Source of the DNA: a virus | Lineage: Duplodnaviria; Caudoviricetes | Virus record (IMG/VR): IMGVR_UViG_2821731843_000002 | DNA: 64,000 nt | Direction: 5' to 3' (one strand) | Shown: positions 1-64,000 of the stretch, piece after piece | Layout: each line of letters opens with the position of its first letter | Position numbering within the stretch: position 1 is the stretch's first letter | Program-made: the position numbers and the translations under genes | Notes under the pieces: generated by a model | What the model was told of the DNA's origin: nothing | The model's database searches: none | The model's input: the letters and a program-made list of their open reading frames with translations, nothing else

Positions 1-790
1 CTAGGGCTGATGTATCCGGAATCCGTTCTTTGGCCGCTCTATTCTTGCTGCAGCTGTCTTGAATGGCTGCTTCGCAGAATCAAATTTTCTGCATCTGCCA
101 CGTATTTTTGTGCTGCGTGTGCACGCAGCGATATTTCGACATGTCTGCAGTGGGCTCCTACCAGCTGCTCGCTGCGCACCGCGCGAATGTCTGCTTTCGG
201 GAAGCGGCCAAGACTTTGCAAACTCCGTTAACTGCGCATAGCCGCCGTTGGGGCTGACCGCAGCGAAAGTCTGGAACCCGTTATTAGAGCAAAAACACTG
301 CAGTACAGCACCTAGGATTGAGAGCACAATGTATGAATTCATGTCAGTCACGAACGAGCGCATGATGTCATAGCTTCGCCTGAAATTGCTTTCTAGTTCC
401 AGCGCAAGAAAAGGCGCTCTGAGTTTTCGCACCGCCATGATTTCAAACGGTTATTCTCTATCTAGAAAGTCGGCAGTGAACAAAAAGGGCGACTTTCTAG
501 TTCCACGGCTCAAAAATCGCTGGAATTACCGGTGTCTGTGGCATGGGTGGTGGGCATCAGCCTTATTAATATGGCTCTCTGGCGGGCTGGTGGAATTTGC
601 AGAGTTTGGTGCCCCAATACCGGCCGAATGGCGATTTAAGCTCGTTTTAAGCCTTTTTGAAAGACACGCGCCCATTCTGTCCAGATCACGTTTCGTTATC
701 TTAAACGCTCATGTTTTTAAGGCTCTGTCCGGCTTCTTCCACCATCTTCCGGGCTCTTCCGGTTACTGCAATAATAGGTGTCCAACAACA
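1..790 (-). mobile_element. Left end (repressor-side end) of an upstream Mu-like element P0, truncated by the window
   Basis: 388-790 is colinear without indels (offset 38734) with the P1 left end 39122-39524. It ends in ...GTGTCCAACAACA, i.e. 5'-TGTTGTTGGACAC on the minus strand, with a GGACA-N7-TTGCA site at 767-783. Confidence 0.8.
388..790. repeat. 403-bp direct repeat, copy 1 (phage left end)
   Basis: Homologous to 39122-39524. Shared blocks include CTTTCTAGTTCCA, CTAGAAAGTCG, GGTGGAATTTGCAGAGTTTGGTG and CTTCCGGGCTCTTCCGGTTACTGCAATAA. Confidence 0.95.
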
Positions 791-801
791 TTTGGATATC
801 G

Positions 802-806
802 AGCGC
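802..806. repeat. 5-bp target-site duplication AGCGC, right-end side of P1
   Basis: AGCGC immediately precedes TGT at 807, and the same pentamer follows ACA at 39524. Mu-family DDE transposases make 5-bp duplications. Confidence 0.9.
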
Positions 807-852
807 TGTAGCCGGACAGACTTTCTTGCACGGATGGACAGAGATAGTTGCA
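807..852 (+). other. P1 right end with two tandem transposase-binding sites
   Basis: TGTAGCC, then GGACAGActttcTTGCA (814-830) and GGACAGAgatagTTGCA (836-852) at a 22-bp period. The same GGACA-N7-TTGCA motif starts at position 8 of the left end. Confidence 0.85.
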
Positions 853-893
853 GCAACTCGTTTTTGGATTGCTGCAGCTTTTCTTGGAAGAAC

Positions 894-1682
894 TCAAGTG
901 CTTATAGAAGGATATTCGAAACTGAGTTTTTCAATATATGGTTTGAACTCGTCATGGGCGACCTGGCCATATTCTTGGATAACTTGAGTGGCTGTCACTA
1001 GATCTTCGCCAATGTGTTCTGTGATACCGGCGAGAATGCGATTTAGTTGAGCTCCATGTTCATCCACTTGGGCCATATATTTTTTGGGTATTTTGGATTT
1101 TGCTATAGGTCCATCTAACTCTCGTGAGAAACCTGGGACGGTGTGAAGCCATTTGGAGAATTCTAGGTAGTCGGAAGAATATTGGTCTAACAGTTGAAGC
1201 AGATTTGCGGCTCGTTCCTCAACCATCTGTATTTTCCCGATGAGTTCAGAATGCTCCTTAGACAACAAAAAGCTATATTCTTCGACAGTTAATCGATCTG
1301 GCTCAAGGAACTTTCCGACCGAAGGACCAACAATCTGGAATGCTTGGTCTGCCTCATGCCCGTGCGCGTTTGCTTCCTCATAGAACTTATTGATGTGTTC
1401 ATCGACGTTTGCGACTAAGTTGGCCCATCTGGTCAACTTCAAGAAACCCGAAACTGCGCTGCTGGCGTTGTTTCTTATTCTTTCCTCTTCCCGTTTTTTT
1501 CTCTCTAGGGAATTGGAGAAGTAGAACATAGCCAACGCTGTTAAGAGCGCTATACCGCCTCCGATTACTGTAGGAATAATCGCCGACCAACTAAATGATG
1601 CGCTAGTGTCGGGGGCTTGAACGATGATAAATGAAACTCTCGCGTCGATGTCGGATAACCAACTAAAATAGCTTTGCAACAA
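894..1682 (-). CDS. Hypothetical membrane-anchored protein (accessory gene just inside the P1 right end)
   Basis: 262-aa ORF, visibly AT-richer than the phage core. Hydrophobic segment AIIPTVIGGGIALLTALAMFYF followed by a helical region. Confidence 0.7.
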   Translation of the reverse strand: MLQSYFSWLSDIDARVSFIIVQAPDTSASFSWSAIIPTVIGGGIALLTALAMFYFSNSLERKKREEERIRNNASSAVSGFLKLTRWANLVANVDEHINKFYEEANAHGHEADQAFQIVGPSVGKFLEPDRLTVEEYSFLLSKEHSELIGKIQMVEERAANLLQLLDQYSSDYLEFSKWLHTVPGFSRELDGPIAKSKIPKKYMAQVDEHGAQLNRILAGITEHIGEDLVTATQVIQEYGQVAHDEFKPYIEKLSFEYPSIST

Positions 1683-1764
1683 ATTGATGCCTTTCCATGC
1701 GAATATTGTAGATAAGTACTTCTACCACATCGAGTGGCCTTCAGTTTAGCAACTTTTGTCGAGT

Positions 1765-2574
1765 TTACGGGATATCAAAATTCCGTATCAACAGCTCACC
1801 ACGCTTCCCCCTGGCGGTTTCCTTGCGGGCCAGGGTGTAGCTGACCTCAACCTCTTCCATCTCAAACCCAGAAAAGATCTCGCGGATCTCGGGGGTGTCG
1901 TTGATCGACATCAGCGCCTTGCCCTTGGCTACCTTCATCCACTGCGCCAGGGCTTCAAAATCATCCGGTGCAAACATCGCCTTGCCATAATCGTCCTCGC
2001 AGCCCCAGTAGGGCGGGTCTAGGTAGAACAGTGCGGTGGGTCGGTCATAGCGGGTGATGAATTCGCTGTAGGGCAAGCATTCGATCACCACGCCGCTCAG
2101 CCGCGCATGAACGTCTTCGAGCATTGGTTCCAACGTTGATAGATTGAATCGGGCCGGGCGGTCCGGTGACACCCCGAAAGACCGCCCTGATATCTTGCCA
2201 CCAAAGGCGTTGCGCTGGAGATATAGAAACCGCGCTGCGCGCTCCAGATCGGTTAGGGTATCAGGCCGGGTGGCCACCAGGCGCTCGAACTCAACGCGGG
2301 TGGTGAGCTGGAACCGCATGCAGTCGATGAACTGCGGATAGTGGCGCTGCAGAATGCGAAACAGGTTGGCGATGTCGCGGCCGAGGTCGTTGATCACTTC
2401 GGCGCGCGGCCGCATCTGGCGGCGCAGGAAGATACCGCCCATGCCGACAAAGGGCTCGGCGTAAAGACCATGTGGGGTGGCGTCCAGGATCGCGGTGATC
2501 CGTTTGGCCAGGTTGCGCTTGCCGCCCATCCAGGGGGCAACAGGTGAGGTGTTTTGAACTGGGGTTAAACGCAC
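1765..2574 (-). CDS. DNA adenine methyltransferase (Dam/D12 class) at the Mu mom position
   Basis: Motifs PWMGGK, EPFVGMGG (motif I), NDL, and YLDPPY (motif IV). Likely GTG start at 2574 after GGAAAAGG, overlapping the com stop. Confidence 0.92.
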   Translation of the reverse strand: MRLTPVQNTSPVAPWMGGKRNLAKRITAILDATPHGLYAEPFVGMGGIFLRRQMRPRAEVINDLGRDIANLFRILQRHYPQFIDCMRFQLTTRVEFERLVATRPDTLTDLERAARFLYLQRNAFGGKISGRSFGVSPDRPARFNLSTLEPMLEDVHARLSGVVIECLPYSEFITRYDRPTALFYLDPPYWGCEDDYGKAMFAPDDFEALAQWMKVAKGKALMSINDTPEIREIFSGFEMEEVEVSYTLARKETARGKRGELLIRNFDIP

Positions 2575-2753
2575 TTTAAAGAGCCTTTTCCATCGCGGTC
2601 TTGCCGCTTGGATAAAGGGCTCTGTTGTGGCCTCAAGTGATTGTGTGCCTTGCATCTTGGGCACTTGATATTGAGCGCGCCGTGTAGGGCATCACTCTCA
2701 ATTTTAAATAGCAGCCGGGCACATTGGCCGCAACGCTGGTCTTGCATGGACAA
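2565..2753 (-). CDS. com: Com-family zinc-finger translational regulator
   Basis: 62 aa with RCGQCARLLFK...IKCPRCKAHN (two CxxC). TTG start preceded by GAGGTGA. Lies directly upstream of the methylase, as com does in Mu. Confidence 0.85.
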   Translation of the reverse strand: MSMQDQRCGQCARLLFKIESDALHGALNIKCPRCKAHNHLRPQQSPLSKRQDRDGKGSLKCV

Positions 2754-2899
2754 GTGGAATCACCTCAGAAAGGCCACACCCTCGCGAGGGGTGGGAGCGG
2801 CCATAAGGCGATAGCTGGTCGGCGGGGTTTAGTGTGAATATTAGGCCCCGTGTTAAGGAGTGTTACAGCACCCCTTAGCCTCCCTGTAAGGAGGCGTTA
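2587..2899. repeat. com module, near-identical to 42749-43060
   Basis: About 312 bp with scattered substitutions and one indel. Covers com, its leader with the palindrome CCCTCGCGAGGG (2779-2790) and the upstream hairpin. Confidence 0.95.
2878..2895 (-). terminator. Hairpin after the last tail gene (P1)
   Basis: GCCTCC-ctgtaa-GGAGGC right after the stop of the D-like gene. No U-tract is evident. Identical at 43039-43056. Confidence 0.45.
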
Positions 2900-3871
2900 T
2901 GCGTCGTTATCCCGCTCACCGTCAAAGCTGGTGATCAGGGTGTTGCCCAGGCGGTGGGTGACTTGTGTGACCAGCCATTTACCACTCAAACCTGGGTGTA
3001 TGCCCTGCAGATCGACAAAGCCCTCGGCCAGCAATCCGCCGTCAAATCCAGCCAGTTGGATGGACGCCTTACCACTGGCGCGTTTGCTGCTTTCCAGAGC
3101 GCTGTCTGCGGCGCGCTGCGCCTCATTTTGACTGGCATAACGGTGGCGCAGTTTTAGCAGCGGCTCACCATCGCCTGCGCTGACCTGGCGCACCTTTGCA
3201 GCGCCCAGTTCGGACCACTCGGCAATGACCTTACTGTACTTGCCCCGGCCGCTGGCCTTCCAGTTTCCCCGACTCATCTGGGTGACGTTGATAACTGGCA
3301 CTGGAAGGTCGGAGCCGTCGGCGGCTTTGCCGATCCCACGTTTGATAAAGACCAGCGCGCCGCCTGCCGGTTTGGCGGTGGCGTCGAGGTCGCGGGCGAG
3401 GCGGGTTAGGAAGTTCAAATCACTCTCAGCGGTCTGCGCCAGGTACCCATAAAAATGAGCCTTTAAGCTCTCTGCAACAGCAGTTTCAAGACCGTTTTCA
3501 CCGGCGATTTTGGCGACGATGTCCTGGACAGTAACGTCGTCCCAGTTGCGGGTTTTGGGGGCTTTGATGCCGCCCAACATGTCGGCCGCCTTGGCGCTGA
3601 TGGTGAGCGTGTTGGGGAACAGATCACCGGATAGCTCGTCAACCACATAGCGACCCATCGGCACCAGACCAGTCTCTTTGAGACCAAGGCTGATGTCCAG
3701 GACAGCACCCACGTCGGGCAGTTCAATGCGGTTGTCGCGGTTGTCCAAAGTGATTTGCGCCGTGTCAGATTTCTGGCCCGCTTGGTCGGTCAAGGTGAGG
3801 TTGACCAGGCGGTCCTTAAATTGGGCGGTTTGGTCCACAGAATTGGCGATGATTTGAAAGTCTGGCGTCAT
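2897..3871 (-). CDS. Baseplate hub / late control D protein (P2 gpD-like)
   Basis: Motifs LTLTDQAGQKSDTAQITLDN, YLAQTAESDLNFLTRLA and VTHRL. Follows X and U. Confidence 0.88.
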   Translation of the reverse strand: MTPDFQIIANSVDQTAQFKDRLVNLTLTDQAGQKSDTAQITLDNRDNRIELPDVGAVLDISLGLKETGLVPMGRYVVDELSGDLFPNTLTISAKAADMLGGIKAPKTRNWDDVTVQDIVAKIAGENGLETAVAESLKAHFYGYLAQTAESDLNFLTRLARDLDATAKPAGGALVFIKRGIGKAADGSDLPVPVINVTQMSRGNWKASGRGKYSKVIAEWSELGAAKVRQVSAGDGEPLLKLRHRYASQNEAQRAADSALESSKRASGKASIQLAGFDGGLLAEGFVDLQGIHPGLSGKWLVTQVTHRLGNTLITSFDGERDNDA

Positions 3872-3875
3872 GGCA

Positions 3876-4079
3876 TTAGCCCCAAAGTCGCAGCGGTTTG
3901 GCGACGGGTTCAACGGCTTTTTCCGGCAGGATCAACACCAGCCCAAGCGGCAAGACCGGTCCCCGTTTTGCAAGGCCCGGATTGGCTTCATAGACCAGCT
4001 CGACCATGGCCTCAGAGCCGTAGTGTGAGCGGCAAATGGCGTCGACCATATCGCCGTCTTTGGTGCGATAGTTGGTCAT
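3876..4079 (-). CDS. Tail protein X (LysM-like, P2 gpX)
   Basis: MTNYRTKDGDMVDAICRSHYG...VYEANPGLA...LPLGLVLILP. ATG at 4079. Confidence 0.88.
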   Translation of the reverse strand: MTNYRTKDGDMVDAICRSHYGSEAMVELVYEANPGLAKRGPVLPLGLVLILPEKAVEPVAKPLRLWG

Positions 4080-4477
4080 GCCAAATCCGTCCCGTATGAG
4101 CGCAGAGTTAGGGAGAATTCGATCTTGCGAGGTGCCCCGTCGCGCATCAGGTAGCTCTTGCGTTCTTCGACCCGCACAATCACCCAACGCTGCCAAACCC
4201 AACCCAACCCGTCGACCATCATGAACGGCAGGCCTGTTGTGGCCTGAAGCCGCATCAAATCGACCTGGCGCAACCCGCCTTTGAAGTGGGGGTAAATCAC
4301 CCCTTCCAGCGTGATTTCCTGCGCATCCGGCCCCCCGTATTGCAGGGCAGGCGCGCGGCCGATCCGGTTGACCTTGCGCCAGCGAAAGGCGGCACTGCGT
4401 GAGAGCTGCTGGTGGCCGCCATTACTCATACCAAACCGGAAAGCCCCAAGCGCCATCATGACTAAACCAAGTTGCAT
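4076..4477 (-). CDS. Tail tube initiator, P2 GpU family
   Basis: MMALGAFRF...LQYGGPDAQEITLEGVIYP...PRKIEFSLTL. Follows the tape measure gene. Confidence 0.88.
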   Translation of the reverse strand: MQLGLVMMALGAFRFGMSNGGHQQLSRSAAFRWRKVNRIGRAPALQYGGPDAQEITLEGVIYPHFKGGLRQVDLMRLQATTGLPFMMVDGLGWVWQRWVIVRVEERKSYLMRDGAPRKIEFSLTLRSYGTDLA

Positions 4478-7400
4478 TAGAATGTCGCTCCATCGTGTAA
4501 GTCGCTGCGCCGCGCATCCTCACGCGCATCGAGCTCGCGGCGCACTTCGCGCGCCACATCCTCGGGCGACATGCCGGGGGTTGGGTAAATGTTGAAGGTT
4601 ACTGTGTCGCCCTCCTGGACTATGGCTGGCGCGGCCGCAGGCGCTGACATTGCCGGGCGCTGGTCGATGCTTTGCAGGACCTCGGCCTGACTGGGCAGAG
4701 CGGCGGCCGGTGCGGTGATGGCAGAGGCTGCCATAGCGGCGCGCAACACGCGGGTGGGCAGGATTGAACCGGAAACACCGGGCACAAAGATCTCCGGTGA
4801 TCTCTCGCCAACAAGGTAGGGAATACCGGCCCGAACCGGACCGCCGCTGTCGCGCCCGGCCGGTTGGCTGGAGTTGGGGTCGTCGCCGCTGACCCAGTTC
4901 ATTACGTCGGTGATCCACTGGGGCTTTAAGGCGGCCAGTTTTGCAGTGATGGCGTCTACCATTTCCGTAAGGAGTGAACTCATACCGTCCCATAAGGATT
5001 GGAGCAGTGCGACGCCGGTATCATAGAGGCTGAACTCGGCAAACTTGGCGATAATCTCGTCGGGAACACCCATCAGTTCCATGGCGACGGCAACCATCCG
5101 GGCCGCGCCGTCTACCGCTGCGGTGAAGGGGTTGAATTTGGCAATCAGTTTGAAGACGCCATTCAGAATGCCGTCTTCCATATTCAGCCGGATCTCATCA
5201 ACCATTGCGCCCACAAGTGAGCCGAGCCCGTCCCATAGCGACTGGATCAGCGCGACGCCGGTGTCATAAAGACTGAAGGCCCGAAACGCCTCGACGATCT
5301 GTTCGGGAACGCCGAGCAGCTCCATCACATAGGCAATCAGACCCTGCATCCCCTCCATGGCCAGAGTGAAGGGATTGAACTCGGCCAGCAGTTTAAACAC
5401 GCCCTGCAATATACCCTGGTCAAAGGCCGCGCGCACCGCCTCAACTTTCTCAGTCAGAAAGGCCACCAACCGGTCCCAGTTTTGATAAACCACCAGGGCA
5501 AGTGCCGCGAGTGAGGTGATGATCAACCCAACCGGATTGGCCAGCATCAAAAGCCCCAATCGCCAAAAGGCCGTGGACAGCAGTTTGACCCCGCGCAATA
5601 GCGCCACCATCGGGCCTTTGCCAATCCAGGCCAGCAATCGGCCCGCCGCCCGAATTGGGGCCATGGGCAGTAGCCAGACCAGGCGCAGGGCCAGCCAGCC
5701 CCCATAAAGCTTGGCAACAGTTGCGACCAATCCGCTGTTGGCGCTGGTCCACTCTATTACTCGGCCGACCACACCGCCCAGGGCAGTGCCCGCATTGGTG
5801 CCCCAGCTTAGCCACTGCTGTTCGGTGGCATCCATTGGCCCGAGAAGGTTGGTGAACCACTGCCAGATCTCTTTGGCATAGGTGATAATGCTGTCGAGCA
5901 TTGGCGCGGCCGGGCCCAGGGCGTCGCGGAACGTCTGCCAGAACCCGACAAAGAAAGTCTGCAGGCCCTGCCAGTTGTTGTAGATCCACACTCCGGCCAT
6001 CGCGATCCCGACCAGCAGTGCGCCAACACCGGTGGCAATGAAGGCCAGACGCAGAGCAAACAGAGCGCCTCGGATCAGCTTTAAAGGGTTCAGCAGCGCC
6101 AGCAATCCAGCCGCAAGGCGGGGCAGCATCATCACCATCCAGGACGCGGCGCGAAACACATGCAGGATGGGCAGCAGCGTGGAAAACAGCCCCCAGCGCA
6201 AGCCAATGGAGGCGATCTTTACCGCAAGCAATCCAGCCGTGAGCCGGAACAGTTGGGTGATCAATTCCGGGTGGGCCTCAGCCCATTCAATGCTTGCGCC
6301 AATCATCGGCTGCAGCACCGCCAGCAGCTCGTTCAACTCGGGCAGCAAAATGGACCCGGCCGCAATGGCAAAGCCTTTGACAAAGTTGGTGGTGACCACG
6401 ATGGCATTGGCAGTGGTGGCGGCTTGCTTTTGGTATTCCGCCAGCATGGAGCCCGCATAATCTGACGGATCTGCGATCAGTTCAAACGCCTCGCGCAGCA
6501 GATCCACATTGGTCAACAGCGGTGCAATCGCGCCTTTGCTTTCCTCGCCAAATAGCTGGCTGATAGCGGCGCTCTGTTGGTATTCGGGCAGATCAGCCAT
6601 GGCATTGACCACGTCCAGAATTGCGCCCTGGGCATCTTCGTGCATTCGCTTGGACAGCGCCACCGGATCAAAGCCAAGGGCGTCCAGCACCTTTGCCTGT
6701 CGCTTGGTGACAGCCTCGCCTTTGGTCAGTGCGCCCAGAAAGTTTTTCATACCCGTGGCCGCCACTTCCGGCGCGGCACCACCCGATAGAAAGGCCCCGG
6801 CCAGCGCCGCGATCTCTTGTTCCACCAGCCCGGCCGACTGCGCCACAGCACCCTGGCGGCGGATGATATCCACCATCGCCGGGGCGGTGGCGTTCATGTT
6901 GTTAGAGATATGGTTGATCGCATCGCCAAGCCCCAGAGCATCACTTGCGGTCAGCTTCATGGCACTGCGCCAGGTCGCCATGGCCTGACCGGATTGCTCG
7001 GCCGTGATATCAAAGGCAACGCCCATCTGGGCCGCGTCGCGGGCAAAGGCCAGCAGTTGGTTGCGTTCCTCGTCGTCGGGCAGGGCAGAGTCGACAATGC
7101 CAGCCTGACCGGCCGCTTCAATAATCTCCGCAATGCCCTCGGCCGCCATTGGCAGGGCTCCGGACGTGGTGAGCGCCAGAATGTCGCTGCTCATTTTGTC
7201 CAGGCCCTCGGGGCTGTCAAAATCAATGACTTTTGAGACACCGGCCATTGCGGTCTCAAACTGGATGGCGGGCTGCAGGGCTTTGTAAAGCGCATAGCCA
7301 GTGGCGGCGACGGCAAAGGCCTCGCCGCGCAATGCGGCGCGGCGGGCCTCGGTGGCCGCAATCTGGGCATTGGCCCAGTCCACACCGTTGCGCCCGGTCT

Positions 7401-7512
7401 GTTCGGTGACATGGCCGATCTGTTGCAACGCACCCATGACCTGGCGGGCCGGGCCGCTGGCCCGGTCCACCAGATCCAGAATCAAAGCTACATTTAGATC
7501 ACCGACTGCCAT
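4477..7512 (-). CDS. Tape measure protein (TP901-type core)
   Basis: 1011 aa, Ala-rich. Motifs FETAMAGVSKV, QLFGEES and a hydrophobic mid-region. Downstream of the tail chaperone genes. Confidence 0.93.
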   Translation of the reverse strand: MAVGDLNVALILDLVDRASGPARQVMGALQQIGHVTEQTGRNGVDWANAQIAATEARRAALRGEAFAVAATGYALYKALQPAIQFETAMAGVSKVIDFDSPEGLDKMSSDILALTTSGALPMAAEGIAEIIEAAGQAGIVDSALPDDEERNQLLAFARDAAQMGVAFDITAEQSGQAMATWRSAMKLTASDALGLGDAINHISNNMNATAPAMVDIIRRQGAVAQSAGLVEQEIAALAGAFLSGGAAPEVAATGMKNFLGALTKGEAVTKRQAKVLDALGFDPVALSKRMHEDAQGAILDVVNAMADLPEYQQSAAISQLFGEESKGAIAPLLTNVDLLREAFELIADPSDYAGSMLAEYQKQAATTANAIVVTTNFVKGFAIAAGSILLPELNELLAVLQPMIGASIEWAEAHPELITQLFRLTAGLLAVKIASIGLRWGLFSTLLPILHVFRAASWMVMMLPRLAAGLLALLNPLKLIRGALFALRLAFIATGVGALLVGIAMAGVWIYNNWQGLQTFFVGFWQTFRDALGPAAPMLDSIITYAKEIWQWFTNLLGPMDATEQQWLSWGTNAGTALGGVVGRVIEWTSANSGLVATVAKLYGGWLALRLVWLLPMAPIRAAGRLLAWIGKGPMVALLRGVKLLSTAFWRLGLLMLANPVGLIITSLAALALVVYQNWDRLVAFLTEKVEAVRAAFDQGILQGVFKLLAEFNPFTLAMEGMQGLIAYVMELLGVPEQIVEAFRAFSLYDTGVALIQSLWDGLGSLVGAMVDEIRLNMEDGILNGVFKLIAKFNPFTAAVDGAARMVAVAMELMGVPDEIIAKFAEFSLYDTGVALLQSLWDGMSSLLTEMVDAITAKLAALKPQWITDVMNWVSGDDPNSSQPAGRDSGGPVRAGIPYLVGERSPEIFVPGVSGSILPTRVLRAAMAASAITAPAAALPSQAEVLQSIDQRPAMSAPAAAPAIVQEGDTVTFNIYPTPGMSPEDVAREVRRELDAREDARRSDLHDGATF

Positions 7513-7639
7513 GGTGCGTTGCCTCGTGTTGAGCTTTGAGCCGCTGTCGCGCTTTTTCGCGCCAGAGGGCCAGATCTTCGATGGGCAGGTCGTCCATCAC
7601 ATCGGGGGGCCAGTGAAAGACAAAGGCGATATCCGCCAT
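7499..7639 (-). CDS. GpE'-family tail chaperone extension, reached by -1 frameshift (not in the ORF track)
   Basis: MADIAFVFHWPPDVMDDLPIEDLALWREKA... in the -1 frame of 7666-7983. That frame is open from the slippery run at 7721-7727. Confidence 0.8.
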   Translation of the reverse strand: MADIAFVFHWPPDVMDDLPIEDLALWREKARQRLKAQHEATHHGSR

Positions 7640-7665
7640 TGCCTCTTCCACGTCGTCGGGAAAGC

Positions 7666-7983
7666 TTAGTTGACCGCTTCCAGCTCCAGCACCTGACCTT
7701 CCAACTGCTCCTGTTTGATGAAAAAAAGCATGGTCTTGCCCGCCAAATCGGTGAAGTCTTTCGGGTCCAGATCTGCAATCTGACTCTCGTTCAAGGGCGG
7801 CTGAGTGATGCGCGGCAGTAATTTGGTCAAAGCGCCTACGTCCATCTGCAGGATGCTGGTCAGAGCAAGGCCGCGCAGCTCTCCCGTTTTGGGTTTGCGC
7901 AGGGTGATTTCAAAGACGTCTTCGCCGTCGATCTGGACCGGCTCGACGAGGGTGACGGCGTTCAATTTGGTGATTTTTGACAT
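7666..7983 (-). CDS. Tail assembly chaperone (P2 gpE / Mu gp41-like)
   Basis: ITLRKPKTGELRGL...LLPRITQPPL...LDPKDF. ATG at 7983. Confidence 0.85.
   Translation of the reverse strand: MSKITKLNAVTLVEPVQIDGEDVFEITLRKPKTGELRGLALTSILQMDVGALTKLLPRITQPPLNESQIADLDPKDFTDLAGKTMLFFIKQEQLEGQVLELEAVN
7721..7727 (-). other. Programmed -1 ribosomal frameshift site (T TTT TTT)
   Basis: U7 run in the codons CTT TTT TTC near the chaperone 3' end. The -1 frame runs into the GpE' ORF, as in P2 E/E'. Confidence 0.75.
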
Positions 7984-7987
7984 GGGT

Positions 7988-8272
7988 TTAAATCCGATTT
8001 GAAGAGGGGGTTTTGGAAGTCTGTTTTGCTTCCAATTCGTCGAGACGTGTTCGCGCCTGCTCAATGGTCAGCTTCTCGTTGGTACTTCCCAGCAGACAGA
8101 GAAAGGCCCCGGCGAGAAAGACGATAAAGCCAGCCCATTGCATGGCGGTGCTGTCTACCAAAACACCAGGCCCAAAGAGAATGGCCACCAAAATCAACCA
8201 CTGAAGAATTACCAACCACATGGGAACATGTTTGTGGCGGTGGTCGATGACCTTGATATTCAAGCTGTCCAT
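7988..8272 (-). CDS. Small two-TM membrane protein inserted in the tail operon (moron-like)
   Basis: 94 aa with two hydrophobic helices and a GGAGG Shine-Dalgarno. Sits between the tube and chaperone genes. Confidence 0.65.
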   Translation of the reverse strand: MDSLNIKVIDHRHKHVPMWLVILQWLILVAILFGPGVLVDSTAMQWAGFIVFLAGAFLCLLGSTNEKLTIEQARTRLDELEAKQTSKTPSSNRI

Positions 8273-8301
8273 GGGGCCTCCAGGGAATATTGAATTAAGT
8301 T

Positions 8302-8330
8302 ATCGCAGGCGGCATCATACCGCCCGCGAT
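8302..8330 (-). terminator. Hairpin after the tail tube gene
   Basis: ATCGCaGGCGG-catcata-CCGCCcGCGAT, followed on the minus strand by an AT-rich stretch. Confidence 0.5.
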
Positions 8331-8345
8331 GTTAGGACCGGTCGC

Positions 8346-8843
8346 TTAGACGCCCATGGCCTTGCGCAGCTCAACGACCTGGTCGACGCCGCCGATAACG
8401 CGCTTGCCTGCCAGGATGTCGATTTCAAACAACTCGTCGCCGTTCATAGTCAGGCGGAAATAATCAACCGCCAGGGACAGCTTTAGCGGCACATCACTGC
8501 CGGGTTTCAGATCGCCAAAGTTGGTCGAGGTCCAGCGCCCACCCAAAGTGGCCACATAGGTGTCGGCTGAGAAATCATCCTCACCCATGGCAGCAGGGCG
8601 CAGGACCAGGCGCTTGCGGGTGCCAAACAGCTTAACGGCGTTTGGCGACCATTCGGACAGGGTGACTTCGGCATTCATCGCCTCAGTGCCCATGTCCACA
8701 GGCGAGACCCCGTCCATGCCAGCGCCCCGGTGGTTGGCCACCTGCATTTTGAGCTCGGGCAGCTTTCCCTCGGTGGCACGGCCTGCATAGCTGACCCCGT
8801 CCAGGAAGGCGTTGAAGTTGCGAATAGTGCGTGGATATATCAT
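8346..8843 (-). CDS. Major tail tube protein (P2 FII-like)
   Basis: IRNFNAFLDGVSYAG...LPELK...HRGAGMDG...FEIDILAGKRVIGGVD. Confidence 0.92.
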   Translation of the reverse strand: MIYPRTIRNFNAFLDGVSYAGRATEGKLPELKMQVANHRGAGMDGVSPVDMGTEAMNAEVTLSEWSPNAVKLFGTRKRLVLRPAAMGEDDFSADTYVATLGGRWTSTNFGDLKPGSDVPLKLSLAVDYFRLTMNGDELFEIDILAGKRVIGGVDQVVELRKAMGV

Positions 8844-8860
8844 CGCGATTGTCCTTTCGA

Positions 8861-10045
8861 TTAAGCGGCGGCGCTGACCGAGGAAATCAATTCCTCGTAA
8901 TATTCACCCTCGCGGTGGGCCCGGAAAATCAAATGTTCCAGCGGTGCGGGAGGCTCAAAGTCAAAGTCGAGATAGAGCTTGCCCGCCTTCAGGGTGGTCT
9001 CGGTGTTCAGCTCCGGGTCCAGCCAACACTTGAAGCCCAGCAAGGCACCGACATTGACCATCTGTTGGCCAAAGCCCTGCACCCCGTCGCGGATGTCTTC
9101 AAAAAGCTGCGCCGACATGGGGCGGTCCATCGCCCAAAGATGCGCGGCCTCAATGCTTTCATAGATGATGTCGGCGGTGCGGCGCACGGACAGGAAAGCC
9201 CATTGGGCATCTGGCGTGGTGCTGCGGTTGCCCCAGAGGCGGAAGCCATCACGGCGAATGATTGTGGCCACCTCGGCCTCGTTCATCCGGTTAGCCTCGG
9301 TCTCGGTGGAACTGAGGTGGAAGCCGACGGGGCGCGTTGTGCCAGATATACCGTTGATCACCTGGTTGGACGGCGACCACCAGAAGCCGCGCTCGATGTC
9401 GCGTTTGGCGATCAACCCGGCCACATAAGCAGAGGCAGGGCGGGTGACATACGCGGCACTGACGGTGTCAAACACCGTGACGGCCGGATCCACAATGAAC
9501 AACCGGTCAGAGCCCCAGTTGCCGCGCTCAGTTTTGGCGTCGGTCTCATCAGTGTTGGGGCCATCGGCAATGACCACAGCGCGGATCTTTTCCGCCACCG
9601 CGACCAGATTGGTGGTTACTGGATTGGCCGGGTCGCCCGGTATTGTGCTGGTAAAGCCAGGAGCGGCGAGAATGCGGGGTGTCAGATCCAGCTTGCTGCG
9701 CGAGGCTTCCAGCGCCCAGACGCCGGTAAACGCAGTGGCATCGCCGACAATATTGGCCAGGGTGGCGGCATCATCTGCGCCCTCGGCGACCCGGATGAAC
9801 ACGGCGACGCTGGCCCCTTGGGCATAGAGCGCCTCATAGGCATGTTTCAGAGTGCCGGCATCATTTAGCAGGGCGGCTTTGCGTGGACCTTCGACCAACA
9901 CGGGCGTGTCCAGAGGAAAGATCGCCGCGTCGGCATCTGGTGCCGTTCCCACAATGCCAATGACCGAACTTTTGGCGGTGGAAATGGGGCGGATACCATC
10001 GTCAATCTGGACGACTTCCACCCCGTGAAGAAACTGTTCGGGCAT
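8861..10045 (-). CDS. Contractile tail sheath protein (P2 FI-like)
   Basis: FLHGVEVV, PRILAAPGF, GFWWSPSN, GFRLWGNR, FEPPAPLEHL. Confidence 0.95.
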   Translation of the reverse strand: MPEQFLHGVEVVQIDDGIRPISTAKSSVIGIVGTAPDADAAIFPLDTPVLVEGPRKAALLNDAGTLKHAYEALYAQGASVAVFIRVAEGADDAATLANIVGDATAFTGVWALEASRSKLDLTPRILAAPGFTSTIPGDPANPVTTNLVAVAEKIRAVVIADGPNTDETDAKTERGNWGSDRLFIVDPAVTVFDTVSAAYVTRPASAYVAGLIAKRDIERGFWWSPSNQVINGISGTTRPVGFHLSSTETEANRMNEAEVATIIRRDGFRLWGNRSTTPDAQWAFLSVRRTADIIYESIEAAHLWAMDRPMSAQLFEDIRDGVQGFGQQMVNVGALLGFKCWLDPELNTETTLKAGKLYLDFDFEPPAPLEHLIFRAHREGEYYEELISSVSAAA

Positions 10046-10047
10046 GA

Positions 10048-10569
10048 TTACGCCCCTCCGTTGATCTGAGTTTGGGCCTCGTTAAAGGCTGTTTCTGCCA
10101 GGGCTTTTGCATTCCCAAGCACGGTTTGGATTTGCGCCTCGATGTCGACTGCATCCTCCGCAATGGCGGCGATGGCGGCCTTGGTCTCGGCTTCAAGAGC
10201 GCCGATCAGCAGGGCAATCTGGCGATAGGCAGAGGCCTTGGCGTTGATCTCCGCCAGCAGTGCCTCCGAGGTGATGCCACGGGCTGCAGCCTCGCGGTCA
10301 ATCATCGCTAGTTCTGCAGGTGCTGCACTGGCTGGATCGCGGGCGATCTCTTCCTTGAAGCGGTATTCCGCAAGCTTGCCCGGCGAGGCACTGGAAATCT
10401 GGGCGCGATAGGCGTTGGTGAACACTGCCACTTCCGTGCGCGCGCCTTGTTTAACCGCGGCACTGATGACGGGTGCCGGAACGCCCGCATCCTGGGCCGA
10501 TGCCACAGACCAGTTGTAGTAGGGCTGGCCGTTGTGTTCGAAACTGATGGTCAGGGTCATGAGCTGCAT
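10048..10569 (-). CDS. Tail fibre assembly/accessory protein
   Basis: 173 aa, helical, directly after the fibre-like gene in the tail operon. Confidence 0.55.
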   Translation of the reverse strand: MQLMTLTISFEHNGQPYYNWSVASAQDAGVPAPVISAAVKQGARTEVAVFTNAYRAQISSASPGKLAEYRFKEEIARDPASAAPAELAMIDREAAARGITSEALLAEINAKASAYRQIALLIGALEAETKAAIAAIAEDAVDIEAQIQTVLGNAKALAETAFNEAQTQINGGA

Positions 10570-10572
10570 TCC

Positions 10573-11286
10573 TTACAAGCTGGTTAGATTGGTGGCGATA
10601 AGGGTGCGGATGCTGGCCGGATCAGTTGCGGCGGCGACGTCCTGTATCCAGCGCCCTGCCACCGGGCCAGTGCCGCCGTTGAGGTTGGAGACACTCAGCG
10701 CGCAAAACACATCGTTGTTGATGACGCATTGATCGGACCCGACAGGCAAGTCGATCTGACAATTGCTCAAGCGCAGGGTCATGTTGCCCCGCGAGCGGAA
10801 CATGCCTTTGTCGGTGACGCCAGCCCCGGCGGTGACGGCCTCAAACTGGATTTCCTGGCACTCGAAATAGCAGTTGCTATGGAGCGAGGACAAATCGGCG
10901 GTGCTGGCCGTATCCCCTTCCGAGGTGCCTGCAAATGTCACCTTAGCCCGACCGCCTCCCGTGACCTGGGCCTTGAACGCAACGCTCTGCTGTTTAAAAT
11001 CCACCCGCTTGGAGACGTGATAATCCGTCAGGAAATAGACCGTCAGCAACCCGCCCATGGGCGTCATATTGGCAGCCTTCTGGAGAGTCAGAAACGGGCT
11101 GGCCTCACTGCCGTCATTGGCATCATCACCCGCGACCTGATCCACATAAAAGGTGCGGTTGATATTTGGGAAGGCCGCCAGGGCAGCGGCCAAAGACGCG
11201 TCAATCACGGCATTCTTACCTTGGTAAGCTGCCGCCAAGTCAGTGATCGCCGTGATGGCTGCAGTCATTTGTTCGGTTGTGGTCAT
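10573..11286 (-). CDS. Short tail fibre / receptor-binding protein candidate
   Basis: N-terminal coil, then FYVDQVAGDDANDGSEASPFLTLQKA (a motif typical of beta-helix starts). Position after the baseplate genes. Confidence 0.6.
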   Translation of the reverse strand: MTTTEQMTAAITAITDLAAAYQGKNAVIDASLAAALAAFPNINRTFYVDQVAGDDANDGSEASPFLTLQKAANMTPMGGLLTVYFLTDYHVSKRVDFKQQSVAFKAQVTGGGRAKVTFAGTSEGDTASTADLSSLHSNCYFECQEIQFEAVTAGAGVTDKGMFRSRGNMTLRLSNCQIDLPVGSDQCVINNDVFCALSVSNLNGGTGPVAGRWIQDVAAATDPASIRTLIATNLTSL

Positions 11287-11296
11287 TGGGATCTCC

Positions 11297-11812
11297 TCAA
11301 TAGCTGCCGGTCAGAGCGCGCAGGAGCTCGGACTGGTTGAATTGTTCAAGGTGCAGGGTGGCGTGGCTGTAGGCGGTGGCGACGGTCAGATCGAACAGCG
11401 CATCGTCGGGCGCGTCGATGATCACCAATCCCTCGGCGATCTGGCTAAAGCTCAGGATGTGCTCGGCGATATGGGTAACCACACCAACCGTGAAGGGTTG
11501 GAAATCACTTCCTGCCCAGAGGAAAATCAGATTACCTTCGCTGTCGAAGAACCCCATTTCACGGGCATCAAATACCGGATCGCCTGGGGCGAACTCGGCC
11601 GTTATGCGCCAGGCGTTGCTGTCAACGATGTGGCGCTTGGTAATCGCCACGCGGGTCCGTTCATTGCGCAAGCCAATCTGGCCGTGGCCCGGATCGTAAC
11701 TGGCCCCGTTGGCATCGCCGATTGCCACTTCGGTGATAGCCACCTGAGTGCCAGATCCGGCGGCGGCGTTGATCAGTGAGACGCCAATGTCAGTTAAAAG
11801 TGTTTGGGTCAT
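11297..11812 (-). CDS. Tail-collar / fibre N-terminal protein (P2 gpH N-terminus-like)
   Basis: LLTDIG...ITEVAIGDANG...FDAREMGFFDSEGNLI. ATG at 11812. Confidence 0.8.
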   Translation of the reverse strand: MTQTLLTDIGVSLINAAAGSGTQVAITEVAIGDANGASYDPGHGQIGLRNERTRVAITKRHIVDSNAWRITAEFAPGDPVFDAREMGFFDSEGNLIFLWAGSDFQPFTVGVVTHIAEHILSFSQIAEGLVIIDAPDDALFDLTVATAYSHATLHLEQFNQSELLRALTGSY

Positions 11813-12552
11813 CAGGCGACCGCCCTTTCTGTAATGAGGTGAGTGACGCGCGAAAGTGATTTGGGGCGCAGGGCACTGCGCAGGCAAAGCCCGGTGCTCA
11901 AGGTATTGGCGCGCGCCGCTGGATCGTGTGTGTCCTCGGATCTCCGGGTCATGCGGATCGATGCCCGCAAGGAAACCGCGCTTACCAATTCAGATGGCCG
12001 GGGGATTGGATCACTGGCCACGATCAGGTGCTGGGTGGATCGCGCGCCGGTGCGCAATGCAACAGTGGCGCCCACGCTTTGGCCGATCCGCAGCTCGTAA
12101 TGGGCGCTGGCAGGTTTCACATTGTCCAGGACACGGGACAGGGTGGCAAAGAGCGCCTGGTCGATCTGCAATCCAGCCCCAAGAATATCATCGCCAAACG
12201 CGTCAACGCGGAAGGTATGGGCCGCGCCGCCGTATTCAAACCACTCCGAGATGTCGGTTCTAAAGCCAAGGCTGGCCAAGACACGGCGCACGGCCCCGCG
12301 TGTGCCTTTGACCCGGTGAACGGCAATGCTTTGCCGGATTGTGTCGCGCTTCTCAGCCTCTGACCAGGCAGCGCCCCAAACGTCGACCGAGAAGGCCCAG
12401 GCGAGCCAACCCAACAGCGGCGCGGGGCAGGTATCCGGGTTCATGAGTGTGGCGACCGCCGTCAGATCCGGCTTGGACTTGCCGATGGCCTGTTCAAGCG
12501 CGCGCTCTAGTGCGGTGCTGTTTGGGGGCAGGATGGTGGGCAGGTCAGACAT
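11812..12552 (-). CDS. Baseplate wedge protein (P2 tail protein I)
   Basis: LPPNSTALERAL, NPDTCPAPLLGWLAWAFSVDVW, HRVKGT. Confidence 0.92.
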   Translation of the reverse strand: MSDLPTILPPNSTALERALEQAIGKSKPDLTAVATLMNPDTCPAPLLGWLAWAFSVDVWGAAWSEAEKRDTIRQSIAVHRVKGTRGAVRRVLASLGFRTDISEWFEYGGAAHTFRVDAFGDDILGAGLQIDQALFATLSRVLDNVKPASAHYELRIGQSVGATVALRTGARSTQHLIVASDPIPRPSELVSAVSLRASIRMTRRSEDTHDPAARANTLSTGLCLRSALRPKSLSRVTHLITERAVA

Positions 12553-13450
12553 TGGTGCCCCCCAAGCTCAAGGCGGGCGCAATGGGGCAATAAGCGGCCT
12601 CAGTGTCGCCGACCACGATGTCGGCCAGCGGCTCGGTCAGGTTCACTTTTTGAACGCCGGGCTGGTGCAGGGCGCTGTAGATCCCCGACAGAGTGATATC
12701 AAAGCCAAGGCGGTTTTGTTCGGTGATGTAGGTGGCAATGGCGGCCTGCGCGGCGTCCAGGACCGTGTCGCTGTCGGGGCCGCTAAACAGCACCAACTCG
12801 GCGGTGATCTGATAGGGAATGAGAGTTGCAGCCTGAACCACGACCTGGTCCGTCAGGGGCCGCACGTCTTCACCGTTTAAGACGGTTTCAACGGCGTTTA
12901 AAACGCTGTTTGACGGTGTGCCGTCGTTGTCATGCGACAGCACGGTTACCGTCACCTGGCCGGGGATCTCAGAAATAACAGAGACGTCTTTGATCTCGCC
13001 AGAGGCCGAGCGCGCCCAAAAGATATAAGAGCCGCGCGGTCCCGCCGTGGAATGCCCTTCCAGCGAAAGTTGCACCCGCTGGCGCAAGGCGTCGTCGCTT
13101 TCCATGATCTGCGCAATGGGAGGTGAGACGCTGTCGTCAGCCTCTTGTGCCACCAGGCGCACGACACCCCAATAAGCCGCCAACCCATCCAGATCGGTGC
13201 CGGTGCTGAGTGCCAGCATATTGGCCCGCGCACCGTCGTTGAATTCCAGACGGTCCAACATGCGATGATAAGCACAGACTCGCAGCAGCTTGGTGACCGG
13301 TTCGCTTTCCAGTGCCAGGTACGGCTCCAGTTCGGGCATCTGGATGATGGCCTCGGCCTTCATTTCCGCCAACAAGGTTTCATAGGCGACGGTCTGGATC
13401 ACCTCGGGGGCAGGCAGCTTGGACAGGTCAATCGGGGTAAAGCCGCTCAT
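12545..13450 (-). CDS. Baseplate J protein
   Basis: IDLSKLPAP, ESEPVTKLL, STAGPRGSY, DVRPLTD. Confidence 0.93.
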   Translation of the reverse strand: MSGFTPIDLSKLPAPEVIQTVAYETLLAEMKAEAIIQMPELEPYLALESEPVTKLLRVCAYHRMLDRLEFNDGARANMLALSTGTDLDGLAAYWGVVRLVAQEADDSVSPPIAQIMESDDALRQRVQLSLEGHSTAGPRGSYIFWARSASGEIKDVSVISEIPGQVTVTVLSHDNDGTPSNSVLNAVETVLNGEDVRPLTDQVVVQAATLIPYQITAELVLFSGPDSDTVLDAAQAAIATYITEQNRLGFDITLSGIYSALHQPGVQKVNLTEPLADIVVGDTEAAYCPIAPALSLGGTNV

Positions 13451-13791
13451 TGGGTTGCGCCTTCAGTGTCGAGGCTCAATGGCATTGAGATCTCAAGGCC
13501 GTCGGCGTCGGTCAGTGCAAACTCGGCGTAGCCTGCGCCGGTGTTTACCAGCTCAATACGCGCCAGCTCGATACGCGGTTCCCACAGGTCCAGCGCCTCG
13601 GCCGTGGCCATGTAGGCGTCGATCATGGTTTCGCCATTCAAGGGCTGGTCGATGATGTTTGGCAGATCCGAGCCATAGCTGCGCTGCATCACCAGTGACC
13701 CCTTGGGCGTGGTGAGGATGTCGTGGATCGACTGCGCCAGATGCGCCGCGCCACTGAGCTGTCGCCCGCTATGTCGATCCATTCCACTCAT
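13447..13791 (-). CDS. Baseplate wedge W (gp25-like)
   Basis: HLAQSIHDILTTPKGS...RSYGS...WEPRI. Confidence 0.92.
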   Translation of the reverse strand: MSGMDRHSGRQLSGAAHLAQSIHDILTTPKGSLVMQRSYGSDLPNIIDQPLNGETMIDAYMATAEALDLWEPRIELARIELVNTGAGYAEFALTDADGLEISMPLSLDTEGATQ

Positions 13792-13988
13792 GTTTTGGCT
13801 TTGGCCTTTTTGGGAGTGGCTGTCTTGGCAGGCTCATTGTCCTGGTCCGTTTTGAGACGGACGTTTTCATAGCGCGCCTGGTCCTTGGTCAGCGATAGAG
13901 TGTCGCCTGCTTTGCAGCGCTGACCGGCCACCCAGCCTGCGGCGGTGACGGTGTACTCATGCTTTGAGATCACTGGTTTCTTGCTCAT
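13788..13988 (-). CDS. Small conserved baseplate-region protein
   Basis: 66 aa with start/stop overlaps to both neighbours (V and W). Confidence 0.7.
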   Translation of the reverse strand: MSKKPVISKHEYTVTAAGWVAGQRCKAGDTLSLTKDQARYENVRLKTDQDNEPAKTATPKKAKAKT

Positions 13989-14419
13989 TTGTTTGGCTCT
14001 CCTGTGTCGGCCCCGCCTAGGGCAATTCCGTTGTGGGTGTGGTGCACAAGGCTGACACCGCTGGCGATCACATCGCCGGTCACTTCAATGTCGCCATTCA
14101 CAATCATCTTGCCGCCGCCCAGATTGATCATCGGCACGCCGCCGTCCGAGCTTGGGGCGTTTCCAGCAAAGACCGAGCAAAGGATTGTTGCCTGGGCCAT
14201 GTCCCCAGACGGGGCCCCAACCATCACCTGTTCGCCGACACTGGGCATCCACCAGAATTGAATGGCACCGGCGCTAAGCTGTCCCACCTGGATCAGCGGC
14301 GTGGTCAGATCGCCGATTTTCACCTTGGCGGCCGAGCTGCCAGGATCGACAGACACAACAGTGCCAATCTGCAGGACGTTGCCCAGTCGGCGGTCGGTTT
14401 CAGAGGCGTTCAAAGTCAT
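13985..14419 (-). CDS. Baseplate spike protein V
   Basis: WWMPSVGEQV and C-terminal GDIEVTGDVIASGVSLVHHTH. Confidence 0.92.
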   Translation of the reverse strand: MTLNASETDRRLGNVLQIGTVVSVDPGSSAAKVKIGDLTTPLIQVGQLSAGAIQFWWMPSVGEQVMVGAPSGDMAQATILCSVFAGNAPSSDGGVPMINLGGGKMIVNGDIEVTGDVIASGVSLVHHTHNGIALGGADTGEPNK

Positions 14420-14970
14420 GAGGTTGGCTCTCCGACTTGGGTGTAGCCGGTGACATTGTCGGTGCCGATCGCTGGCGACTGCGCCACATACAATTCGGCT
14501 CCCAAGGGCGCTGCCTCAACTGTGTGGAACGTCACCGGCTGGCCCCAGGTTACGGCCCAGAGTGACGAGGTGATGTCCTTTGCGCCGCTCGACACCAGGG
14601 TGTGCATGTGAACGCCTTGGGCTGCTCCCAGTGCGGGTTCCCCCCAGCGCTTGCCCGGAATAAGGGTCAACAAGGCCTGGCAGATATTGGCGGCGGCAAG
14701 GTCACGCGGTGCGCCGAGACCGTCGCGGGTCACCACATAGGCAGCCATCGACAGTACAAAGCTATGAGCTGCATCGCTGCGAGTGACCCCAGGCTTTGCG
14801 CCCAAGGTGGAAATCAGAACTGCAGGGGCGGGCAGGCCACTTTTCTTCAGCTCTTCCAGTGAGAATTTCCCGGCGTGGGGTTTGCAGGTTTTCAATTCGG
14901 GAAGCCGCAATTTAACGGCGTCACATACCGATTGTGGCAACCGCGCCAGGACTTGGTCGATATCGCTCAT
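14416..14970 (-). CDS. Tail terminator / Mu gp37-like protein
   Basis: 184 aa. Position after G; the sequence PAVLIS...SLWAVTW fits this class. Confidence 0.65.
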   Translation of the reverse strand: MSDIDQVLARLPQSVCDAVKLRLPELKTCKPHAGKFSLEELKKSGLPAPAVLISTLGAKPGVTRSDAAHSFVLSMAAYVVTRDGLGAPRDLAAANICQALLTLIPGKRWGEPALGAAQGVHMHTLVSSGAKDITSSLWAVTWGQPVTFHTVEAAPLGAELYVAQSPAIGTDNVTGYTQVGEPTS

Positions 14971-15413
14971 TGCAACAGCTCCGTCAGGCGGCCGGTCACA
15001 AGGTCGGAAATATCCAGCTCGTCTTCAGCCGAGACACCCAGATAGGGGCGCGCGGGCACACCGCTGCCGATTTCGTCACCGCCAAATTGGTGATGCGCCG
15101 CATAGACCAGGTTAGACCCCACATGAGCGGCGGTGCCGGTTGCATAGCTCTGGATACTGTCCAGCAGATCGCCGTCGCTGACCAACAGGGAATGGCGGTC
15201 ATGATCGCGGGTGTCGTCATAGGCCTCAGACCAGGGCGTCCAGGCTGCGCCGTCCGGATCAATCTTGGTTTCAAAACGACGCCGTGTTGAGCTTTCCAGC
15301 AGTGCACCGGCCTCGTCAGCCAGTTGCGCCATGTCAAAACCGGCCAAAGCCCCAAGTTTGCGGATGGCATCGTCCAGGCCAAGGGTGGTCAAAGATGCGG
15401 TGACGCCAGTCAT
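14967..15413 (-). CDS. Virion morphogenesis protein (Mu gpG / tail completion S)
   Basis: DPDGAAW, GSNLVYAAHHQFGG, PARPYLG. Confidence 0.9.
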   Translation of the reverse strand: MTGVTASLTTLGLDDAIRKLGALAGFDMAQLADEAGALLESSTRRRFETKIDPDGAAWTPWSEAYDDTRDHDRHSLLVSDGDLLDSIQSYATGTAAHVGSNLVYAAHHQFGGDEIGSGVPARPYLGVSAEDELDISDLVTGRLTELLQ

Positions 15414-15449
15414 ATTAAGTGTCCTACCGCTTTGCTACTTGAGGACATG

Positions 15450-15893
15450 TCAGAGCCCCTTCATTTTTTCGCGGGTGAACTCGCGCGGCGGACCACCCGC
15501 AACAATCGGGCGGGGGCGGGATGGTTCCGATGGGGCTTCGCTGTCGCCGTCAGTTGCGGCCGTCAGAACCAAAGTCGCAGTGCCTTTGGCGATTTTTTCC
15601 AGATGCTTGATCGCGTCCTCATAGCGCTGGCGGTGCTCTTCCGAGAGCACATCGCGCGATGACGCCAGCCGATAGATCGCGATATCAACGCAGAACTGCA
15701 CCAGCAGATCCGGATTTTCACCGAGAGGCAGGGTGTAACGGACCGCCAGATAGCTGTCGATTTCACCGGACGCTGAGGCCAGCGCCCGTGTGATGGCATC
15801 CACGTCAGGCACACCGTCGCCATCCCGGTCCGCCACATAAAGCGCGTCCTCGGAATACAGCGTGACAATGTCTGACTGGGTTGCGTAGGCCAT
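15450..15893 (-). CDS. Head-tail adaptor, Mu gp36 (DUF1320)
   Basis: MAYAT, EIDSYLAVRYTLPL, DIAIYRL, RYEDAIKHLEKIAKG. Confidence 0.9.
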   Translation of the reverse strand: MAYATQSDIVTLYSEDALYVADRDGDGVPDVDAITRALASASGEIDSYLAVRYTLPLGENPDLLVQFCVDIAIYRLASSRDVLSEEHRQRYEDAIKHLEKIAKGTATLVLTAATDGDSEAPSEPSRPRPIVAGGPPREFTREKMKGL

Positions 15894-16000
15894 CGGTTTC
15901 TCTTGTGGTTTTTCGGGTTTGAAAAAAGGTCCGGAGCTATGGGGCTCCCCATTCGCAGTGCTCCGGTACCGCGAAGGATCATCGTTCCCCAGGTATTGGG

Positions 16001-16387
16001 TTAGGCGTCAGGTTCTGGTGCCTTGAAGTCTTCCGCCAGCATGTGGTCCCAGATCCCATTGCGTTCACTTGCGGTGATCTTTCCCAGGTCGTCGCCCAAC
16101 AGATCGTTCAAGGCGTCGACCTTGGGCTTGCCGTCTTTTTGGTAGTCGGCAGCCGCCAGGGAGCGGATGCCTTCTGCGATTTGTTCGGCCCGTGCCTCGG
16201 CCCGGCTTTCGTCATCATCCGAGGCCGGTGTGACGCGCAGCATTGGCTCGTCCTTCAGCCGTTCAAGCTGCTCTTCAGAGAAGCTTTTAGGGTCGACGAT
16301 GACGCCGCTCTTGGGAAAGAACTTGCCGCACCGGTGGAAACCAGCGGCGGGAACGGCGGCGATTTTGATCATGGCTACTTTGCCCAT
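16001..16387 (-). CDS. Mu-like head-region protein (HI1506-related)
   Basis: GFHRCG...F...L..EPMLRV. Downstream of the capsid gene. Confidence 0.7.
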   Translation of the reverse strand: MGKVAMIKIAAVPAAGFHRCGKFFPKSGVIVDPKSFSEEQLERLKDEPMLRVTPASDDDESRAEARAEQIAEGIRSLAAADYQKDGKPKVDALNDLLGDDLGKITASERNGIWDHMLAEDFKAPEPDA

Positions 16388-16413
16388 GGGTCTGCCTTTC
16401 AAAGAAAATGGAA

Positions 16414-16488
16414 TGGTTGCGGAGGCGGGATTTGAACCCGCGACCTCCAGCTTATGAGGCTGGCGAGCTACCGCTGCTCTACTCCGCT
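16414..16488 (-). tRNA. tRNA-Met(CAU), initiator-like but atypical
   Basis: 75-nt cloverleaf AGCGGAG-TA-GAGC-AGCGGTA-GCTC-G-CCAGC-CTCATAA-GCTGG-AGGTC-GCGGG-TTCAAAT-CCCGC-CTCCGCA-A-CCA, with encoded CCA. Confidence 0.92.
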
Positions 16489-16498
16489 ACGCGTGGCC

Positions 16499-17410
16499 TC
16501 AGGCGGCCCAGTCGGTGTCGAGAACATCGACCGCGTTGTAGTTGGCGTTCGACGCACCGCCTTCACCCAGCATGACTTTGACTGTCTTGTTGGCTTGTGA
16601 GCGCAGTTTCGGCCCAACAACCAGCAGGCCGGGTTTGATCCCCAGAGGGCGGCCGTTGATGTCACGCAAGCTGCGCATGTTCTCGATGGCCGCGTCCAGG
16701 CTGTCACCGTCCAGGGCGACATTGGAGGCATAAGCCATCTGCCACAGACCAAAGCCGACGTTTGAGCGCGCATCGACCCCGTAGAGGAATTCCTTGTTGT
16801 GGAAAACGTGGTCGGACACTTTCGGGTCCACATGCGCGATGAACTCAGGCTTTTTGCGTTCCTGGTAGATCATTGGCTTTAGCGGTCGACTCACATCCAG
16901 CAGATACCACCAGGGGTTTCCGACGGCACCTGAGGCATCGACATTGGACGCAACGGTGTCAGCGCCGGTGTTGTCATGAGACGGGTGATCCGTGTCAAAG
17001 AAGTATTGGCCATCGTAACACAGCTCGGTGACACCCTTTGCCAGCAGGCCAAAGGTCAGGTCATCAGGTTGTTGGCCTGCGCTGTGACCCATTTCCTGAA
17101 ACAACGGCCCGTAAATGCCGAGGTTGTCGTCTTCAATATCGTTGCGATCAACACCAACAGTCGATTCAAAATCCTTGTTGGTGATGGAATAGCCGTGGGC
17201 TGCCATATCTTTGACAACGCGGGGCCCAACCCATTCCCGCATTTTGGGGAACTTGCCGAGCCAGCCATAGGTCTCGGACTTGGACGATGACGGCACGATG
17301 GTGGCGACTTTGGTAAAGTCGGCTTCCGGGCGGATCGCGCTGAAGGCGTCCTGAAAGTGCTTTTTATACCCAACTTGAAGGGCGGCGATAGCGGCTGCTG
17401 TGACCATCAT
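16499..17410 (-). CDS. Major capsid protein, Mu gpT family
   Basis: YGWLGKFPKMREWVG, FESTVGVDRNDIEDD, CYDGQYFFDTDHP, GRPLGIKP. Confidence 0.95.
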   Translation of the reverse strand: MMVTAAAIAALQVGYKKHFQDAFSAIRPEADFTKVATIVPSSSKSETYGWLGKFPKMREWVGPRVVKDMAAHGYSITNKDFESTVGVDRNDIEDDNLGIYGPLFQEMGHSAGQQPDDLTFGLLAKGVTELCYDGQYFFDTDHPSHDNTGADTVASNVDASGAVGNPWWYLLDVSRPLKPMIYQERKKPEFIAHVDPKVSDHVFHNKEFLYGVDARSNVGFGLWQMAYASNVALDGDSLDAAIENMRSLRDINGRPLGIKPGLLVVGPKLRSQANKTVKVMLGEGGASNANYNAVDVLDTDWAA

Positions 17411-17416
17411 GGCAGG

Positions 17417-18379
17417 TTACTCCTTTGACTTCGCGTCGGCGAATTCAGCTTCGGTGAAGCCAAGGACGCGGCAGGCTGCTTGCTCCTCGGCAGACAGGGC
17501 GGTGCCACCTTTGGTGGGGTCCTTGGTGTCTAGGTCAGACTTGCCCGCAATCACCGGGCTGGCGTCGACAAAGGCTGCAAAGGAAGCAAGACCACCCTCG
17601 GCGCGACAGGATGCCGTGTGGTAGTCGCGACTACCTGGTGCGATCTTGCCCGCCTCAACAGCGGCGTCGACGGCGGCGGTGATCGCCGCGTCTTTACGGG
17701 TCTGTTCGTCGCCCTCAAAGCCGCGAATACGGTTCATCGCCAGATCATAGTCGGCCTTGGGCACGAAACTTGAGCTGTCAGGGTGTTCGGCGCGGTTGCG
17801 GGCCGTAGCCTCATCCGACTTGAGCTTGTTGATTGCGGTCAACACATCAGTGTCAGACGCGCCATCCTTCAAACCCAGCGCCTCTAGGGCGGTTTTATCC
17901 ATGGGGTGATCCTCCTGTTCGCCTGCTCGATTGAGGGCGGTAAGTTGAAAGTTTGGTTGATTGGTCAGGCCAACAGAGACCATTTTGGAAATCTCGCGTG
18001 TCTGGCGGCCGTAGTTGAACACCGGGCTGGCATAGCGATAGGCGCGGGACGCCACGGCCTCCCGGCCTGCGTCCAGCCAGTCGATCTTGCCCCAGAGGGC
18101 GCTGTTGCGGGCTTCCATGTCCGTCAGCCAGCCAACTGCAGGGGCAGGTTCGCCCTTGGCCCCTTTTTCCTGGGTGGAATGCTCAAAGTCGACGGGCAGG
18201 TCGCCGCCGTTGTTTCGAAACGCGGTGACCACGGCTTGTGGGTCGCTCAGTTTCCACTGGCGACCGTCCCGGCTATCGAGATCCGGACCCGCCGGAGTGA
18301 GCTGGACCCACTCGGGGGCAGCACCGCCTTCGGTATTCAGCGCAAGCGCGATGGATTGGATGGAATTGGTCAATGTCAT
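17417..18379 (-). CDS. Capsid maturation protease/scaffold, Mu gpI family
   Basis: PEWVQLTPAG, LPVDFEH, PAVGW, YRYASPVF, LTNQPN. ATG at 18379. Confidence 0.92.
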   Translation of the reverse strand: MTLTNSIQSIALALNTEGGAAPEWVQLTPAGPDLDSRDGRQWKLSDPQAVVTAFRNNGGDLPVDFEHSTQEKGAKGEPAPAVGWLTDMEARNSALWGKIDWLDAGREAVASRAYRYASPVFNYGRQTREISKMVSVGLTNQPNFQLTALNRAGEQEDHPMDKTALEALGLKDGASDTDVLTAINKLKSDEATARNRAEHPDSSSFVPKADYDLAMNRIRGFEGDEQTRKDAAITAAVDAAVEAGKIAPGSRDYHTASCRAEGGLASFAAFVDASPVIAGKSDLDTKDPTKGGTALSAEEQAACRVLGFTEAEFADAKSKE

Positions 18380-18411
18380 GGGGCGACAATGCCCCGCCAA
18401 ATGCGGGCTTA

Positions 18412-18431
18412 CTTCCCTGACAACTGTCGGG
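18412..18431. promoter_or_regulatory. Candidate late-activator box upstream of the P1 protease gene
   Basis: The 20-mer CTTCCCTGACAACTGTCGGG recurs exactly at 26629-26648, upstream of the lysis operon. Confidence 0.7.
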
Positions 18432-18685
18432 AGCAATTCTGCAGGGCGGGGCAGAGAAAAGAGCAGCGCGATTTAAGGGCCGCTGAGTGCAATTTTCGCC
18501 TAAACGCTACAACCACCCGGAAAATATCGCAAGCGCCACACAGACCCGTTTAAGTGGTGTTTAAATTTGATCCTGGTTGCCAGCTGTGGGGGCGATTTGT
18601 CTACATCAGTGAGATTGGAGGATAAATCGTATGAAAACCAGTTTCAGTGGGTTAAATGTTGTCGTCAATACAAATGCAAAACCGC

Positions 18686-19588
18686 TTAACCTCTTGGTAT
18701 GTTCTTTTTGCTTTTTTTTGATCGGATTTGTGTCGAAAGGCTCACCCATTTTTTTGTTGGAGGTTTCCATCTACGGTTTCTCAACCAAACATATGCTGCC
18801 CAACAAATCGGGATGGCCCCTATTAGGAACGCCCATATAGGTTTCATCTCGCTTGCAATGCCCTTGATCCATTGCCAATCGGTGATGTTAACCTGAATTT
18901 CGTCTTCAAAAGTCTTCAGGGTAAAAGGTGCTCCGTCATCAACGTGTATAAAAACTGTGAGTAAGAGTATTTCAGCGCCATTCGTTTTGGTCCCCGTGAC
19001 CGTCCATTGCCAGACGGTCGGTGAGAGATCAGAAATACGCTGTCGAGCCTCCCCTAATGGTTTGACTGTAAGCCCTGCGGTTCCTTTCAAAACAACTGAC
19101 ATTTCTGGCGTGACTTTTGCAAATCCAGTTATTGACTCTCCCGACAAAGCAGGGGGGAGAACCGGAGCAGCCTCAGATGCCAAGTTTAGCTTTAGTACGA
19201 CGGTCTCGGGGGCGCCGCGCCACAATTTGGTAATCCTATTGTAGATGAACTGACCATCGGTCAGGCTGGGCAAAACCCTTTTTAAGTTGACCACATCCAG
19301 ACATGCAGCTTCAAACTGAGGCCAGGATTTGTTGTGATCGCAAGGCGCATACCGCAAAGCTTTTCGCGCAGCTTGGCTTGGTAGATCGAACACGTTAGGC
19401 GAGTTGTGACCCAGAGTACCAGTTGATCCCATAGCACCTCCAAATCCACCAGGTGACTTGAACGCCCCATGTAGGGAAACAAAAGTTGATGCAAGCCCGA
19501 AACCAATAAAAAAGACTGCAAAGAAAACAAGAATCCTGTTGATGTTCCGCCTCATGCCGCATTTCCTATCAGGAATAATACTTCTCAA
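18686..19588 (-). CDS. Accessory envelope protein with N- and C-terminal hydrophobic anchors
   Basis: 300 aa, AT-richer. N-terminal signal/TM segment, beta-rich middle, C-terminal TM plus a Lys/Arg tail. Confidence 0.7.
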   Translation of the reverse strand: MRSIIPDRKCGMRRNINRILVFFAVFFIGFGLASTFVSLHGAFKSPGGFGGAMGSTGTLGHNSPNVFDLPSQAARKALRYAPCDHNKSWPQFEAACLDVVNLKRVLPSLTDGQFIYNRITKLWRGAPETVVLKLNLASEAAPVLPPALSGESITGFAKVTPEMSVVLKGTAGLTVKPLGEARQRISDLSPTVWQWTVTGTKTNGAEILLLTVFIHVDDGAPFTLKTFEDEIQVNITDWQWIKGIASEMKPIWAFLIGAIPICWAAYVWLRNRRWKPPTKKWVSLSTQIRSKKSKKNIPRG

Positions 19589-19783
19589 TTATTTTGATCT
19601 GGCCAGGATTTTCTTTCCTTAAGCTACCTATGATAGCATAATTTACCTCACAGGGGTCAAATTGCTGGGTGAATATTTCCGCTCATTTCGGTGTAATCCA
19701 TAATGATTTTTAGACGTGTACTTGATCGGTCTGGGATTGCATTCACCATTTTTGGGAGAGCTAGTTAGAGGATCTTGACCTTA

Positions 19784-20905
19784 CTAGAGCATTAACAAAA
19801 GCTGTATATCGCCTCCCGAATGACGCTTTGTCACCACCCAACGCGGGCTGTTTGGCTTGTCCCTAACAACCCACCCGTCATCATCAATTCGCCCGTCACC
19901 GGCCTTAACCGCCAATTCTTCAATAACGCTGACGGTCGGCTCAATCCCAGCAGCCCGTGCACTGGCCATCGTCTCCTCAGAAATTGACACCACCCGCGAC
20001 CGTGACCCCAAGCGCGTGGCAACCTCGCGTGGCAGCATCGCCACAGGCACAGACCCACTAGCGCTGCCCTCATGAATACGGCGCACACGCCAGGACGACG
20101 CCATGTCCCGAGCAGCGGCATGGGCAATGGCCGGATCGGCGCTGCCGAGCTTGCCCCGCAGGAATTGCTCCATTTGGCGTTGTCGATATTGGCCGGGGTT
20201 GCTCTCCCAACCTGGATCAATGCCCGAGGGGATGGATTTAATCTCGCCGGTGCGTTTGTTGAACACCTCGCGCATCGGGATCTCGGGGCTGTCGGCGATG
20301 CCAATTTCATCGGCTTCGCGCCGGGTGATCTGGCGCACGTGACATTTGCAGCCCCAGCCGTTGGGCGGATACCAGGTTTGCCAAAACGGATCGTCAACCG
20401 GTAACACCAACCCGTTCTTGGCCTCATGGCTGGGGCGGTGGCGTTGGCTTGGACCCAGCAGATAGACCAGATAGGGCAGGGCGCGTTTGCTGCGTTGGAT
20501 GCGATCCCATTGGCCGGCGGCACGGGCCGAGCGCATATTGGCCCGGTAAATGGTTTTTAGTCGACGCGGTGAGCCCAGGCGCACATTGCGCACCTCGCCG
20601 GTGACAGGGTCGACCTGGTCTTTGACGCCCCACCACCCCATGCTGCGCAGACGCGGCTCCAGTTCCTTCTGGAACTGCTCATAGGGAATGCCCTGGTCCA
20701 GAGCTTTTTGCAGTTCGTCACGAATGGACTGCAGAACGTCAACTTGCATGGCCTTGGCGACAGTAAAGCTGACGGCGTGTTCTTCTGGTTCGACATCCTG
20801 CCAGTTGAACGAGGGTTTCAGGCTTTTGTTGCGCAAAAACGCCGAGGCCTCGGGTGGTGGACCGGGGTTAAAGCTGTAGCCCGGCTTGTCGGTCAGCTCA
20901 GTCAT
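19784..20905 (-). CDS. Minor head protein, Mu gpF family, with C-terminal extension
   Basis: FTVAK, RLKTIYRAN, YPPNGWGCKC. About 100 extra C-terminal residues. Confidence 0.92.
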   Translation of the reverse strand: MTELTDKPGYSFNPGPPPEASAFLRNKSLKPSFNWQDVEPEEHAVSFTVAKAMQVDVLQSIRDELQKALDQGIPYEQFQKELEPRLRSMGWWGVKDQVDPVTGEVRNVRLGSPRRLKTIYRANMRSARAAGQWDRIQRSKRALPYLVYLLGPSQRHRPSHEAKNGLVLPVDDPFWQTWYPPNGWGCKCHVRQITRREADEIGIADSPEIPMREVFNKRTGEIKSIPSGIDPGWESNPGQYRQRQMEQFLRGKLGSADPAIAHAAARDMASSWRVRRIHEGSASGSVPVAMLPREVATRLGSRSRVVSISEETMASARAAGIEPTVSVIEELAVKAGDGRIDDDGWVVRDKPNSPRWVVTKRHSGGDIQLLLML

Positions 20906-22439
20906 TGCCACTGTCGCCCAGGGCGCGGGCCTTAAAGGCGGATTTAACCAGGGTATCAATCAACGGGCGCGTATCCATTTGGGGGAAAGTATCAGCCAGG
21001 GCGGCAAGGGCCTCGTCATAGGTGGTGGTTGTTTCCAAAACCTCCATCACCGGCGCAAGGATGGGCGAAACAACTTCGACCCAGTCTTCGGCCAGCTCGC
21101 CTTCCAACGCGTCCAGAGCAACATAAGGATCTGGCGGGGTATCTTGGGCCCGGTTCTTAGCGGTGGCCTCACTCTCGCTGGTCTCTGGTTTGGCCGTTCC
21201 AAGAACTTCGTCGTCGCCGTCCGGTTCCGAATAGCCCAGTTTGGCCCGCACCTCGGATTGCTTCACTTTCATGCCCCGGTCCACCAGTTCAGCCGTATGG
21301 CGCAGAGTCAGGTCCAGATCCTCGGCTTCTTCAATGATGATATCCAGCTTTGGATATCGCAGTTGCACCCCGTAGTGCAGATCCACGTAAGGCTTGACCA
21401 GGTCGCGCTTCAAAGTACCCGTGACGGATCGTGCATCCGCCTTGGCCACATCATGGCGCACCTCGTTGTGAACCTCGGCCTGGGCCTGAGACGAGCCATT
21501 GTCCGAGGTCATGGTTTGCCCCAGAACGGCCTTCGATGTTTGCTCGTCCACCCAACGTGCCAGGCTTTCAAAGACCTGGGAATTGGCCGCGCCGGTCATC
21601 GCCTGGACGAATTCTATCTTCATACCTTCGGGAATAACCGCCGCCGCGTCAGTACCGATATTGGCCACGGCGTTGAACAACACGTCCACGTCTTCAGCGG
21701 TAGCGCTCGGCCCATAGCGCCCCAAGCGCAGGGGCAAGCCGTAGGTCTCGATAAAGGCGATCCAGTCTTTGACGGTGTAGTTTTTGCACATCCAGCCGAA
21801 GGAGACCAAACGCGCCAACCCACCTCGGATCGGCAGGCCAGATTTCAGCTTGGCCCGATGGGAAATCCACTTGAACGGGTCCAGTTCAACACCGTCAACC
21901 AGATTGGCCTCATCCACCATGCGCACCTGGCGGCCGGTCTCGCGATCAAATGTGAAAAAGCGCGGGTCATGATGCAGGAATTCTTCAACATGCCACACCC
22001 GTTTGTTGCGCTGCCAGACGATTTCGACCTGAGAGAAGCCTTTGCCCAGGGCGTCCAGCATATTCTCAATCAGATCTGAAAACCCCTCGTGCTCGGATAT
22101 GTTTTCGCGCACGTCGTCGGCGATCTTTTTATCCAGCGCACTGTCAGAGGCCGGGGTAACAATTGGGTCGACACCTGAAATGGCCCGCTTTCGAATGCCC
22201 AGCACCGAGGCATAATGGGGGTCGCGCTCTTCCATTTCCTCGGCCAGGACCAGGTAGTCGTAAAGGTTGCCCTCATTTGCAGCCAACAAGATGCTGGATA
22301 GGCGCGATGGGGTAAGGCCCGACGCCACGGTTGGGGCCCAGGCATTGCGAATGGTGGTCAGGCCCGGTTCTGGAATTCTCTGTGTGAGCTGTTGGGCTTT
22401 TACCGGGCGTCCGTATGCGTCGAGCCATTGATGGGCCAT
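20898..22439 (-). CDS. Portal protein (DUF935 / Mu gp29)
   Basis: EEMEERDPH, FIETYGLPLRLGRY, SKAVLGQT, VHNEVR. Confidence 0.95.
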   Translation of the reverse strand: MAHQWLDAYGRPVKAQQLTQRIPEPGLTTIRNAWAPTVASGLTPSRLSSILLAANEGNLYDYLVLAEEMEERDPHYASVLGIRKRAISGVDPIVTPASDSALDKKIADDVRENISEHEGFSDLIENMLDALGKGFSQVEIVWQRNKRVWHVEEFLHHDPRFFTFDRETGRQVRMVDEANLVDGVELDPFKWISHRAKLKSGLPIRGGLARLVSFGWMCKNYTVKDWIAFIETYGLPLRLGRYGPSATAEDVDVLFNAVANIGTDAAAVIPEGMKIEFVQAMTGAANSQVFESLARWVDEQTSKAVLGQTMTSDNGSSQAQAEVHNEVRHDVAKADARSVTGTLKRDLVKPYVDLHYGVQLRYPKLDIIIEEAEDLDLTLRHTAELVDRGMKVKQSEVRAKLGYSEPDGDDEVLGTAKPETSESEATAKNRAQDTPPDPYVALDALEGELAEDWVEVVSPILAPVMEVLETTTTYDEALAALADTFPQMDTRPLIDTLVKSAFKARALGDSGND

Positions 22440-23881
22440 TACCAAATTCCTTTTTGGGCGCGAAAGCCTGCGGTCAGTTTAAGCGGGCGTTGGGTATCTT
22501 TGCCGCCACCTGGGGGCACCGGGCGGTAGACGAAGGGTTGGTATTCGGTTTCGGCTCCAGCGCAGGCCAGGGCCGCTGCCCAAAAGCGGTCAGCGTGGCC
22601 GTCGGTGTCTGTGTCGGCGACCAGGCGGCGCACACCGGTAGGGCCGGTCACGGATTTGATGGAATGCAGATCCGCGCGTAACTTGGGGTCGCCTTCGGGG
22701 ATCAGCATGGATCGATCCTGGAAACGCTCTTTCATGCCGGTGGCCATGTCGAGCTTGGCAGGGGCAGTAAAGATCACCCCTTCAACCCGATCCTCGCCGT
22801 GCGCCGTCTTGGCATCTTCCACCGGCTTTTCGCCCATGCCGGTTTGGTCGATGCAACAGCGGGCAACACGGTAGCGGCGGAACACATCCGCCAGTAGCGC
22901 GTCCTGGCGGGCAAATTTGATGCGCTTCTCGGCAATGATTTCTCGGGTGATCAATTGGCCGTCGACCAGTTCCATGACCCAGATCACAAACAAGTCGTTG
23001 CGGGCGGCAATATCAACGCCGACATAACAGATGCCGCCACGATAGAGGGCAGGGTGACCGGCGCGCACATCCTCGCAGGAGGAAATCAGATCGTAATCCA
23101 GCCAGCTTGAGGCGGCGTCCAGCCACTTCAGCTCAAACTCTTGCGACCAGGCGTCCTCGTCGGACATACCGGCGCGCAGCTCATCGATGTCGACGTCCAG
23201 ACCCTGTTTGACGGCCTCGTAAATATCGACGTGATGCTTGGAGAAGTTGTTGTCCACGGTGGTCATCAGATCGTGGAACTTGTTGCCCTTGCCGTTGGGG
23301 GTGCTGATGACGCGAATTTTGTGACCGCCCCGCGCTGCAACCGGAAAGGCAGAGCCCCAGATCCGGCGGCTGTCCGCATGGAAGGCGAACTCGTCAAACA
23401 GCATATTGCCACCAAATCCACGCGCCGCATCTGGCGAGGCGGAAATAGCCGTAATGCGAGACCCGCCAGGATAGCGCACCTCCTGGGCTTTATACTTGGC
23501 CTCTTCTACATCGATCAGATGGGTGTCGCCGTTCTGGATGACTTCGCGTTTATGGGCTGGGACAATGAAGTCTTCCTCGGAAAACTCAGGCCGCCCCTTG
23601 CGCGCTAATGTTGAGTAGGCCGCATAAAAGCCCTCGGTCATTGGCTTTACAGCGTCTTCAATGGCCTCCTTAGCGGTGGCCTCGGATCGTGACAGAATGG
23701 TCCAGCGGGTTTTGTGGCCGTCAATTTCTGCGTTAATGCAGTCGTCAACGATTTCCCCGCCCGAGCCGAATGTCTTGCCACCGCGTCGGGTAAACATACC
23801 GATCTTGAAACGCGATTTGTCAGCAATCCATGCCTTTTGATACGGCAGGAACGTGATGACTGGCTCAAAGCTAACCGGCAT
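22439..23881 (-). CDS. Terminase large subunit (Mu gp28-like)
   Basis: FLPYQKAW, TRRGGKT (Walker A variant), FDEFAFH, VISTPNG, GVDIA, CIDQTGMG, HADRFWA. Confidence 0.95.
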   Translation of the reverse strand: MPVSFEPVITFLPYQKAWIADKSRFKIGMFTRRGGKTFGSGGEIVDDCINAEIDGHKTRWTILSRSEATAKEAIEDAVKPMTEGFYAAYSTLARKGRPEFSEEDFIVPAHKREVIQNGDTHLIDVEEAKYKAQEVRYPGGSRITAISASPDAARGFGGNMLFDEFAFHADSRRIWGSAFPVAARGGHKIRVISTPNGKGNKFHDLMTTVDNNFSKHHVDIYEAVKQGLDVDIDELRAGMSDEDAWSQEFELKWLDAASSWLDYDLISSCEDVRAGHPALYRGGICYVGVDIAARNDLFVIWVMELVDGQLITREIIAEKRIKFARQDALLADVFRRYRVARCCIDQTGMGEKPVEDAKTAHGEDRVEGVIFTAPAKLDMATGMKERFQDRSMLIPEGDPKLRADLHSIKSVTGPTGVRRLVADTDTDGHADRFWAAALACAGAETEYQPFVYRPVPPGGGKDTQRPLKLTAGFRAQKGIW

Positions 23882-24206
23882 AGCCGTCTTCTCTCGCCTC
23901 TGCCCAGGCGCTCATACAACGCGCGGCAAGGCTGTCTTGCGCTGGGTCATTGCCCAACAGGTCCGGGGCAAAGTCATGAGGGCCTAAGCGCCAGAGGTGA
24001 CGACAATTGAGCGAATTCACCACATCCTTTTCTGCAGGGTAGACCTCAATTGCGCGGGCCTCAGCCCCCCAGGTGGCGTTTTTGATGTCCTGCAATTGGT
24101 CCCAGGTGATCTTGCCATCATGGATGACCCATAGGTGGCCGATGCCAGTGTCGACGTGGACCTCATAACCATGGGCCTTTGATGTGCGAATGTCGGGTTC
24201 AGCCAT
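23871..24206 (-). CDS. Hypothetical phage protein
   Basis: 111 aa with TWDQLQDIK and AIEVYP...HLW. Overlaps its operon neighbours. Confidence 0.65.
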   Translation of the reverse strand: MAEPDIRTSKAHGYEVHVDTGIGHLWVIHDGKITWDQLQDIKNATWGAEARAIEVYPAEKDVVNSLNCRHLWRLGPHDFAPDLLGNDPAQDSLAARCMSAWAEAREDGYAG

Positions 24207-24769
24207 CAGGCAAACCCCATGATTTCTCGGGCCTTCTGGGCGGCCTCTTTTTCCACATCGCCGGCTTCGACCGCATCGTCCAGTTTGCTGGCCATCGCGG
24301 CGCGTTCCGCTTCTACGATCCGTTCCCGTTCGGCTTCCATGATTTGTTCGCGAATGCCGGAACTGGCCATGACGTCCTTCAACATCTTGCCGAGGAAGTG
24401 CAACTCGCGCGGATCGATGTCTTTGCCGTCCATGGCCATCTGGCTTTGCATGACCTTGAAGGCCAGAGTAGTGATCATCTGAAACAGAACGTTGTGACGT
24501 TGCGCTTCTTCTTCCAACCCGTTGTCATTCATCCAGCCTGCAGCCCAGGCGCTGGCCTCATCCTGGTATTTGACGAATTCGGCGTATTCGGTTCCATAGG
24601 CATGAATGGCGGATTTCTTGATCCGCAATTCAACGCCTTCTTCTTCCAGACGAAAATTCAGATCTTCGGCCAGATCCTCATAACCGGAAAAGCCGCGCTC
24701 TTTCAGCGCGTCCTGTAGCCACTTCTTTAGCTCTGCTGGTAGCAAATCGACCTTGCGAGGTGGGGGCAT
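24206..24769 (-). CDS. Terminase small subunit-like (DUF3486 / Mu gp27)
   Basis: MPPPRKVDLLP..., KSAIHAYG. Upstream of TerL. Confidence 0.85.
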   Translation of the reverse strand: MPPPRKVDLLPAELKKWLQDALKERGFSGYEDLAEDLNFRLEEEGVELRIKKSAIHAYGTEYAEFVKYQDEASAWAAGWMNDNGLEEEAQRHNVLFQMITTLAFKVMQSQMAMDGKDIDPRELHFLGKMLKDVMASSGIREQIMEAERERIVEAERAAMASKLDDAVEAGDVEKEAAQKAREIMGFA

Positions 24770-24771
24770 CG

Positions 24772-25071
24772 TTATTGACCGCCATCGGGCAAGCGCACCC
24801 CTTCATCAACGATTTCGTTGCGGGCCAGGCGTTTTCCACGTTTGGTAATCTCGGCAATGATCACGTCGCCGTCACCGCCGGTCTGAACGAGGCCCTTTTC
24901 TTCCAGCCAACTCACTGCAGCGATGATTTCATTGTAATAGGATGGAATGCCGCAACCTTTGGCCACGGCCAGCAGAATATCTGCATTCGCGGGCTGACCG
25001 TTGACCTGGTGTAGGTAGCCGACAATAGCGCCTCTTCGGGCGATTTTCTGCTCTTCTTGATAACTGTTCAT
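24772..25071 (-). CDS. Mu gp26-like winged-helix protein
   Basis: WLEEKGLV...AEITKRG. Position between gp25 and gp27. Confidence 0.75.
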   Translation of the reverse strand: MNSYQEEQKIARRGAIVGYLHQVNGQPANADILLAVAKGCGIPSYYNEIIAAVSWLEEKGLVQTGGDGDVIIAEITKRGKRLARNEIVDEGVRLPDGGQ

Positions 25072-25409
25072 TTGAGGTCTCTCAGAAATTTCTCATGAGC
25101 GCCGACTGTGCGTTCAACACGGTCCTGGCTGGCGGAGAGGCTTTCCATTTGGGTGAGGATTGCTTTCACGTTGCCGTTCATCCGCTCAATGCCGATGTTC
25201 AGATCGTGAAATTCGTTCTTGGAGGGCAGTGTCCTAACTTCCTGCTCGAGTTTCTGAATTTTCAGATCGTGCTCGTCCATGCGCTTGGAGCCAGTGTGAA
25301 ACCGCTTGTCCACGTCTTTGCGGCGGGTGGCGAACCATGTGTAAATTATGGCCGCAACAGCCATTGCCAAATTTGTGAACTTAATACTCGTATCTAGATC
25401 CAAGTTCAC
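25068..25409 (-). CDS. Mu gp25-like protein (DUF2730)
   Basis: N-terminal TM segment, coiled coil and the LPSKNEFHDL motif. Lysis operon. Confidence 0.75.
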   Translation of the reverse strand: MNLDLDTSIKFTNLAMAVAAIIYTWFATRRKDVDKRFHTGSKRMDEHDLKIQKLEQEVRTLPSKNEFHDLNIGIERMNGNVKAILTQMESLSASQDRVERTVGAHEKFLRDLK

Positions 25410-25969
25410 TTGCCTCCCTCACGCCAGGCGCGGACGGCCTCGTTGTCTGACGGCTCAATAGCGGCTTCGGACAATCCAGCGTCGGTGCCGGTCTCGGCAG
25501 CGCCTGGGCTGTCATGCCGAAGGGCACGGATTTGGCTGATGCTTTCCAGAACCTGCGGCAATCGCGCCGTGCTTTGCGTGATAGCCTGGCTGAACTCTTG
25601 CGATTTCATTTGGAAGCGTCCGCCAAAATAGAAAGCGACAATGGTTCCGGCCAACCACCACAGCGGATCTGGCACCAAAACCAGCCCCTGCATCCGTTCG
25701 GCAAACCAAAGCGGATCGTACATGGCCGAGGCAAACAGCGAAAAAATGGCAATCACAATCAACGGGCGGGGCAGGCGGTTTAATCCGTCCATAAAGCGGT
25801 CAAAGCGCCCCTTGCGTTCCACCTGAAACTCAGCCCCGAACTGACCCAAGGCCGACTGGGCATAATCGGCGCGGCGCTGTGCACCTGCTTCGGTGTTTTC
25901 CATGAACACCTCGGCGGTCTCGGCAACCACATTACGGCCACCACCAAAAATCAATTTCAGCAGGTTCAT
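25406..25969 (-). CDS. Holin (3-TM / GTA-associated holin type)
   Basis: DGLNRLPRP, LVPDPLWWL, FYFGGR. Follows the endolysin. Confidence 0.85.
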   Translation of the reverse strand: MNLLKLIFGGGRNVVAETAEVFMENTEAGAQRRADYAQSALGQFGAEFQVERKGRFDRFMDGLNRLPRPLIVIAIFSLFASAMYDPLWFAERMQGLVLVPDPLWWLAGTIVAFYFGGRFQMKSQEFSQAITQSTARLPQVLESISQIRALRHDSPGAAETGTDAGLSEAAIEPSDNEAVRAWREGGK

Positions 25970-26577
25970 GACCAGCCCCCCACGCGCTTGGAAAATTCTT
26001 GATCTGTCATGTGGAACTCAGGGCTGATGAACTCCTCGGCCCGCTTGATCCAGCCGCCTTTGCCACCAGCCCGGGTGCGGGCGTATTTGCGCGACTTGGC
26101 GCGCCGGTCAGCAAGGCGAAAATAGTAATTGCGACGGGCGATGCCGTAGGCGTCTACGAAATATGCGCCAGCCTTTTTGAAGGCCCGGTGGACGGCGGCG
26201 GCGGACTGGGGCCCCAAGGCCCCGTCAACAGTCACCGGTTCCTGAAAATCCCGAAGCAGCCGCTGCAGGATCTTCACCGCGTTACCGCCTGCGTTCACAT
26301 ACATGTCGAACATCGAGGGCTGCAGCTCAACAGGCAGCAGATTTATACGCGGTCTCTCGAAATAGTGCTTGATGAAAATATCAACGGCTTGGGGCCGGGT
26401 CAGCAAACGCACGTCCGCCGCGTCCACATCGCCATCGCGGTCCAGGTCCAGCCCCAAACGGCGCATGGTGTGGATGGTCACGCCGTAATTGGTGGCCCCG
26501 CCAGGATCGTCGGCGTCGTTCACATAGCCGCCCTCGCGCGCGACAATATCTTTGGCAATATTCTGAACTGAGTGCAT
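25966..26577 (-). CDS. Endolysin, glycoside hydrolase 108 with peptidoglycan-binding domain
   Basis: EGGYVNDADDPGGATNYGVT and VDGALGPQS. Confidence 0.92.
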   Translation of the reverse strand: MHSVQNIAKDIVAREGGYVNDADDPGGATNYGVTIHTMRRLGLDLDRDGDVDAADVRLLTRPQAVDIFIKHYFERPRINLLPVELQPSMFDMYVNAGGNAVKILQRLLRDFQEPVTVDGALGPQSAAAVHRAFKKAGAYFVDAYGIARRNYYFRLADRRAKSRKYARTRAGGKGGWIKRAEEFISPEFHMTDQEFSKRVGGWS

Positions 26578-26628
26578 TCCTACGCTCCATCTGTTTGGAG
26601 CGAAACTAGGCCGGTTTAAGGGCTAAGC

Positions 26629-26648
26629 CTTCCCTGACAACTGTCGGG
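26629..26648. promoter_or_regulatory. Candidate late-activator box upstream of the lysis operon
   Basis: Exact copy of 18412-18431, next to the Mor/C-like gene. Confidence 0.7.
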
Positions 26649-26659
26649 GGTAATTGGTA

Positions 26660-27046
26660 TTAAAGGAAAAAGTCTTGCTGTCGGCCACCCGACAGCAGTG
26701 CCGCTACTCGTTCCACAGTTCTCACGTGGACGTCAACCTCGGCGGCAATTTCGGCATGGCTCATGCCCTGGTCGAGCAACGCGGCGATACGTTGGCGACG
26801 TCCTGTTTCACCGCCATAATTACCGGTTGGGATGATTACGTTTCCGCTGCCCAAAAGCTTGATAATCGCAGCGGCGTTTTCCTCACCAACTATTTTTGCC
26901 AATGCGCCGTTGGGGGTTGGCGTCTTTGGAATATAGATTTGCCGACCGCCACGCGCCATGGCCAGTTTGATTGCGGCGTCCTGGTTGACCTCTTCAGTGA
27001 TTAAGGCCAAGACGCCGGGCAAATAGGGTTTGAACGTGCGGTTCAA
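26660..27046 (-). CDS. Mor/C-like late transcription activator
   Basis: RGGRQIYIP and C-terminal HTH (GMSHAEIAAEVDVHVRTVER). Last gene before the lysis operon. Confidence 0.8.
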   Translation of the reverse strand: MNRTFKPYLPGVLALITEEVNQDAAIKLAMARGGRQIYIPKTPTPNGALAKIVGEENAAAIIKLLGSGNVIIPTGNYGGETGRRQRIAALLDQGMSHAEIAAEVDVHVRTVERVAALLSGGRQQDFFL

Positions 27047-27498
27047 TTCCGATGCTCCAACCAGTCAAAATCAATACCAGCACGTACACCCCAGGCCTTC
27101 AGAGCTTGGATCACAGCGTTGATTTGTTTGTGATCGCGTAGCATGTCGACGTCGGCAGGCACTGAGCCCCAGGTGTTGCCAAACTGGTCCCGAATGAACT
27201 TGTTGAGCCCGGCGCGGCTGGGATCGCGCAATTCGCTTGCCTCCCCGAGCTTTGTCCAAATCACATGCACCAGGCGCAGATCTGGGCGCGGCGCAGCTTT
27301 GTGCTTTTTCTTGCCTTTTGAAGAGGTTTTAAAGCCGTCGGCTTTGAGCCGTTTAAGCACCTTCAATAGGTCGTCGTCGCTCATGTCTTTCATCGAGTGC
27401 TTACCGGTCACAACAAGCTGCAAGGCACGGCGCGCGTCACCGTCCAGGCCAAGTTCGCGGCACCCGATGTGGATCTTTTGCTGCAGGGCGCGGTTCAT
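27043..27498 (-). CDS. GemA / Mu gp16 family protein (DUF1018)
   Basis: KIHIGCRELGLD...GKHSMKDM...VIQALKAW. Confidence 0.85.
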   Translation of the reverse strand: MNRALQQKIHIGCRELGLDGDARRALQLVVTGKHSMKDMSDDDLLKVLKRLKADGFKTSSKGKKKHKAAPRPDLRLVHVIWTKLGEASELRDPSRAGLNKFIRDQFGNTWGSVPADVDMLRDHKQINAVIQALKAWGVRAGIDFDWLEHRN

Positions 27499-27752
27499 CA
27501 GGACACCTCGTCTAAGAAGGGTGCAACCGGGTGAGACGTCGCCACGTCGGCTTCCATCCGGCGCATGGTGGTTTCCATTTCTTGGCGCGCGATGGTGTCA
27601 AACTCACCGGGTTCCATTTTGGAAAGAGCTGCGTCCGTTTTAAGCACCGAGAGCCGGGCCCCTAAAACCAAGGAAGCCCGCCGTTGTTTGATCGCAAAGG
27701 CGGTGAAGCTGCTGCGCAGGGCCTGGCGCATTTCTGTTTTACTCTTTGCCAT
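27498..27752 (-). CDS. Hypothetical early/middle protein
   Basis: 84 aa, operon-coupled to its neighbours. Confidence 0.55.
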   Translation of the reverse strand: MAKSKTEMRQALRSSFTAFAIKQRRASLVLGARLSVLKTDAALSKMEPGEFDTIARQEMETTMRRMEADVATSHPVAPFLDEVS

Positions 27753-27779
27753 TCTAGGGTCCTTTCTTGGGTTGGGGCT

Positions 27780-28487
27780 TCAGGCTTTTGCCAAATCAAT
27801 GGTGATGTGCTGCCACTTGGCATCCAGTGTGGGACGTCGGTAGCAGCGCACATAAGTGGATTTACCCACCACACGCATGGCGTCGCGAATGGCCTGCATG
27901 GCGCGTGTCCAGCGGGTGTCCTGGATGTCCAGTTGCAAGAGTTTGTAAATCTCGGCGCGATTGATCTGGCCTTCTTTGTCGGTGTTGAAGGCATTGGTGA
28001 CGATGGCTTGCAATTCGACCGGGGCTTCGGCGGACCATTCATTCAGGCATTCGTCAACAAGGCCCTTGGCAACCTGCAGTTCGGGACCAAAGTCAAATTG
28101 GTCGGCCACCGCCACTTGAACCTTAAATAGGCCATCAAAGCTCATCAGGGTTTTGTTGCCTCGTTTGCCGCCAATGGTGGACCCGTATTCCTGTTCCAGG
28201 ATCGCCTCAAAGTCTCCAATGTCGTCAAAGACATGTTCCTTGAAACGGGCGGTCTGGGTGCTGAGCGCCAAGGCGTATCCGGCAATCTTGCGCACCGTTT
28301 CGTCCTGGAGCTGGTCCTGGGCTTTGACCAGGTCAATAGGCACCAGGCCGCCCTTGGTATCGGTCATGTAGGTATTGCCGTTTGCGGTTACGCGACCGTC
28401 GGATATTGGTTCGGGCTCAAATTGGCTTGGGGTTTGGGTGGTCAATGGATCTGCTCCGTTTTGCGGGCTTCGTTCAGGATTTTGCAT
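27780..28487 (-). CDS. DUF3164 family protein
   Basis: YMTDTKGGLVP, GGKRGNKTLMSFDG, KSTYVRCY. GGAGG before the ATG at 28487. Confidence 0.85.
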   Translation of the reverse strand: MQNPERSPQNGADPLTTQTPSQFEPEPISDGRVTANGNTYMTDTKGGLVPIDLVKAQDQLQDETVRKIAGYALALSTQTARFKEHVFDDIGDFEAILEQEYGSTIGGKRGNKTLMSFDGLFKVQVAVADQFDFGPELQVAKGLVDECLNEWSAEAPVELQAIVTNAFNTDKEGQINRAEIYKLLQLDIQDTRWTRAMQAIRDAMRVVGKSTYVRCYRRPTLDAKWQHITIDLAKA

Positions 28488-28935
28488 CTGCAAACCTCCG
28501 GGATTTGAAGACAAGTTTGACGTCGGCTTCGGGCGTTGCTGTGTCCGCCGGTTTGGTGGATTTCGGGTCGTTGCGCGGGCACTTCCGGCAAAACCGGGTC
28601 ATCAGAACACGCTGAGGATCAGAGGACGTGCCGCGCCGGATTTCATCGCGCCAATGCAGGCAGATCTCGGAAGCGATTTCACCGATGGCCGGGCAGTCAA
28701 TGTCGCCGCTGATGTAGATCTCGCGCACCCGCATGGCGACGTTGTCATAGCTGCCCTGATAGCTCTTTCGAATAACCTGGCTAACGGCTGCGGCGCTGAT
28801 ACCAAGGCGGGCTGCAACCTTGTTCTGCGAGCTGCCGTCGCACTCTTTGATCAGGGTCATGATCCAATCGGGGAGCTCGTCGCCCCAGGCATCTTGCGCC
28901 ACAATCTCACGGTCGCTGATTATGAGGTTGCCCAT
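28474..28935 (-). CDS. HTH-containing early protein with Cys-rich C-terminus
   Basis: SQNKVAARLGISAAAVSQV, then CPAIGEI...C...CRKCP. Confidence 0.7.
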   Translation of the reverse strand: MGNLIISDREIVAQDAWGDELPDWIMTLIKECDGSSQNKVAARLGISAAAVSQVIRKSYQGSYDNVAMRVREIYISGDIDCPAIGEIASEICLHWRDEIRRGTSSDPQRVLMTRFCRKCPRNDPKSTKPADTATPEADVKLVFKSRRFADAKS

Positions 28936-29804
28936 GTGACCTCCTCCCCCTGGACATAGACAACACGGCCCTCGTTCGGGTCGACCACGACGGGAAGACG
29001 TTTAATCGTTGGGGGCAGCGGGCCTGTGTCGCGCACCAGGTGGTAGCGAACCGATTGCGCCGAGGTGCGGCCCCGGCGGCTGTCTTTCAGATACCCGGCT
29101 TTTTCCAATGTCGAGCAGTAACTGCGGATGCCCTTTTCTGAGAACTCGCCTTCAAACCCGGCAAAGGTCATCAGCATGTCCTCAACGGTGAACTTGTTCG
29201 CAGCCCGCATTGCCGTCCAAATCCGGCCTTCCGTGGACAGACGTTTGTCCTTGGCCCGGTTCATGATTTCCAAGGTCGAGAACGCGGTATAGTAGGGCTT
29301 GCCATTGTCATAACCGGCAGATCTCAGCAGGCCGGCGTTTTCCAGGGACCTCAAAAACAATGTGGTCTTGTTATCCGGGGCGATTTTCTGCGCCAGGACA
29401 AGATCGCGGGTGAACCGGAGCTGCTGGCGCACAAAATCCCAAAGCTTTTTCTCTTCTGGCGTTTGCGGCGTCCAGGCCTGCACGGGCAGGGCCGTGTCCT
29501 GGAATGCGGAAATCTTGGAACCCAGCCTGTCAGAGCGCCATTGCGCATCCATAGCGCTGGTATCAATCAAAGCTGCATCGCCCGATAGGCTGGCCGGATC
29601 TTGCGCGGTGTAATAGCGAATGTTGCCCTTGCGCTGATAGAGTTTGACCAGGTTCAGGCGGGCCAGACTACGCAGGTAGTTGGTCCGCTTCCAATCCCCG
29701 GCAGCACAGAAGGCATCGACATCAGCGTGGGTGAACACCTGGCGCGATTGGATGAATTGCCAGATTTCCTGCTCATGTGCCCCGGATGGGGCGTGTGCGC
29801 TCAT
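28920..29804 (-). CDS. Hypothetical winged-helix-repeat protein downstream of B
   Basis: 294 aa with three similar wHTH-like units (YLRSLARLNL, FLRSLENAGL, YCSTLEKAGY). Confidence 0.7.
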   Translation of the reverse strand: MSAHAPSGAHEQEIWQFIQSRQVFTHADVDAFCAAGDWKRTNYLRSLARLNLVKLYQRKGNIRYYTAQDPASLSGDAALIDTSAMDAQWRSDRLGSKISAFQDTALPVQAWTPQTPEEKKLWDFVRQQLRFTRDLVLAQKIAPDNKTTLFLRSLENAGLLRSAGYDNGKPYYTAFSTLEIMNRAKDKRLSTEGRIWTAMRAANKFTVEDMLMTFAGFEGEFSEKGIRSYCSTLEKAGYLKDSRRGRTSAQSVRYHLVRDTGPLPPTIKRLPVVVDPNEGRVVYVQGEEVTWATS

Positions 29805-30543
29805 AGGGCACCCCCAACCGCTAGAAACTCATTCCCGGCGGGAAAGGGTTCCTTGCCCCAGTCCTTTAGGGTGACTTTCTGCATGTTCCAGGTGCGGGCC
29901 ATGGTTCTGACATGGGCGATGCAGGTGCAAATCTCGCGCACCTTGCCACGTCTTTCCGAGACAATATGCTCCAGCAAATCTGGGGAGATTTCAACGCCAC
30001 GGCCATAATACCCCGCAAGGGATTGGGCATCGTCCAGACTAGCCGGGTGAGCCGTGACCCGCTGCATGACACGGCTGGCGATGGCAGTGTATTTGGCCAG
30101 TTTCGCCGGGAAGTCATAAGGGCCAATCAGGATCAGCGGCACGTCTGAGCGGTCATGCAAGAACCGGATACTGTCAATCATCCGGGGTTTCAGGGCGTGG
30201 TCGGCCTCGTCAATGACCAGGGTGCGCCCAGCCTGGGCCAGGCTTTCCTGGGCGCGCATTTCCAGATAGGCGGTGGAGCCTTTCTCGCGGGCCCCAGCTC
30301 GTTCAGGATCTTCTCAAACAGGAACTTACTGGTGTAATTGTTGGTCAGCTGAATATGCAGGATATCCTGGTGCGCCGAGGCAAACATTGCGGCATGGGTT
30401 TTGCCCACTCCGGGTTCGCCGTGAAGGACACCGATGCCGGGCAGGCCTATGTCACGGTTTTCCAGCGTCTCTATCAGCGAGGCCAATAGGTAAACATTGG
30501 TGAGCGGCTTTACATATTCGCCGAGTTTTGTTCTCTGTAACAT
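29801..30543 (-). pseudogene. Transposition AAA+ ATPase (MuB-like), split by one 1-bp deletion
   Basis: Walker A GEPGVGKT in 30190-30543 and Walker B LVIDEAD in 29801-30259. The frames join if one C is restored in GGGCCCGCGAG near 30290. May be an assembly error. Confidence 0.85.
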
Positions 30544-30591
30544 TGGTACCTCTGCTTCTTAGGTGTGCCATTGGGACGGCGTTTTTGGCGA

Positions 30592-32719
30592 TCAACCGGC
30601 GTCGTCCCGTTTGGCAAATTCTTCTACTTTCTGAAAACCGCGATACTCGGGCAGCTCGATGTAGCTGCGCAGCCAATCGGCCTCGCCACTGCCAACCCGT
30701 TTCCCGGCGTCTGATTTCGCGATGATGTCTTTGGCGTCTTGGAACCGCTCTTTGGGGGTTGAAGCGGGTTGAAACCGCCCAACGGCCTTGGGTTTTGGAT
30801 CTAATTTCGCCTTGTCCTTCACCCGCTGCTCGAAGGCTTGCCGCGCCTCAACCACTACTGGATCTGACGTGACCTGATGGCGAGGAACCGACACGGTCTT
30901 TTGCTGAAAACCGGTTTCACAACCTTGGCTTCAACCAATTCCGATTGCGTCGCCGCTCGGGCGGTCCTGTCGGCGGCAATCTCTTGAACGGACAGAGGGC
31001 GGTGGGCCTTCAGAAGCTCCTTTTGTGCTCTCTTGATCCTGTGATTACGGCGTTCAACTTCCTTGGCCCCGGTAACGTTGAAGAACCCGACTGTTTGCCG
31101 ACATTCGGCAAATCCGAGGTAAGACCCGTCGAGCTCGTAGATATGAACACCGGAATGCAGATCCTCTGGATCAAATCGGGCCACAATCTTTTGCCAGCCC
31201 GCTCAGACATCCAGTCTGAATGATAGAAGTTCCTGAACAGTTGGAGCTGGCCGTTGTCCTTGTTCAGCTTGCCGGTCTCTTGACCCATCAGCCAAAGGCG
31301 ACGTTGATCCTCGGTTGCCTTGCGGATAGGGGCTGTGGCGTAGCTCTCCGCAAATGTCTCGTCGAAGGATCGCCCCCGTGCAGTAGGGGACAATCGGCCC
31401 TCGCGTAAATTGTGCTCCTCAACTCCTTCAGCCACAACCTTCACAAAATCGTCTAGAGGGATCGCACGATTGCCGTAGTTTTCGGGTTTGGCATCTGGAC
31501 GGTTGCCAGTATAAGCGCCGTCAAAGCGGGGTCTAAAGCGATGTCCTTTGCAAAATCCCGGAACCCACGTTCAATCGGTTTAGATTGGCCACTTGCGGGC
31601 TTGGCCCAGTGAACTTGAATGCCCAGATTGGGAAGCACACCAAGGGGATCGTCTTTGCGCACCTTAAAGCGAAAGCGGTTCGGAATGCCGCCGGTGAGCC
31701 ATTTACCGGTAAACTCCCGTCCGTTGTCGAACAGGCAATGGCTAGGATGCCCCAGGTTTCGACCAATTCGCCAAAGGCGGCCATGACCATTACCATGTTG
31801 GGTGAATGATCGATGCGCCAGCTCAACATCTTGCCGGAATAGAGATCCTGGAAGGCAACGATCTGGGGCCTGTTTATGGTGCCGTCGGGCCAGCGCACGA
31901 AGACGTCAAACTTGTGGCAATCGGCGTTAACGCCTTCGAGCGCCGTCAGGGTGGTACGGTCCCGGATCTGCGCCGGAAAACAGCGCAACAAGCCCGCAAA
32001 ACCTTCACGGGCCAACACTTGGCAAAGGCGCGGTACTTCATCGTCCAATCGCCGCTTTGCAGTCTTGCTGATCAGGATGTCCCAACCCTCATGCTTGGCT
32101 TTTTGCAGGCAGCGCGATAGCATTGGGCAAATGTTGGTGGTCCTTGGCGCAGATAATCGCTTGTTAAATAGTCCATAAACGCTTGGGTGCAGGCCGCCTT
32201 ATTGGGCTTGCGAACAGCCAAACGGTTACGCGGCACCAGATAGGCCAGGCGGTCCTCAGGGGCGACGCCTTCAACCATGCCGATCCAGTTGTAGACACTG
32301 CGGGCAGAGGAGCCACATTGGCGCGCGGCCTCGGCCACGGCGTGAACATGGGTAACGCCGGACTGGTGCAGACCTTCCACCATTTGCAGCGCAGCCAGCC
32401 GGGTTCTAGCCTTGGTCTTTGCAGTTTCCGGCAGGCTATCAAATGCGGCCCAGGCATTGCCCCGGTCCGGGCGTTCGTCAGGGGTCTCAGCGGCATCTGT
32501 CAGCAGCTTGCGCCGTGCTGCTAAGGGCAACACCGACCAGTGATATATCCAGCCGCCACCGCGTCCAACCTTGCGCTTGGCGCAGCCTTCAATGGCGCGC
32601 CAGCCGAACCGCTGTGCCAGCAGGTTTATGCCTGGTTTGCTGCCCGGCAGTTCGGGCAGGCCAGAGTTGGCCAGCTCTTCAACTGTCCACCAGATCTGTT
32701 TGGGTTCAACGACGCTCAT
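30592..32719 (-). pseudogene. DDE transposase (MuA-like), split into six frames by five 1-bp deletions
   Basis: N-terminal Mu-type DNA-binding domain (WWTVEELA...FGW), catalytic segments NADCHKFDV, LFDNGREF and KPIERGFRD. Breaks near 32117, 31748, 31528, 31190 and 30900. May be assembly errors. Confidence 0.9.
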
Positions 32720-32723
32720 TTGG

Positions 32724-33632
32724 TCACCCCGCCCGTTTGCTGGTGAAGGGGACGATTTCGGCATCTGTTTCCAGGGCTTCGTCGCTAACGACTAGGGCGT
32801 CTTTGCCCAGTAGCTCCAGCAGCTCGTCGCGGTGATCCTCGGCAAACCTCCGCCGGGCTTCTTTTGGGGCCCGTGAATAGGCGTCGTTTAGTTTTCTGCG
32901 CGCTGCCTCAACCGGGTCTTTAACTGCAGTTCCGGGGGATTTCTTACGGGCCAGAACTTCCTTGGCGGATTTGGCGGTGCCATCGCCCAGGGCGCGACAA
33001 ATGTCATACCGATCCGTTGTTGTTCCGCACTTGGCTATCTCTTGCAGGTCGGAAAGGGAGACCCGCTTAGGAGCGTCTCGGAGTTCTTGGATTTCACGGG
33101 GGCCAAGGGACCGGCCCGCAGCAACAAGGCGGCGAACTGTGCGCTCGTCGACGCCCATTTTGTCGGCTGTTGCGGTTACAAATGATACGACGGACATGTT
33201 GTCCGCCGTATCCCAACGTTTTGCGACCAAGTCTGCCCCGGTTGCTGCTTTTGTCTCAGGATAGGCCCGTTCATACACTTCTTTGCGACGGGCAAGGAAT
33301 ACTGCCAAATCCAAAGTGTTAAGTTCGGCATGTGCCAGGTTGTCGTCGATCTCGGCGAGGTCTGCCCAGTCGTCTGTGCAATCCCAGACCTTGGCGGGGA
33401 TTACATCGCGACCCAGGGCGCGAAACGCTGCCATCCGGTGACCGCCGGCAATCAGCCGTAGCTTGCCGGTTTTCTTGACTTTGCGGACTTGGATCTCGGA
33501 CATCAGACCTTGGGTCTCAATCGAGTGTGTCAGGCTTTTAACAGCCGTTTCAGACACCGGGCGCAGTCGGTTTGATGTGTCGATGTCATCAAGCGGGATT
33601 TCTGTAACTTCAATCAGGCGTGGGGGACGCAT
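32724..33632 (-). CDS. ParB N-terminal domain protein
   Basis: RLRPVS...SIETQGL...LIAGGHRMAA...AEIDDNL, followed by an HTH (TADKMGVDERTVRR). Confidence 0.85.
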   Translation of the reverse strand: MRPPRLIEVTEIPLDDIDTSNRLRPVSETAVKSLTHSIETQGLMSEIQVRKVKKTGKLRLIAGGHRMAAFRALGRDVIPAKVWDCTDDWADLAEIDDNLAHAELNTLDLAVFLARRKEVYERAYPETKAATGADLVAKRWDTADNMSVVSFVTATADKMGVDERTVRRLVAAGRSLGPREIQELRDAPKRVSLSDLQEIAKCGTTTDRYDICRALGDGTAKSAKEVLARKKSPGTAVKDPVEAARRKLNDAYSRAPKEARRRFAEDHRDELLELLGKDALVVSDEALETDAEIVPFTSKRAG

Positions 33633-33655
33633 GGGGGATGCTCCTAAATGAAAAA

Positions 33656-34087
33656 TTAGCGGGTAGGGGAGGGGGCTTGGGCGGCCTTGCGATTGCCGAC
33701 AAGACGGTTCCAGAGCGCAGTGAACCTAGTGCGATCTTTTGGTCGTGTACGCGCCAGTTTTTCCCGCTCAACAGCCTTCTGGAACTGATCGCGGTTGACG
33801 AGGAAACGCTGGCAGTTGGCAAGCGTTCGGTCGTTCAATAATGCTGTGGCCCAGGCGGCCACCTTTTCCTGTGCCAGGCATTCTGCCTCGACCGTATCGT
33901 CGAGATCGTGGGCAATACTCTCTGCGGATGCAGACCCGGCTTTCACTGAGGCCAGTTGCTCTGTCAGATCCGCTCTGAGGGCCGCGAGGCGTGTGTGCCT
34001 GGCAACGGCTTCTATCAAGCCGGATAGGCGTTCTGGCGCTGTCATTGGCGCTGTCGCCATGGCCTGACATTGGTGTTCAAAAGTCAT
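33656..34087 (-). CDS. Hypothetical early protein
   Basis: 143 aa from the ATG at 34087, which overlaps the upstream stop (ATGA). Confidence 0.6.
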   Translation of the reverse strand: MTFEHQCQAMATAPMTAPERLSGLIEAVARHTRLAALRADLTEQLASVKAGSASAESIAHDLDDTVEAECLAQEKVAAWATALLNDRTLANCQRFLVNRDQFQKAVEREKLARTRPKDRTRFTALWNRLVGNRKAAQAPSPTR

Positions 34088-34365
34088 CGAAAAATGTCTC
34101 CTGCTAAAAGTCCAATAATGAGTGTTATGAAAAGTGAGGCTGCGCCGAGGATCTCGCCGAGCCAGAAAAGGGCGGTGCCAAACCAAGCGCGTCGGCCCCA
34201 GCGTCTCTGCAGTAATGTGCAATGGCTGGGGCCCGTCTCCGCGAGTGTTGGGCAAGAATACAAAGCCCCCAGTGGCGCATCCCCATGGCCACCGGGAGAG
34301 TTGTCCAACCGGGCCCGAGCAGGAGCGTGGTTGGATTGGGAGTGAGTGTGAAAGGCATTTAGCAT
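34084..34365 (-). CDS. Hypothetical early protein with C-terminal hydrophobic segment
   Basis: 93 aa, overlapping both neighbours. Confidence 0.5.
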   Translation of the reverse strand: MLNAFHTHSQSNHAPARARLDNSPGGHGDAPLGALYSCPTLAETGPSHCTLLQRRWGRRAWFGTALFWLGEILGAASLFITLIIGLLAGDIFR

Positions 34366-34730
34366 TGGGCAGCACTCCTGGCGCTACGTTGGCTAGGTCG
34401 CCGACCAAGAGAGAGCGCCACTCGTTGGCGCTTGGGGCCGTGAAGCTCTTCAACATAGCCGCCATTCGACTTTAGGTGCGGCAGTACGTCGTGCTCTGGG
34501 GCGTCTACTTGATACCCAAGCGTGTGCAGGACGAGGCGAATAACTAACACAGATGGGTTTGCATCTTTGCCTTTGGCATCTTTGTCGTTTGCAAGGCGCC
34601 TTAAGTGCCTGCCAGTTATCCCACAGGACCGACCGAGCTCCTCATATGAAAGCTTTCCGAGCCCTTTGTTCTGGGCAGCGACTTCTTCACGTAAGAAGGC
34701 CGCGAATTGTTGTCCGCTCATTTGAGGCAT
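34359..34730 (-). CDS. Cro/Ner-like XRE HTH regulator, first early gene
   Basis: LSYEELGRSCGITGRHLRRL...NPSV. Divergent from the repressor. Confidence 0.75.
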   Translation of the reverse strand: MPQMSGQQFAAFLREEVAAQNKGLGKLSYEELGRSCGITGRHLRRLANDKDAKGKDANPSVLVIRLVLHTLGYQVDAPEHDVLPHLKSNGGYVEELHGPKRQRVALSLGRRPSQRSARSAAQC

Positions 34731-34762
34731 CTTTGGGTCCGCTATCTTCGGTTTGATATGTC

Positions 34763-34793
34763 TGAACGTTAGAAGTAAACTTCTATCAGTTCA
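34763..34793. promoter_or_regulatory. Candidate operator in the divergent switch region
   Basis: Palindrome TAGAAGT-aa-ACTTCTA (34770-34785) nested in TGAAC...GTTCA, with an extra ACTTCTA half-site at 34822-34828. Confidence 0.6.
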
Positions 34794-34890
34794 ACCCTAA
34801 AAGTCTCAATTTACGACAGATACTTCTATTTCGCCGTAAGCCGCACAACGCTTTCGGACTTATATTTCCGTTTGCAGGAATTATTATTCC

Positions 34891-35250
34891 ATGTATGTTG
34901 AGGCCATGATTGGTGCACTCGATAAAAAACAACCCACTAAAAATGGGGAGGTGGAGCTCTGGAGAAAGCGCCTGCGTCAGGCGTTGGAAGTTCGGGGTTT
35001 GGATTTTGACGAAGTGTCTGAAGCTGCTGATTGTAATCGGGAATATGTATCAAAAATGCTTGCGGGTCGGTTTAATCCGACTGTCGCGCGGCTGATGAGA
35101 ATTTGTGACGCCGGAAAGATAGATATGGCGTATCTGTTTTCTGAAGAGCCGAGCGAAGAGGAGCGTAATGTTCTTGAAAAGGCTGCAAACTTGTCCAAGG
35201 ACGATGCTGAGCTAGTCAGCCGGCTCATTAAGAGCGCCAGATCGAATTAA
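34891..35250 (+). CDS. Prophage repressor, XRE HTH without a peptidase S24 domain
   Basis: RLRQALEVRGLDFDEVSEAADCNREYVSKMLAGRFNPTV. 119 aa, divergent from the early operon. Confidence 0.8.
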   Translation: MYVEAMIGALDKKQPTKNGEVELWRKRLRQALEVRGLDFDEVSEAADCNREYVSKMLAGRFNPTVARLMRICDAGKIDMAYLFSEEPSEEERNVLEKAANLSKDDAELVSRLIKSARSN

Positions 35251-35373
35251 TTCGACCTTCCTAATGGCTTCTTTGAATATTTCTGTGCCTAAACGTGGCG
35301 ACTCCCGGTTGGCCTTGATTACCTGGTTCATGATTTTTTCTAAAATGTCTGCCGTCACTTGATGCTGTTTCAT
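35212..35373 (-). CDS. Small ORF (53 aa), divergent from luxR and convergent with the repressor
   Basis: MKQHQVTADILEKIMNQVIKANRESPRLGTEIFKEAIRKVELIRSGALNEPAD, amphipathic and helical. Overlaps the repressor 3' end by 39 bp. Confidence 0.5.
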   Translation of the reverse strand: MKQHQVTADILEKIMNQVIKANRESPRLGTEIFKEAIRKVELIRSGALNEPAD

Positions 35374-35392
35374 AATTCGACCTAATATTGGC

Positions 35393-35408
35393 TTATCACT
35401 TGTGATAA
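35393..35408. promoter_or_regulatory. Palindrome between the small ORF and luxR
   Basis: TTATCAC-tt-GTGATAA with perfect 7-bp arms. Confidence 0.55.
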
Positions 35409-35452
35409 TCGTATAAAGCGATAGTATCGAGAGCATTACATATCAAACGTGT

Positions 35453-36085
35453 GTGTCCAATATGAAAAGTGATATAAAAAGTTTTCTATTCAGAACTCTG
35501 GAAGAACTGTCAGACGGCGGTTATTCAGTGGGTGTTGGTTTCCAAGGAGTGGAACCGCATTTCGTCAAGTCGACCTATTCGTCAGATTGGGTTGAACGAT
35601 ACATCGAACAAAACTTCATTAAACAAGACCCAACAATTCAGTTTGGTCTATCCAGGTCAGCCTACGCTACTTGGGAAGACCTAGAGAAATTGTACCCAGA
35701 TTCGAAAGGCTTTTTCGCTGAGGCAAGGGCGTTTGGTTTGCTACGGGGCAATACCCTATCAGTATGTGTTAGAGGGCAAGTTTCAATTCTCAGTTGCTCT
35801 GGGGCACACTGGGACGATGCTGTATTGCGTACCGCAAGTGCGGCCCTTTACGGCTTGGCAGTATTGGTTGCGGACGTAGACACCAACAAATATGACCCGT
35901 TGTCTCCTCGCGAGAAGGAAGTTCTCAACCTCATGACTACCGGGTCGAAGGACCAAGAGATTGCGAACATCTTGAAAATTAAAGTTGAAACTGTCCGCGC
36001 TCGAAGACGAAGCGCCTTCCTGGCAACCAACACGACTACGATTGGCCAACTTATGTCAGAAGTGATAAAAAAGGACCTCATTTAG
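35453..36085 (+). CDS. luxR: LuxR-family AHL receptor / transcription factor
   Basis: Autoinducer-pocket pattern W-x3-Y-x8-DP (WVERYIEQNFIKQDP), a later W (ATW) and G. C-terminal HTH LSPREKEVL...EIANIL.IKVETVR. Confidence 0.92.
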   Translation: MSNMKSDIKSFLFRTLEELSDGGYSVGVGFQGVEPHFVKSTYSSDWVERYIEQNFIKQDPTIQFGLSRSAYATWEDLEKLYPDSKGFFAEARAFGLLRGNTLSVCVRGQVSILSCSGAHWDDAVLRTASAALYGLAVLVADVDTNKYDPLSPREKEVLNLMTTGSKDQEIANILKIKVETVRARRRSAFLATNTTTIGQLMSEVIKKDLI

Positions 36086-36146
36086 GAGTTCTTTGTTTCC
36101 AAAAGAGTGATGGTCCACAAAATGGCGCTGCAAGTTGGAGAGCGCC

Positions 36147-36830
36147 ATGCGATTACACACATTTTCATTTCTAGATCAATATCATCACGGTTCCATTTTT
36201 TCTGATTATCTCGCTTTGAGATATAGGGCATTGGTCAGAAAATTAGGCTGGGACCTGTCACATGATGGATCGGTGGAAATGGATCAGTATGATCATCCAG
36301 GTGCAGTATTCTCGGTCGTTACTTATCAGGGCAAAGTGATCGGTGGAGCGCGTGCATTGCCGTGTAGCGCTTCATGGGGAGGTTGGTCCTATATGCTGAA
36401 AGATGCATCATTGGGTAAGCTTGGACGAATACCAAATGATCTATTGTCCGAGTATCCCAACGCTGGCCATACGTGGGAAGGTACTCGCCTGGTAATGGAC
36501 GAGACAGTTGAGTCGGCACAGGTCCGCCTGATGGCAATACGGTTGGTTGTGTTTGGGCTCTGCAAGTTGGCCAGTAAAGGTGGTGCTGAAACAATAATCT
36601 CTTTGTCTCCTTCACCATTTGGCCGGTTGTTGGGGGTTATGGGGTATACAGCAGTGCCAATTGGTCGGGAATACATCGGCGAGGAAGACAGTCTATCATA
36701 CCGCGCCTTTTCAATGCCGTGCAATCCGCTGATAAATGCGGATGTATGCGCAGGGCTCGAAGTTATATCTGCTCGGTCTGAACAGCTCTTTATCCCTGGA
36801 GGAGAGGTCACCTACCTGCAGAGAGTTTGA
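36147..36830 (+). CDS. luxI: Acyl-homoserine-lactone synthase
   Basis: LRYRALVRKLGW, EMDQYD, GGARALP and WEGTRL are LuxI-family conserved blocks. ATG at 36147 after GGAG. Confidence 0.92.
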   Translation: MRLHTFSFLDQYHHGSIFSDYLALRYRALVRKLGWDLSHDGSVEMDQYDHPGAVFSVVTYQGKVIGGARALPCSASWGGWSYMLKDASLGKLGRIPNDLLSEYPNAGHTWEGTRLVMDETVESAQVRLMAIRLVVFGLCKLASKGGAETIISLSPSPFGRLLGVMGYTAVPIGREYIGEEDSLSYRAFSMPCNPLINADVCAGLEVISARSEQLFIPGGEVTYLQRV

Positions 36831-37121
36831 AACGGTACTCTCCCATAAATGTCGAGAGCGGCCCTGACCTGCCGTTTGTGCCATATCCGTCTAACGGCAG
36901 TTCCCAGCCCATAGCAGTCATTGTTTTTCGGCACATCGGGCGGACGCCGCCGTTCGCTGCAAGTGCAGTGTTTTTTGGACAGCGCCGCAGAAGCAGCCAC
37001 TCACACTATTTTTTTTGGAGCACGTGAAAGCAGCTCTCTTTGCAAGAACTTCAATCGCTTTCCTGAAAGCTTTAGCTTTAAGGCATTTTTCCGTGTTGCC
37101 TTAATCTAGATGATTTGCGAA

Positions 37122-38831
37122 TTAATCTTCTGAGAGTGGATTAACTTTGAAGCGTCTTTCATCCGGCGAATTCCCTGTTTCGTTTGAGTAAGTTTTTATG
37201 AACTCACGCGTATCTCCGTCGTATGTAATGCTACCATGCAGACAGACGCTTGCAACCTTGGGGCTTTTCACTCTCATTCTCTCAAAATGTCTTCGTGTCC
37301 AATCAAGCACGGCTAGTCTGAGGGGGTTTTCTTGTTTGCCATAATTCTTATGCCGTTGATCATTCAGACCCAGAACGTTGAGGCAGAATCCTAAGTAGCT
37401 AGCGCCTTTGAAGTTGTAGAATTCATCCATTCGGCGAATTTCTTGGTAGATTAACCTTGCTACCCTACGATGTATCCATTTGCTGGTTTTGCTTTCGTTG
37501 AAATGAAAAAGCCGACTCCAAACTGTGTTGTGAGTGACGCTCCAACAAATATCGACGGGCTTTCGCACTTGAGATGCTTTGAAGATCAGATCAAATATGA
37601 GGTCCGCGAGGCGTTCATGGAAGCCGTTATTAAATGTGTCTTCTGGTTTGAGTGAAGACCAGATCTCGACGTCCTTGTCGTCAAGAAGTTTCATTAGTGC
37701 ACGCAAAAAATCCACAAGTACAATGAGTCTGGCGTGTTCGTCACGCTGGTAGTATCGACTGTCATCGTCGTTAAGGTTGTAAAGATCGTGGACCATGCTT
37801 TTACAGTTTTCCAAGATTTGGTTCACAGCGAAGCTATCCATGCCATCTAAGCCGTGTGGCGACTCTCCCAACAGGCGCTCAATGTATAGGAGGCTGACGC
37901 GCGTATAAGCTTTCCAATTTTCCGCATCCCATTCGTCACGAATATTGTAGCGTGGGTCCAATGGTGAACTGTGTCTATTTGACAGTGACCGGATCAGCTT
38001 GGGGTTGGCGAAAATTGCGGAGCTGTAGAGCTGGACGTAACCGGACCAACCGGAATCCCAACCACTATCTTCATGGAATATGGGGGAAGTTTTGCAGCTC
38101 AGAAATTCAACGGAGACATTTTGTGCAAATGTATGAAATGAAATTCCCGCCTTATCCTGTGCTGAGACTTCATTAAAAATTGCCTCTGCTGTGTTTGGTG
38201 CAAAGCACGCCATTTCTGCACATACCCTACGATTTGCAAGCAACAACAAAAAATCATGAGCGATTTGTTCGGTTCGGCTCAAATTCCACGGCGTTCCTTT
38301 CTCATTTGGGGGAACCGGTGCAAACTTAATCAAGCTATGTGCCGAGCGTGCTAATTCATGCAGCGCAATCCTTAGCTCTGTGTCACCTTCATGGTGAGTC
38401 GCTCGTTGGTAGAACCAAAAGAACCGGCGGCTGTTCCAACGTGAAAACTTCGGGGGGCGGATATATGAGACGAATACCCAATAGAGTATTGCTAATACGC
38501 AGGGTGCGAGCAGGAAAGAGTCAATTACAAGGCGGTCGTCCATCACAGGCAACAACGGCCAGCCGTTGTAGAACCACACCTCAGCTAGCAATTTCAGTAC
38601 AAAAACTGCCACGAAGAGCCAGAAGCTAAGTTGATAGACAGGTATTGGAGCGAGTGAGAGTCGCAATTTGTTTCTATAGTCCGATATGGTGTATATCACC
38701 AAAAGTAACGCAAGCGCAGATAGATAATCTGAAACGCCAAAAAGTGACTCTGAACCAGATGATCCGGCGGCAACCCAGCATACCTCAAACTCGTAGTATG
38801 CGTCCTTTAAAATCTCTTTGCAGGTCTGCAA
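37122..38831 (-). CDS. Large accessory protein with N-terminal TM helices and a soluble domain
   Basis: 569 aa, AT-richer than the core. About three hydrophobic segments in the first 125 aa. No family recognised. Confidence 0.75.
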   Translation of the reverse strand: MQTCKEILKDAYYEFEVCWVAAGSSGSESLFGVSDYLSALALLLVIYTISDYRNKLRLSLAPIPVYQLSFWLFVAVFVLKLLAEVWFYNGWPLLPVMDDRLVIDSFLLAPCVLAILYWVFVSYIRPPKFSRWNSRRFFWFYQRATHHEGDTELRIALHELARSAHSLIKFAPVPPNEKGTPWNLSRTEQIAHDFLLLLANRRVCAEMACFAPNTAEAIFNEVSAQDKAGISFHTFAQNVSVEFLSCKTSPIFHEDSGWDSGWSGYVQLYSSAIFANPKLIRSLSNRHSSPLDPRYNIRDEWDAENWKAYTRVSLLYIERLLGESPHGLDGMDSFAVNQILENCKSMVHDLYNLNDDDSRYYQRDEHARLIVLVDFLRALMKLLDDKDVEIWSSLKPEDTFNNGFHERLADLIFDLIFKASQVRKPVDICWSVTHNTVWSRLFHFNESKTSKWIHRRVARLIYQEIRRMDEFYNFKGASYLGFCLNVLGLNDQRHKNYGKQENPLRLAVLDWTRRHFERMRVKSPKVASVCLHGSITYDGDTREFIKTYSNETGNSPDERRFKVNPLSED

Positions 38832-39121
38832 TAGCCAACCCCTAATTGCTTACAATGATCATCTGGCACAATAACCTATGTTTCTTCTGCACGACATGAC
38901 ATTTGTAGTGTTCCGTTGTTACGGGTCTCGTACTTAAACAATGATGTTGCGCGATGGGCGAATGGCTAGTCTTGTGAAGTTTCACCGCAGCATCAGATCG
39001 GTCAGCAAAAGGTAAGTATGAACCGTCCGCTCGACTTTGCAAAGTGCTCTATCTGCGCATAGCTGTCCTTGGAGCCGATGGCAGCGAATGGCCGCATAAT
39101 GTTATGGTTCCCCCTAATATC

Positions 39122-39524
39122 GCTTTCTAGTTCCAGCATTAGAAATGGCGTACTAAATTTCCCTACCGCCATGATTTAAAACAACCTTTCTATATCTAGA
39201 AAGTCGTCACCGAACAAAAAAGGCGACTTTCTAGTTCCAAGGTGCAAAAGTCGCTGTAATTATGAGCGTTTGAAGTATCGGAGAAGGGCACTAGCCTTAT
39301 TATTATGGCGCTCTGGGACGCTGGTGGAATTTGCAGAGTTTGGTGTCCCAATATCGGCCTATTGGCGTTTAAAGCCTGTTTTGAGCCTTTTTGAAAGACA
39401 CGCGTCCAATCTGCCCTGGTCACGCTCGGTTGCCTCAAACGCCCTTGTTTTTAAGACTCTATCCGGCTTCTTCCGCCATCTTCCGGGCTCTTCCGGTTAC
39501 TGCAATAACAAGTGTCCAACAACA
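39122..39524. repeat. P1 left end (403-bp repeat, copy 2)
   Basis: Minus strand starts TGTTGTTGGACAC. GGACA-N7-(T/C)TGCA sites at 39501-39517 and 39332-39348, and TCCG at a 10-bp period (39462, 39472, 39482, 39492). Confidence 0.92.
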
Positions 39525-39529
39525 AGCGC
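39525..39529. repeat. 5-bp target-site duplication AGCGC, left-end side of P1
   Basis: Matches 802-806. Confidence 0.9.
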
Positions 39530-39540
39530 TGAGACATCTT

Positions 39541-39828
39541 CTAAAAGCCGCTGTTCGTCTCTGGCCGCAAGGGCAATCCATCGGGCACCGGCACGTCGTG
39601 GGCCACTAACCACTCTCGGATAGCAGTCCAGCGATCCTGGATCATTGGTAGGCACCGATATTCATCCAACCGCCCAACCTCACGCAACAGGGCAGCTTCC
39701 CATTGGAGTTTGAACTCTAGCCGGTGAGACTTAGCCCAGCTTTGGAACGCGGCGCGCCAGGCGTCGTGGTCCGCTGCCTCTAGGGTCTCGTACAAGTCAT
39801 AAGGGATAGTTCGGGGCCAGTCGGGCAT
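39541..39828 (-). CDS. Hypothetical Trp-rich small protein
   Basis: 95 aa with GAGG upstream of the ATG. Its stop lies 11 bp from the P1 target duplication. Confidence 0.6.
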   Translation of the reverse strand: MPDWPRTIPYDLYETLEAADHDAWRAAFQSWAKSHRLEFKLQWEAALLREVGRLDEYRCLPMIQDRWTAIREWLVAHDVPVPDGLPLRPETNSGF

Positions 39829-40045
39829 GTTGTCCTCTCAGGGTTGGATAACAGATGTGTCGCAGTTGGCAGGAACGCAAGGCCCAGAAGATTTCGCTTG
39901 GGCGCAATTGGTGCCAGGCGTATTGGAACGAGATAGTTGCAATGACCGAGCAGGCGGCGGCGAAAACCGATTAGAAAGCCACCGCGAAGAAGTTCTTAAA
40001 CAGTCTTTGAAAGGCCTGTAGGACAGAGTCCGCCTGACTTAAGTG

Positions 40046-40753
40046 TTACCGAGGTCCATCGATCCATAGCCAGCTGAGATTTTCATATTTTATCCATTCG
40101 CTGTTGAAGTAAGCCACATCGACGACGATGCAGATCAGACCAATGGGCAGAATGATTTCGAAGAGTAAATAACCTACAAATGCTGGATAACCGATCAAAT
40201 TGTGAAATAGTTGCCGCGCCAACTTCCAATACATGTATTTGGAATATGAGAGAATTTGCAGCCTCGCCTCTTCCATGACGCGAATAGCTTCAGACATCCT
40301 TTCATCCTGCGACAAAGTGCTGTTCTCATCTTGGAAAATGTCATGAATACTCTCAGACACTTCTACTACTTGATCGTTCGGTTGATAGTAAGGTTCCTTA
40401 AATTTAGCCATCTTGCGTACAGTGAATTTGCAAGCTGGTACTTTCAATATGTTGATGACGTTCGAATTTAGTGACATCACATCAGTCAACTTGTGAGCGC
40501 TTCCGATCCAGTTCTTTTGCCAAGTCATGAAGAAGACATCTGAAATCAGGTTTATTGCGTACCGAACAAACAGCAAAGCAGTTACCCAAAACAGGGTTGT
40601 GGTGACATACTCTGGCTTGAGCTTGATGTTGACCGCTGTTTCGGCCATTGGGGCCAAATCAATATCAAATATGTATATTGATAAGAATGCTGTCGCTGAT
40701 ACGAAAAATGATGTTTGGCGTTTCAGAGTCAGCGTACTCAGTGGTTTTTCCAT
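40046..40753 (-). CDS. Accessory membrane protein downstream of the P2' modification cassette
   Basis: 235 aa, AT-rich, with two N-terminal and one or two C-terminal TM segments. Confidence 0.7.
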   Translation of the reverse strand: MEKPLSTLTLKRQTSFFVSATAFLSIYIFDIDLAPMAETAVNIKLKPEYVTTTLFWVTALLFVRYAINLISDVFFMTWQKNWIGSAHKLTDVMSLNSNVINILKVPACKFTVRKMAKFKEPYYQPNDQVVEVSESIHDIFQDENSTLSQDERMSEAIRVMEEARLQILSYSKYMYWKLARQLFHNLIGYPAFVGYLLFEIILPIGLICIVVDVAYFNSEWIKYENLSWLWIDGPR

Positions 40754-40868
40754 CGGTTCCTCAATTTCATATTGGCTAAGTTGACTAGTGGCCTGCTGGC
40801 TTCAGAAAAACACAGAATAGAAAAACTTAATTTGCGCTGAATCTCCAGGCACACTTTAAACGCAAGTG

Positions 40869-40890
40869 GAACGGGGTTTAAACCCCGTTC
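40869..40890. terminator. Perfect 22-bp palindrome after the formyltransferase gene
   Basis: GAACGGGGTTTAAACCCCGTTC. Could be a terminator hairpin or a protein-binding site. Confidence 0.5.
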
Positions 40891-40934
40891 AAAAGCTCCT
40901 TTTTCAACGCTTCAAACGCACTTGCCCTAGGGCG

Positions 40935-41492
40935 TCACCGTGCCAATGCTTGCACGGCTTCTGCCAATAGATCTGCCCCCATTGGTGCCAGCGCCCGCCT
41001 CCACAGCCCCATCGCCGTTTCACCGGGCAGGATCTGCACTTGGTCCTGGAGCCTTCGCCCGTTGGCAATGACCGCCGGTCCGCCGTCAATTGCATCCGTC
41101 AGCCAGTAGACGGTGCCGCCGGTAAACCGCGCGTCGTCTGCCAGGCAATCGCGGATGGCGTTACGGCCCTTGTAGGCGGGGAGAATAGACGGGTGGTAGC
41201 CGATAGCCCCCAGCCGGGCCCATTCAATGAACCAGCCCGGCACAATGCGGAAGGAGTGGGCAGATATAACCAGATCCGGACGCCAGGGCAGATCAGCCGA
41301 CAACAGGGGCAGGGCGCGCGGCTTGACCGTGCACGGCAGCTCCAGGTCCTTGGCGGCGCGGGCAGCCAGACGGTCCTCAGGCTCAGTTATCAACGCTGTT
41401 GCAACTCCTTCGGCATCAAGGCGTCGCAGGGTCTCGGCAGCAAGCCAGGAACAGCCAATCACGGCCACGCGGAACTGATTGTTACTCGACAT
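40935..41492 (-). CDS. Formyltransferase (Fmt/PurN N-terminal domain only)
   Basis: YHPSILPAYKG, GGTVYWL...DGGP. 185 aa, overlapping the upstream gene. Confidence 0.88.
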   Translation of the reverse strand: MSSNNQFRVAVIGCSWLAAETLRRLDAEGVATALITEPEDRLAARAAKDLELPCTVKPRALPLLSADLPWRPDLVISAHSFRIVPGWFIEWARLGAIGYHPSILPAYKGRNAIRDCLADDARFTGGTVYWLTDAIDGGPAVIANGRRLQDQVQILPGETAMGLWRRALAPMGADLLAEAVQALAR

Positions 41493-42558
41493 AGCGAAAC
41501 CCCTGTACTGCTCGGAAATGCCCGCCTAAGCGACCTTTGATGCCGCTGGACTTGGCGGATGATTTTTGGCCGAGATTGGCTGAGGTTTGTGCCCAAAGCG
41601 GTTGCGCCCTGAGCGCCGTGGCAAGGCCGGGATGGGACGTGTGGAACAGGGTGGGCAAGGGGCGTTGATAGCGGTTCACACCGCGCCGCCACAAGGCGCA
41701 CAGCTCATTTAGGAACCGCAGCCCCAGCCCTGCTCCTTGCCATTCGGGCATGATAACAAGGCGGCAGGCGCGGGCCTCAACCAGCCCCGGTCTAGGGCTG
41801 AAACAGATATGCGCCACGGGTTCGTTGTCGACAAAGCCGACGTAGTAATCAGCGGCCACCATGCGGGGCAGCTTCAGGTAGTGATGCGGCTCAAACAGGG
41901 GCCAGTAGGAACCATCGGTTTTGTGAATGTCCATTGTGAGGCGCGGGGGCCGTCGAAGACGCCTCCATTTGAATTCGGCGCTACGGGTATCAATGACCCA
42001 ATCGGGCTGCAGCCATTGCACAACGTCGTCGTGGCAAGTGACGCCGACAAACTGACCTCCGGTGCGCCGCCAGGCCTTGGCAAATGCCGCCGCGCCAATC
42101 CGGGCCACGCGGCGATCAATTGTCGATGTGAACTCGTCCACAACGGCCAGCTTTGGCTTGTCACACAGCAGGCGGGCGAGGTTGGCGCGGAACTGTTCGC
42201 CGTTGGATAACAGCCCATGCGGGCGCAGCCAGCTCGGGACCGATCCGAGCCCAACGGCGGCCAGGGCAGCCGTGACACTGTCCATTTCAGCGTCTGGGGC
42301 AATGGCCTCTATAATGGCCTGGTCTATGGGCCACTTTGGGTCGCGGGTGATAGCCTTGCCAAAGAGCGCGCGCCCGAGTGAGGTTTTTCCGGTACCAGAC
42401 GGCCCAACAATGAGGCCGACGCCCCAAGGCTGTGCGTTTAAATCGGCTTCAACGGTCAATTTAAAGTCGGCGTCGCCTTCGACATTGAACATGCTGGAGA
42501 CCCGCGCGGCACGGTAGGTTTCAGGAATGGGCGATTTGTGGTGGATCTCGACCTTCAT
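41482..42558 (-). CDS. ABC-type ATPase fused to a GNAT acyltransferase-like domain
   Basis: Walker A GPSGTGKT, signature LSNGEQ, Walker B VVDEF and H-loop TCH. C-terminal RLVIMPEWQGAGLG is GNAT motif A. Confidence 0.88.
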   Translation of the reverse strand: MKVEIHHKSPIPETYRAARVSSMFNVEGDADFKLTVEADLNAQPWGVGLIVGPSGTGKTSLGRALFGKAITRDPKWPIDQAIIEAIAPDAEMDSVTAALAAVGLGSVPSWLRPHGLLSNGEQFRANLARLLCDKPKLAVVDEFTSTIDRRVARIGAAAFAKAWRRTGGQFVGVTCHDDVVQWLQPDWVIDTRSAEFKWRRLRRPPRLTMDIHKTDGSYWPLFEPHHYLKLPRMVAADYYVGFVDNEPVAHICFSPRPGLVEARACRLVIMPEWQGAGLGLRFLNELCALWRRGVNRYQRPLPTLFHTSHPGLATALRAQPLWAQTSANLGQKSSAKSSGIKGRLGGHFRAVQGFRYVE

Positions 42559-42755
42559 GTGTTCACCACCTTGCAGCGGTGCCCGTGGCCGGTCAGCTGT
42601 TCAAATAGGGATTTCTGCGCCGGTTCGTCCTGGACCAGGACAATGACGCCGAACTGCTGTTTATAGCGGTTCCCCTTGGGTATTCCGTGGGTTCCCGGCG
42701 GTAGCGGGGGCAGGTTGATTTCTTCGGATTTGGCCACTGGAGCCTTCCTTTCCAT
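42555..42755 (-). CDS. Small protein heading the modification cassette
   Basis: 66 aa from ATG 42755, or 60 aa from GTG 42737. QFGVIVLVQDE...LFEQL...CKVV. ATGA overlap with the ATPase-GNAT gene. Confidence 0.7.
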   Translation of the reverse strand: MERKAPVAKSEEINLPPLPPGTHGIPKGNRYKQQFGVIVLVQDEPAQKSLFEQLTGHGHRCKVVNT

Positions 42756-42915
42756 CGCGCTCCTGGCGCTTGGATAAAGGGCTCTGTTGTGGCCTCAAAT
42801 GATTGTGTGCCTTGCATCTTGGGCACTTGATGTTGAGCGCGCCGTTTAGGGCATCACTCTCTATTTTAAATAGCAGTCGGGCACATTGGCCGCAACGCTG
42901 GTCTTGCATGGACAA
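42661..42915 (-). CDS. com: Com-family zinc-finger regulator (P2' copy, longer C-terminus)
   Basis: First ~57 aa almost identical to 2565-2753. Confidence 0.85.
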   Translation of the reverse strand: MSMQDQRCGQCARLLFKIESDALNGALNIKCPRCKAHNHLRPQQSPLSKRQERDGKEGSSGQIRRNQPAPATAGNPRNTQGEPL

Positions 42916-43060
42916 GTGGAATCACCTCAGAAAGGCCACACCCTCGCGAGGGGTGGGAGCGGCCATGAGGAAATGCTGGTCGGCGGGGTTTAGTGTGAAT
43001 ATTAGTCCCCGTGTTAAGGAGTGTTACAGCACCCCTTAGCCTCCCTGTAAGGAGGCGTTA
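42749..43060. repeat. com module, copy 2
   Basis: Near-identical to 2587-2899. Confidence 0.95.
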
Positions 43061-44680
43061 CGACGCCGCCATCAGGAAGCACATCAGCTCGGCGTAGCGC
43101 AGGCCCAGGCGATCTCCGTTGGGCTCCTCGACCGCGTATTCCTCGGCGACGATCTCCATGACCGGAATGCGGTGTGTGCCGATTTTGGTGCCGTCTTCGT
43201 CAACCAGTGGAATGTCAGCCATGACACCCTGTTTGACTGTTTTGGACACCAGCGTTTGAACTGCGACCCCGTCCACAACTTCAACTTCCATGACGTCAGA
43301 TGTGATCGTCTCAGTCACTTGCCGCTCAACTTCGCGGGTCTTGGTGACGGTCTTGGTAACAGGTGTGCGGGTGAACAGGCTGTAGCGGCCTACGTCCAGC
43401 CCCTCGGCGTCAAATGCTGCTTCGACGTCCTGGGCGATAAAGCCGCAGTGCAGCCGGGCGGCGTTCTCGCCCTTGGCCTCGACCGCATCAATCCACTGAT
43501 AGATACGAGTGCCTGCCATGAGCGAAGCAGCCACCCGTTTTTCCGCATCGTTCAACACCCGAATACCGTGTTTCAGGCGCTCATCAGAGGACTGAATTGC
43601 CGTGTTGGTGGCATAGAAATCATCCCAGCGGAAGGACGCCGTGCCCAGGCTTTGAGCGTCATCTGTACCGGGGTGAATATGACCGTCGTACCTGATCCGC
43701 AGCCTTTCCACCGGGTCAGCGGCAGAGGACGTAAAGAACGACATTCCGACCTGTGTAGACCCATCCTGAACAGATCGAATAGAGGCATCCCGCGACCCGA
43801 CACCGTTGCGGCTGGGATCAAGTGAAAGCTGCACAACGCCGTCGCTGGAGTGCCTGCGCAGTGCCAAATGCGCGGCACTGTCGCTCTTAACGGTGACGGC
43901 TGAACCAGCAATTGGCGCAACGCCGACGCCCAGCCCATCGGAGGTCAACTTTAGACCCTCGACCCCTTCTACCCGCCAACTATGGCTGGTCGCACCAAGA
44001 GCCCCCAGTCTCATCTCATAATCGATTGAGACACTCGCTCCGGCATCATCCCGTGTGGCCATTCGGAACACATCGGTCCAACGAAGAAAGCGAGTGCGTT
44101 GGTGGCTCGCCGGGTCGTCACTATTGCTGAGGTCCATAACGGGTGAAGGACCAACCACGTTGACAGCAGAAAACGACGCTACAGCCGGTGTCGCTTGCCC
44201 AATCGGGGTATCTTCCAATGCAAGCATTTCTGCCCGGTCAGTGAACAGCTTGATGATATCCGTGCCACCGGCGACCAAGGCCCAGTTGTTGTCGCCGATG
44301 CGGCGCGCGCCGCTGTCCAGGTCCGCAAGGAACCGCCAGCCTGGTGCGCCCAAAGTGCCATCTGGGAACTTACCCTGGCCCGCGCCGTCGTAGATCGACT
44401 GGTAATTGGTGATCAGCGATTGGACCGACGCCACCAGGGCAATGTCCAGGCTGTTGGTGGGAAAGATCGCATAGGCCTGCGGCGAGGCTGTTGCCCCCTG
44501 ATAAGCAGTGCCCAGTGTGAGGGAGGCGGCATCCGTAATGCTCTCGATTTCATAGAGCCGGCCATCGGGGCCGACAAAACCCCAGCCGTTTTGCAATGCA
44601 CCAAACCAGCCGGTGCCGGTCCCGGTGACAAGGGTTGCGCCGTTGGTGACGCTGACAGTGCCGGTGCTGTACCATGACAT
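43058..44680 (-). CDS. Tail fibre with C-terminal intramolecular chaperone (peptidase S74-like)
   Basis: N-terminal WYSTGTVSVTNG; C-terminal SDERLK, GFIAQDV and LRYAEL. Confidence 0.88.
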   Translation of the reverse strand: MSWYSTGTVSVTNGATLVTGTGTGWFGALQNGWGFVGPDGRLYEIESITDAASLTLGTAYQGATASPQAYAIFPTNSLDIALVASVQSLITNYQSIYDGAGQGKFPDGTLGAPGWRFLADLDSGARRIGDNNWALVAGGTDIIKLFTDRAEMLALEDTPIGQATPAVASFSAVNVVGPSPVMDLSNSDDPASHQRTRFLRWTDVFRMATRDDAGASVSIDYEMRLGALGATSHSWRVEGVEGLKLTSDGLGVGVAPIAGSAVTVKSDSAAHLALRRHSSDGVVQLSLDPSRNGVGSRDASIRSVQDGSTQVGMSFFTSSAADPVERLRIRYDGHIHPGTDDAQSLGTASFRWDDFYATNTAIQSSDERLKHGIRVLNDAEKRVAASLMAGTRIYQWIDAVEAKGENAARLHCGFIAQDVEAAFDAEGLDVGRYSLFTRTPVTKTVTKTREVERQVTETITSDVMEVEVVDGVAVQTLVSKTVKQGVMADIPLVDEDGTKIGTHRIPVMEIVAEEYAVEEPNGDRLGLRYAELMCFLMAAS

Positions 44681-44692
44681 AATTTGTATCCC

Positions 44693-47600
44693 CTATGTGA
44701 CTTGGAAAACCGTCCACTCGACGGTTGGATTGTTTAAATAAACGCCGCCCTGAGTGTCGAGCTGGATGCGCATAAAGACCCGTTGATCGGTGCCGCTGGA
44801 CCAATGTGGCTTGACCAGATTTGCCGGATCGCGCTGCCAGACCAGATTGGGTTGGGTGTTCGGGTAGCCGAACCAGCGCGCGCCGGGCTGCAGGCTGGCG
44901 TTCAAGCTCCAGAAGCTGTTGTAAGGATCAAGCCCACTGGGGCCATTGCCGCCTGAATTTATGGCCGCGACGACAACCAGGGCCGCAGTGCTGGCCTGCC
45001 ATACATCGTCGCGGCCAACCTTGATGCCGGTGTTCACAAAGTTCCAAACATAGCCGTTGCTATGGGTGCCGGAGGCGGTGAAAGACCCCTGCGCCAGCAC
45101 CATTTGCCGAGAAACGACAATCCCGGCCGCCTTCAATAGACCGTTTACAAAATCCAGTTTTAGACCACTTGTGGGAATGCCGTTGCTGTCCTCGGAATAG
45201 CCGTCGCTTACGATCTGATCAGCGATTTGCAAACGGCCCACTTTGCCCCGGCCAATATGGACATTCGGCATGTGAACGCCTGCGGGCAGCAGCACTCCGT
45301 CCACTTCGGTGTCCTCGGTATAGACCACAAATGGGGCCAAACGATTGCCGCCCCCTGGTCCAACAATGGCGAACATGTCAGAGACAAAGGCCACCTCGGT
45401 TGAAGGCACCCCGGCGGCGTCCAACTCTGAGCGTAAAGTCATGCCACTGACCACGCCGTTGTTGTCAATTCGCAGTGTATATTCTGCCTGGACGCCGTCG
45501 ATAGCGGACGTCACTTCAGCGATAGAGGCCGTGTGCTGGCCCTGCGTGGTTGTAAGTTCAGTCAGGGCCGTGGCCTGGCTGGACACTGCGCCCTCAGTCG
45601 TCGCAACACGGGTGGTAATCTGCTGCAGGGCGCTGGCCTGACCGTCGAGGCCCGACTCTGCATCTTCCAACCGGGAATTCAGGCCCAACGCATAGGTCGA
45701 CAGGGCGTCCACCAAGGCTTCCGTTGCGGTGACACGCGATGTGACGGCCAACAGCGCGTCGGCACTGGCCGAGATGCTTCCTTGCGTGGCAGTCACATCA
45801 AGCTGCAACTGGTGCACGGCGCGCGCGGTGCCGCTGGCGCTGTCCACGGCCACCCGGTTCAGCTCGACAATAGCGCTGTCGGCCTCGCCAGCCTGTACCT
45901 GCAAAGTCGAGATTGACGCGGCGAGGGCAGCGGCTTCACTGCTGCGCACAGAGGTTTCCGTCTCAATCAGGGCTGTGTTGCCATCAATCGCTGCACCCAG
46001 TGTTGTCACGATTTCAGCCGTGGCAACGCGGCCCTCAGTGACCAGGGCGCGCATGTCCTGGCTGGCGTAGGCAATATCCTGACGCCAAATTTCCCGGTTT
46101 TCATATTGCTGCAGTAACAAGGCCAGAGTCGCGGCATTCCCGGCCTCAGCCGCTTCCATCAGGGCACGGGTATCCGCCACTGTCTGGGTGATCTGCGGCC
46201 CGTTCAGGGTTTCAATAGTGACCTCTGCCGACTGCAGGCGCGAGGCCACACCATCAAACTCGGCTGTGTCGACCTTAAGTTCGATTGCAGCGTTGGCCGC
46301 ATCGATCTGCACCCAGGCACTGGAAAGGCTGACCGTCAGGCCATCCACGGTGACCTGATCGGCCTTGAGCGCAATTGCGGCTTCAGCGGCGTCCAGATCA
46401 ATCATGACCTGATTAACCTGGACTTGCAGCGCTGCGACCAAGGGGATTTGGGTGGGGTCCAGCAGGGCATCCGTCACCACTTGATCGACATAGGCCTGAC
46501 TGGCGGAAAGGTTGATATTGGCCTCGGCGGCATTCAGGCGGATCTCGACTTCGTTGATCAGGTTTTCAGCGGCTGAGACGCCGTAAATGCTGACCAGACC
46601 TGTTTCGGGATCGGTGATAATGCCAGCGTCGGCAAAGGTGCTTTGAACCTGCGACAGGCGTTCGGTGGCCCAGAGGATCTGACCGTTGATCACGCCCAAA
46701 GCCTGCGCCACAGACCGCTGCTCGATGTCGCGCAATTCCAATTGAGTATCGACGCGCTGGATCTCGCTTTCCAGCGGTGTAATGCGCGCGGCAATCAGCG
46801 CGTTGTCCAGGTTGGCGGCGGCTTCGTTTGCGTCGTCGGTTACGGCCTGCCAGAACTCTGGAGAGAGCGCGTCCGGACCTAATCGCACGTCTGGTGTGGT
46901 GACAGGCAGCCAGGTGGTCCAGTCGGTGTTGCGCTCATTGGAAATGGCCTTGGCCCGCACCTCATAGGGCCGGTTGGCCAGGGTTTCCAGATTGAATTCC
47001 AGCGCAGAGATATCCGACGTGCTGGCAGAGAGCCGCTCGTCTGTGCCGCCAACAATCCGAGCCTGAAAGGCCAGGGCAGAGGTTGTGCCCTCAAGACCGG
47101 CAAGCCAGGTCGCCCGGATTGCCACCCCACGGTCATTGCCGTTTTCGTCCTTCAGGCGGATGCCAGCGACGGCAAATCCGGGCACTCCGGCGTCCGGGAC
47201 CTGCGGCGATCCGGTGACCTGGGGCAGGTCGGGCAGCTCAAACTCCGGATCAGATGCAAAATCATCTGGGTCCGTTTCCTGCAGACTGACTGCGACATTC
47301 AAGGTCCGCAGATCATAGACCACTTCGGTGATTTTGAAGGTCTTCAAGTCATAGCTGTTTGCCTCATTAGAGAGGCGGATTGTCTGAAGGGGCTGCAGGT
47401 GGAAAAAGTCAGGTGGTAGGGAAAACCGGTGACGGCGGAACCGGCGATTGTCGAGCAGCAGGCTATTGCCAATCTGGCGACATTGTTCAGCCGACGACAC
47501 CATAGGCAGACGCAACTCAAACAACCGTTGGCGACCATCCTCAATGACCCAATCGTCCTTTATGATGATGTCGAGGGGATCTGCGTTCCATAGGGCATTG

Positions 47601-48772
47601 GGGGAGGGATGGGTGATTGTGACCGCGTTAAAGGTCGTCTCAGCACCGGGGAAGGGTTTGTATTGCTCGGGCTCAGAGACCAGAATGTCGGTGTCGTCAA
47701 TGTCCACGGTTGGCGCAGCAGACCCGGCAACAAGAGGATACCAATAACCACCGAGCTCGTAGATCTCAGCATTGGCAGAGGAAAACAGCTCTTCCAGGAA
47801 GTCGGCCGGCTCTTCTTCAAACCGGACTTCAAAGCCCCCTTCAAAGCGCGGTCTTTGATTTGTTCCGATAGGTGCGTCGCAGGTGTCCATAGCAAGGGTC
47901 CACCAGTCCAGTGGCAAATCCTCAGCAGGGAGACCTCCGCCCCAGGTGCTGCCACAGGGCAGGGCAATTCCGCGAAACACATTGTAGCCGATCACCATCA
48001 GATTGCGGGTCGGCTCCCATGTGGTGGGATCAGTCCAGAGCTGTGCCCCTGTGCCACCCGCCGTGGCATCTTTGCGCGGGTCATAAAGGGCAGGTCCATC
48101 AAGCTCAAACCGCACGTCTGGTCGCCCATTGGGGAACATGCGGTCAAGCCGGTCAAAGGTCAAAATGGCATGGGGGACGCCAGTCAAAATATGGTTGTCG
48201 GTCCAGGGGCGCTCCTCAATCAGACCAAACTTGTCGACCAGATAAGGGTCCGCCGCCAGATGGGAGCCATTTATGAACCGGACCCAGCCCCGGTCGTTTC
48301 CGGCCCCGTCATTCTTGGAGACAAGCGGATAGCCAAAATCCGCGTGTGCGGTGTCGCCCAGGTCCGAGTATTCGCCATCAATGATAACCCGGCTCAAAGA
48401 GACGCCGGGCAGGTCGCCCACTGCAATCACAAAACACAAGTAGCGGAAATTGCCGCCATGGCTGCCCTGGTATTCCAGGTGCCCGGAGGTCGCATAGTGG
48501 CCCAGTATGGTGCCTTGCGGGTCGGTGCCGCCTGAGGTCGTGAATGTGGTTTGCAGGCCGGGTTCGCGTTGCTTGCGCTGCTGCAGCTTGGCGACCAGCA
48601 TCGAAATTCCGGCTTTGACCAATGAGCGAAGCGCAAGAGAGGCCAGGGCCTTGACCGTTAAAGCGGCTTTGAAGGCTGCTCCCAGGGACGCCAAAACGGC
48701 GGCAATGGGGGCGGCGTCAGCAGGCTGAGTCAGTGCCAGCCAAAGGGCAAGGGCTGTTAAGAACAGGTTCAT
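44693..48772 (-). CDS. Tail tip / host-specificity protein (J-like)
   Basis: 1359 aa with YDPRKD, Fn3-like and coiled-coil regions, and YTLRIDNNGVVSG...FVSDMFAI. Confidence 0.85.
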   Translation of the reverse strand: MNLFLTALALWLALTQPADAAPIAAVLASLGAAFKAALTVKALASLALRSLVKAGISMLVAKLQQRKQREPGLQTTFTTSGGTDPQGTILGHYATSGHLEYQGSHGGNFRYLCFVIAVGDLPGVSLSRVIIDGEYSDLGDTAHADFGYPLVSKNDGAGNDRGWVRFINGSHLAADPYLVDKFGLIEERPWTDNHILTGVPHAILTFDRLDRMFPNGRPDVRFELDGPALYDPRKDATAGGTGAQLWTDPTTWEPTRNLMVIGYNVFRGIALPCGSTWGGGLPAEDLPLDWWTLAMDTCDAPIGTNQRPRFEGGFEVRFEEEPADFLEELFSSANAEIYELGGYWYPLVAGSAAPTVDIDDTDILVSEPEQYKPFPGAETTFNAVTITHPSPNALWNADPLDIIIKDDWVIEDGRQRLFELRLPMVSSAEQCRQIGNSLLLDNRRFRRHRFSLPPDFFHLQPLQTIRLSNEANSYDLKTFKITEVVYDLRTLNVAVSLQETDPDDFASDPEFELPDLPQVTGSPQVPDAGVPGFAVAGIRLKDENGNDRGVAIRATWLAGLEGTTSALAFQARIVGGTDERLSASTSDISALEFNLETLANRPYEVRAKAISNERNTDWTTWLPVTTPDVRLGPDALSPEFWQAVTDDANEAAANLDNALIAARITPLESEIQRVDTQLELRDIEQRSVAQALGVINGQILWATERLSQVQSTFADAGIITDPETGLVSIYGVSAAENLINEVEIRLNAAEANINLSASQAYVDQVVTDALLDPTQIPLVAALQVQVNQVMIDLDAAEAAIALKADQVTVDGLTVSLSSAWVQIDAANAAIELKVDTAEFDGVASRLQSAEVTIETLNGPQITQTVADTRALMEAAEAGNAATLALLLQQYENREIWRQDIAYASQDMRALVTEGRVATAEIVTTLGAAIDGNTALIETETSVRSSEAAALAASISTLQVQAGEADSAIVELNRVAVDSASGTARAVHQLQLDVTATQGSISASADALLAVTSRVTATEALVDALSTYALGLNSRLEDAESGLDGQASALQQITTRVATTEGAVSSQATALTELTTTQGQHTASIAEVTSAIDGVQAEYTLRIDNNGVVSGMTLRSELDAAGVPSTEVAFVSDMFAIVGPGGGNRLAPFVVYTEDTEVDGVLLPAGVHMPNVHIGRGKVGRLQIADQIVSDGYSEDSNGIPTSGLKLDFVNGLLKAAGIVVSRQMVLAQGSFTASGTHSNGYVWNFVNTGIKVGRDDVWQASTAALVVVAAINSGGNGPSGLDPYNSFWSLNASLQPGARWFGYPNTQPNLVWQRDPANLVKPHWSSGTDQRVFMRIQLDTQGGVYLNNPTVEWTVFQVT

Positions 48773-49185
48773 GGGCGAAACACCCTGACGGCGCGGGCCA
48801 GATGGACGTAATCCAATCGACGCGGGGTTAATACGTGGATTTGCGGCCCGCCAATAATGCCAAATGCGTCGTGGCCGTCTTCAGACAGCACAGCAATGTC
48901 ACCAGGAGCGGACAGCGCCCAGCCGTCCACTTCAATCAGGTGGGACGCCGCCAAATCCCCCAGGCTGGCGTGGCCATGGTCTGCCAGCAAAGCGCGGCCC
49001 TGATCAAAACTCTGGTAACGCCCACGCCAGTTGGTGCTGGGGTCAGAACCGGTCAGGGCATTGACCCAACCCGCTGCAAACAGGGCACAGTCAAAATTCC
49101 CGGCAAAGCGACCGGCGCTCAGGCGCGGGTAGCTGGCGCGCACATTGGCCAGATAGTCATAAAGAGCTTTTGAGCGATCCATCAT
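48769..49185 (-). CDS. Tail tip NlpC/P60-like protein
   Basis: FDCALFAAGWV...W.GRY...PGDIAV. Confidence 0.7.
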   Translation of the reverse strand: MMDRSKALYDYLANVRASYPRLSAGRFAGNFDCALFAAGWVNALTGSDPSTNWRGRYQSFDQGRALLADHGHASLGDLAASHLIEVDGWALSAPGDIAVLSEDGHDAFGIIGGPQIHVLTPRRLDYVHLARAVRVFRP

Positions 49186-49781
49186 CACCCGCCCCACCGG
49201 ACAGGCCATTCACCAGCCGTAGTGCTGTATTCGCGGCCCAGGTCCGCCGGATCTCGGCGTTGCAACTCAGAGCTGGACCGCTTCAGGGGCAGGCCCAAAG
49301 TCAGATTGCGGGCAGAGGACACCAGAACCAATTGCAGGAAATTCTCGCCGCCTTTGCGGGCAATCTCTTCGGGGGCTTCGTTCAAAAAGCCTTTGAACAT
49401 GCGGATGGGTTCACCAAGCTGATTGCCGGTGTCGATATCCATCGGGCAGGAATGGATCTCAACACTGGCCAGGCGCGGATCATATTGGCGGACCAGGGCC
49501 TGCACTTCGTCTGTCAGGGGGGGCAGCTTGATCCGGGTTTGGCGGACTTGGAACCCAAGGCTGGCGGTGATCGGTGGAACATCAATCACGTTGCCTGCGC
49601 CGTAATATGTGCGCACTTCGCCGCCCACCAAAAAGATCTGGTGATCGTCACCGGTCCAAAACCCCAGGCTTTCTGGCGCGCCGGTGTCTCGGTTCTTGGC
49701 AACAATCCACAACAGCACCTGGCCGTCGGTGCCCCGGCGTTCGGCAAGCTGATTTTGGGTTGGGGTGGGGACTATGGGCAT
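49185..49781 (-). CDS. Tail tip / hub protein
   Basis: 198 aa between the distal tail protein and the NlpC-like gene. Confidence 0.65.
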   Translation of the reverse strand: MPIVPTPTQNQLAERRGTDGQVLLWIVAKNRDTGAPESLGFWTGDDHQIFLVGGEVRTYYGAGNVIDVPPITASLGFQVRQTRIKLPPLTDEVQALVRQYDPRLASVEIHSCPMDIDTGNQLGEPIRMFKGFLNEAPEEIARKGGENFLQLVLVSSARNLTLGLPLKRSSSELQRRDPADLGREYSTTAGEWPVRWGG

Positions 49782-49785
49782 AGAT

Positions 49786-50436
49786 CTACCTCAGGGTCTG
49801 GGTCCAGTTAATGACCCCGCCTTCACTGACAATGGACCGGCTGGCACCGTATTCGGCTTCCAGAATTTTTGCCCTGAGAACCGGATCGCCCAGCGTGACC
49901 GCAGCCCCCGCCTCTGCACCAGGGCGGATGAAGGGGATCACCTCAATATTGCTGATGGTTCCGGCCAGATTGGCGATTGCGTCGGAGACGACACGGTGCA
50001 CTGCGTAGCGGGTTGGGTTTGATCCGTAGGTGAAGCCAAGCAAGTCGCCCTGCGAGACCTTATAGAGCGCCGGTGCGCCGGTCAGGCTGAACTCGCGGTT
50101 GTTGGTGTTTAGGTCGGAAATCGTCGGAGTGGCCGCGCCAAGGCCGCTTTTATCGGGGTCGGCAATAGGGCCTGGCAGCCTGATATCACGCAGCAAAAAC
50201 GACGCGCCGGGTTCCTCCAGGAGGGCAATGCGGGCTTCAATCGCGGCCCAGACGCTGTGATAGTCCTTATCCAAGACAATCTGGCCCTGCCACAGCCGGG
50301 CCCCGCGTTTGTTGGCAATGACGTCGCCACCGCCAGTTTCAGATTGGGTCTGAGCACGGGCCAGTCGAAAGGTCACCTTGGCGACCGGCAGCGTGTCCAG
50401 AAATTGAGAGGTTGTCAGGGGCCATTGCAATGCCAT
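49786..50436 (-). CDS. Distal tail protein
   Basis: 216 aa directly after the tape measure gene. Confidence 0.65.
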   Translation of the reverse strand: MALQWPLTTSQFLDTLPVAKVTFRLARAQTQSETGGGDVIANKRGARLWQGQIVLDKDYHSVWAAIEARIALLEEPGASFLLRDIRLPGPIADPDKSGLGAATPTISDLNTNNREFSLTGAPALYKVSQGDLLGFTYGSNPTRYAVHRVVSDAIANLAGTISNIEVIPFIRPGAEAGAAVTLGDPVLRAKILEAEYGASRSIVSEGGVINWTQTLR

Positions 50437-52844
50437 CAGCCAGTTCCTCGCGGGTCATTCAAAACGCGGTGCACAGTTCCTGGCGCGACGTTGCTGTCGT
50501 AATCCTCGACCACATCCACGGCGATATTCTGGGCGGTTTCCTCGACCGTGGCTTTGAATAAGGGGCTGGGCTGGATGCGCAGCAGCACAGATTGCGGCCC
50601 GGAGTTTGAGCCGCCGGACAGGGGCTGTGCCGGTTGCATGCCGATGGTGCCACCGCTGGCCAGACCAGGGATATCAACACCGTCATTCATTGCCTGCAGC
50701 AGCGGGCGGTATTGCCGGGTTGCTTTTGCCGTGACCACGGTTTCGCCTGGGGAGAGCCAAGCCGGGACCTTGTCGTCTTTGTTGCCACCAGCGCCATAAA
50801 CTGTCCCGCCATCGGCCAGGCCGATGCCCCCCAGGATCAGGCCGGTCAGACCGCCAGTATCTCCACCCAAGCCAAACAAATCGGCCCAGGGGCCGTCGCC
50901 CAGCAACAGCGCCTGCAGCGCGGCTGCAGCGATTGCAGCTTCAACCTGCTTCCAGGCATCCGCAGCCTGTTCGCCGCCTGCAACCATGCCTTCGGCTAGC
51001 GTTTGAATATTGCTGTCGAGAAAATCCGCAGTCTGGCTCGTCAGCTCAATCGCCTGCTGTTCCTTCAGGCGCTCACGGATCAGCTCTTCAACGGCTTCGC
51101 GTTCGGCATCGGTGGCGTTTATCAAGACATCGCGAACACGGGCCATTTCTTGCAGAACAGGATCAGTTTCGCGCAAGACCTCCAGGCGTTCGCGTTCCCG
51201 CCCGATCAGTCTTTCAATGGCATCGCGTTCGGCGTTGATCTGGCTGGCACCACCACCACCGCCACCGCCGCCGCTGCGACGGGTGCTGGCGGAACGCGGA
51301 TTTGGTGGCATGACCACGGGCGGGATATTCATGTCCGGGCGGGTGTAATCGATATTCCCCGCGCCAATACCTTCGCCACGGGGATCATAGAAATCTGGAT
51401 TTTGATTGATATTGGAGACGATTTCTTGGCCCCGCGCCTTCAGCAGGTTTGTGTTGAGCCGGTGCGCCTCATCTGCTGCCAGGGTAATGTTGCCAGCCAT
51501 ATCCACGTTTGCAACGCCGTTGGCGGCGTCCCAGGCTTCCATCAGTTCGGCCTTCAGGGCGTCGGCAATCTCGCGGGCTTGCGTTTGCTGCTGATAGATC
51601 GCGCGCTCTGCTTCCAGACGTTGCTCAGCAACCGCAACGCTGCCTTCGCCATGAACCGCAATTGTCGCTTGGATAGCGGCCTCGGCTCGAAGCTGCTGCA
51701 GGGTGTTGCGCGCGCTGGTGTCGATCTTAAGGCGCTGGCTCAGATAGTCCTGGGCAGAGGCCGCCATACTGGCCCAGAGGTCAGCGCCGGTTTTCTTCAG
51801 TTCCTGCCAAGGTTCCTGCAGGCGGCCGGCAAAAATTTCCAAATTGCGGATGAGACCGGCCAGACCGTCATAGAATTCCCGCTGTTTAGCATTGAGGTTC
51901 TCTAATCCTCCCGAGGCGTCCAGAAGCATGGCCCGCACGTCCAGGGCGGCTTGTAGCTTGGTTGCAGGCTCCTCGCTGCTGTCCAAAATTTCCAGGTTCC
52001 TGGCGAACTCAACACCGGCCAGGCGGGCAGATTTTCGAATTGAATTCAGGCCAAGGAAATCCTGAGACGCAGTGGCAGAGCTGTGATCGTCCCACCAGGA
52101 TAGCTCCAGCACCAGATTGCGGACACTGGTTGCCGTGGCATCCATCTGTTGTGAAGCGTCAAACTTTGCCAGAGCGGCCATGTCAGCCAGAACAAGACGC
52201 AATGCAGGCGAGGCGGTGCCGAACTCTGCCAGCATATCGGCGGTGCTTTGACGGGCAGAGCGGGACTTTTCGGCAAAGGCATCAATGGCGTCGCCCACCG
52301 ATTGGATGGCCTCTTCCAGGGTTTCGGCGTCCTCGTCCGCGCCGGTCAGCCAGTTTGACATGGCAGCAGCAGCGGCAATGGAGCCGATTGTGATAATGCT
52401 GATGGGGCTAATCATGCCGAGAAACCCGGCCTTGAGGGATTTTACCGCACCGGCTGCGCCCATTGGACCGATGACCTGGCTAATCTGCGTACCCTGTTGA
52501 ATGGCAAGCTGCAGTGGGTTCTGACCGGCGGCCATCATCACGCCGATATCGTTGAACTGGGCTGTGAGGTTGCCGACCTGGCCCGCTGCGGCCCGCTGCG
52601 AATTGCCCATGGTCATGGCCTCGCGGGCGACGGATTGCTCCGCTGCAGCCATCGCTCTGGCTTTAGAGGCTGCGGCGGTAGAGGCCGCGCCCATTTTCTT
52701 GGTCGCAGTTGTGGCTTTTACCTCGGCAACGTTGACGTCAGTCGTTGCCTTTTTGACGCTCTCTTTGGCGGCTTTGACTTCCTTCAACTCAGACACAGCC
52801 TGACTGCCGTCCATTAAGACCTTTCCTGAGACTACAAACGACAT
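50436..52844 (-). CDS. Tape measure protein (lambda-like type)
   Basis: QFNDIGVMMAAGQNPLQLAIQQGTQI, and C-terminal ADGG...LSPGETVV. ATG at 52844. Confidence 0.92.
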   Translation of the reverse strand: MSFVVSGKVLMDGSQAVSELKEVKAAKESVKKATTDVNVAEVKATTATKKMGAASTAAASKARAMAAAEQSVAREAMTMGNSQRAAAGQVGNLTAQFNDIGVMMAAGQNPLQLAIQQGTQISQVIGPMGAAGAVKSLKAGFLGMISPISIITIGSIAAAAAMSNWLTGADEDAETLEEAIQSVGDAIDAFAEKSRSARQSTADMLAEFGTASPALRLVLADMAALAKFDASQQMDATATSVRNLVLELSWWDDHSSATASQDFLGLNSIRKSARLAGVEFARNLEILDSSEEPATKLQAALDVRAMLLDASGGLENLNAKQREFYDGLAGLIRNLEIFAGRLQEPWQELKKTGADLWASMAASAQDYLSQRLKIDTSARNTLQQLRAEAAIQATIAVHGEGSVAVAEQRLEAERAIYQQQTQAREIADALKAELMEAWDAANGVANVDMAGNITLAADEAHRLNTNLLKARGQEIVSNINQNPDFYDPRGEGIGAGNIDYTRPDMNIPPVVMPPNPRSASTRRSGGGGGGGGASQINAERDAIERLIGRERERLEVLRETDPVLQEMARVRDVLINATDAEREAVEELIRERLKEQQAIELTSQTADFLDSNIQTLAEGMVAGGEQAADAWKQVEAAIAAAALQALLLGDGPWADLFGLGGDTGGLTGLILGGIGLADGGTVYGAGGNKDDKVPAWLSPGETVVTAKATRQYRPLLQAMNDGVDIPGLASGGTIGMQPAQPLSGGSNSGPQSVLLRIQPSPLFKATVEETAQNIAVDVVEDYDSNVAPGTVHRVLNDPRGTG

Positions 52845-52845
52845 C

Positions 52846-53172
52846 TTACTTTCCGCTCCATTCGGCCAATGCGCCGCGTTCAATCATCTGCACCTGGGCA
52901 AACAGATCCGGCGTCATATCCACCCCGGCCATTTGCCAGGCAGCCTGGGCACCTGGGTAGTTCAGCCCCGTCACCCGAAACGTCCCGTCAGGCATAGCAA
53001 TGCGGGTGAACTGCGTGGTGACGTCCAGAAAGGCCTGCACAGCATCGACGTTTGCGGCCCAAACGCCGTGTTCGTGGTTAATGTCTGGCCCAATGTCGTC
53101 CAGCGGGATGCCCAGCAATTCGCAATCGGTCTTGTCTTCGTCACAGTCTTCGTCACTGGGCCCGGTTTCCAT
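52846..53172 (-). CDS. Tail assembly chaperone, T-like extension (DUF1799-like)
   Basis: VWAANVDAVQAF...GLNYPG...VQMIERGAL. Lies in the -1 frame of the upstream chaperone. Confidence 0.8.
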   Translation of the reverse strand: METGPSDEDCDEDKTDCELLGIPLDDIGPDINHEHGVWAANVDAVQAFLDVTTQFTRIAMPDGTFRVTGLNYPGAQAAWQMAGVDMTPDLFAQVQMIERGALAEWSGK

Positions 53173-53207
53173 GAGCGTGCCCCGAACCCAGGCGCGCCCG
53201 GCCCAGA

Positions 53208-53537
53208 TCAGTTTCCCAGTGCGTCCTGGATTAGGGCCGTGGTGTAGGTTTTCAGTAGGGCCATGCGCACATAAGGCAGGTTCAACAGGCCCTCGCGGAT
53301 CTCTTCGCTGTAGGGGATTGGCTTTTCCTTGTCGTCGACCAGGTCATCAGCGGAAATCATGACTTCCCGCAGAAATTCCTTGACGCCCTCCGTTTCAAAC
53401 CAATCCAAACCCTCCGATTGGTCACTTGGAACGACCTTAAAAAGCCCTTTAAAGCTCTGTTCAAGGTGCCCATCCCCATCAGGGACTTTGACTTTGACGG
53501 TGCGGGAAAACGTGGGGACGGTGACAACATTGAACAT
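53208..53537 (-). CDS. Tail assembly chaperone (G-like)
   Basis: 109 aa after the tube gene, ending ALGN*. Confidence 0.8.
   Translation of the reverse strand: MFNVVTVPTFSRTVKVKVPDGDGHLEQSFKGLFKVVPSDQSEGLDWFETEGVKEFLREVMISADDLVDDKEKPIPYSEEIREGLLNLPYVRMALLKTYTTALIQDALGN
53211..53217 (-). other. Programmed -1 frameshift heptamer G GGA AAC
   Basis: XXXYYYZ just before the stop. The -1 frame (GKLIWAGRAWVRGTL) is open into 52846-53172, like lambda G/GT. Confidence 0.85.
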
Positions 53538-53555
53538 CAGGCGGGCTCCGGGAAA

Positions 53556-54491
53556 TTAAGTAAGGGTCAGCGACCACTGGTCGTTTTGAGTGGCGGCGCG
53601 CGGGATTAGCCGCAGGGGCCATTCTTTGATATTTTGGGACTGGCTAATGCTGGGGCGCTGCATTTGCGCCGTGGCCAGGCTCAGCGTGGCAATGCTGCCA
53701 GCCGTCGTGCCGTGCACCAGGCTAACCGGGACCCGATCCATATTGACTGCCATGGTGAAGGGATCAAACGCGGTCAGTGGCTGCGCTTCAACCGTGGTTT
53801 CAAACGTCTCGGATTTATCGGTGATCAACACCCGATCGGAGCCAACCAGGAAGCGCGGTTCAATCTTATTGCCCAGGGCCAGTTTGGCCGATGACATGAC
53901 AAAGGATGTGCCGTCGATAGTGAAGGTGGGAGTGTTCTTGGCTGAGACAATCTTGGGCTCTTTCCAGCTTGAGAGAACAACAACCGGGGCGCTGACTTCA
54001 GTCGGGATTGTAAATAGCCCGGTGAAGTCAAACTTGATTTTTGGCGTGGCCTGAGCGCTCAGGTCAAATTCCGCGGTGCCCCGTGCGCCCAGAATGACAT
54101 AGCGGGTTTTGTCGATCACCATGTGAAAGGTGCCGCTCTCAAAGCTTTCACTGATCGGCGTATATTCCACGGATGTGCCTGCAGTAATGGTCTCGGCGGC
54201 ACCGCAGGCGCGCAACAGGGCACCCCAGGCAGGGGCCGTTCCGGCGGTTCCGGAGGCGCTGAGATCCACTGTGAAGCTAAGAGTGGAATGCAGATCAGTT
54301 GGAATGGTGCCGTTTGCGCCCATGCCCGGCTGTTCCAGATCGCGCTCCTGGTCCTGGCCTTCCATGGGCTTCAGAGTGGCGTCCATGGCCAGCACGGCAT
54401 TTGCCGCACCCGTGGGGCCGGGGTCGGTGCCATAGGTACTTTCCAGGGCAAACAGAATGCGCTTATTGCGCCAGAAGATTGGATCTGCCAT
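53556..54491 (-). CDS. Tail tube protein (non-contractile)
   Basis: LFALESTYGTDP...AWGALLRACG. No sheath gene in this module. Confidence 0.85.
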   Translation of the reverse strand: MADPIFWRNKRILFALESTYGTDPGPTGAANAVLAMDATLKPMEGQDQERDLEQPGMGANGTIPTDLHSTLSFTVDLSASGTAGTAPAWGALLRACGAAETITAGTSVEYTPISESFESGTFHMVIDKTRYVILGARGTAEFDLSAQATPKIKFDFTGLFTIPTEVSAPVVVLSSWKEPKIVSAKNTPTFTIDGTSFVMSSAKLALGNKIEPRFLVGSDRVLITDKSETFETTVEAQPLTAFDPFTMAVNMDRVPVSLVHGTTAGSIATLSLATAQMQRPSISQSQNIKEWPLRLIPRAATQNDQWSLTLT

Positions 54492-54650
54492 TTACTTGGC
54501 CCCCTTTTTGGAACTGGGTTTTGGAGTTTGGATCTCAGGCTTGGCGGATTTGAGAGCCGGGTTAGAGGTTGGTTTTTCGACCTGCTTCAGGCTGCCATCG
54601 GGCTGGCGCACAAAGCTGCCGCCACCTTGCGGAATTTTGGGCTTCGTCAT
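54492..54650 (-). CDS. Small basic protein (52 aa, not in the ORF track)
   Basis: MTKPKIPQGGGSFVRQPDGSLKQV...KGAK*. ATGA and TAAATG junctions with its neighbours. Confidence 0.7.
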   Translation of the reverse strand: MTKPKIPQGGGSFVRQPDGSLKQVEKPTSNPALKSAKPEIQTPKPSSKKGAK

Positions 54651-55075
54651 GCTGAGATCCTCAGTTGGTCGGTGATTGAAAAGTCGATCTGAAACACCAT
54701 TCGGCCCTGGTGCAGGGACAAGAGCTTGCCACGCTCAACCTGAAACACGCCGCTCACATCCTCGGGGGCCCATCCAGCAAGGGTGTCCACCACTTCGCGG
54801 ATCAGTGGGTCAATGCGTTTCAACGCCTTTTGCCCCGCCTTGTCATGGGCTGAGGCAATCAACAAAACGCCGATCACCTCATTTATGTCCTGGGTGAACA
54901 TCCCAGCAGCGTCGCCTGGCTTGCCGCCCCTGAACCCCAATGGCACCACAATGGCGCTGGCATTGGCGGGCAGGCGTCCGGATTTCATCAGGTCAGCCAG
55001 ATGGGCAACGGTTTCCACCTTGCCCTGCAGATCCGCGACCAGGGCATTCAGCCGGTCAGCAACGGCGTCAATCAT
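54647..55075 (-). CDS. Tail terminator protein
   Basis: 142 aa between gp36 and the tube gene. LAGWAP...FQIDF. Confidence 0.75.
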   Translation of the reverse strand: MIDAVADRLNALVADLQGKVETVAHLADLMKSGRLPANASAIVVPLGFRGGKPGDAAGMFTQDINEVIGVLLIASAHDKAGQKALKRIDPLIREVVDTLAGWAPEDVSGVFQVERGKLLSLHQGRMVFQIDFSITDQLRISA

Positions 55076-55503
55076 CAGATGAACCCCGTCATTTTGCTGG
55101 CTTCCAGCGGGCGTTCGCGGTCGGTGATCTTGACGCCGGTCTCGTCAGAGCCGGTTGGTTCAACGCCTGCGATGGGCAACCGAATAGTGCCTTTGGCGAT
55201 GTCGCGCAGGGCAGTCACCGCGTCTTTGTACTCGCTTTGGATTTTGTCTGAGGCCTCATAGACGTGCAGCCGGTAGATGGTGATCGCCGTGGCAAGATCT
55301 GCAATCAACGGCGGCGTCTCAGACAGGGGCAAGGTGTAACGGCCATGCAAATAGCCGTCGATCACGGCTCCGGCACCCTCAACGGCCTGGGCGACTGTGT
55401 TTACGTCAACGGCCCCGGTGCTGACTTCACCCCGGTCTGTCAACTCGACCAGTAGGTTTTCACCATAGCGGTCGTTTAGCTCTTGCAGCGTGGTGTAGGC
55501 CAT
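55075..55503 (-). CDS. Head-tail adaptor, Mu gp36 (DUF1320)
   Basis: MAYTT, IDGYLHGRYTLPL, YKDAVTALRDIAKG. Confidence 0.9.
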   Translation of the reverse strand: MAYTTLQELNDRYGENLLVELTDRGEVSTGAVDVNTVAQAVEGAGAVIDGYLHGRYTLPLSETPPLIADLATAITIYRLHVYEASDKIQSEYKDAVTALRDIAKGTIRLPIAGVEPTGSDETGVKITDRERPLEASKMTGFI

Positions 55504-55534
55504 GGGGCGCAGTCCGGTGTGAAGGGGTCAGGGG

Positions 55535-55561
55535 AGGGCGGCGCGATTACAACGCCGCCCT
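55535..55561 (-). terminator. Hairpin after the head module (P2')
   Basis: AGGGCGGCG-N9-CGCCGCCCT. Confidence 0.5.
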
Positions 55562-55566
55562 GTTGG

Positions 55567-56070
55567 TCAATCGGCCTCGGCGGCCTCTACGACGCCCAGG
55601 TGTTCCAGGCGGAAGAACTGCTTTTGGGTCAGCTCGACTGTCTCGTCCGGGCCATAGTCCGTGCCGTTGTGCCTGAGCTGGTCGAGAACAACGGCGGCCA
55701 CCAGGTCTGAAACTGGTTTGGGCGTGGGGTCCGGCCCGGGTTTAGGCACTGGCTTGGGCTTAGGCACTGGCGTAGGAACCGGATCTGGGTCCGGAGTTGG
55801 TGCGGGAGCCGGTGCCGGATCAGGAATGGGGGCAGGAGCCGTATTTGTGGTCGGGGCAGGTTTATCCGCCCCGGCGTTTGGCTCTGGGTCTGTCCCCAGA
55901 GTGTCCTCTGACTTGGCCGCCACAGTTCCTTTGTCATCGATGCCAGCCGCTGCGTCCAATTGAGCCTCTTTCCCAGCGACAGCCTTTTTCAACTTAACGT
56001 TGGAAATATTGCCGGGCAGCTCTAGGCCGAGCTCTTTGGCTCGAGCCAGCAGGGTTTCACGTTCACTCAT
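55567..56070 (-). CDS. Head-region protein with Pro-X repeat linker
   Basis: N-terminal helical domain, (PA/PD/PK/PV)n linker, C-terminal LRHNGTDYGPDETVELT. Confidence 0.7.
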   Translation of the reverse strand: MSERETLLARAKELGLELPGNISNVKLKKAVAGKEAQLDAAAGIDDKGTVAAKSEDTLGTDPEPNAGADKPAPTTNTAPAPIPDPAPAPAPTPDPDPVPTPVPKPKPVPKPGPDPTPKPVSDLVAAVVLDQLRHNGTDYGPDETVELTQKQFFRLEHLGVVEAAEAD

Positions 56071-56084
56071 GATCTGACCCTCCC

Positions 56085-57062
56085 TTAGGCTGCGATTGCG
56101 TCTTGGATGAAGTAGCCGAGGTCTTTGGCGACGATCAGCTCTTTGACCCGCTCACCGCGTCGAATGCGGGTACCGCCCTGCAGGCCGATGTCTTTATCTT
56201 CAATGCGGCCTGCGATCTTGCCGCCATATTCAGCCGTCAGGCCCCAGGTCAGATCGCCACCTTCTGCGGTTGCCATCTTGTTGATGTGCAGCATGGAGAT
56301 GTGGTTGCCCCAGGCGCGTTGCAGGTTGGCGGCCTGCTTGGGCTTTGCGGCGTTGTAAAAGGCGTCACCGATCAGCAGGCGAGAAATGCCCTCGCCAGAG
56401 AACAGATCCACGAACTGCTGACGGGTGACAATGCCCTCAGAAGTCAGGTTGCCCTTGACTGCGTTGACGATCTTTGGGTGTGAGCTGAGTTTTGACCAGA
56501 CTTTGCGGCCCATCACCATTGTGTTGGGCGGCAATATCAGGGTGCTTTCCAGGCCGGTCTTGATCAACGCGATGGGGTCGGAGCCTGCATAGTCAGAAAG
56601 TTGATCACTTCCGGATAGGGTAACTTTGCGGCCCGTGGCATAGTTGGCCGCATTGTGAACCATCTTCGCCACCCGAACTTCGCGGATATTGAGAATAGTT
56701 TCCGACAGCATTTCGACCGCGTGGCCTTCGGGGTCAAAGGCCGACAGGTTGTTGGCGCGGGCGTTTGCCGCCGCCTCGATGTCGGAGAACGGGATGGGTG
56801 CATCAAGGCCGTAGTCTTCGACTTCACTGGTCTTTTGAGTGCCGTTGAATTCCAACTGCTGGACGCGGCCTTTGCGCCCGACTTTGGCGTCGGGAACGTT
56901 AAAGGCCTCTTCAAGCGGGTATTCGGTCCAGCTGAACTTTTCACCACCGACGGCAGCGCGTGGCATGACCTCATCGGCGATGCGGGACACCGCAGGGTTC
57001 TTATAGCCAATCGCAATTGCAGAGAGGACGGGATCGACCTGGAAGGGACGTTTGGGAGCCAT
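56085..57062 (-). CDS. Major capsid protein (lambda E-like)
   Basis: FQVDPVLSAIAIGY.N...IADEVMP...PNTMVMG. Follows the cement and protease genes. Confidence 0.88.
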   Translation of the reverse strand: MAPKRPFQVDPVLSAIAIGYKNPAVSRIADEVMPRAAVGGEKFSWTEYPLEEAFNVPDAKVGRKGRVQQLEFNGTQKTSEVEDYGLDAPIPFSDIEAAANARANNLSAFDPEGHAVEMLSETILNIREVRVAKMVHNAANYATGRKVTLSGSDQLSDYAGSDPIALIKTGLESTLILPPNTMVMGRKVWSKLSSHPKIVNAVKGNLTSEGIVTRQQFVDLFSGEGISRLLIGDAFYNAAKPKQAANLQRAWGNHISMLHINKMATAEGGDLTWGLTAEYGGKIAGRIEDKDIGLQGGTRIRRGERVKELIVAKDLGYFIQDAIAA

Positions 57063-57083
57063 GTTTCAGATCCTTTCTAAAGA

Positions 57084-57464
57084 TTAGGCTTCGTGCAGCA
57101 GAGCAGGGGACAGGAAGGCGTCGATGACGTCACCGGTAACGCCAGGCTCATCGGCAAAACCGACAATGCGGATGGTGGTGGCAGTGGCGGCAATAGCCGC
57201 AATGGCCTTGCCCTCGCCGTCTGAGGTCAGCGGATCACCTGCGGCGACGGTGCCGCCCAGTTCAACATGGACCAACCCGTCACGGTGCACGTCGCACATG
57301 CCGTCAAGCTCAGACCCCATGGCATCTGAGACGCCAAGACTTGAAGCCGTGTTGCTATCTGCTTGAGTGATGGTGTTACTGGAGGCGGCGTCGGAAAACA
57401 TGACGATGCGGTAACCGGCTACAGCGGCGCCTGCCGGATAGGCGCGAATAAATGTCGGGATCAT
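57084..57464 (-). CDS. Capsid decoration/cement protein (DUF2190-like)
   Basis: VELGGTVAAGDPLTSDGEGKA...GFADEPGVTGDVI. Confidence 0.8.
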   Translation of the reverse strand: MIPTFIRAYPAGAAVAGYRIVMFSDAASSNTITQADSNTASSLGVSDAMGSELDGMCDVHRDGLVHVELGGTVAAGDPLTSDGEGKAIAAIAATATTIRIVGFADEPGVTGDVIDAFLSPALLHEA

Positions 57465-58561
57465 GTTTGGGCTCCTTCAACGGCGCGCACGGCAACAGAC
57501 ATGCTGATGTCATTTCCGGCGGCTGCCTGGTCCGCCTGATAGACGGTGGCCTTGGCCGCCAGTTCAGCAGCATTCAGGGAAATGGCCCCGCCATGTTCTG
57601 GAAGAACATCGGGAATAATCGCACCGTTCATTTTGGGCAGTGCGTTGATTTCCTTTTCAACCCGCTCGGGGTCCTGTTGGTGCATGGAAATGTAATGATC
57701 CTTCATCGGGCTTGGGATCATGCGGCCCTTTTCCATCTCGCCAGTGACGAATGACTTAGCCTTTTCCAAAGCGCGGTCATTAGTCAGAGCCGAAAGGTCG
57801 GTTTGCAGGCTGGTATTTGCCGCCTGCAGCTCAGCAACTGAGGCCTGCAGGGCGGTCTCGCCCCCCAAACCGGCCCTGGCAACCTTGGCTGCAGCCAGCA
57901 CATCGCCGCCGTCAGCGACGCCCAGAACAGTGCCAATTTCGCCAAGCTGTGATTGCAGCTCGATTGTTGCGGTTGCGCCGCCGTCTTTCAAAGTGGTCAG
58001 CGCGGAGGAAATATCCTCTTCCGAGGCATCGGCGCTAAGCCCCAGCACCCCGGCGATGTTTTTCTGAAACGACATGTCGTCGGTCTCCTGGTTGAGCGAG
58101 GCAAGCCCGCGAAAGTTGGGTCGATTAACAAGACTGGCCCGCAAAATTCCCATGACGGACTTGGAAGCCTTGTCGGGGATGGCAATTACAGGGGAGAGGT
58201 TGCGATAGGCGCGTGTCGTCAGCAGGGAACGGCCTTCATCAGACCATTCAACCTTGCCCCAGATCCCATCTGTGCGGGCCTGCATTTCAACGATCCAGCC
58301 GCGCGCTGGGGCGGGGAGCCCCTTTGGCGCGGCAAGGTCAATAGCGTGGTTTTCGTCAATGGGCAGGCGTTCGGCAAAGGCAAAACTGTCTGCAATGATC
58401 TTTTCCGCGTTGGTTACATGGTAGGGACCCCGCGCATCATTGGTTTGCACCAGGCCGTCGCTGGTGGGCAGCAGATGCACCCACTCAGGCACCGCGCCCA
58501 TGTCATCGGGCAGGAGCTGGGAATTCAACGCAACGGAGGTGGTTTGTGTGATTTTACTCAT
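57461..58561 (-). CDS. Capsid maturation protease, Mu gpI family
   Basis: PEWVHLLP, LPIDENHA, PARGW, YRNLSPV, LVNRPN. Confidence 0.92.
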   Translation of the reverse strand: MSKITQTTSVALNSQLLPDDMGAVPEWVHLLPTSDGLVQTNDARGPYHVTNAEKIIADSFAFAERLPIDENHAIDLAAPKGLPAPARGWIVEMQARTDGIWGKVEWSDEGRSLLTTRAYRNLSPVIAIPDKASKSVMGILRASLVNRPNFRGLASLNQETDDMSFQKNIAGVLGLSADASEEDISSALTTLKDGGATATIELQSQLGEIGTVLGVADGGDVLAAAKVARAGLGGETALQASVAELQAANTSLQTDLSALTNDRALEKAKSFVTGEMEKGRMIPSPMKDHYISMHQQDPERVEKEINALPKMNGAIIPDVLPEHGGAISLNAAELAAKATVYQADQAAAGNDISMSVAVRAVEGAQT

Positions 58562-58593
58562 GCCGCCATATTCGCAGCAGAGCTAAAACGCAG

Positions 58594-58617
58594 ACACCCG
58601 CAACAGCTTGCGGGTGT
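58594..58617. promoter_or_regulatory. Candidate late-activator box of P2'
   Basis: Perfect inverted repeat ACACCCGCAA-cagc-TTGCGGGTGT, 33 bp upstream of the protease ATG. This is the same distance as the P1 box. Confidence 0.65.
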
Positions 58618-58677
58618 GGGGGTATCATGGCGTGTTGGACAAGATGACGAGGAAATCCGTGCCAGTCAATCTGCCAG

Positions 58678-59169
58678 TCAATCCTGGCTGTTAGCGGCCT
58701 CTTCCAGCCAGTCTTCCAGCTCGGCCAGGATACCGGCCTCATCGTCATCAGACAAGCCAATGAAAGGACGGGCAGGAATGGTGCCCCAGGGAAGTGAAGC
58801 CCCATTCGCCTCCTTACCAAAAGCCCCCTTGGCCGCACCAAACTGCATCACGGCGGCTTGAATGGCGTTTGAGCCATATTCGACGCCGTCTTTGTCCGCA
58901 TCATAAAACAGCGTGTTGCGCATATCGCCTGATTGATTCAGTGGCGCCCCAAAACTCAGGCTCAGTTTGGCGTAGCGATCCAGGGTGGTTTGAGAGCGCG
59001 GCGCAAAGGGAGAGCCGTCGGGTTGTTCGCCGTCACGCATGCGGTCCTGGGCTGAGGCCACCAGCAACTCGCCAATGTCGGCCATCACCAGCGACATGTC
59101 CTCAACTGCGGCGGCCACCGCAGCCAGAGCCGGGTCCAGGGTGTCTGTATTGTACTCAATACTGGCCAT
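58678..59169 (-). CDS. Virion morphogenesis protein (Mu gpG)
   Basis: GSNAIQAAVMQFG...IPARPFIG. Confidence 0.9.
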   Translation of the reverse strand: MASIEYNTDTLDPALAAVAAAVEDMSLVMADIGELLVASAQDRMRDGEQPDGSPFAPRSQTTLDRYAKLSLSFGAPLNQSGDMRNTLFYDADKDGVEYGSNAIQAAVMQFGAAKGAFGKEANGASLPWGTIPARPFIGLSDDDEAGILAELEDWLEEAANSQD

Positions 59170-59461
59170 AGCGATTTCACCTTTGCTTTCGCTGGGGGCA
59201 TTAGACCGCCAGGTTCCTTTGCTGAACTATACAGGGATCGCGCAAAACCCATAGCCGCCGATGCGAATATCGCAGGAAATTAAACCGAGGCGGTGAACTG
59301 CAATCATTCACTGCGGTGAGTGCGAGTGACTAGGTTGCGGACTTTAACTCTGCTCGTCGCTGTAAGGCCAAAGACCGCTTTCAGATCTGGAGTTTCGCAA
59401 AGGCTTCACGGTGAGACAATTTACTCTCTTACCATGAAATAGCACTTTTAAAGGTCGGCAT

Positions 59462-60448
59462 TCATTGGCTTGAATCGCCAGTGATAGATGAAAGTTCTTC
59501 AAGAATTGTAGTTCGAAGGTGGCGATTAGAAATTTGTCCTCGATCAAAAACGCGTTCTATTGGTATCCCGAATTCTGCCATGAGATCACTGATCAGTTTC
59601 CGAAGACTGAAAATTTGGTCATTGGATAAGTCACATTTAATTGTGCCTGCAAGTTCCTCCCAAAGAGGGCAGTTGATATAGATACCAATAGTATTTTCAT
59701 TACTCCCAGAAAGGACTGCTGGCGCCTTTGAAATGCTTCTACCGTTTTCAATAGTGCCTTGGGACGTAATGAGGAAATGTGCACCTACATCCGAAAAACC
59801 TAGAGAGCTTATCTGAAATTTTTTTATATTCAAAATATTGTCAGACTGAACGGGTGCGATAATGATTCGATTTATTTCTCGGCCCGTGTCACCATATTGA
59901 GTTGGAGACGGCAATATGGATGAAATTCCAGCCTCTCTTACCAGACGTTGCAATTCGGCTTTCTGCGTATCCAACTCTTGACGTAAAATGTCCAAAGCAG
60001 GATTTTCTAACGGTGGCTCTCCGGTTGGTGTGTCACGCGCCAATTCTTGTAGTGCCGCTGATATCTCGTTCGTTTTCGTGGTCAAGTTCGCTTCAAGTTG
60101 AGCTAACTTTTCAAGCCGAACGACTTCTTCATTAGCCCATAGCTTTGCGTCTTCGTCATCAAGCGTTCTTGCAAGGTACCTCAAAACAAAAACTCGCTCT
60201 GCCCCTTGCTGCGCGAGTGTATTGTTTACGATGGAGAACTCAAGAGATTGGTTGTCATTTGCGTTTTTTAAACTCTGCTCTCTTGTTTTTTCCACCGCGA
60301 GTTCAATGTCTTGCTGCTTTGATAGATAATCGCTTACAACTTCTGGCACAGTTAGAAACGCACCTATGACACCAACAATTGCAGTAACCCATTTTGGATT
60401 GTGCCATACTGGTTTAGGATCACTTTTTTTTGCAACTCCATTGGGCAT
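59462..60448 (-). CDS. Accessory protein: TM anchor, coiled coil and degenerate amidase_2-like domain
   Basis: 328 aa, AT-rich. C-terminal INRIIIA...GFSDVGAHFLI...G.IENGR...N.NTIGI. Confidence 0.7.
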   Translation of the reverse strand: MPNGVAKKSDPKPVWHNPKWVTAIVGVIGAFLTVPEVVSDYLSKQQDIELAVEKTREQSLKNANDNQSLEFSIVNNTLAQQGAERVFVLRYLARTLDDEDAKLWANEEVVRLEKLAQLEANLTTKTNEISAALQELARDTPTGEPPLENPALDILRQELDTQKAELQRLVREAGISSILPSPTQYGDTGREINRIIIAPVQSDNILNIKKFQISSLGFSDVGAHFLITSQGTIENGRSISKAPAVLSGSNENTIGIYINCPLWEELAGTIKCDLSNDQIFSLRKLISDLMAEFGIPIERVFDRGQISNRHLRTTILEELSSITGDSSQ

Positions 60449-60690
60449 TTTGTGCCTCCATTATTCGTCATAAGAAATTTCTAAAAAGTACTAATGTACA
60501 CTAACAGTTAATGTATTTCTGTTGATCAAGTATAGTGTAATATTCTTCATGTTTGATACCCTCAATGTTGAAATCTCTTAGATCTCCGACAAGACTGTTG
60601 TCATTTGCTCCAGTCGGTCAAACTGGCAATTTGGCCTCTGGCCCACCATTTTCTGGGATCTAAAAAAGTGTTGGTTCCGAGGCAGGGCGT

Positions 60691-61941
60691 TCAAATCGGA
60701 GATCGAACAGGAGAGTTTCTCCCCCACATACTTTGCACCACCAACATGCGGTGCTTATTGCCCTGAATCTCTAGCGCCACTGTGTAGATCTGTGCGCCAA
60801 ACCGCCTCGAGAACCGAACAATCGAATGACCAGCGCGCGAAGTGCCTGCGGCCTCTATGCTATCAGGTTGATCCAGAATGCGGGGCAACAAAGCAAGGTT
60901 TTCCTGGTTGATCTCGAATTGACCCCGCAAGTCTTCTGAGGCGTTGCCGTGTGACGCCAGGACATGGCGCACAGCGGAATCGTCCAGAGTGAAGTGGTAG
61001 TTGTCCAGATCTTGCCCGGTGGCTTCGGCAATGCGCTGGCGATGTGCCTGGCTCAACCGGCCCATTGTGCGGATCGGCGCGACTGTGCGCCCGTCAGCAA
61101 CCGCCCCGGCGTAGCGGCGCACGTCGTCCTGCAGCGAGACCAGGTTGCGATAGGCGGTGGAATGGGCGTCCTGGGCCGAGGCGGGCAGGTCATCCATATA
61201 GGCGCGAGAAATCGCATAGGGCCAGTTGACGGTTTTGCCTGCCATAGTCTGCACCAGGTCGGCGACAGAGCCACCGGGGGCATGGTCCCAGCCTTCCCCA
61301 ATACCGTCCAGACGTCCGGTGTTGGGGTTCACCTGGCCCCAATCGTCAGGCAGGACCTTGGAAGGATCGCCGCCGCGCCGTTTGGCTCCACCCATGGTGC
61401 GCGCGCCAAAGATCTGGCAATTGCAGCCAAACCCATTGGGTGGGAAGGCCTTCACCCAGAATGGATGATCTGACGGCAGGATCAGCCCGTCCCAGGCAAG
61501 GTGCTGCAAACGTGGCTCGTTGGACCCGCCGTGGCGGTAAATCCAATACTTGAATTTGCCCTGGCGCAACTGAGCAAGGCGACCGGCCATAAAGGAGCTT
61601 CGCATATTGGTGTGGTAGATCGTCCGCATCCGCCAGGCTTGCCCGGCTTCAGTGTCTTCTCCTGTCCAGCCGGTCCATCCGCGCTTGGCAACAATGGCCC
61701 TGAAATCGCGTTTGAATGCTTCAGTGCCGGTGCCTTCAGTAATTGTTCGCTCTACTGCGGCTGCCAGATCCGCTAGCAGATCGGCCTTAACGGCACCGGC
61801 CACCATAAAGCCCCGGTCCTGAGCGGACCCCGCCAAATCATCCCAAGCCGAACTGGGCACCAGATTGCCCAGGCGCAGCCGGAACGCCGCCACTTGCTGC
61901 GCAAAGGGCTGGCGGAAAATGGCACCAACCGGGTCAGTCAT
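60691..61941 (-). CDS. Mu gpF minor head protein with C-terminal nuclease-like extension
   Basis: RMRTIYHTN, FPPNGFGCNC. C-terminal AVRHVLASHG...RGQ...LPRILDQPD resembles PBECR-type domains. Confidence 0.88.
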   Translation of the reverse strand: MTDPVGAIFRQPFAQQVAAFRLRLGNLVPSSAWDDLAGSAQDRGFMVAGAVKADLLADLAAAVERTITEGTGTEAFKRDFRAIVAKRGWTGWTGEDTEAGQAWRMRTIYHTNMRSSFMAGRLAQLRQGKFKYWIYRHGGSNEPRLQHLAWDGLILPSDHPFWVKAFPPNGFGCNCQIFGARTMGGAKRRGGDPSKVLPDDWGQVNPNTGRLDGIGEGWDHAPGGSVADLVQTMAGKTVNWPYAISRAYMDDLPASAQDAHSTAYRNLVSLQDDVRRYAGAVADGRTVAPIRTMGRLSQAHRQRIAEATGQDLDNYHFTLDDSAVRHVLASHGNASEDLRGQFEINQENLALLPRILDQPDSIEAAGTSRAGHSIVRFSRRFGAQIYTVALEIQGNKHRMLVVQSMWGRNSPVRSPI

Positions 61942-63583
61942 CTGCGGCGTCTTCAATCATGGCGCGGCCACCAGCCATAGAGGCAGCAATGGCCTCGCCC
62001 ATGACTTTGGCCAGATCCTCGGTGGGCAGTTCTGGAAATCCGCCCAGGAGATTTTCACGGAATTCTTCCAGCGAACCAGACGCTTCCAGCATGGCCTCAA
62101 TTGTTGAAACCATGTTCGTCATTGCCGGAGTGGCGGCTTGACCCAATTGATCGGCTAAAAGCGCAGTTGGCTCGATATCGTCAACGTGGCCCGCTGAGGG
62201 CTCTTGAGACTGTAGAGCGGCATCCCCCTGAAAATTCCCGTTGAGGCCCTTTAAGTGGTATTTAACTTTAGTCTCAGGGCTATTCTTGTCGCCTTTGCCA
62301 CCGGCGACCTGTGGATTTGAAGCTGTGGACGCGGTTTTGCCCAAAACTGGCGCGCCAGCCTTGGGGGCACTCAGGCCCAGCTTGTCGCGGATTTCGCCTT
62401 CATCCACTTCGAGGCCAATCTGAACCCATGGCACGGCGGCATCGGTCCAGGCTTTTAAGTCTTCCGCTTTCGGGCGGGCGATCACCAGGCGCGGGTAGGT
62501 TTTCTGTGGCCCAAACTCAAACTGCATCCAGGGAATAATCAGATCGCGGTTTAGAATTGCGCCCAGATCCTGAGCGTCGGCGGTCTCGATATCCTCCTGG
62601 ACCTCTCGATGCTCTTTGCCAGAACCCAGGCCACCGGTGACGGCATCGGTGGTGGCAGTCTGACCCAACACAAGTTTGGAGGTTTGCCGGTCCAGCCAGT
62701 CGCAGCGCTTTTCATAATGCTCGGTTGAGGAGCCCATGTTTTGGGCCGTGACAAATTCAATCATCATGCTTTCGGGAATGATGGCGGCGCAGTCACCGGC
62801 AATATTCGCCACCGCCTGAAACAGCTTGTTGCGATCTTTCTCAGATGTTCCCGGCCCATATTTGCCGATCCGCAAAGGCTGGCCGTAGGTTTGGCTGAAG
62901 ATCGACCAGTCTCGCTGGGTGAAGGCCTTGAACATCCAAGTCCAGGCCGCCACGCGGGCGATACCGGACCGCAAGGCCAGGCCCGACTTGGCTTGCATCC
63001 GGGCATGAATGAACCTGAAGGCGGGCAGGGGAACCTCTTGGCCGATATCATTCAGCATAAGTGGCGTTTCCAGGTTATGGCGCTCAAACCGGAACCAACG
63101 CGGGTCACGGAGTTTAAGTTCCTTAGGCTGCCATTGCCCCTCAGAGCTTTCCCAGATGATTTCCGTAAAGGAATAGCCTTTGCCGACAGCATCCAGAATA
63201 TGAAACAGCTCACTGGTCAACTCGCCGCGCTTCACCCACTTGCGGACCCGCTCGGCCATCTCGACGCTAATAGGGCTGTCATCAACGGTCTCTACTGCGA
63301 TGTCGAGCTGACTGACTGACCGTTTACGGGTGCCCAACACACCGACGTAATGCGGGTCGCGCTCTTCAATGGCTTCGGCCAGTTCCAGATAGCGCACCGG
63401 GTCGCCGTGGTCGGCAGACCTGAGGATCTGCGCCAGACGCAACGGGTTCAACCCATCAGCCGGATAGCCAGTCACAGGGGAGCGGACCCCGCCAAAGCTC
63501 GGCGCGGCGATTTCCTCTGTAAGCGATGCACGGTCAATCGGGCGACCATCTGGGCCGAGAACTTTTTGTTGTCTACGGGCCAT
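61934..63583 (-). CDS. Portal protein (DUF935)
   Basis: EAIEERDPH, FSQTYGQPLRIGKY, SKLVLGQT. ATG at 63583. Confidence 0.95.
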   Translation of the reverse strand: MARRQQKVLGPDGRPIDRASLTEEIAAPSFGGVRSPVTGYPADGLNPLRLAQILRSADHGDPVRYLELAEAIEERDPHYVGVLGTRKRSVSQLDIAVETVDDSPISVEMAERVRKWVKRGELTSELFHILDAVGKGYSFTEIIWESSEGQWQPKELKLRDPRWFRFERHNLETPLMLNDIGQEVPLPAFRFIHARMQAKSGLALRSGIARVAAWTWMFKAFTQRDWSIFSQTYGQPLRIGKYGPGTSEKDRNKLFQAVANIAGDCAAIIPESMMIEFVTAQNMGSSTEHYEKRCDWLDRQTSKLVLGQTATTDAVTGGLGSGKEHREVQEDIETADAQDLGAILNRDLIIPWMQFEFGPQKTYPRLVIARPKAEDLKAWTDAAVPWVQIGLEVDEGEIRDKLGLSAPKAGAPVLGKTASTASNPQVAGGKGDKNSPETKVKYHLKGLNGNFQGDAALQSQEPSAGHVDDIEPTALLADQLGQAATPAMTNMVSTIEAMLEASGSLEEFRENLLGGFPELPTEDLAKVMGEAIAASMAGGRAMIEDAADD

Positions 63584-64000
63584 TAGATCCCCCCTCTTAA
63601 ACCGGCACCTAACGGTGACCGCCACCAATCGCTGCCTTCAGACGCTGAGCCCCATTCATCGCCGGAATTGCCGGTCAGGCTGTCGCGGCGCGGATCGCCG
63701 ACCGGCGTGTAGTCAATTTCCACCCAACGTTGGCGGGAGGCGAAATGCGCCAGTGCCAGGGCGATGGCATAATCGCCGTGGCGTTTCTTGCCTTTGGCGT
63801 CTGCTTCGCGCACTTCAGGCACACGCGGAATGCCCCGGATTTTCTTCACCGAGCGCAGATCGCTGACGTGGTCGTCGCTTTTGCCGATTGCGATGGTGGC
63901 GTCTTCAAAGGCGGTTTTAAGGGGCGGCATTTCCAGCCGGTACCAGTCCTGGCTAAACTTGATAGCCCAAACCAGGCCGGGGGTATCAATACTCTCGCGC
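63583..64000 (-). CDS. Terminase large subunit, C-terminal part (5' end outside the window)
   Basis: Frame open to the window edge. HGDYAIALAL motif, TAATG junction with the portal gene. Confidence 0.85.
   Translation of the reverse strand, partial: RESIDTPGLVWAIKFSQDWYRLEMPPLKTAFEDATIAIGKSDDHVSDLRSVKKIRGIPRVPEVREADAKGKKRHGDYAIALALAHFASRQRWVEIDYTPVGDPRRDSLTGNSGDEWGSASEGSDWWRSPLGAGLRGGI

Follow-up and report, generated by a model that had tools for sequence, protein, structure and literature searches.

Phage Mu inserts almost at random and in either orientation. Tn7, whose TnsB resembles MuA and whose TnsC resembles MuB/TniB, makes a 5-bp duplication and uses a preferred site beside a conserved gene, where its right end faces the gene, insertions have one orientation and diverged elements stack; the ends of Tn7 confer immunity, not attraction. 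In the insertion sequences IS911 and IS30 the transposase recognises an end-like target sequence and inserts beside it in a defined orientation, which leaves abutted ends.

The target choice of Mu is limited by cis-immunity and genome immunity, which spare the flanking DNA up to about 5 kb from its ends as well as the whole of its own genome (PMC7350765, which also discusses the relation between Mu and Tn7). The D3112-group Pseudomonas phages Ab30 and 2P1 have insertion hotspots 55-61 bp from a BIME/REP palindromic motif, and in Ab30 these hotspots show no orientation bias and take about 5% of the events, while immunity holds and 0.4% of the events fall inside the phage (PMC5977238). End targeting by IS911 and IS30 is treated in a reference (Rousseau et al. 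2008, J Bacteriol 190:6111) listed in PMC2909936. From the Roseobacter group, a Mu-family prophage of Phaeobacter inhibens T5, “Phage A”, is described as carrying an xre-luxR-luxI switch and being under quorum-sensing control in a preprint whose passages found by a term search do not treat target choice or arrays (bioRxiv 10.64898/2026.07.02.736140). In the literature that we searched, no Mu-like phage was found to be described as inserting next to resident ends or at a preferred site.

The locus studied here belongs to the Parasedimentitalea genome G000. The window, i.e. the whole stretch of 64,000 nucleotides that was analysed (G000 C1:1677733-1741732), holds one end of a first Mu-like element (P0), all of a second (P1) and part of a third (P2'), and its features are collected in Table 1.

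Table 1. Features of the window, numbered from its first nucleotide.
Feature	Position	Strand	Remark
P0, left-end portion	1..790	-	remainder of the element upstream of the window in G000
TTTGG, right copy of the P0 target duplication	791..795	.	positions 57-61 of the P2' right end
ATATCG, between both target pentamers	796..801	.	positions 62-67 of the P2' right-end region
AGCGC, left copy of the P1 target duplication	802..806	.	positions 68-72 of the P2' right end
P1, Mu-like myovirus-type prophage, 38,718 bp	807..39524	-	right end 807, left end 39524; genes toward the right end
Conserved 61-nt right end	807..867	+	contains direct repeats of 22 bp at 5-26 and 27-48 (core GGACAGA...TTGCA)
P1 MuA-like transposase gene	30190..32764	-	disrupted by five single-base deletions in homopolymers, as compared with P0, where the gene is intact
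AGCGC, right copy of the P1 target duplication	39525..39529	.	directly after the P1 left end
P2' body, Mu-like prophage	39530..64000	-	P0 and P1 interrupt its right end; its left end is outside the window, at C1:1771555
95-aa ORF, last P2' gene before the right end	39541..39828	-	stop 11 nt from the P1 target pentamer

The left terminus of P0 (TGTCCAACAACA, 779-790) and the right end of P1 (TGTAGCCGGACA, beginning at 807) are separated by 16 bp (790 to 807), and these read as the earlier note had described them, as TTTGG, ATATCG and AGCGC. The left end of P1 closes with the same 12-mer TGTCCAACAACA at 39513-39524, after which follow AGCGC, 11 nt and the stop codon of the 95-aa ORF at 39541-43, so the distances of 22 and 11 bp that had been given from the two target pentamers to this stop hold as well. 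The ORF itself is without a match in Pfam or PHROG. Within the window the exact 12-mers are present at these ends only, and the last 440 bp of P0 and P1 (351-790 and 39085-39524) are about 80% identical, which excludes chance words and identifies them as homologous element ends.

The right end of P0, which the earlier note expected upstream behind a TTTGG, is found at G000 C1:1641524 with TTTGG directly before it (C1:1641519-1641523). P0 is thus not an end fragment but a complete element of 36,999 bp (C1:1641524-1678522) with a matching duplication, just as P1 has AGCGC on both flanks. Upstream of P0, outside the window, there is a third right end (R end), a stub of 61 nt that terminates in TTTGG (C1:1641463-1641523) and is 97% identical to the R end of P1. 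The R end of P2' picks up after P0 (TTTGG-ATATCG-AGCGC) and again after P1 (AGCGC-TGAGAC...), from where it runs into the late genes of P2'. The stub and these two continuations place P0 and P1 inside the R end of P2', as had been suspected. P0 and P1 are simple insertions by transposition, each with a perfect 5-bp duplication; their target sites are 11 bp apart and just inside the two 22-bp direct repeats of the P2' R end, and both elements have the same orientation. The simplest order of events would be that P1 came first and then P0.

A junction of this kind could be an artefact of misassembled repeated prophages, or it could stem from circular or concatemeric forms that gave tandem copies through homologous recombination. 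The elements have 4.5-9 kb in common at 90-98% identity, and the homopolymer indels of the P1 MuA gene suggest imperfect polishing in repeats. Such processes are, however, at odds with the perfect 5-bp duplications around P0, P1 and an element of another genus (G273, see below), with the largely different content of P0, P1 and P2', and with the same junction types lying inside contigs of at least ten independent assemblies, and we regard this explanation as barely conceivable.

P0 had been taken for a prophage, and here the earlier note has to be corrected, for there are no virion genes among its 37 kb. In gene content it is a Mu-type cargo transposon, whose cargo is confined to genes for two-component signalling, transport and enzymes. 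A CHASE histidine kinase is accompanied by other kinases and by four response regulators; the element also encodes a phosphonate ABC transporter, an S41 peptidase and an amidohydrolase, as well as a cytochrome-c-peroxidase-like protein and a WD40 protein of 1108 aa. This cargo is absent from five congeners. We considered that it might be captured local host DNA and found no support for this, since it is not congener chromosomal DNA and is unrelated to the DNA beside the empty site. The length of P0 is near that of prophage P1, which fits a putative packaging of P0 by a helper phage. The element is in any case an example of Mu-type machinery able to move 37 kb of non-phage cargo.

The Mu-type virion module (portal, MuF, capsid gpT and tail) that P0 lacks is present in both P1 and P2'. 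P1 has genes for terminase, portal, MuF, capsid, sheath and tape measure, and furthermore a ParB-like gene, a Dam methylase, gpD, LuxR, LuxI and pieces of MuA and MuB; no close relative of it was found in the phage database. Its LuxR-type and LuxI-type genes are situated in the left-arm accessory region (window 35453-36830, + strand), and a tRNA-Met-like sequence, 92% identical to a Rhizobium phage tRNA-Met, lies inside the head operon (window ~16410-16487). P2' has genes for terminase, portal, MuF, capsid, tape measure and tail fibre. It owes its length of about 54 kb to 13.7 kb of ABC-transporter cargo between the early genes and the left end (C1:1757400-1771074, with two ABC transporters, a GntR regulator and a racemase), and it is probably too long for a Mu-size head. 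Near their R ends P1 and P2' have a stretch of about 310 bp in common (2587-2899 and 42749-43060, 96-99% identity) with different neighbour genes, in P1 the Dam methylase. Just past the left end of P2' there is an inverted 32-nt left-end fragment (C1:1772011), which provides the ATG and the first codons (MSNNN...) of a 152-aa ORF (C1:1771565-1772042); we considered whether it marks a nested element of opposite orientation and concluded that it is a remnant.

The three elements have a central block in common, in which a ParB-like gene accompanies MuA and MuB. The MuA of P0 (734 aa) matches PF02914, PF09039, PF09299 and PF02316, i.e. all the Mu-specific domains, and the MuB of P2' (252 aa) matches AAA_22 and TniB as well as a PHROG annotated as “DNA transposition protein”. 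The MuA gene is intact in P0, has five homopolymer deletions in P1 when compared with the P0 copy, and is interrupted by a TTG-to-TAG amber codon in P2'; the MuB gene is intact in P2', and P0 and P1 have the same -1 frameshift in it (G5 to G4). The lesions are located at window 30190-32764, window 29801-30543 and C1:1755026-1755028 (the amber codon). As assembled, none of the three elements has both genes intact, so their present-day activity is hypothetical, a point against a reading in which targeting is directed. The elements may have decayed in complementary ways, and the changes in homopolymers may instead be errors left by the polishing of repeats.

The structure of the ends is that of Mu-type elements, with TG...CA termini, repeated putative transposase sites and 5-bp duplications (TTTGG, AGCGC, and GTGAC in G273). 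The 61-nt R end is 94-100% identical among P0, P1, P2', Px and the right ends of congeners, and its two 22-bp repeats are, judging from their sequence, the presumed transposase-binding sites. Among the early-region proteins scanned against Pfam and PHROGs there was no match to TnsD/TniQ, TnsE or TnsA. The ORF upstream of the ParB-like gene was considered as a candidate TniQ/TnsD-like selector; its N-terminal half looks non-coding, and Pfam, PHROGs and Atlas yielded no family for it.

The earlier note had supposed that these phages may have a preferred target, and had proposed that insertion sites of relatives be mapped across genomes. We compared eight Parasedimentitalea genomes, G000 included, many of the congener assemblies being drafts, with other Rhodobacteraceae genera, and read the DNA that follows each left-end terminus. 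R ends of the P0/P1/P2' type are present in six of the seven congeners. Within Parasedimentitalea 19 of 27 left-end junctions abut an R end or the R-proximal DNA of another element, and in the other genera 6 of 15 are R-associated. When pooled, 25 of the 42 left-end junctions abut a resident R end, counts that include two duplicate pairs in G000 and some borders that possibly are common by descent. All 25 are head to tail and none is in the opposite orientation. The remaining 8 of the 27 left ends in the genus are followed by ordinary DNA (e.g. an IS3 transposase gene), and the elements therefore prefer R ends without being bound to them. From C1:1771556 on, the DNA that flanks the left end of P2' was tried as R-proximal because of a 13-nt resemblance, but BLAST gave no similarity and it was counted as non-R.

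Numbered from the R terminus, the 19 positions in the genus are ~-17, -5, -4 (three times), 5, 6-7, 31, 46 (twice), 47, 51, 57, ~64, 68, ~115, ~172 and ~385 (twice), with an accuracy of only 1-2 nt in diverged ends. In Parasedimentitalea and the other Rhodobacteraceae taken together, the positions cluster from about -17 to +11 and from +31 to +72. No truncated left ends were seen among the junctions surveyed. R-end stubs stand before R ends in at least ten genomes, as R[1-9], [1-10], [1-11], [1-15], [1-25], [1-35], [1-55] and [1-61], of which 9-11 nt is the commonest length, and the short ones pile up at array borders. In G273, which belongs to another genus, an element of 41,302 bp is flanked by GTGAC, equal to R[7-11] of the resident, and a second identical stub lies upstream; together with P0 and P1 this element makes up the only three nested insertions in which both copies of the duplication are preserved. 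In several junctions in which a left end and an R end are separated by 5 bp, the spacer is R[5-9] or R[6-10] (three junctions in G007, and G180).

The matches found in G000, 8 to the left end and 4 to the right end, all sit in two arrays. A left end abutting R position 46 occurs twice, inverted (C1:1796269-1797336 and 2625707-2626774, 97.6% identical over 1070 bp), and the second array, at C1:2.62-2.73 Mb, has duplicated left-end junctions at 2667150 and 2699273. The duplicated junctions point to large rearrangements between the arrays.

The stacking is lineage-wide, orientation-specific and far from random. It could nevertheless be argued that insertion is nearly random, as in Mu, and that selection and shared descent have made the pattern, in that only harmless insertions such as those in a prophage end survive and the arrays are inherited. 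An insertion between the last gene and the terminal repeats does disrupt nothing, G000, G003 and G002 have the same border offset, and some left ends do lie in ordinary DNA. Such a history cannot produce a uniform head-to-tail order, 25 of 25, in a target window of about 100 bp when the genomes have 4-5 Mb and other neutral DNA is abundant; in several genera, too, the ends are diverged and the positions of insertion distinct. In Mu, moreover, the element and its surroundings are closed to insertion (PMC7350765). We find an origin by random insertion and selection highly unlikely.

The promoter of a DUF2852 gene (142 aa) is adjoined by the outer R end of an array in seven of the eight Parasedimentitalea species, and the same is found in at least four further genera. 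This promoter has two conserved palindromes. In six congeners the R end is placed 5-75 bp past the distal one, in a seventh it takes the place of that palindrome, and one congener, G005, has an empty landing site. The right border of the G000 array was not located by synteny with this empty site, the synteny being broken. Counted from the distal palindrome, the landing point of P0 spans +61 to +65 and that of P1 +72 to +76, and diverged R ends of other genera are found at the same locus and in the same orientation at +43 (G069), +59 (G415), +28 to +61 with stubs (G236) and +112 (G021). The positions at this locus thus spread from +5 to +112 over at least five genera, all in one orientation. 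Further loci are also used, and the DUF2852 locus accounts for 4 of the 18 non-congener R ends examined. The palindromes, ATGTRAA-N5-TTYACAT, are located at C1:1641357-1641462 in G000 and at the homologous loci L047-L057, they are conserved across Rhodobacteraceae genera, and from their sequence they look like the operator pair of a regulator.

With a landing site of this kind it is natural to ask if the host site is all that counts. As with Tn7, insertion would be guided by a factor that is bound to the DUF2852 promoter, or to promoters like it, to a point about 40-80 bp away and in one orientation, and later elements would strike the resident R end for the sole reason that it has come to occupy the spot. 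Measured from the distal palindrome, the naive and nested insertion points of at least five genera do cluster between +43 and +76, repeated use of one pentamer would also yield junctions in which left end and R end are separated by 5 bp, and the array borders at other loci are similarly placed, 60-270 bp in front of a gene whose transcription leads away from them (a prpE-like gene in G000 and G006, and an acyl-CoA dehydrogenase gene). What this explanation does not account for is that identical R-terminal stubs of 9-11 nt are present at loci without DUF2852 (G002:C2, G273, G056, G324 and G231), that the spacers derive from R[5-10] itself, and that insertion peaks exactly at the R terminus whatever the distance to the host gene; nor was there any TnsD/TniQ-like gene among the proteins scanned. 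We consider it unlikely that the host site acts alone. The resident R ends do lie within the window where naive insertions land, so the R-end and the host-site determinants are only partly separable.

The explanation that we favour, and think is probably correct, is that Mu-like elements of Parasedimentitalea and other Rhodobacteraceae insert preferentially in or beside the R end of a resident relative, head to tail, in arrays seeded at a few promoter-proximal sites. We infer that target choice is directed both by the resident R end and by the promoter of the landing pad. An array would start at one of a few landing sites, chiefly the DUF2852 promoter, with the R end facing the gene, and later elements would land in or beside the resident R end and leave nested arrays with R-end stubs at the border. 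P0 and P1 would have entered the R end of the resident P2' in two separate events of DDE transposition. Tandem relatives may later recombine, so that the intervening DNA is deleted and the stubs remain.

As for the mechanism, a complex of protein and DNA on the resident R end could attract the incoming transpososome. This complex most simply would be transposase on the two R sites, setting the edge and the polarity of a filament of the MuB-like ATPase. The same attraction could act at the landing-pad promoter through a look-alike or bent complex. An active homing of this kind, in which MuA and MuB, perhaps with the ParB-like protein encoded beside MuA or with a host regulator, are attracted to a transposase-bound R end and to one promoter-proximal landing pad, is a proposition to which we give an even chance. 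The behaviour is best read as the reverse of the cis-immunity and target immunity of Mu. If the homing is true, target immunity has been turned inside out in a functional intermediate between the free-roaming Mu and the site-seeking Tn7, and elements such as P0, with cargo but no virion, can accumulate in the arrays. End-directed stacking would also explain how these marine bacteria have come to have, at one locus, arrays longer than 100 kb in which prophages and cargo transposons are combined. A Mu lineage that homes to ends would be a handle on how machines of the MuA/MuB and TnsB/TnsC types read their “self” ends and set orientation, a question that bears on the evolution of Tn7 and the CRISPR-associated transposons as well as on the engineering of directed insertion.

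The elements resemble Mu in their MuA, with Mu-specific DNA-binding, DDE and C-terminal domains, and in a MuB-like AAA+ ATPase, and equally in their TG...CA ends with tandem 22-bp sites, the 5-bp duplication, the genomes of about 37-39 kb and the head genes of Mu type. They are unlike Mu in that resident R ends are favoured, in one orientation, and that a chromosomal landing site recurs. Near-random target choice with immunity at resident ends, which is a behaviour of Mu and not a formal criterion of its family, is not what is found here. In Ab30 and 2P1, as here, transposable elements have many insertions at some distance from a palindrome, in our case 43-76 bp from a promoter palindrome, but those phages are without the end-directed stacking and the orientation bias that we observe. 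P1 is similar to Phage A in being a Mu-family prophage of the Roseobacter group with its own LuxI/LuxR pair.

Insertion beside a copy of the element's own end is what IS911 and IS30 do, a match in behaviour only and without any sequence relationship, as these are unrelated small copy-out/paste-in IS families with circle intermediates, no phage and no MuB-type ATPase. The comparison with Tn7, which the earlier note had made, stands for the behaviour, while membership among Tn7-like transposons would be conjectural. In common with Tn7 the elements have a preferred site beside a conserved gene, the right end facing that gene, a single orientation and stacking. They differ in that no homologue of TnsA or of the TnsD/TniQ selectors was found among the proteins scanned, that their insertion points scatter over tens of bp, and that P1 and P2' carry full virion modules. 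The preferred target that had been suspected is thus supported by left and right ends joined head to tail, by R-end stubs and by a common chromosomal landing site used in one orientation in several genera.

Follow-up and report, generated by a model that had tools for sequence, protein, structure and literature searches.

The closest known counterpart of the locus analysed here is Phage A of Phaeobacter inhibens T5, a Mu-family phage in which quorum sensing (QS) sets the choice between lysis and lysogeny, as reported in the July 2026 preprint of Bunsick et al. (bioRxiv 10.64898/2026.07.02.736140). Homoserine lactones (HSLs) are produced there by the phage LuxI, and LuxR together with HSL activates the xre-luxR-luxI promoter and holds lysogeny. 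In Phage A this activation also needs XRE. Inhibition of phage QS leads to lysis, and a Phage A HSL activates the host PgaR as well; such modules are present in 53 of 93 Roseobacter prophages (10.64898/2026.07.02.736140). The modules described by Silpe et al. in Aeromonas ARM81ld, Apop and Vibrio plasmid-like phages resemble prophage P1, the subject of this work, in that xre lies beside luxR and near parB, and in having a domain-less small ORF of about 50-60 aa divergent from the regulator (10.1101/2022.09.16.508337). Those phages, however, have no luxI, eavesdrop on host C4-HSL and are induced to lysis by HSL (10.1101/2022.09.16.508337). They are linear and plasmid-like with a separate cI, whereas P1 is Mu-like, and their smORF lies upstream of xre-luxR, whereas that of P1 lies between xre and luxR.

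Two better known systems share less with P1. The likeness to arbitrium (AimR/AimP/AimX of the SPbeta-group Bacillus phages) is in logic only, a phage-made signal reporting prior infections and favouring lysogeny. Arbitrium uses a peptide signal, a TPR receptor and the AimX RNA as output, with no sequence or fold relationship to P1, and the P1 switch holds neither an AimR TPR receptor nor an AimP propeptide, its receptor being LuxR-type by Pfam. With the immunity region of phage Mu (c repressor, ner) P1 shares the position at the left end, the divergent repressor and early promoters, and a repressor lacking an autocleavage domain. It departs from Mu in that its xre carries a Cro/C1-type HTH whereas Mu c has a MuA-like DNA-binding domain, in that its hth has no detectable similarity to Ner, and in the 4.3 kb of extra genes between repressor and left end.

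We propose that P1, found in the 64,000-nt stretch of DNA analysed here (the window), is a Mu-like transposable prophage whose immunity region is the hth | xre-luxR-luxI quorum-sensing switch of Roseobacter prophages, a reading to which we give a probability of roughly three in four. Like T5 Phage A, P1 is a Mu-type transposable prophage of a Roseobacter-group host, in this case a marine one. Like the modules of Phage A and Phage B, its switch consists of a counter-oriented hth followed by xre, luxR and luxI on one strand, contains no recognised cI/Cro or Ner/C homologue, is exchangeable between close phages, and occurs in a genome that also has host luxI. P1 differs from these phages in its genus (Parasedimentitalea-like), in its distinct LuxI family, in a LuxR 49% identical to that of the nearest P. 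inhibens module, and in a transposase that is out of frame as assembled; its switch function is a predicted one. The prophage table of Bunsick et al. contains no Parasedimentitalea prophage, and P. marina W43 appears in their list of multi-luxI genomes.

An earlier note on this DNA had suggested that P1 makes and senses its own acyl-homoserine lactone (AHL) to count lysogens, as an analogue of arbitrium in a Mu-like phage. By analogy with the mechanism demonstrated for the same architecture (Bunsick et al. 2026) this suggestion probably holds, but the novelty it implied does not, as a phage-run AHL switch is a kind already known and P1 adds another instance of it. The alternative offered in the same note, that the pair rewires host QS, would have its counterpart in P. 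inhibens in the activation of PgaR by the Phage A HSL.

Boundaries of P1

The ends of P1, and two elements located past luxI, are as follows.

802-806: AGCGC, right-end copy of the target-site duplication, directly before the conserved TG terminus at 807
807-870: right-end terminal sequence of P1, about 62 bp, beginning TGTAGCCGGACAG
807-39524, minus strand (most genes): prophage P1, a Mu-like myovirus of 38.7 kb, delimited by conserved termini and a 5-bp duplication
36850-36910: copy of a short hairpin repeat whose family is dispersed through genomes of the genus
36955-36976, plus strand: terminator-like hairpin with T-run, 125 bp past luxI, from a consensus scan only
39033-39524: left-end unit of P1, about 440-490 bp, ending ...GTGTCCAACAACA
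39525-39529: AGCGC, left-end copy of the target-site duplication, directly flanking the P1 left end

The Mu 'right end' lies at 807 and the Mu 'left end' at 39524, and the termini have the form 5'-TG...CA-3', which is kept in the sister prophages. The right end begins TGTAGCCGG at 807, and the same terminus is found in sister prophages at -36208 and 1050794 (reverse). Copies of the right-end sequence with 94-98% identity occur at -36269, -36208 and 1050742-1050805 (reverse; all in window coordinates), and the right end of the G001 prophage also bears a copy. The left-end unit recurs at 351-790, which is the left end of the sister prophage P0, at 93342-93823 and in G001, with a common sharp outer boundary: the copies ending at 790, 39524 and 93823 and the G001 copy all stop sharply at ...CCAACAACA, and two more partial copies diverge a few bases before it. 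Compared with each other, the P1 termini form an imperfect inverted repeat, identical at 22 of 40 positions and with TGT....GGACA common to both.

As AGCGC occurs 239 times in the window, it is meaningless on its own as boundary evidence; because the ends are fixed independently by conservation, however, the matching 5-mers at P1 amount to an event of about 1 in 500 to 1 in 1000. The sister P0 obeys the same 5-bp duplication rule with TTTGG, and the outer flanking 5-mers of P2 differ (TTGAG vs TTAGC). The placing of luxR and luxI inside P1, first made in the earlier note, is thus borne out by conserved termini at 807 and 39524 that are flanked by AGCGC.

Other placements of the ends were rejected. 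No terminus conserved between P1 and the G001 prophage lies just after the repressor or luxI, the 61-bp conserved segment after luxI (36850-36910) belongs to a scattered repeat family of the genus, and a 12-bp inverted match between 291-302 and 36964-36975 is at chance level, its right arm being the T-run of the terminator-like hairpin. The repeats of about 440 bp and 62 bp were also considered as a site-specific att site, over which Mu ends are preferred because of the TG/CA termini, their inverted-repeat relation and the two different 5-bp duplications.

Transposition genes and the state of P1

By Pfam, P1 has a Mu-type head module with accessory early and late genes (Portal_Mu, Phage_Mu_F, Mu-like_Pro, Mu-like_gpT, Phage_Mu_Gp27, GemA, Mor and DUF3164), together with TerL, sheath, baseplate J, tape measure, GH108 endolysin and holin genes. 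The features considered here are listed below.

about 2587-2760: small Cys4 ORF, candidate Com-like by our own reading of the sequence
29801-30543, minus strand: MuB-like AAA ATPase, interrupted by a single -1 frameshift at 30291, where C5 has become C4
30592-32764, minus strand: DDE transposase of MuA type, interrupted by five -1 frameshifts, each of which falls in a homopolymer run (30898, 31188, 31527, 31744 and 32099)
32724-33632, minus strand: early protein with a ParB_N domain (Pfam), syntenic in all Mu-type relatives

Pfam places the AAA_22 halves of MuB in two frames, the P2 copy being intact, and finds HTH_Tnp_Mu_1/2 and DDE_2 pieces of the transposase in different frames. These six frameshifts, five in the transposase and one in MuB, are either assembly errors or decay, and if they are real the switch can no longer drive replication. 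It is rather unlikely that P1 is decaying and non-replicating and that the QS module is kept for the host or for resident phages and not for P1 induction; in that case the module might occupy a signal 'niche' and so force related phages that arrive later into lysogeny, or it might feed host QS. Besides the breaks themselves, spread across two transposition genes, this would accord with the one broken transposition gene in each of P0 and P2 (tnpA is open in P0 and muB in P2) and with the survival of luxRI modules in obvious remnants in P. inhibens 2.10, Leisingera thetidis and the MAG DT_103; Bunsick et al. saw this pattern too and raise such a use as a speculation (10.64898/2026.07.02.736140). 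Yet all six breaks are -1 shifts in homopolymers, and against the open 734-codon (stop-to-stop) P0 copy the P1 tnpA shows five single-base deletions and no substitutions over 2.2 kb, for which reason the breaks resemble consensus errors in a repetitive region more than they do neutral decay. Every large ORF examined for head, tail or lysis functions is open, and the termini and duplication are intact, which also argues against a decaying P1.

The switch region

The switch lies 2.7 kb from the left end in the order hth(-) | xre(+) >< 53-aa smORF(-) | luxR(+) luxI(+), so that the four-gene hth | xre-luxR-luxI synteny with divergent promoters is present inside the prophage.

34359-34730, minus strand: hth, counter-oriented first gene of the early (lytic) operon, in the Ner/Cro position and divergent from xre
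34770-34785: perfect palindrome (7-2-7) within the region of the divergent hth and xre promoters
34891-35250, plus strand: xre, Cro/C1-type HTH repressor of 119 aa
35212-35373, minus strand: smORF of 53 aa, facing xre with a 39-bp overlap of the 3' ends and pointing away from luxR
35393-35408: palindrome TTATCAC-TT-GTGATAA, 16 bp, between smORF and luxR, a candidate LuxR box
35462-36085, plus strand: luxR, AHL-receptor transcription factor of 207 aa (probable ATG 35462; the ORF opens with GTG at 35453)
36147-36830, plus strand: luxI, AHL synthase of 227 aa (probable ATG 36147; the ORF opens with TTG at 36135)
37122-38831, minus strand: orf569, low-GC cargo gene between luxI and the left end, matching PHROG 25374 (unknown function; 2.7e-49)

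The hth product is 42-74% identical to its relatives (51%, 49%, 74%, 42% and 47%) and 59% identical to that of the sister prophage P4, with no match in Pfam, PHROG or a PDB sequence search. Its neighbour xre matches PHROG 3 'transcriptional repressor' (2.8e-11), and Pfam finds only HTH_3/HTH_26/HTH_31 and no peptidase domain, in agreement with the earlier description of an HTH-only repressor without S24. That description also had luxR some 200 bp behind the repressor on the same strand, and the ORF indeed begins 203 bp past the xre stop codon; the two palindromes it named are real, the one at 35393-35408 being a perfect 7-2-7 as well. The palindrome at 34770-34785 coincides in part with the -10 element in a sigma-70-like match (34753-34781, plus strand) and is followed downstream by a further TTCTA half-site, and relatives have TTCTA-type half-sites at the same place.

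LuxR and LuxI

Judged by their sequences and by the LuxI model, LuxR and LuxI are functional-looking proteins, and the family-diagnostic residues that had been credited to both are found almost without exception. LuxR has both expected domains, Autoind_bind (PF03472, 1.6e-14) and GerE (PF00196, 1e-8), and matches CviR, RhlR, TraR and SdiA in the PDB. Nine of nine diagnostic residues are present (W43 Y47 D56 P57 W71 G96 E151 L155 G161, corresponding to TraR W57 Y61 D70 P71 W85 G113 E178 L182 G188); aligned with relatives, W43, Y47, D56, P57, W71, G96 and G161 are invariant and E151 is not conserved.

The Pfam score of LuxI for Autoind_synth (PF00765), 28.0 bits and 27.2 bits in the genome scan, is only just above the curated cut-off of 24 bits, and further matches are to TofI (phmmer, 4.3e-8) and PHROG 31881 (2.7e-21). 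With LuxI reference numbering R25 F29 W35 E44 D46 D49 R70 E101 S103 R104, nine of ten diagnostic residues are retained (R25 W35 E44 D46 D49 R69 E111 T113 R114), the exception being F29, which is L; the nine are invariant in 12 homologues and the F29 position is variable in the clade. The AlphaFold model (pLDDT 82.5) adopts the GNAT fold in its AHL-synthase form: AHL synthases, MesI, RpaI, TofI, LasI and BjaI among them, fill all of the top ten places in the PDB comparison (E ~1e-11), whereas generic GNATs reach only 1e-6. A profile scan finds two further luxI genes in the host genome. A scan of IMG/VR with the LuxI alignment found no relative, and in the phage-genome collection the sole match was the lasI of an Acinetobacter phage record, at 24% identity.

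Model for the P1 switch

How the P1 circuit works we infer from the P. inhibens experiments. In a lysogen the xre-luxR-luxI transcript would be made and LuxI would release AHL. LuxR bound to this signal, probably with XRE, would keep the same transcript on, and this positive feedback would hold the counter-oriented hth/early transposition operon off, so that the signal concentration would report the number of neighbours carrying the phage. Should the signal be lost or antagonised, hth would be expressed, followed by MuA/MuB replication and lysis.

To this model the anatomy of P1 may add a further element, the smORF, which, like the luxR-specific palindrome and the nested sister-prophage insertion, goes unmentioned in the preprint. 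A counterpart of 53-62 aa is kept in 12 modules, and the P1 protein is predicted to form a two-helix hairpin (pLDDT 77), with no match in Pfam, PHROG, PADLOC or ESM Atlas. It also accompanies xre in P4, which has no luxRI (hhalign 97.6%), and for this reason may be part of the ancestral hth | xre switch. The palindrome at 35393-35408 is exact or near-exact in most luxR-bearing modules and is absent upstream of smORF in P4 and P0, both without luxR; from this distribution, from its geometry and by comparison with known systems we regard it as a putative LuxR site. Measured from its centre, the luxR ATG is 61 nt away, a distance suitable for an activator of luxR. Only 27.5 nt separate the centre from the smORF ATG, a spacing too short for an activator bound at -42 and more in keeping with occlusion. 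Bunsick et al. place the LuxR-dependent promoter upstream of xre, whereas in P1 the one luxR-specific palindrome found lies downstream of that gene.

It is possible, though we put it forward tentatively, that the antisense smORF is a conserved fifth component missing from the four-gene model as published, and that this is the actual link between quorum sensing and immunity. LuxR-AHL at 35393-35408 would boost luxR-luxI and shut off the overlapping smORF promoter, and read-through from xre, being antisense to smORF, would silence it too. The smORF product would be a small antagonist of the XRE repressor; as the signal falls it would be made, antagonise XRE and release the transposition operon.

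The same arrangement could be given the opposite sign, with LuxR-AHL activating a smORF antirepressor against XRE and high AHL leading to lysis. A conserved 53-aa ORF divergent from luxR across the palindrome invites this reading, and there is a precedent in the smORFs of 156-183 nt that are activated by XRE-LuxR with C4-HSL and inactivate cI (Silpe et al.). We nevertheless consider it improbable, given the 27.5-nt spacing, the presence of smORF with xre in P4 without luxR, and the behaviour of both P. inhibens phages, in which HSL leads to lysogeny and QS inhibition to lysis; a phage-made signal of this sign would, moreover, make every dense lysogen culture self-destruct.

Relatives and sister prophages

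The repressor-smORF-luxR-luxI order, for which the earlier note had advised a search in other Mu-like prophages, is shared by more than 12 loci of the Roseobacter group, and MuA, MuB and ParB genes adjoin at least four of them. In P. huanghaiensis nucleotide colinearity of about 68-84% extends from DUF3164 to luxI. Strain M382 has the same five-gene order with MuA, MuB and GemA intact, and the order recurs in Phaeobacter sp. SH40, a MAG, Falsiruegeria, Leisingera spp. and P. inhibens 2.10. The module proteins are homologous to those of Phaeobacter prophages, the P. inhibens strains compared being other than T5: LuxI is 51-53% identical to Phaeobacter spp., and the 49% match of LuxR is to a cluster found in many P. 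inhibens strains, which sits in an hth-xre-smORF-luxR-luxI remnant. In Leisingera aquaemixtae the module is flanked by host-like genes right after luxI and by uninformative ORFs before xre. The switch genes of P1 are intact and inside the phage, and the module is conserved as a unit beside Mu early genes in several genera.

Across these genera the xre-smORF-luxR-luxI linkage holds at 40-75% protein divergence and the cargo past luxI varies freely. At the position of orf569, which has no Pfam match (orf569, orf262 and orf235 have none in PADLOC), relatives carry SLATT+RT or SIR2 genes. That luxR-luxI is a passive cargo (moron) altering host physiology only and lying beside the repressor by chance is highly improbable, since, for all that the pair sits in a low-GC accessory arm with other cargo, that the host offers two more luxI genes as possible partners and that the Phage A HSL activates host QS in P. 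inhibens, xre-smORF-luxR-luxI stays together while orf569, SLATT+RT and SIR2 come and go, does so even in remnants, and has a switch function by experiment in the same architecture.

At one locus lie three nested sister prophages with near-identical transposition genes and different switch cassettes. The transposase genes of the sister prophages in this genome are 94-99.8% identical and their switch modules are other than that of P1, from which the switch cassette is seen to be exchangeable. A fourth sister prophage, P4, lies at another place in the genome; it shares hth, xre and smORF with P1 but has no luxRI.

Conclusions

With its Mu ends precisely defined and flanked by target duplications, P1 leaves no doubt that the QS pair belongs to the phage. 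It extends the newly described class of phages with an AHL census of their own to one more genus, and does so in a genome that is complete and finished. The three nested sisters together with the fourth that lacks luxRI provide a natural series in which the contribution of the QS cassette can be compared, and the conserved antisense smORF and the luxR-specific palindrome offer two testable additions to the published circuit.

Phage residence of the luxR-luxI pair

The genome carrying the window comprises 5.08 Mb in five replicons, has Parasedimentitalea huanghaiensis, of the same genus, as its nearest named relative, and holds several sister Mu-like prophages whose comparison defines two terminal units. 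These, with the duplication beside them, delimit P1, the prophage holding luxR-luxI:

807 (start): right-end unit, ~62 bp, beginning TGTAGCCGGACAG, conserved among the sister prophages
39524 (stop): left-end unit, ~440-490 bp, stopping sharply at ...GTGTCCAACAACA
802-806 and 39525-39529: 5-bp duplication AGCGC, directly abutting the right and left ends

The sharp stop is common to three copies in the genome (790, 39524 and 93823) and that of a P. huanghaiensis prophage (G001), while in two partial copies the similarity is lost a few bases before that point. The earlier note had taken AGCGC as the boundary marker, which fails by itself, as the pentamer occurs 239 times in the window and without other support is worthless as evidence; once the ends are fixed by conservation, the match is judged significant. 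The conserved ends and flanking AGCGC therefore define P1 as 807-39524. The luxR-luxI pair, 2.7 kb inward of the left end, is placed inside the prophage, and that part of the earlier claim stands. The P1 termini form an imperfect inverted repeat (22/40 identical), and the upstream sister P0 (-36208 to 790, negative coordinates preceding the window) is likewise flanked by TTTGG.

The body of P1 is that of a Mu-type myovirus, with Pfam matches to Portal_Mu, Mu F, protease I, gpT, Gp27, GemA, Mor and DUF3164, as well as terminase, sheath, baseplate, tape measure, endolysin and holin. A tRNA-Met (CAT) gene (16414-16488, minus strand) lies in the head operon, directly after the major capsid gene. 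We read a segment shared at 95-99% identity between 2587-2899 and 42749-43060 as a com-like module; after it, P1 has a DNA methyltransferase and the sister P2 an ATPase-GNAT and formyltransferase pair. These neighbours form a second interchangeable cassette, at the opposite phage end from the quorum-sensing (QS) switch. Dozens of copies of two related short repeat families, one of which is a hairpin (CTGCCGTT...AACGGCAG), occur in this and other genomes of the genus (in the window at 36850-36910, 212-267 and 39033-39088), some within prophage arms.

Components of the switch

Three plus-strand ORFs occupy 34891-36830, with a fourth, antisense ORF among them:

119 aa, plus strand: xre product, Cro/C1-type HTH
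207-210 aa, plus strand: LuxR-type protein (Pfam Autoind_bind 1.6e-14, GerE 1e-8)
227-231 aa, plus strand: LuxI-type protein (Autoind_synth 28 bits, cut-off 24 bits)
35212-35373, minus strand: smORF, 53 aa, between xre and luxR

Pfam finds no peptidase domain in the xre product, in agreement with the HTH-only repressor described earlier. The family-diagnostic residues were also rightly said to be kept: LuxR, which aligns with CviR, RhlR and TraR, has nine of nine near-invariant residues, and LuxI, which matches TofI (4e-8), retains R25, W35, E44, D46, D49, R69, E111, T113 and R114 but has L at the F29 position. For the AlphaFold model of LuxI (pLDDT 82.5), the best ten PDB matches are all AHL synthases, with generic GNATs five orders of magnitude behind.

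The smORF overlaps the xre 3' end by 39 bp and is predicted to fold as a two-helix hairpin. In 12 of the 12 modules examined its position is taken by an ORF of 53-62 aa sharing a sequence pattern, and gene callers annotate it in two public contigs. The sister prophage P4, whose hth (the counter-oriented early gene) and xre are 59% and 43% alike to those of P1, lacks luxRI yet has a homologous smORF (L039:345-494, plus strand; hhalign 97.6%), and the smORF is therefore part of the basic switch rather than a QS addition.

The palindrome at 35393-35408 that the earlier note had named is present and perfect. It is kept in most luxR-bearing modules and is missing ahead of the smORF in P4 and P0, which makes it the best candidate for a LuxR box. 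Measured from its centre, the luxR ATG is 61 nt away and the smORF ATG 27.5 nt, a spacing that would suit a site from which LuxR both activates luxR-luxI and occludes the smORF promoter.

Recurrence in relatives

The hth(-)/xre(+)/luxR(+) luxI(+) unit adjoining ParB, MuA and MuB recurs in the following relatives:

P. huanghaiensis: colinearity with P1 over the DUF3164-luxI stretch, ~68-84% nucleotide identity
Strain M382: Mu-like early region apparently intact
Phaeobacter sp. SH40 and one MAG: unit near ParB/MuA/MuB

The repressor-smORF-luxR-luxI order, which the earlier note had proposed seeking elsewhere, is also found in Falsiruegeria and in five species of Leisingera, and a remnant of it in P. 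inhibens 2.10. In MAG DT_103 (L012:10127-11130, the same as L020), the luxR 3' end and luxI are fused straight onto a fragment of the DUF3164 gene, the entire early region and switch being deleted and luxI kept. The DNA that separates luxI from the left end of the phage is variable:

37122-38831 (P1): orf569, PHROG 25374
L015:11132-13065 (relative): SLATT_5 and reverse transcriptase
L017:11544-15149 (relative): 1201-aa SIR2_2 protein

This slot looks like a defence-gene hot spot. The QS unit remains joined to the repressor while the cargo changes.

Transposition genes and nesting

As assembled, the P1 MuA gene is broken into six frame segments and MuB into two, by six single-base deletions (-1 frameshifts at 30291, 30898, 31188, 31527, 31744 and 32099), each in a homopolymer run. 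The MuB lesion is common to P0, and P2 has a tnpA stop. Real slippage mutations are a possible explanation, as identical homopolymer contexts in P0 were read correctly; however, P1 tnpA has zero substitutions relative to the open P0 copy, and five frameshifts without a substitution are hard to reach through neutral decay, which points to errors in the consensus of a repeated region.

The insertions of P0 (TTTGG) and P1 (AGCGC) both lie at most 72 bp from the right terminus of P2 (791-806 and 39525 onward; -36269 to -36209), whose body resumes at 39530, and in P. huanghaiensis a gap of 4 bp separates the left end of the luxRI prophage from another right end. Such nesting beside a Mu-type end is the reverse of what Mu target immunity predicts. 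The putative outer duplication of P2 is mismatched (TTGAG vs TTAGC). In P0 (-9024 to -193) and P2 (82452-93109, outside the window), long stretches of host-like genes for ABC transporters and regulators separate the switch region from the next left-end unit.

Relation to the Phaeobacter inhibens T5 system

A bioRxiv preprint dated 3 July 2026 (Bunsick et al., 10.64898/2026.07.02.736140) describes two prophages of P. inhibens T5, one Mu-family and one myovirus, each with a four-gene module of counter-oriented hth followed by xre-luxR-luxI. The phage LuxIs produce distinct HSLs, LuxR with HSL activates the xre-luxR-luxI promoter (the Mu-family phage also requiring XRE), and inhibition of phage QS leads to lysis. 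Such modules, swapped as cassettes, occur in 53 of 93 Roseobacter prophages, and the arbitrium parallel is drawn by these authors themselves. Parasedimentitalea marina W43 is in their supplementary genome list, the genus is absent from their prophage table, and the smORF is unmentioned in their four-gene model.

P1 and the T5 modules are systems of a common kind. Through this homologous, experimentally studied system, the earlier proposal that P1 may make and sense its own AHL in the manner of arbitrium is well supported. Two further luxI genes occur in the genome (C1:443662-444781 and C1:3043043-3043624), one with an adjoining luxR, and host-phage signal cross-talk of the P. inhibens kind is therefore possible. 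As this kind of phage QS switch has already been described, P1 is a further member rather than a new type, and what interest remains comes from the smORF and the dyad, the nesting of the sister prophages and the clean proof that the QS pair resides in a phage.

What the first reader, a model, noticed from the sequence alone, without database searches (positions are those of the whole stretch)
40935..43060. Swappable DNA-modification cassette behind com: ATPase-GNAT plus formyltransferase replaces the Dam methylase
Seen: both prophages share a near-identical ~312-bp com module. Identity stops a few bases before the next start codon (GGCTCtttaaaGTG in P1, GGCTCcaGTG in P2'). P1 continues into an adenine methylase. 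P2' continues into a coupled trio: small protein, ABC-ATPase/GNAT fusion, stand-alone formyltransferase. Known: in Mu this slot holds mom, a GNAT-fold enzyme that hypermodifies adenine against restriction and is translationally activated by Com. Inference: the trio is an alternative late-expressed hypermodification pathway, possibly an ATP-dependent acylation or formylation of a base whose chemistry I cannot name from sequence.
Basis: partly seen in the sequence, partly recalled or inferred. Interest (0 to 1): 0.82.

Follow-up and report, generated by a model that had tools for sequence, protein, structure and literature searches.

The report
Com-gated phage ATPase-acyltransferase DNA-modification cassette
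Two sibling Mu-like prophages share the same Com translational switch, but one drives a Dam methylase and the other a widespread, never-tested three-gene cassette that most likely puts an acyl or formyl mark on phage DNA.

Summary
A 313-bp com module (2587-2899 and 42749-43060, 96-99% identical) is followed by a D12 Dam methylase in one prophage. In the other it is followed by overlapping genes for a 60-66 aa protein, an ABC-ATPase/GNAT fusion and an N-domain-only formyltransferase.

The trio is not unique. It equals phiE255 gp28-30 and phrog_11143. It recurs in over 570 viral contigs and in phages of many phyla.

The small protein matches the C-terminal ~40 aa tail of the ParB-like protein that precedes the enzyme in other phages.

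Among 80 com-bearing viral loci, the gene after com is a C5 methylase (29), this ATPase-GNAT (25), an N6/N4 methylase (10), Dam (4) or Mom (1). The slot is therefore a DNA-modification slot.

The com 3' end carries an anti-Shine-Dalgarno box. It pairs with the start region of either cassette.

Iyer and Aravind predicted this ABC-GNAT family to acylate a DNA base. I found no experimental test in the held literature. This scan has already noted the cassette in at least 26 other genomes.

The chemistry is unresolved. The GNAT is not Mom-like in sequence and keeps an acyl-CoA motif. The formyltransferase family lacks the canonical catalytic Asn.

The parts
42749..43060 (-). com module shared with the other prophage (its copy is 2587-2899): intergenic leader, the com start and most of com
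   Evidence: the repeat finder D2 and D3, 96% and 99% identity; alignment A1
42661..42915 (-). com: Mu-type zinc-ribbon translational activator. It is 84 aa here and 62 aa in P1, because the two copies diverge after the junction.
   Evidence: PF10122 3.2e-12, 46.1 bits; phrog_6417 'translational regulator' and phrog_13819 'gpCom'
42732..42797 (-). Predicted translation-inhibition hairpin. The GGCCAC and GAGCCCTTT boxes inside com pair with the Shine-Dalgarno region (AAGGAAGGCTC) and the GTG start of the small ORF. An inner GCGC/GCGC hairpin sits between them.
   Evidence: MFE -32.2 kcal/mol, z -2.77, 0 of 200 shuffles as stable. The same architecture stands before Dam in P1 and in related loci, with GTG/CAC changing to TTG/CAA. 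The inner hairpin covaries. 5'-box to start-region complementarity is enriched.
42555..42737 (-). Small protein, 60 aa from GTG 42737 or 66 aa from the in-frame ATG 42755. Its last ~40 aa form a beta-alpha-beta-like mini-domain homologous to the C-terminal tail of ParB_N proteins that precede the ATPase-GNAT in other phages.
   Evidence: phrog_28816 7.9e-8; tail homologues end at or overlap the ATPase-GNAT start in 64 of 80 loci; ParB_N found in the long forms
41482..42558 (-). ABC-ATPase (residues ~1-195) fused to a GNAT acyltransferase (residues ~200-358). This is the core enzyme.
   Evidence: PF00005, PF00583, PF13508; phrog_11143 6.5e-132 over the full length; invariant Walker A, LSxGE signature, DE Walker B, H-loop and QxxGxG motif in 51 sequences; AF2 pLDDT 85.5; GNAT-domain model Z 15 to RimI-type GNATs
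40935..41492 (-). Stand-alone formyltransferase N-domain protein (185 aa). It has the HPSxLP folate loop, His and Asp, but Gly in place of the catalytic Asn.
   Evidence: PF00551 6e-16, 59.1 bits; phrog_9240 3.7e-35; PDB sugar N-formyltransferase, FDH and PurN matches; family-wide residue tally
40869..40890 (.). Perfect GC-rich hairpin 45 nt after the formyltransferase stop. It may mark the operon end. GC content drops from ~63% to ~42% beyond it.
   Evidence: sequence read; composition profile; no U-run on the minus strand, so its role as a terminator is uncertain
1765..2753 (-). Counterpart in the other prophage: com (2565-2753) followed by Dam methylase (1765-2574, GTG start), with the same hairpin architecture (2569-2635)

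Best explanation
The three genes behind com form the Mu-type, ParB-less version of a widespread phage cassette: a ParB tail domain, an ABC-ATPase/GNAT enzyme and an atypical formyltransferase. The cassette most likely modifies phage DNA bases after replication and late in infection, to escape host restriction. It does the job that Dam does in the sibling prophage and that Mom does in Mu.

Proposed mechanism:
1. Com binds the 3' end of its own coding region in the late mRNA. This opens a hairpin that hides the Shine-Dalgarno site and start codon of the small ORF. The structure is shown; its function is inferred from Mu com-mom.
2. The three overlapping ORFs are then translated by coupling (shown by the overlaps).
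3. The soluble ABC ATPase dimerises on ATP. It uses ATP to engage DNA or expose a base, helped by the small adaptor domain that in other phages is the tail of a DNA-loading ParB protein (inferred).
4. The GNAT domain keeps the acyl-CoA pyrophosphate loop QxxGxG. It transfers an acyl group from an acyl-CoA to an exocyclic amine of a base. N4 of cytosine is the favoured guess, by analogy with TmcA/NAT10 and because ASCH genes sometimes accompany the cassette (inferred).
5. The folate-type formyltransferase either formylates an amine on the installed group or supplies a formyl unit (inferred, and the weakest step).
For: Position and swap:
- The same com module drives Dam in P1 and the trio in P2'. 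The junction lies inside the 3' arm of the hairpin.

The com slot is a DNA-modification slot:
- Of 80 com loci, 29 carry a C5 MTase, 25 this ATPase-GNAT, 10 an N6_N4 MTase, 4 a D12 Dam directly, 1 Mom and 2 another MTase.

The cassette is a conserved unit:
- The same trio stands at the same late-region position, after the tail-fibre genes, in phiE255 gp28-30, Pseudomonas phage Komp_PAO1_1 and Porphyromonas phages.
- A formyltransferase follows in 55 of 63 viral loci that have room for it.
- The tail domain precedes the enzyme in 64 of 80 loci.

DNA link:
- The long form of the upstream gene carries ParB_N.
- In Gordonia and Streptococcus phages the cassette sits next to the terminase; some Streptococcus and Oenococcus records also annotate a DNA modification methylase at the locus.
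- ParB proteins activate phage DNA T-dioxygenases (PMC13229309).

Enzyme integrity:
- All ATPase and GNAT motifs are invariant in 51 homologues of 47-86% identity.
- The models are confident.

Precedents:
- Mom is a GNAT that acylates adenine in dsDNA (PMC13219725).
- A PF00551 enzyme, DpdN, is proposed to formylate dPreQ1 in phage DNA (PMC10516641).
- ASCH enzymes hydrolyse N4-acylcytosines (PMC6972931).
- Iyer et al. predicted that this ABC-GNAT family acylates a DNA base, naming Tenacibaculum phage pT24 (PMC7824862). The pT24 homologue was found at E 2e-38.
Against: - No direct evidence of the substrate exists. All the support is contextual.
- The GNAT domain resembles protein and small-molecule acetyltransferases such as RimI, Naa and SpeG at least as well as anything else.
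- It has no sequence-profile similarity to Mom.
- The window's version lacks the ParB domain that gives the DNA link elsewhere.
- The formyltransferase family lacks the canonical catalytic Asn in all 59 members examined, so formyl transfer itself is uncertain.
- The third gene is replaceable: aspartate decarboxylase in phage Jace, ASCH in Streptococcus phages, and absent in 8 of 63 loci.
- N-acyl exocyclic groups on adenine are reported to be unstable (PMC13219725).
- The hairpin statistics are modest. A crude test of whether the start codon is paired in the MFE structure did not beat shuffles.
Confidence: 0.58

Rival explanations
1. The cassette acts on tRNA or aminoacyl-tRNA rather than DNA. 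One version is an ATP-dependent ac4C-type acetylation like TmcA. Another is acetylation or formylation of Met-tRNA, like AtaT-type GNAT toxins and Fmt, to reprogram translation late in infection.
For: ATPase plus GNAT is the TmcA/NAT10 logic (established knowledge). The third gene is Fmt/PurN-like. ASCH companions are tRNA ac4C erasers in a 2026 preprint. A small upstream ORF overlapping a GNAT gene recalls GNAT toxin-antitoxin pairs. P1 carries a tRNA-Met.
Against: There is no TmcA-type helicase or tRNA-binding domain. The formyltransferase lacks the C-terminal tRNA-binding domain of Fmt and scores far below the Fmt cut-off (39.5 against 201.5 bits). The partner is a ParB-derived tail, and the neighbours are DNA methylases and terminases. 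The com slot otherwise holds only DNA-modifying enzymes. The only tRNA gene in the window lies in P1.
Confidence: 0.12
2. The GNAT acetylates a protein, either a host factor such as RNA polymerase or a ribosomal protein, or a virion or packaging protein. On this reading the cassette is a host-takeover or maturation function, not a nucleic-acid modifier.
For: The closest structures are N-terminal and protein acetyltransferases: RimI Z 14.4, Naa50, Ard1. Phage GNATs such as Rac acetylate host RNAP (PMC7824862). In Gordonia and Streptococcus phages the cassette lies at the head of the packaging operon.
Against: Structural similarity within the GNAT superfamily does not predict the substrate, as stated for Mom in PMC13219725. 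This reading does not explain the exact swap with Dam, the company of DNA methylases in the com slot, the ParB fusion, or the folate enzyme.
Confidence: 0.12
3. The enzymes act on the free nucleotide or metabolite pool. They might make or detoxify an acylated or formylated small molecule, or build a precursor that is incorporated before replication. On this reading the cassette is a moron or auxiliary metabolic module that only happens to sit behind com.
For: The formyltransferase is PurN-like and is annotated 'phosphoribosylglycinamide formyltransferase'. Phage Jace has an aspartate decarboxylase in the third position. The third gene varies.
Against: Com-gated late translation suits post-replicative modification. 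In the homologues examined, the ATPase and GNAT domains are nearly always encoded in a single fused ORF (split in Streptococcus phages and pT24), with a ParB tail partner, an arrangement atypical for metabolic enzymes. No other purine or folate genes accompany the cassette.
Confidence: 0.08

Closest known systems
[quoted passage not shown]
   Same: The domain architecture is the same, an ABC ATPase fused to a GNAT. The window protein is homologous to the named example phage, Tenacibaculum pT24 (31% identity, E 2e-38). It is phage-borne and has no permease.
   Different: Here it sits in the Mu mom/Dam slot under Com. Its partner is only the ~40-aa tail, not a whole ParB protein. The 2013 paper is not held, so I could not check whether it describes the formyltransferase, the ParB tail or the Com linkage.
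com-mom of phage Mu (Mom, Pfam PF25680)
   Same: It is the last late operon after the tail-fibre genes. The com zinc-ribbon gene overlaps the start of the downstream gene. A hairpin hides the downstream start. The enzyme is GNAT-fold. The presumed purpose is anti-restriction.
   Different: There is no sequence relation to Mom (no PF25680 hit; hhalign probability 0.2%). It keeps the acyl-CoA QxxGxG loop, which I do not see in the Mu Mom sequence. It adds an ABC ATPase, an adaptor and a folate enzyme. Mom works alone with Gly-tRNA (PMC13219725).
TmcA / NAT10 (RNA cytidine N4-acetyltransferases)
   Same: An NTPase is coupled to a GNAT so that ATP hydrolysis drives acetyl-CoA-dependent acylation of a base in a structured nucleic acid.
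   Different: The ATPase class is different: an ABC ATPase rather than a helicase-like domain. There is no tRNA-binding domain and no Pfam hit to those families. This is an analogy of mechanism only.
DpdN, the proposed dPreQ1 formyltransferase of 7-deazaguanine phages (PMC10516641)
   Same: A PF00551 enzyme encoded inside a phage DNA-modification cluster, proposed to formylate an amine on an already modified base.
   Different: The pathway context is different: there are no DpdA or preQ genes here. I did not compare the sequences. The family here lacks the catalytic Asn.
ParB-dependent phage T-dioxygenases (5mYOX; PMC13229309)
   Same: A ParB-like protein encoded just upstream serves as the cognate activator or targeting partner of a post-replicative DNA base-modifying enzyme.
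   Different: The enzyme class is different. In this window the ParB domain is missing and only its tail survives.

Membership tests
Iyer/Aravind ABC-ATPase + GNAT phage DNA-acylation system | A single polypeptide with a complete ABC ATPase followed by a GNAT domain | tested here: met
   PF00005 plus PF00583/PF13508. Walker A, LSxGE, DE, H-loop and QxxGxG are invariant in 51 homologues. Two-domain AF2 model, pLDDT 85.5.
Iyer/Aravind ABC-ATPase + GNAT phage DNA-acylation system | Homology to the exemplar named in the literature (Tenacibaculum phage pT24) | tested here: met
   tblastn: residues 2-315, 31% identity, E 2e-38. The locus was inspected. I did not look up the cited accession itself.
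Iyer/Aravind ABC-ATPase + GNAT phage DNA-acylation system | The enzyme acylates a DNA nucleobase | not testable with these tools
   Needs nucleoside LC-MS or an in vitro assay. No experimental report was found.
Mom (PF25680) | Match to the Mom family profile | tested here: not met
   No PF25680 hit at E <= 0.1, although the profile does detect a true Mom behind com in L091 (4e-41). hhalign of the GNAT-domain alignment against Mu Mom: probability 0.2%.
Mom (PF25680) | GNAT fold | tested here: met
   Domain model pLDDT 86. VIA Z 15.0 (rmsd 2.8, 132 aligned) to 1y9k and Z 14.4 to RimI.
Mom (PF25680) | Com-dependent translation from a start hidden in a hairpin | tested here: inconclusive
   com is present and overlaps the start. 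The hairpin is predicted (z -2.77) with some covariation and complementarity enrichment. The crude pairing test was not significant. Function needs an experiment.
Com (PF10122) | Zinc-ribbon CxxC...CxxC profile match above the gathering score | tested here: met
   46.1 bits against 22.9. The CxxC-N-CPRC motif is conserved in 11 aligned homologues.
Formyltransferase (PF00551; PurN/Fmt/ArnA type) | Profile match, plus the SLLP folate loop and catalytic His and Asp | tested here: met
   59.1 bits against 26.1. HPSILP motif. His and Asp are invariant in 59 of 59 family members.
Formyltransferase (PF00551; PurN/Fmt/ArnA type) | Catalytic Asn two residues before the His (N-x-H) | tested here: not met
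   The window has G-Y-H. The position is G48/I6/A4/V1 and never N in 59 members.
Methionyl-tRNA formyltransferase (TIGR00460) / PurN (TIGR00639) equivalogs | Score above the curated cut-off; for Fmt, also a C-terminal tRNA-binding domain | tested here: not met
   Fmt 39.5 against 201.5 bits; PurN 43.9 against 150.1 bits. The protein is only 185 aa, the N-domain alone.
ParB/Srx (PF02195) partner protein | ParB N-terminal domain in the gene upstream of the ATPase-GNAT | tested here: not met
   The window's 60-66 aa ORF has no Pfam hit. It matches only the C-terminal tail of ParB_N proteins found in 34 of 80 related loci.
TmcA/NAT10 | Helicase-type ATPase, GNAT_acetyltr_2 and tRNA-binding domains | tested here: not met
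   None of these Pfam families was found.
Known anti-phage defence systems (PADLOC) | Match to a defence-system protein model | tested here: not met
   Only weak generic ABC hits: mad3 2e-9 over 79 residues.

The most novel reading that the evidence does not exclude
The cassette installs a chemically new kind of DNA mark. Candidates are an acyl-CoA-derived N-acyl group, such as N4-acetyl- or N4-formyl-cytosine, or an N-formyl-aminoacyl base. It would be written by an ATP-driven ABC clamp fused to a GNAT and completed by an Asn-less folate enzyme.

In addition, the 3' end of com with its anti-Shine-Dalgarno box would be a general plug-in translational switch. Phages would exchange whole DNA-modification cassettes (C5, N6/N4, Dam, Mom, ABC-GNAT) behind it, by recombination at the start codon.
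Probability: 0.35. Interest if true: 0.8.

Novelty: new member of a known kind. Interest (0 to 1): 0.55.

Why it matters
If the prediction holds, thousands of phages across many phyla carry an ATP- and acyl-CoA-dependent DNA base acylation. No such DNA base modification turned up in my literature searches, and sequencing-based methylome surveys might overlook it if the mark is labile.

This genome offers an unusually clean natural experiment. Two sibling Mu-like prophages in one host share the same Com switch and differ at this slot: Dam in one, the trio in the other. DNA from the two virions can be compared side by side.

The com-slot survey also suggests that the com 3' end is a reusable translational gate for toxic DNA-modifying genes. 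That would be useful for finding further modification enzymes.

Tried and rejected
- Sequencing runs: no RNA holder is listed. Only two sediment metagenome runs hold 5-6% of the sampled words. I did not lay them.
- Fused or longer forms: only 9 hits and no informative fusion. One protein joins the ATPase-GNAT to a Mu portal and may be a gene-call artefact.
- Whole-protein Foldseek: dominated by transporter nucleotide-binding domains, and uninformative for the GNAT half.
- GNAT domain against Mom: no profile similarity. Mom is not among the listed structural matches, which are generic GNATs. That absence proves nothing.
- RNAalifold on a MAFFT alignment: it recovered only the inner 4-bp hairpin, because the 3' arms misalign.
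- Crude test of whether the start codon is paired in the MFE structure: 37 of 64 loci, against 70% in 5'-arm shuffles. It is not discriminating in GC-rich RNA.
- Rfam: nothing but the tRNA.
- PADLOC: only weak ABC hits.
- The 2013 NAR paper is not held under its DOI, PMC id or PubMed id.
- Full-text searches found no paper for COG2401, for phiE255 with formyltransferase, for acetyldeoxycytidine with bacteriophage, or for phage hypermodification with acetyltransferase and formyltransferase.
- The Porphyromonas records label the small ORF an 'acr candidate'. I rejected that reading, because the ORF is homologous to the ParB tail and always abuts the enzyme gene.
Full report
**Observation**

The region lies on the minus strand. 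The repeat finder shows that 42749-42970 and 42975-43060 repeat 2587-2808 and 2814-2899, at 96% and 99% identity. The alignment shows the identity ending at ...CGCGATGGAAA. P1 then reads AAGGCTCTTTAAAGTG, and P2' reads GGAAGGCTCCAGTGGCC.

The shared module encodes Com (PF10122, 46.1 bits; phrog 'translational regulator' and 'gpCom').

Behind it, P1 has a D12-class Dam methylase (TIGR00571 5e-28; phrog_56). P2' has three overlapping ORFs:
- A small ORF, 42555-42737 from a GTG start. An in-frame ATG at 42755 is also possible.
- A 358-aa ABC_tran plus GNAT protein, 41482-42558. Its ATG overlaps the small ORF's stop as ATGA.
- A 185-aa Formyl_trans_N protein, 40935-41492, with an 11-nt overlap.

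The cassette is 61-65% GC, like the prophage. GC falls to about 42% just beyond a perfect hairpin at 40869-40890.

**The trio is a known, widespread unit**

The ATPase-GNAT matches phrog_11143 (function unknown) over its full length at 6.5e-132. The small ORF matches phrog_28816, and the third gene matches phrog_9240.

tblastn against phage records finds the same three genes, in the same order, after the tail-fibre genes in several phages:
- The Mu-like Burkholderia phage phiE255 (gp28-gp30).
- Pseudomonas phage Komp_PAO1_1.
- Porphyromonas phages.

The protein family has more than 4,700 members at E <= 1e-10 among the candidates scored.

Among the 80 best viral loci:
- A formyltransferase-family gene follows directly in 55 of the 63 loci with at least 600 nt of downstream sequence.
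- A homologue of the small protein's C-terminal ~40 residues precedes the enzyme in 64 loci. It nearly always ends in an ATGA overlap or within a few bases of the start.

The genome in which the window lies carries a single copy.

**What the small protein is**

In 34 of the 80 loci, the gene that carries this tail is long, at 120-300 aa. The same holds in Gordonia phages. Pfam finds a ParB N-terminal domain in seven of ten long forms tested, two of them above the gathering score. GenBank annotators call the corresponding genes 'ParB-like nuclease domain protein'.

The conserved tail is roughly Y-x-x-Q-[YF]-G-V-I-V-x-C-x-D-E-x-x-Q-...-L-...-G-...-K-V-V.

The window's small protein is therefore the detached tail of the ParB partner. 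I read it as the piece that contacts the enzyme. In the 14 Com-type loci the ParB domain is absent.

**The enzyme**

In 51 homologues of 47-86% identity, the following are invariant or nearly so:
- Walker A: G52-S54-G55-K58.
- ABC signature: L117-S118-x-G120.
- Walker B: D141-E142.
- H-loop: H176.
- GNAT motif A: Q274-x-x-G277-x-G279.

The AF2 model is confident (pLDDT 85.5), apart from a variable basic loop at residues 330-348. The ATPase half resembles transporter-type nucleotide-binding domains, but the operon has no permease. The separately modelled GNAT half (pLDDT 86) is a canonical GNAT, with Z 15.0 to 1y9k and Z 14.4 to RimI.

It is not a Mom family member. There is no PF25680 hit, although that profile does find a true Mom behind com in L091. 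hhalign against Mu Mom gives a probability of 0.2%. The Mu Mom sequence does not show the QxxGxG loop. On that basis I favour an acyl-CoA donor here, rather than the aminoacyl-tRNA donor shown for Mom (PMC13219725). This is an inference.

**The formyltransferase**

It matches PF00551 well above threshold. It scores far below the PurN and Fmt equivalog cut-offs. Its best solved relatives are a sugar N-formyltransferase, the hydrolase domain of 10-formyl-THF dehydrogenase, and PurN.

In 59 cassette-linked homologues, the His and Asp of the catalytic triad and the HPSLLP folate loop are invariant. The canonical Asn is never present (G48, I6, A4, V1). It is thus a distinct clade. It probably still binds folate, but its exact reaction is open. 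It lacks the tRNA-binding C-domain of Fmt.

**Why DNA is the likely substrate**

Four lines of context point to DNA.

1. The swap. The same regulatory module drives Dam in one prophage and the trio in its sibling.

2. It covered 80 viral loci with a Com relative, comprising 71 distinct com 3' regions and biased towards relatives of this Com. The downstream gene is:
   - a C5 cytosine methylase in 29 loci;
   - this ATPase-GNAT in 25;
   - an N6_N4 methylase in 10;
   - a D12 Dam in 4, plus 2 more as the second gene;
   - Mom in 1;
   - another methyltransferase in 2;
   - unassigned in the rest.

3. The ParB linkage, and the position beside terminase genes and, in some records, annotated DNA methylase genes in siphophages. 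ParB-like proteins have just been shown to activate phage DNA T-dioxygenases (PMC13229309).

4. Prior prediction. [quoted passage not shown] They name Tenacibaculum phage pT24 (PMC7824862, section 3.4.7). pT24 has a homologue of the window protein (E 2e-38).

I found no experimental work on the family. The 2013 paper itself is not held.

**The Com switch**

The RNA from the end of the zinc finger to the small ORF folds into a three-tier hairpin:
- GGCCAC pairs with the GTG start (GUGGCC).
- GAGCCCUUU pairs with the Shine-Dalgarno region (AAGG..GGCUC).
- An inner GCGC/GCGC hairpin lies between them.

The MFE is -32.2 kcal/mol, z -2.77, with 0 of 200 shuffles as stable. P1 forms the same structure before Dam (z -2.25). 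The P1/P2' junction therefore falls inside the 3' arm.

Relatives keep the architecture with changed pairs. GTG pairs with CAC in the window, L017 and L002. TTG pairs with CAA in L009 and L012. The inner hairpin shows compensatory changes at 3 of 4 pairs.

Across 64 distinct com loci, the 28-nt box region pairs better with the downstream start region (mean -15.4 kcal/mol) than with two controls:
- Other gene starts in the same loci: -13.5, Mann-Whitney p 8e-4.
- Shuffled 3' arms: -12.4, p 3e-7.

These sequences are related, so the p-values are optimistic. A cruder test was not significant. Part of the box is also constrained by the Com protein sequence (L-R-P).

This resembles the published Mu com-mom arrangement, in which mom starts inside com. 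Function here is inferred.

**Chemistry**

This part is the most speculative.
- An ATPase coupled to a GNAT that uses acetyl-CoA on a base amine is the logic of TmcA/NAT10 (my knowledge).
- ASCH genes follow the cassette in Streptococcus phages. ASCH enzymes hydrolyse N4-acylcytosines (PMC6972931).
- N6-acyl adenine is reported to be unstable (PMC13219725).

Together these make N4-acylcytosine the best single guess.

The formyltransferase could formylate an amine on the installed group, as proposed for DpdN on dPreQ1 (PMC10516641). PurN's natural substrate is likewise a glycyl amide. The aspartate decarboxylase in phage Jace hints that the transferred group may derive from an amino acid in some variants.

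None of this is shown. The rival readings (tRNA or aminoacyl-tRNA, protein, small molecule) are not excluded.

**Relation to earlier notes of this scan**

The same stretch was noted in an overlapping window. The cassette, in ParB-headed or Com-headed form, has been noted in at least 26 other genomes. Several follow-ups reached the same reading and cited the same literature.

What this window adds:
- The side-by-side Dam/trio swap at a defined junction.
- The tally of com-slot occupants.
- The hairpin that is kept across cassettes.

**Verdict**

This is a real, correctly described feature. It is a new member, in ParB-less Com-gated form, of a computationally predicted but experimentally untested phage DNA-acylation system. 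It is interesting because the chemistry is unknown and the family is very large. It is not new as an idea.

Noticed in passing
window 40046-40753 (-): A 235-aa predicted membrane protein with no match in Pfam, PHROGs, NCBIfam or PADLOC. It lies in a 42% GC island between the cassette and the prophage end. It is probably a moron. P1 has an unrelated 262-aa ORF (894-1682) in the same position.
   Followed up: partly
window 37122-38831 (-): A 569-aa protein that matches only phrog_25374 (function unknown, 2.7e-49). It lies in a low-GC (43-49%) stretch outside or between the prophages.
   Followed up: no
window 351-650 and 39085-39384: A 300-nt direct repeat at 78% identity, about 1.5-1.9 kb beyond each modification gene. 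These are probably the equivalent right ends of the two Mu-like prophages.
   Followed up: no
window 42661-42915 vs 2565-2753: Com is 84 aa in P2' and 62 aa in P1. The two reading frames diverge at the cassette junction. The P2' extension overlaps the small ORF in another frame.
   Followed up: partly
L009:6329-7028 and L011 (IMG/VR): In close relatives (72% identity), a 141-aa ORF with an N-terminus that looks BLUF-like (by eye; not scanned) sits where the formyltransferase usually is. A 74-aa remnant of a second ATPase-GNAT C-terminus follows it.
   Followed up: no
L003:3986-5055 and L089:2989-4058 (Streptococcus phages): The ABC and GNAT halves are annotated as separate CDS about 120 nt apart, and tblastn needs two pieces. 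The cause could be a split gene, a frameshift or an insertion. An ASCH gene follows, then the terminase.
   Followed up: no
L090-L169 (com loci): The commonest gene behind com is a ~300-aa C5 cytosine methylase. Its start region, ...CTCGTGTGGCTC..., is highly conserved and complementary to the com boxes. L095 and L159 carry a C5 methylase followed by Dam.
   Followed up: partly
window 16414-16488 (-): tRNA-Met (CAU) inside the P1 structural region. It is the only tRNA and the only Rfam hit in the window.
   Followed up: no
P0122 (639 aa, ENA): One database protein joins an ATPase-GNAT (57% identity) to a Mu portal domain (PF06074). It may be a gene-call or assembly artefact.
   Followed up: no
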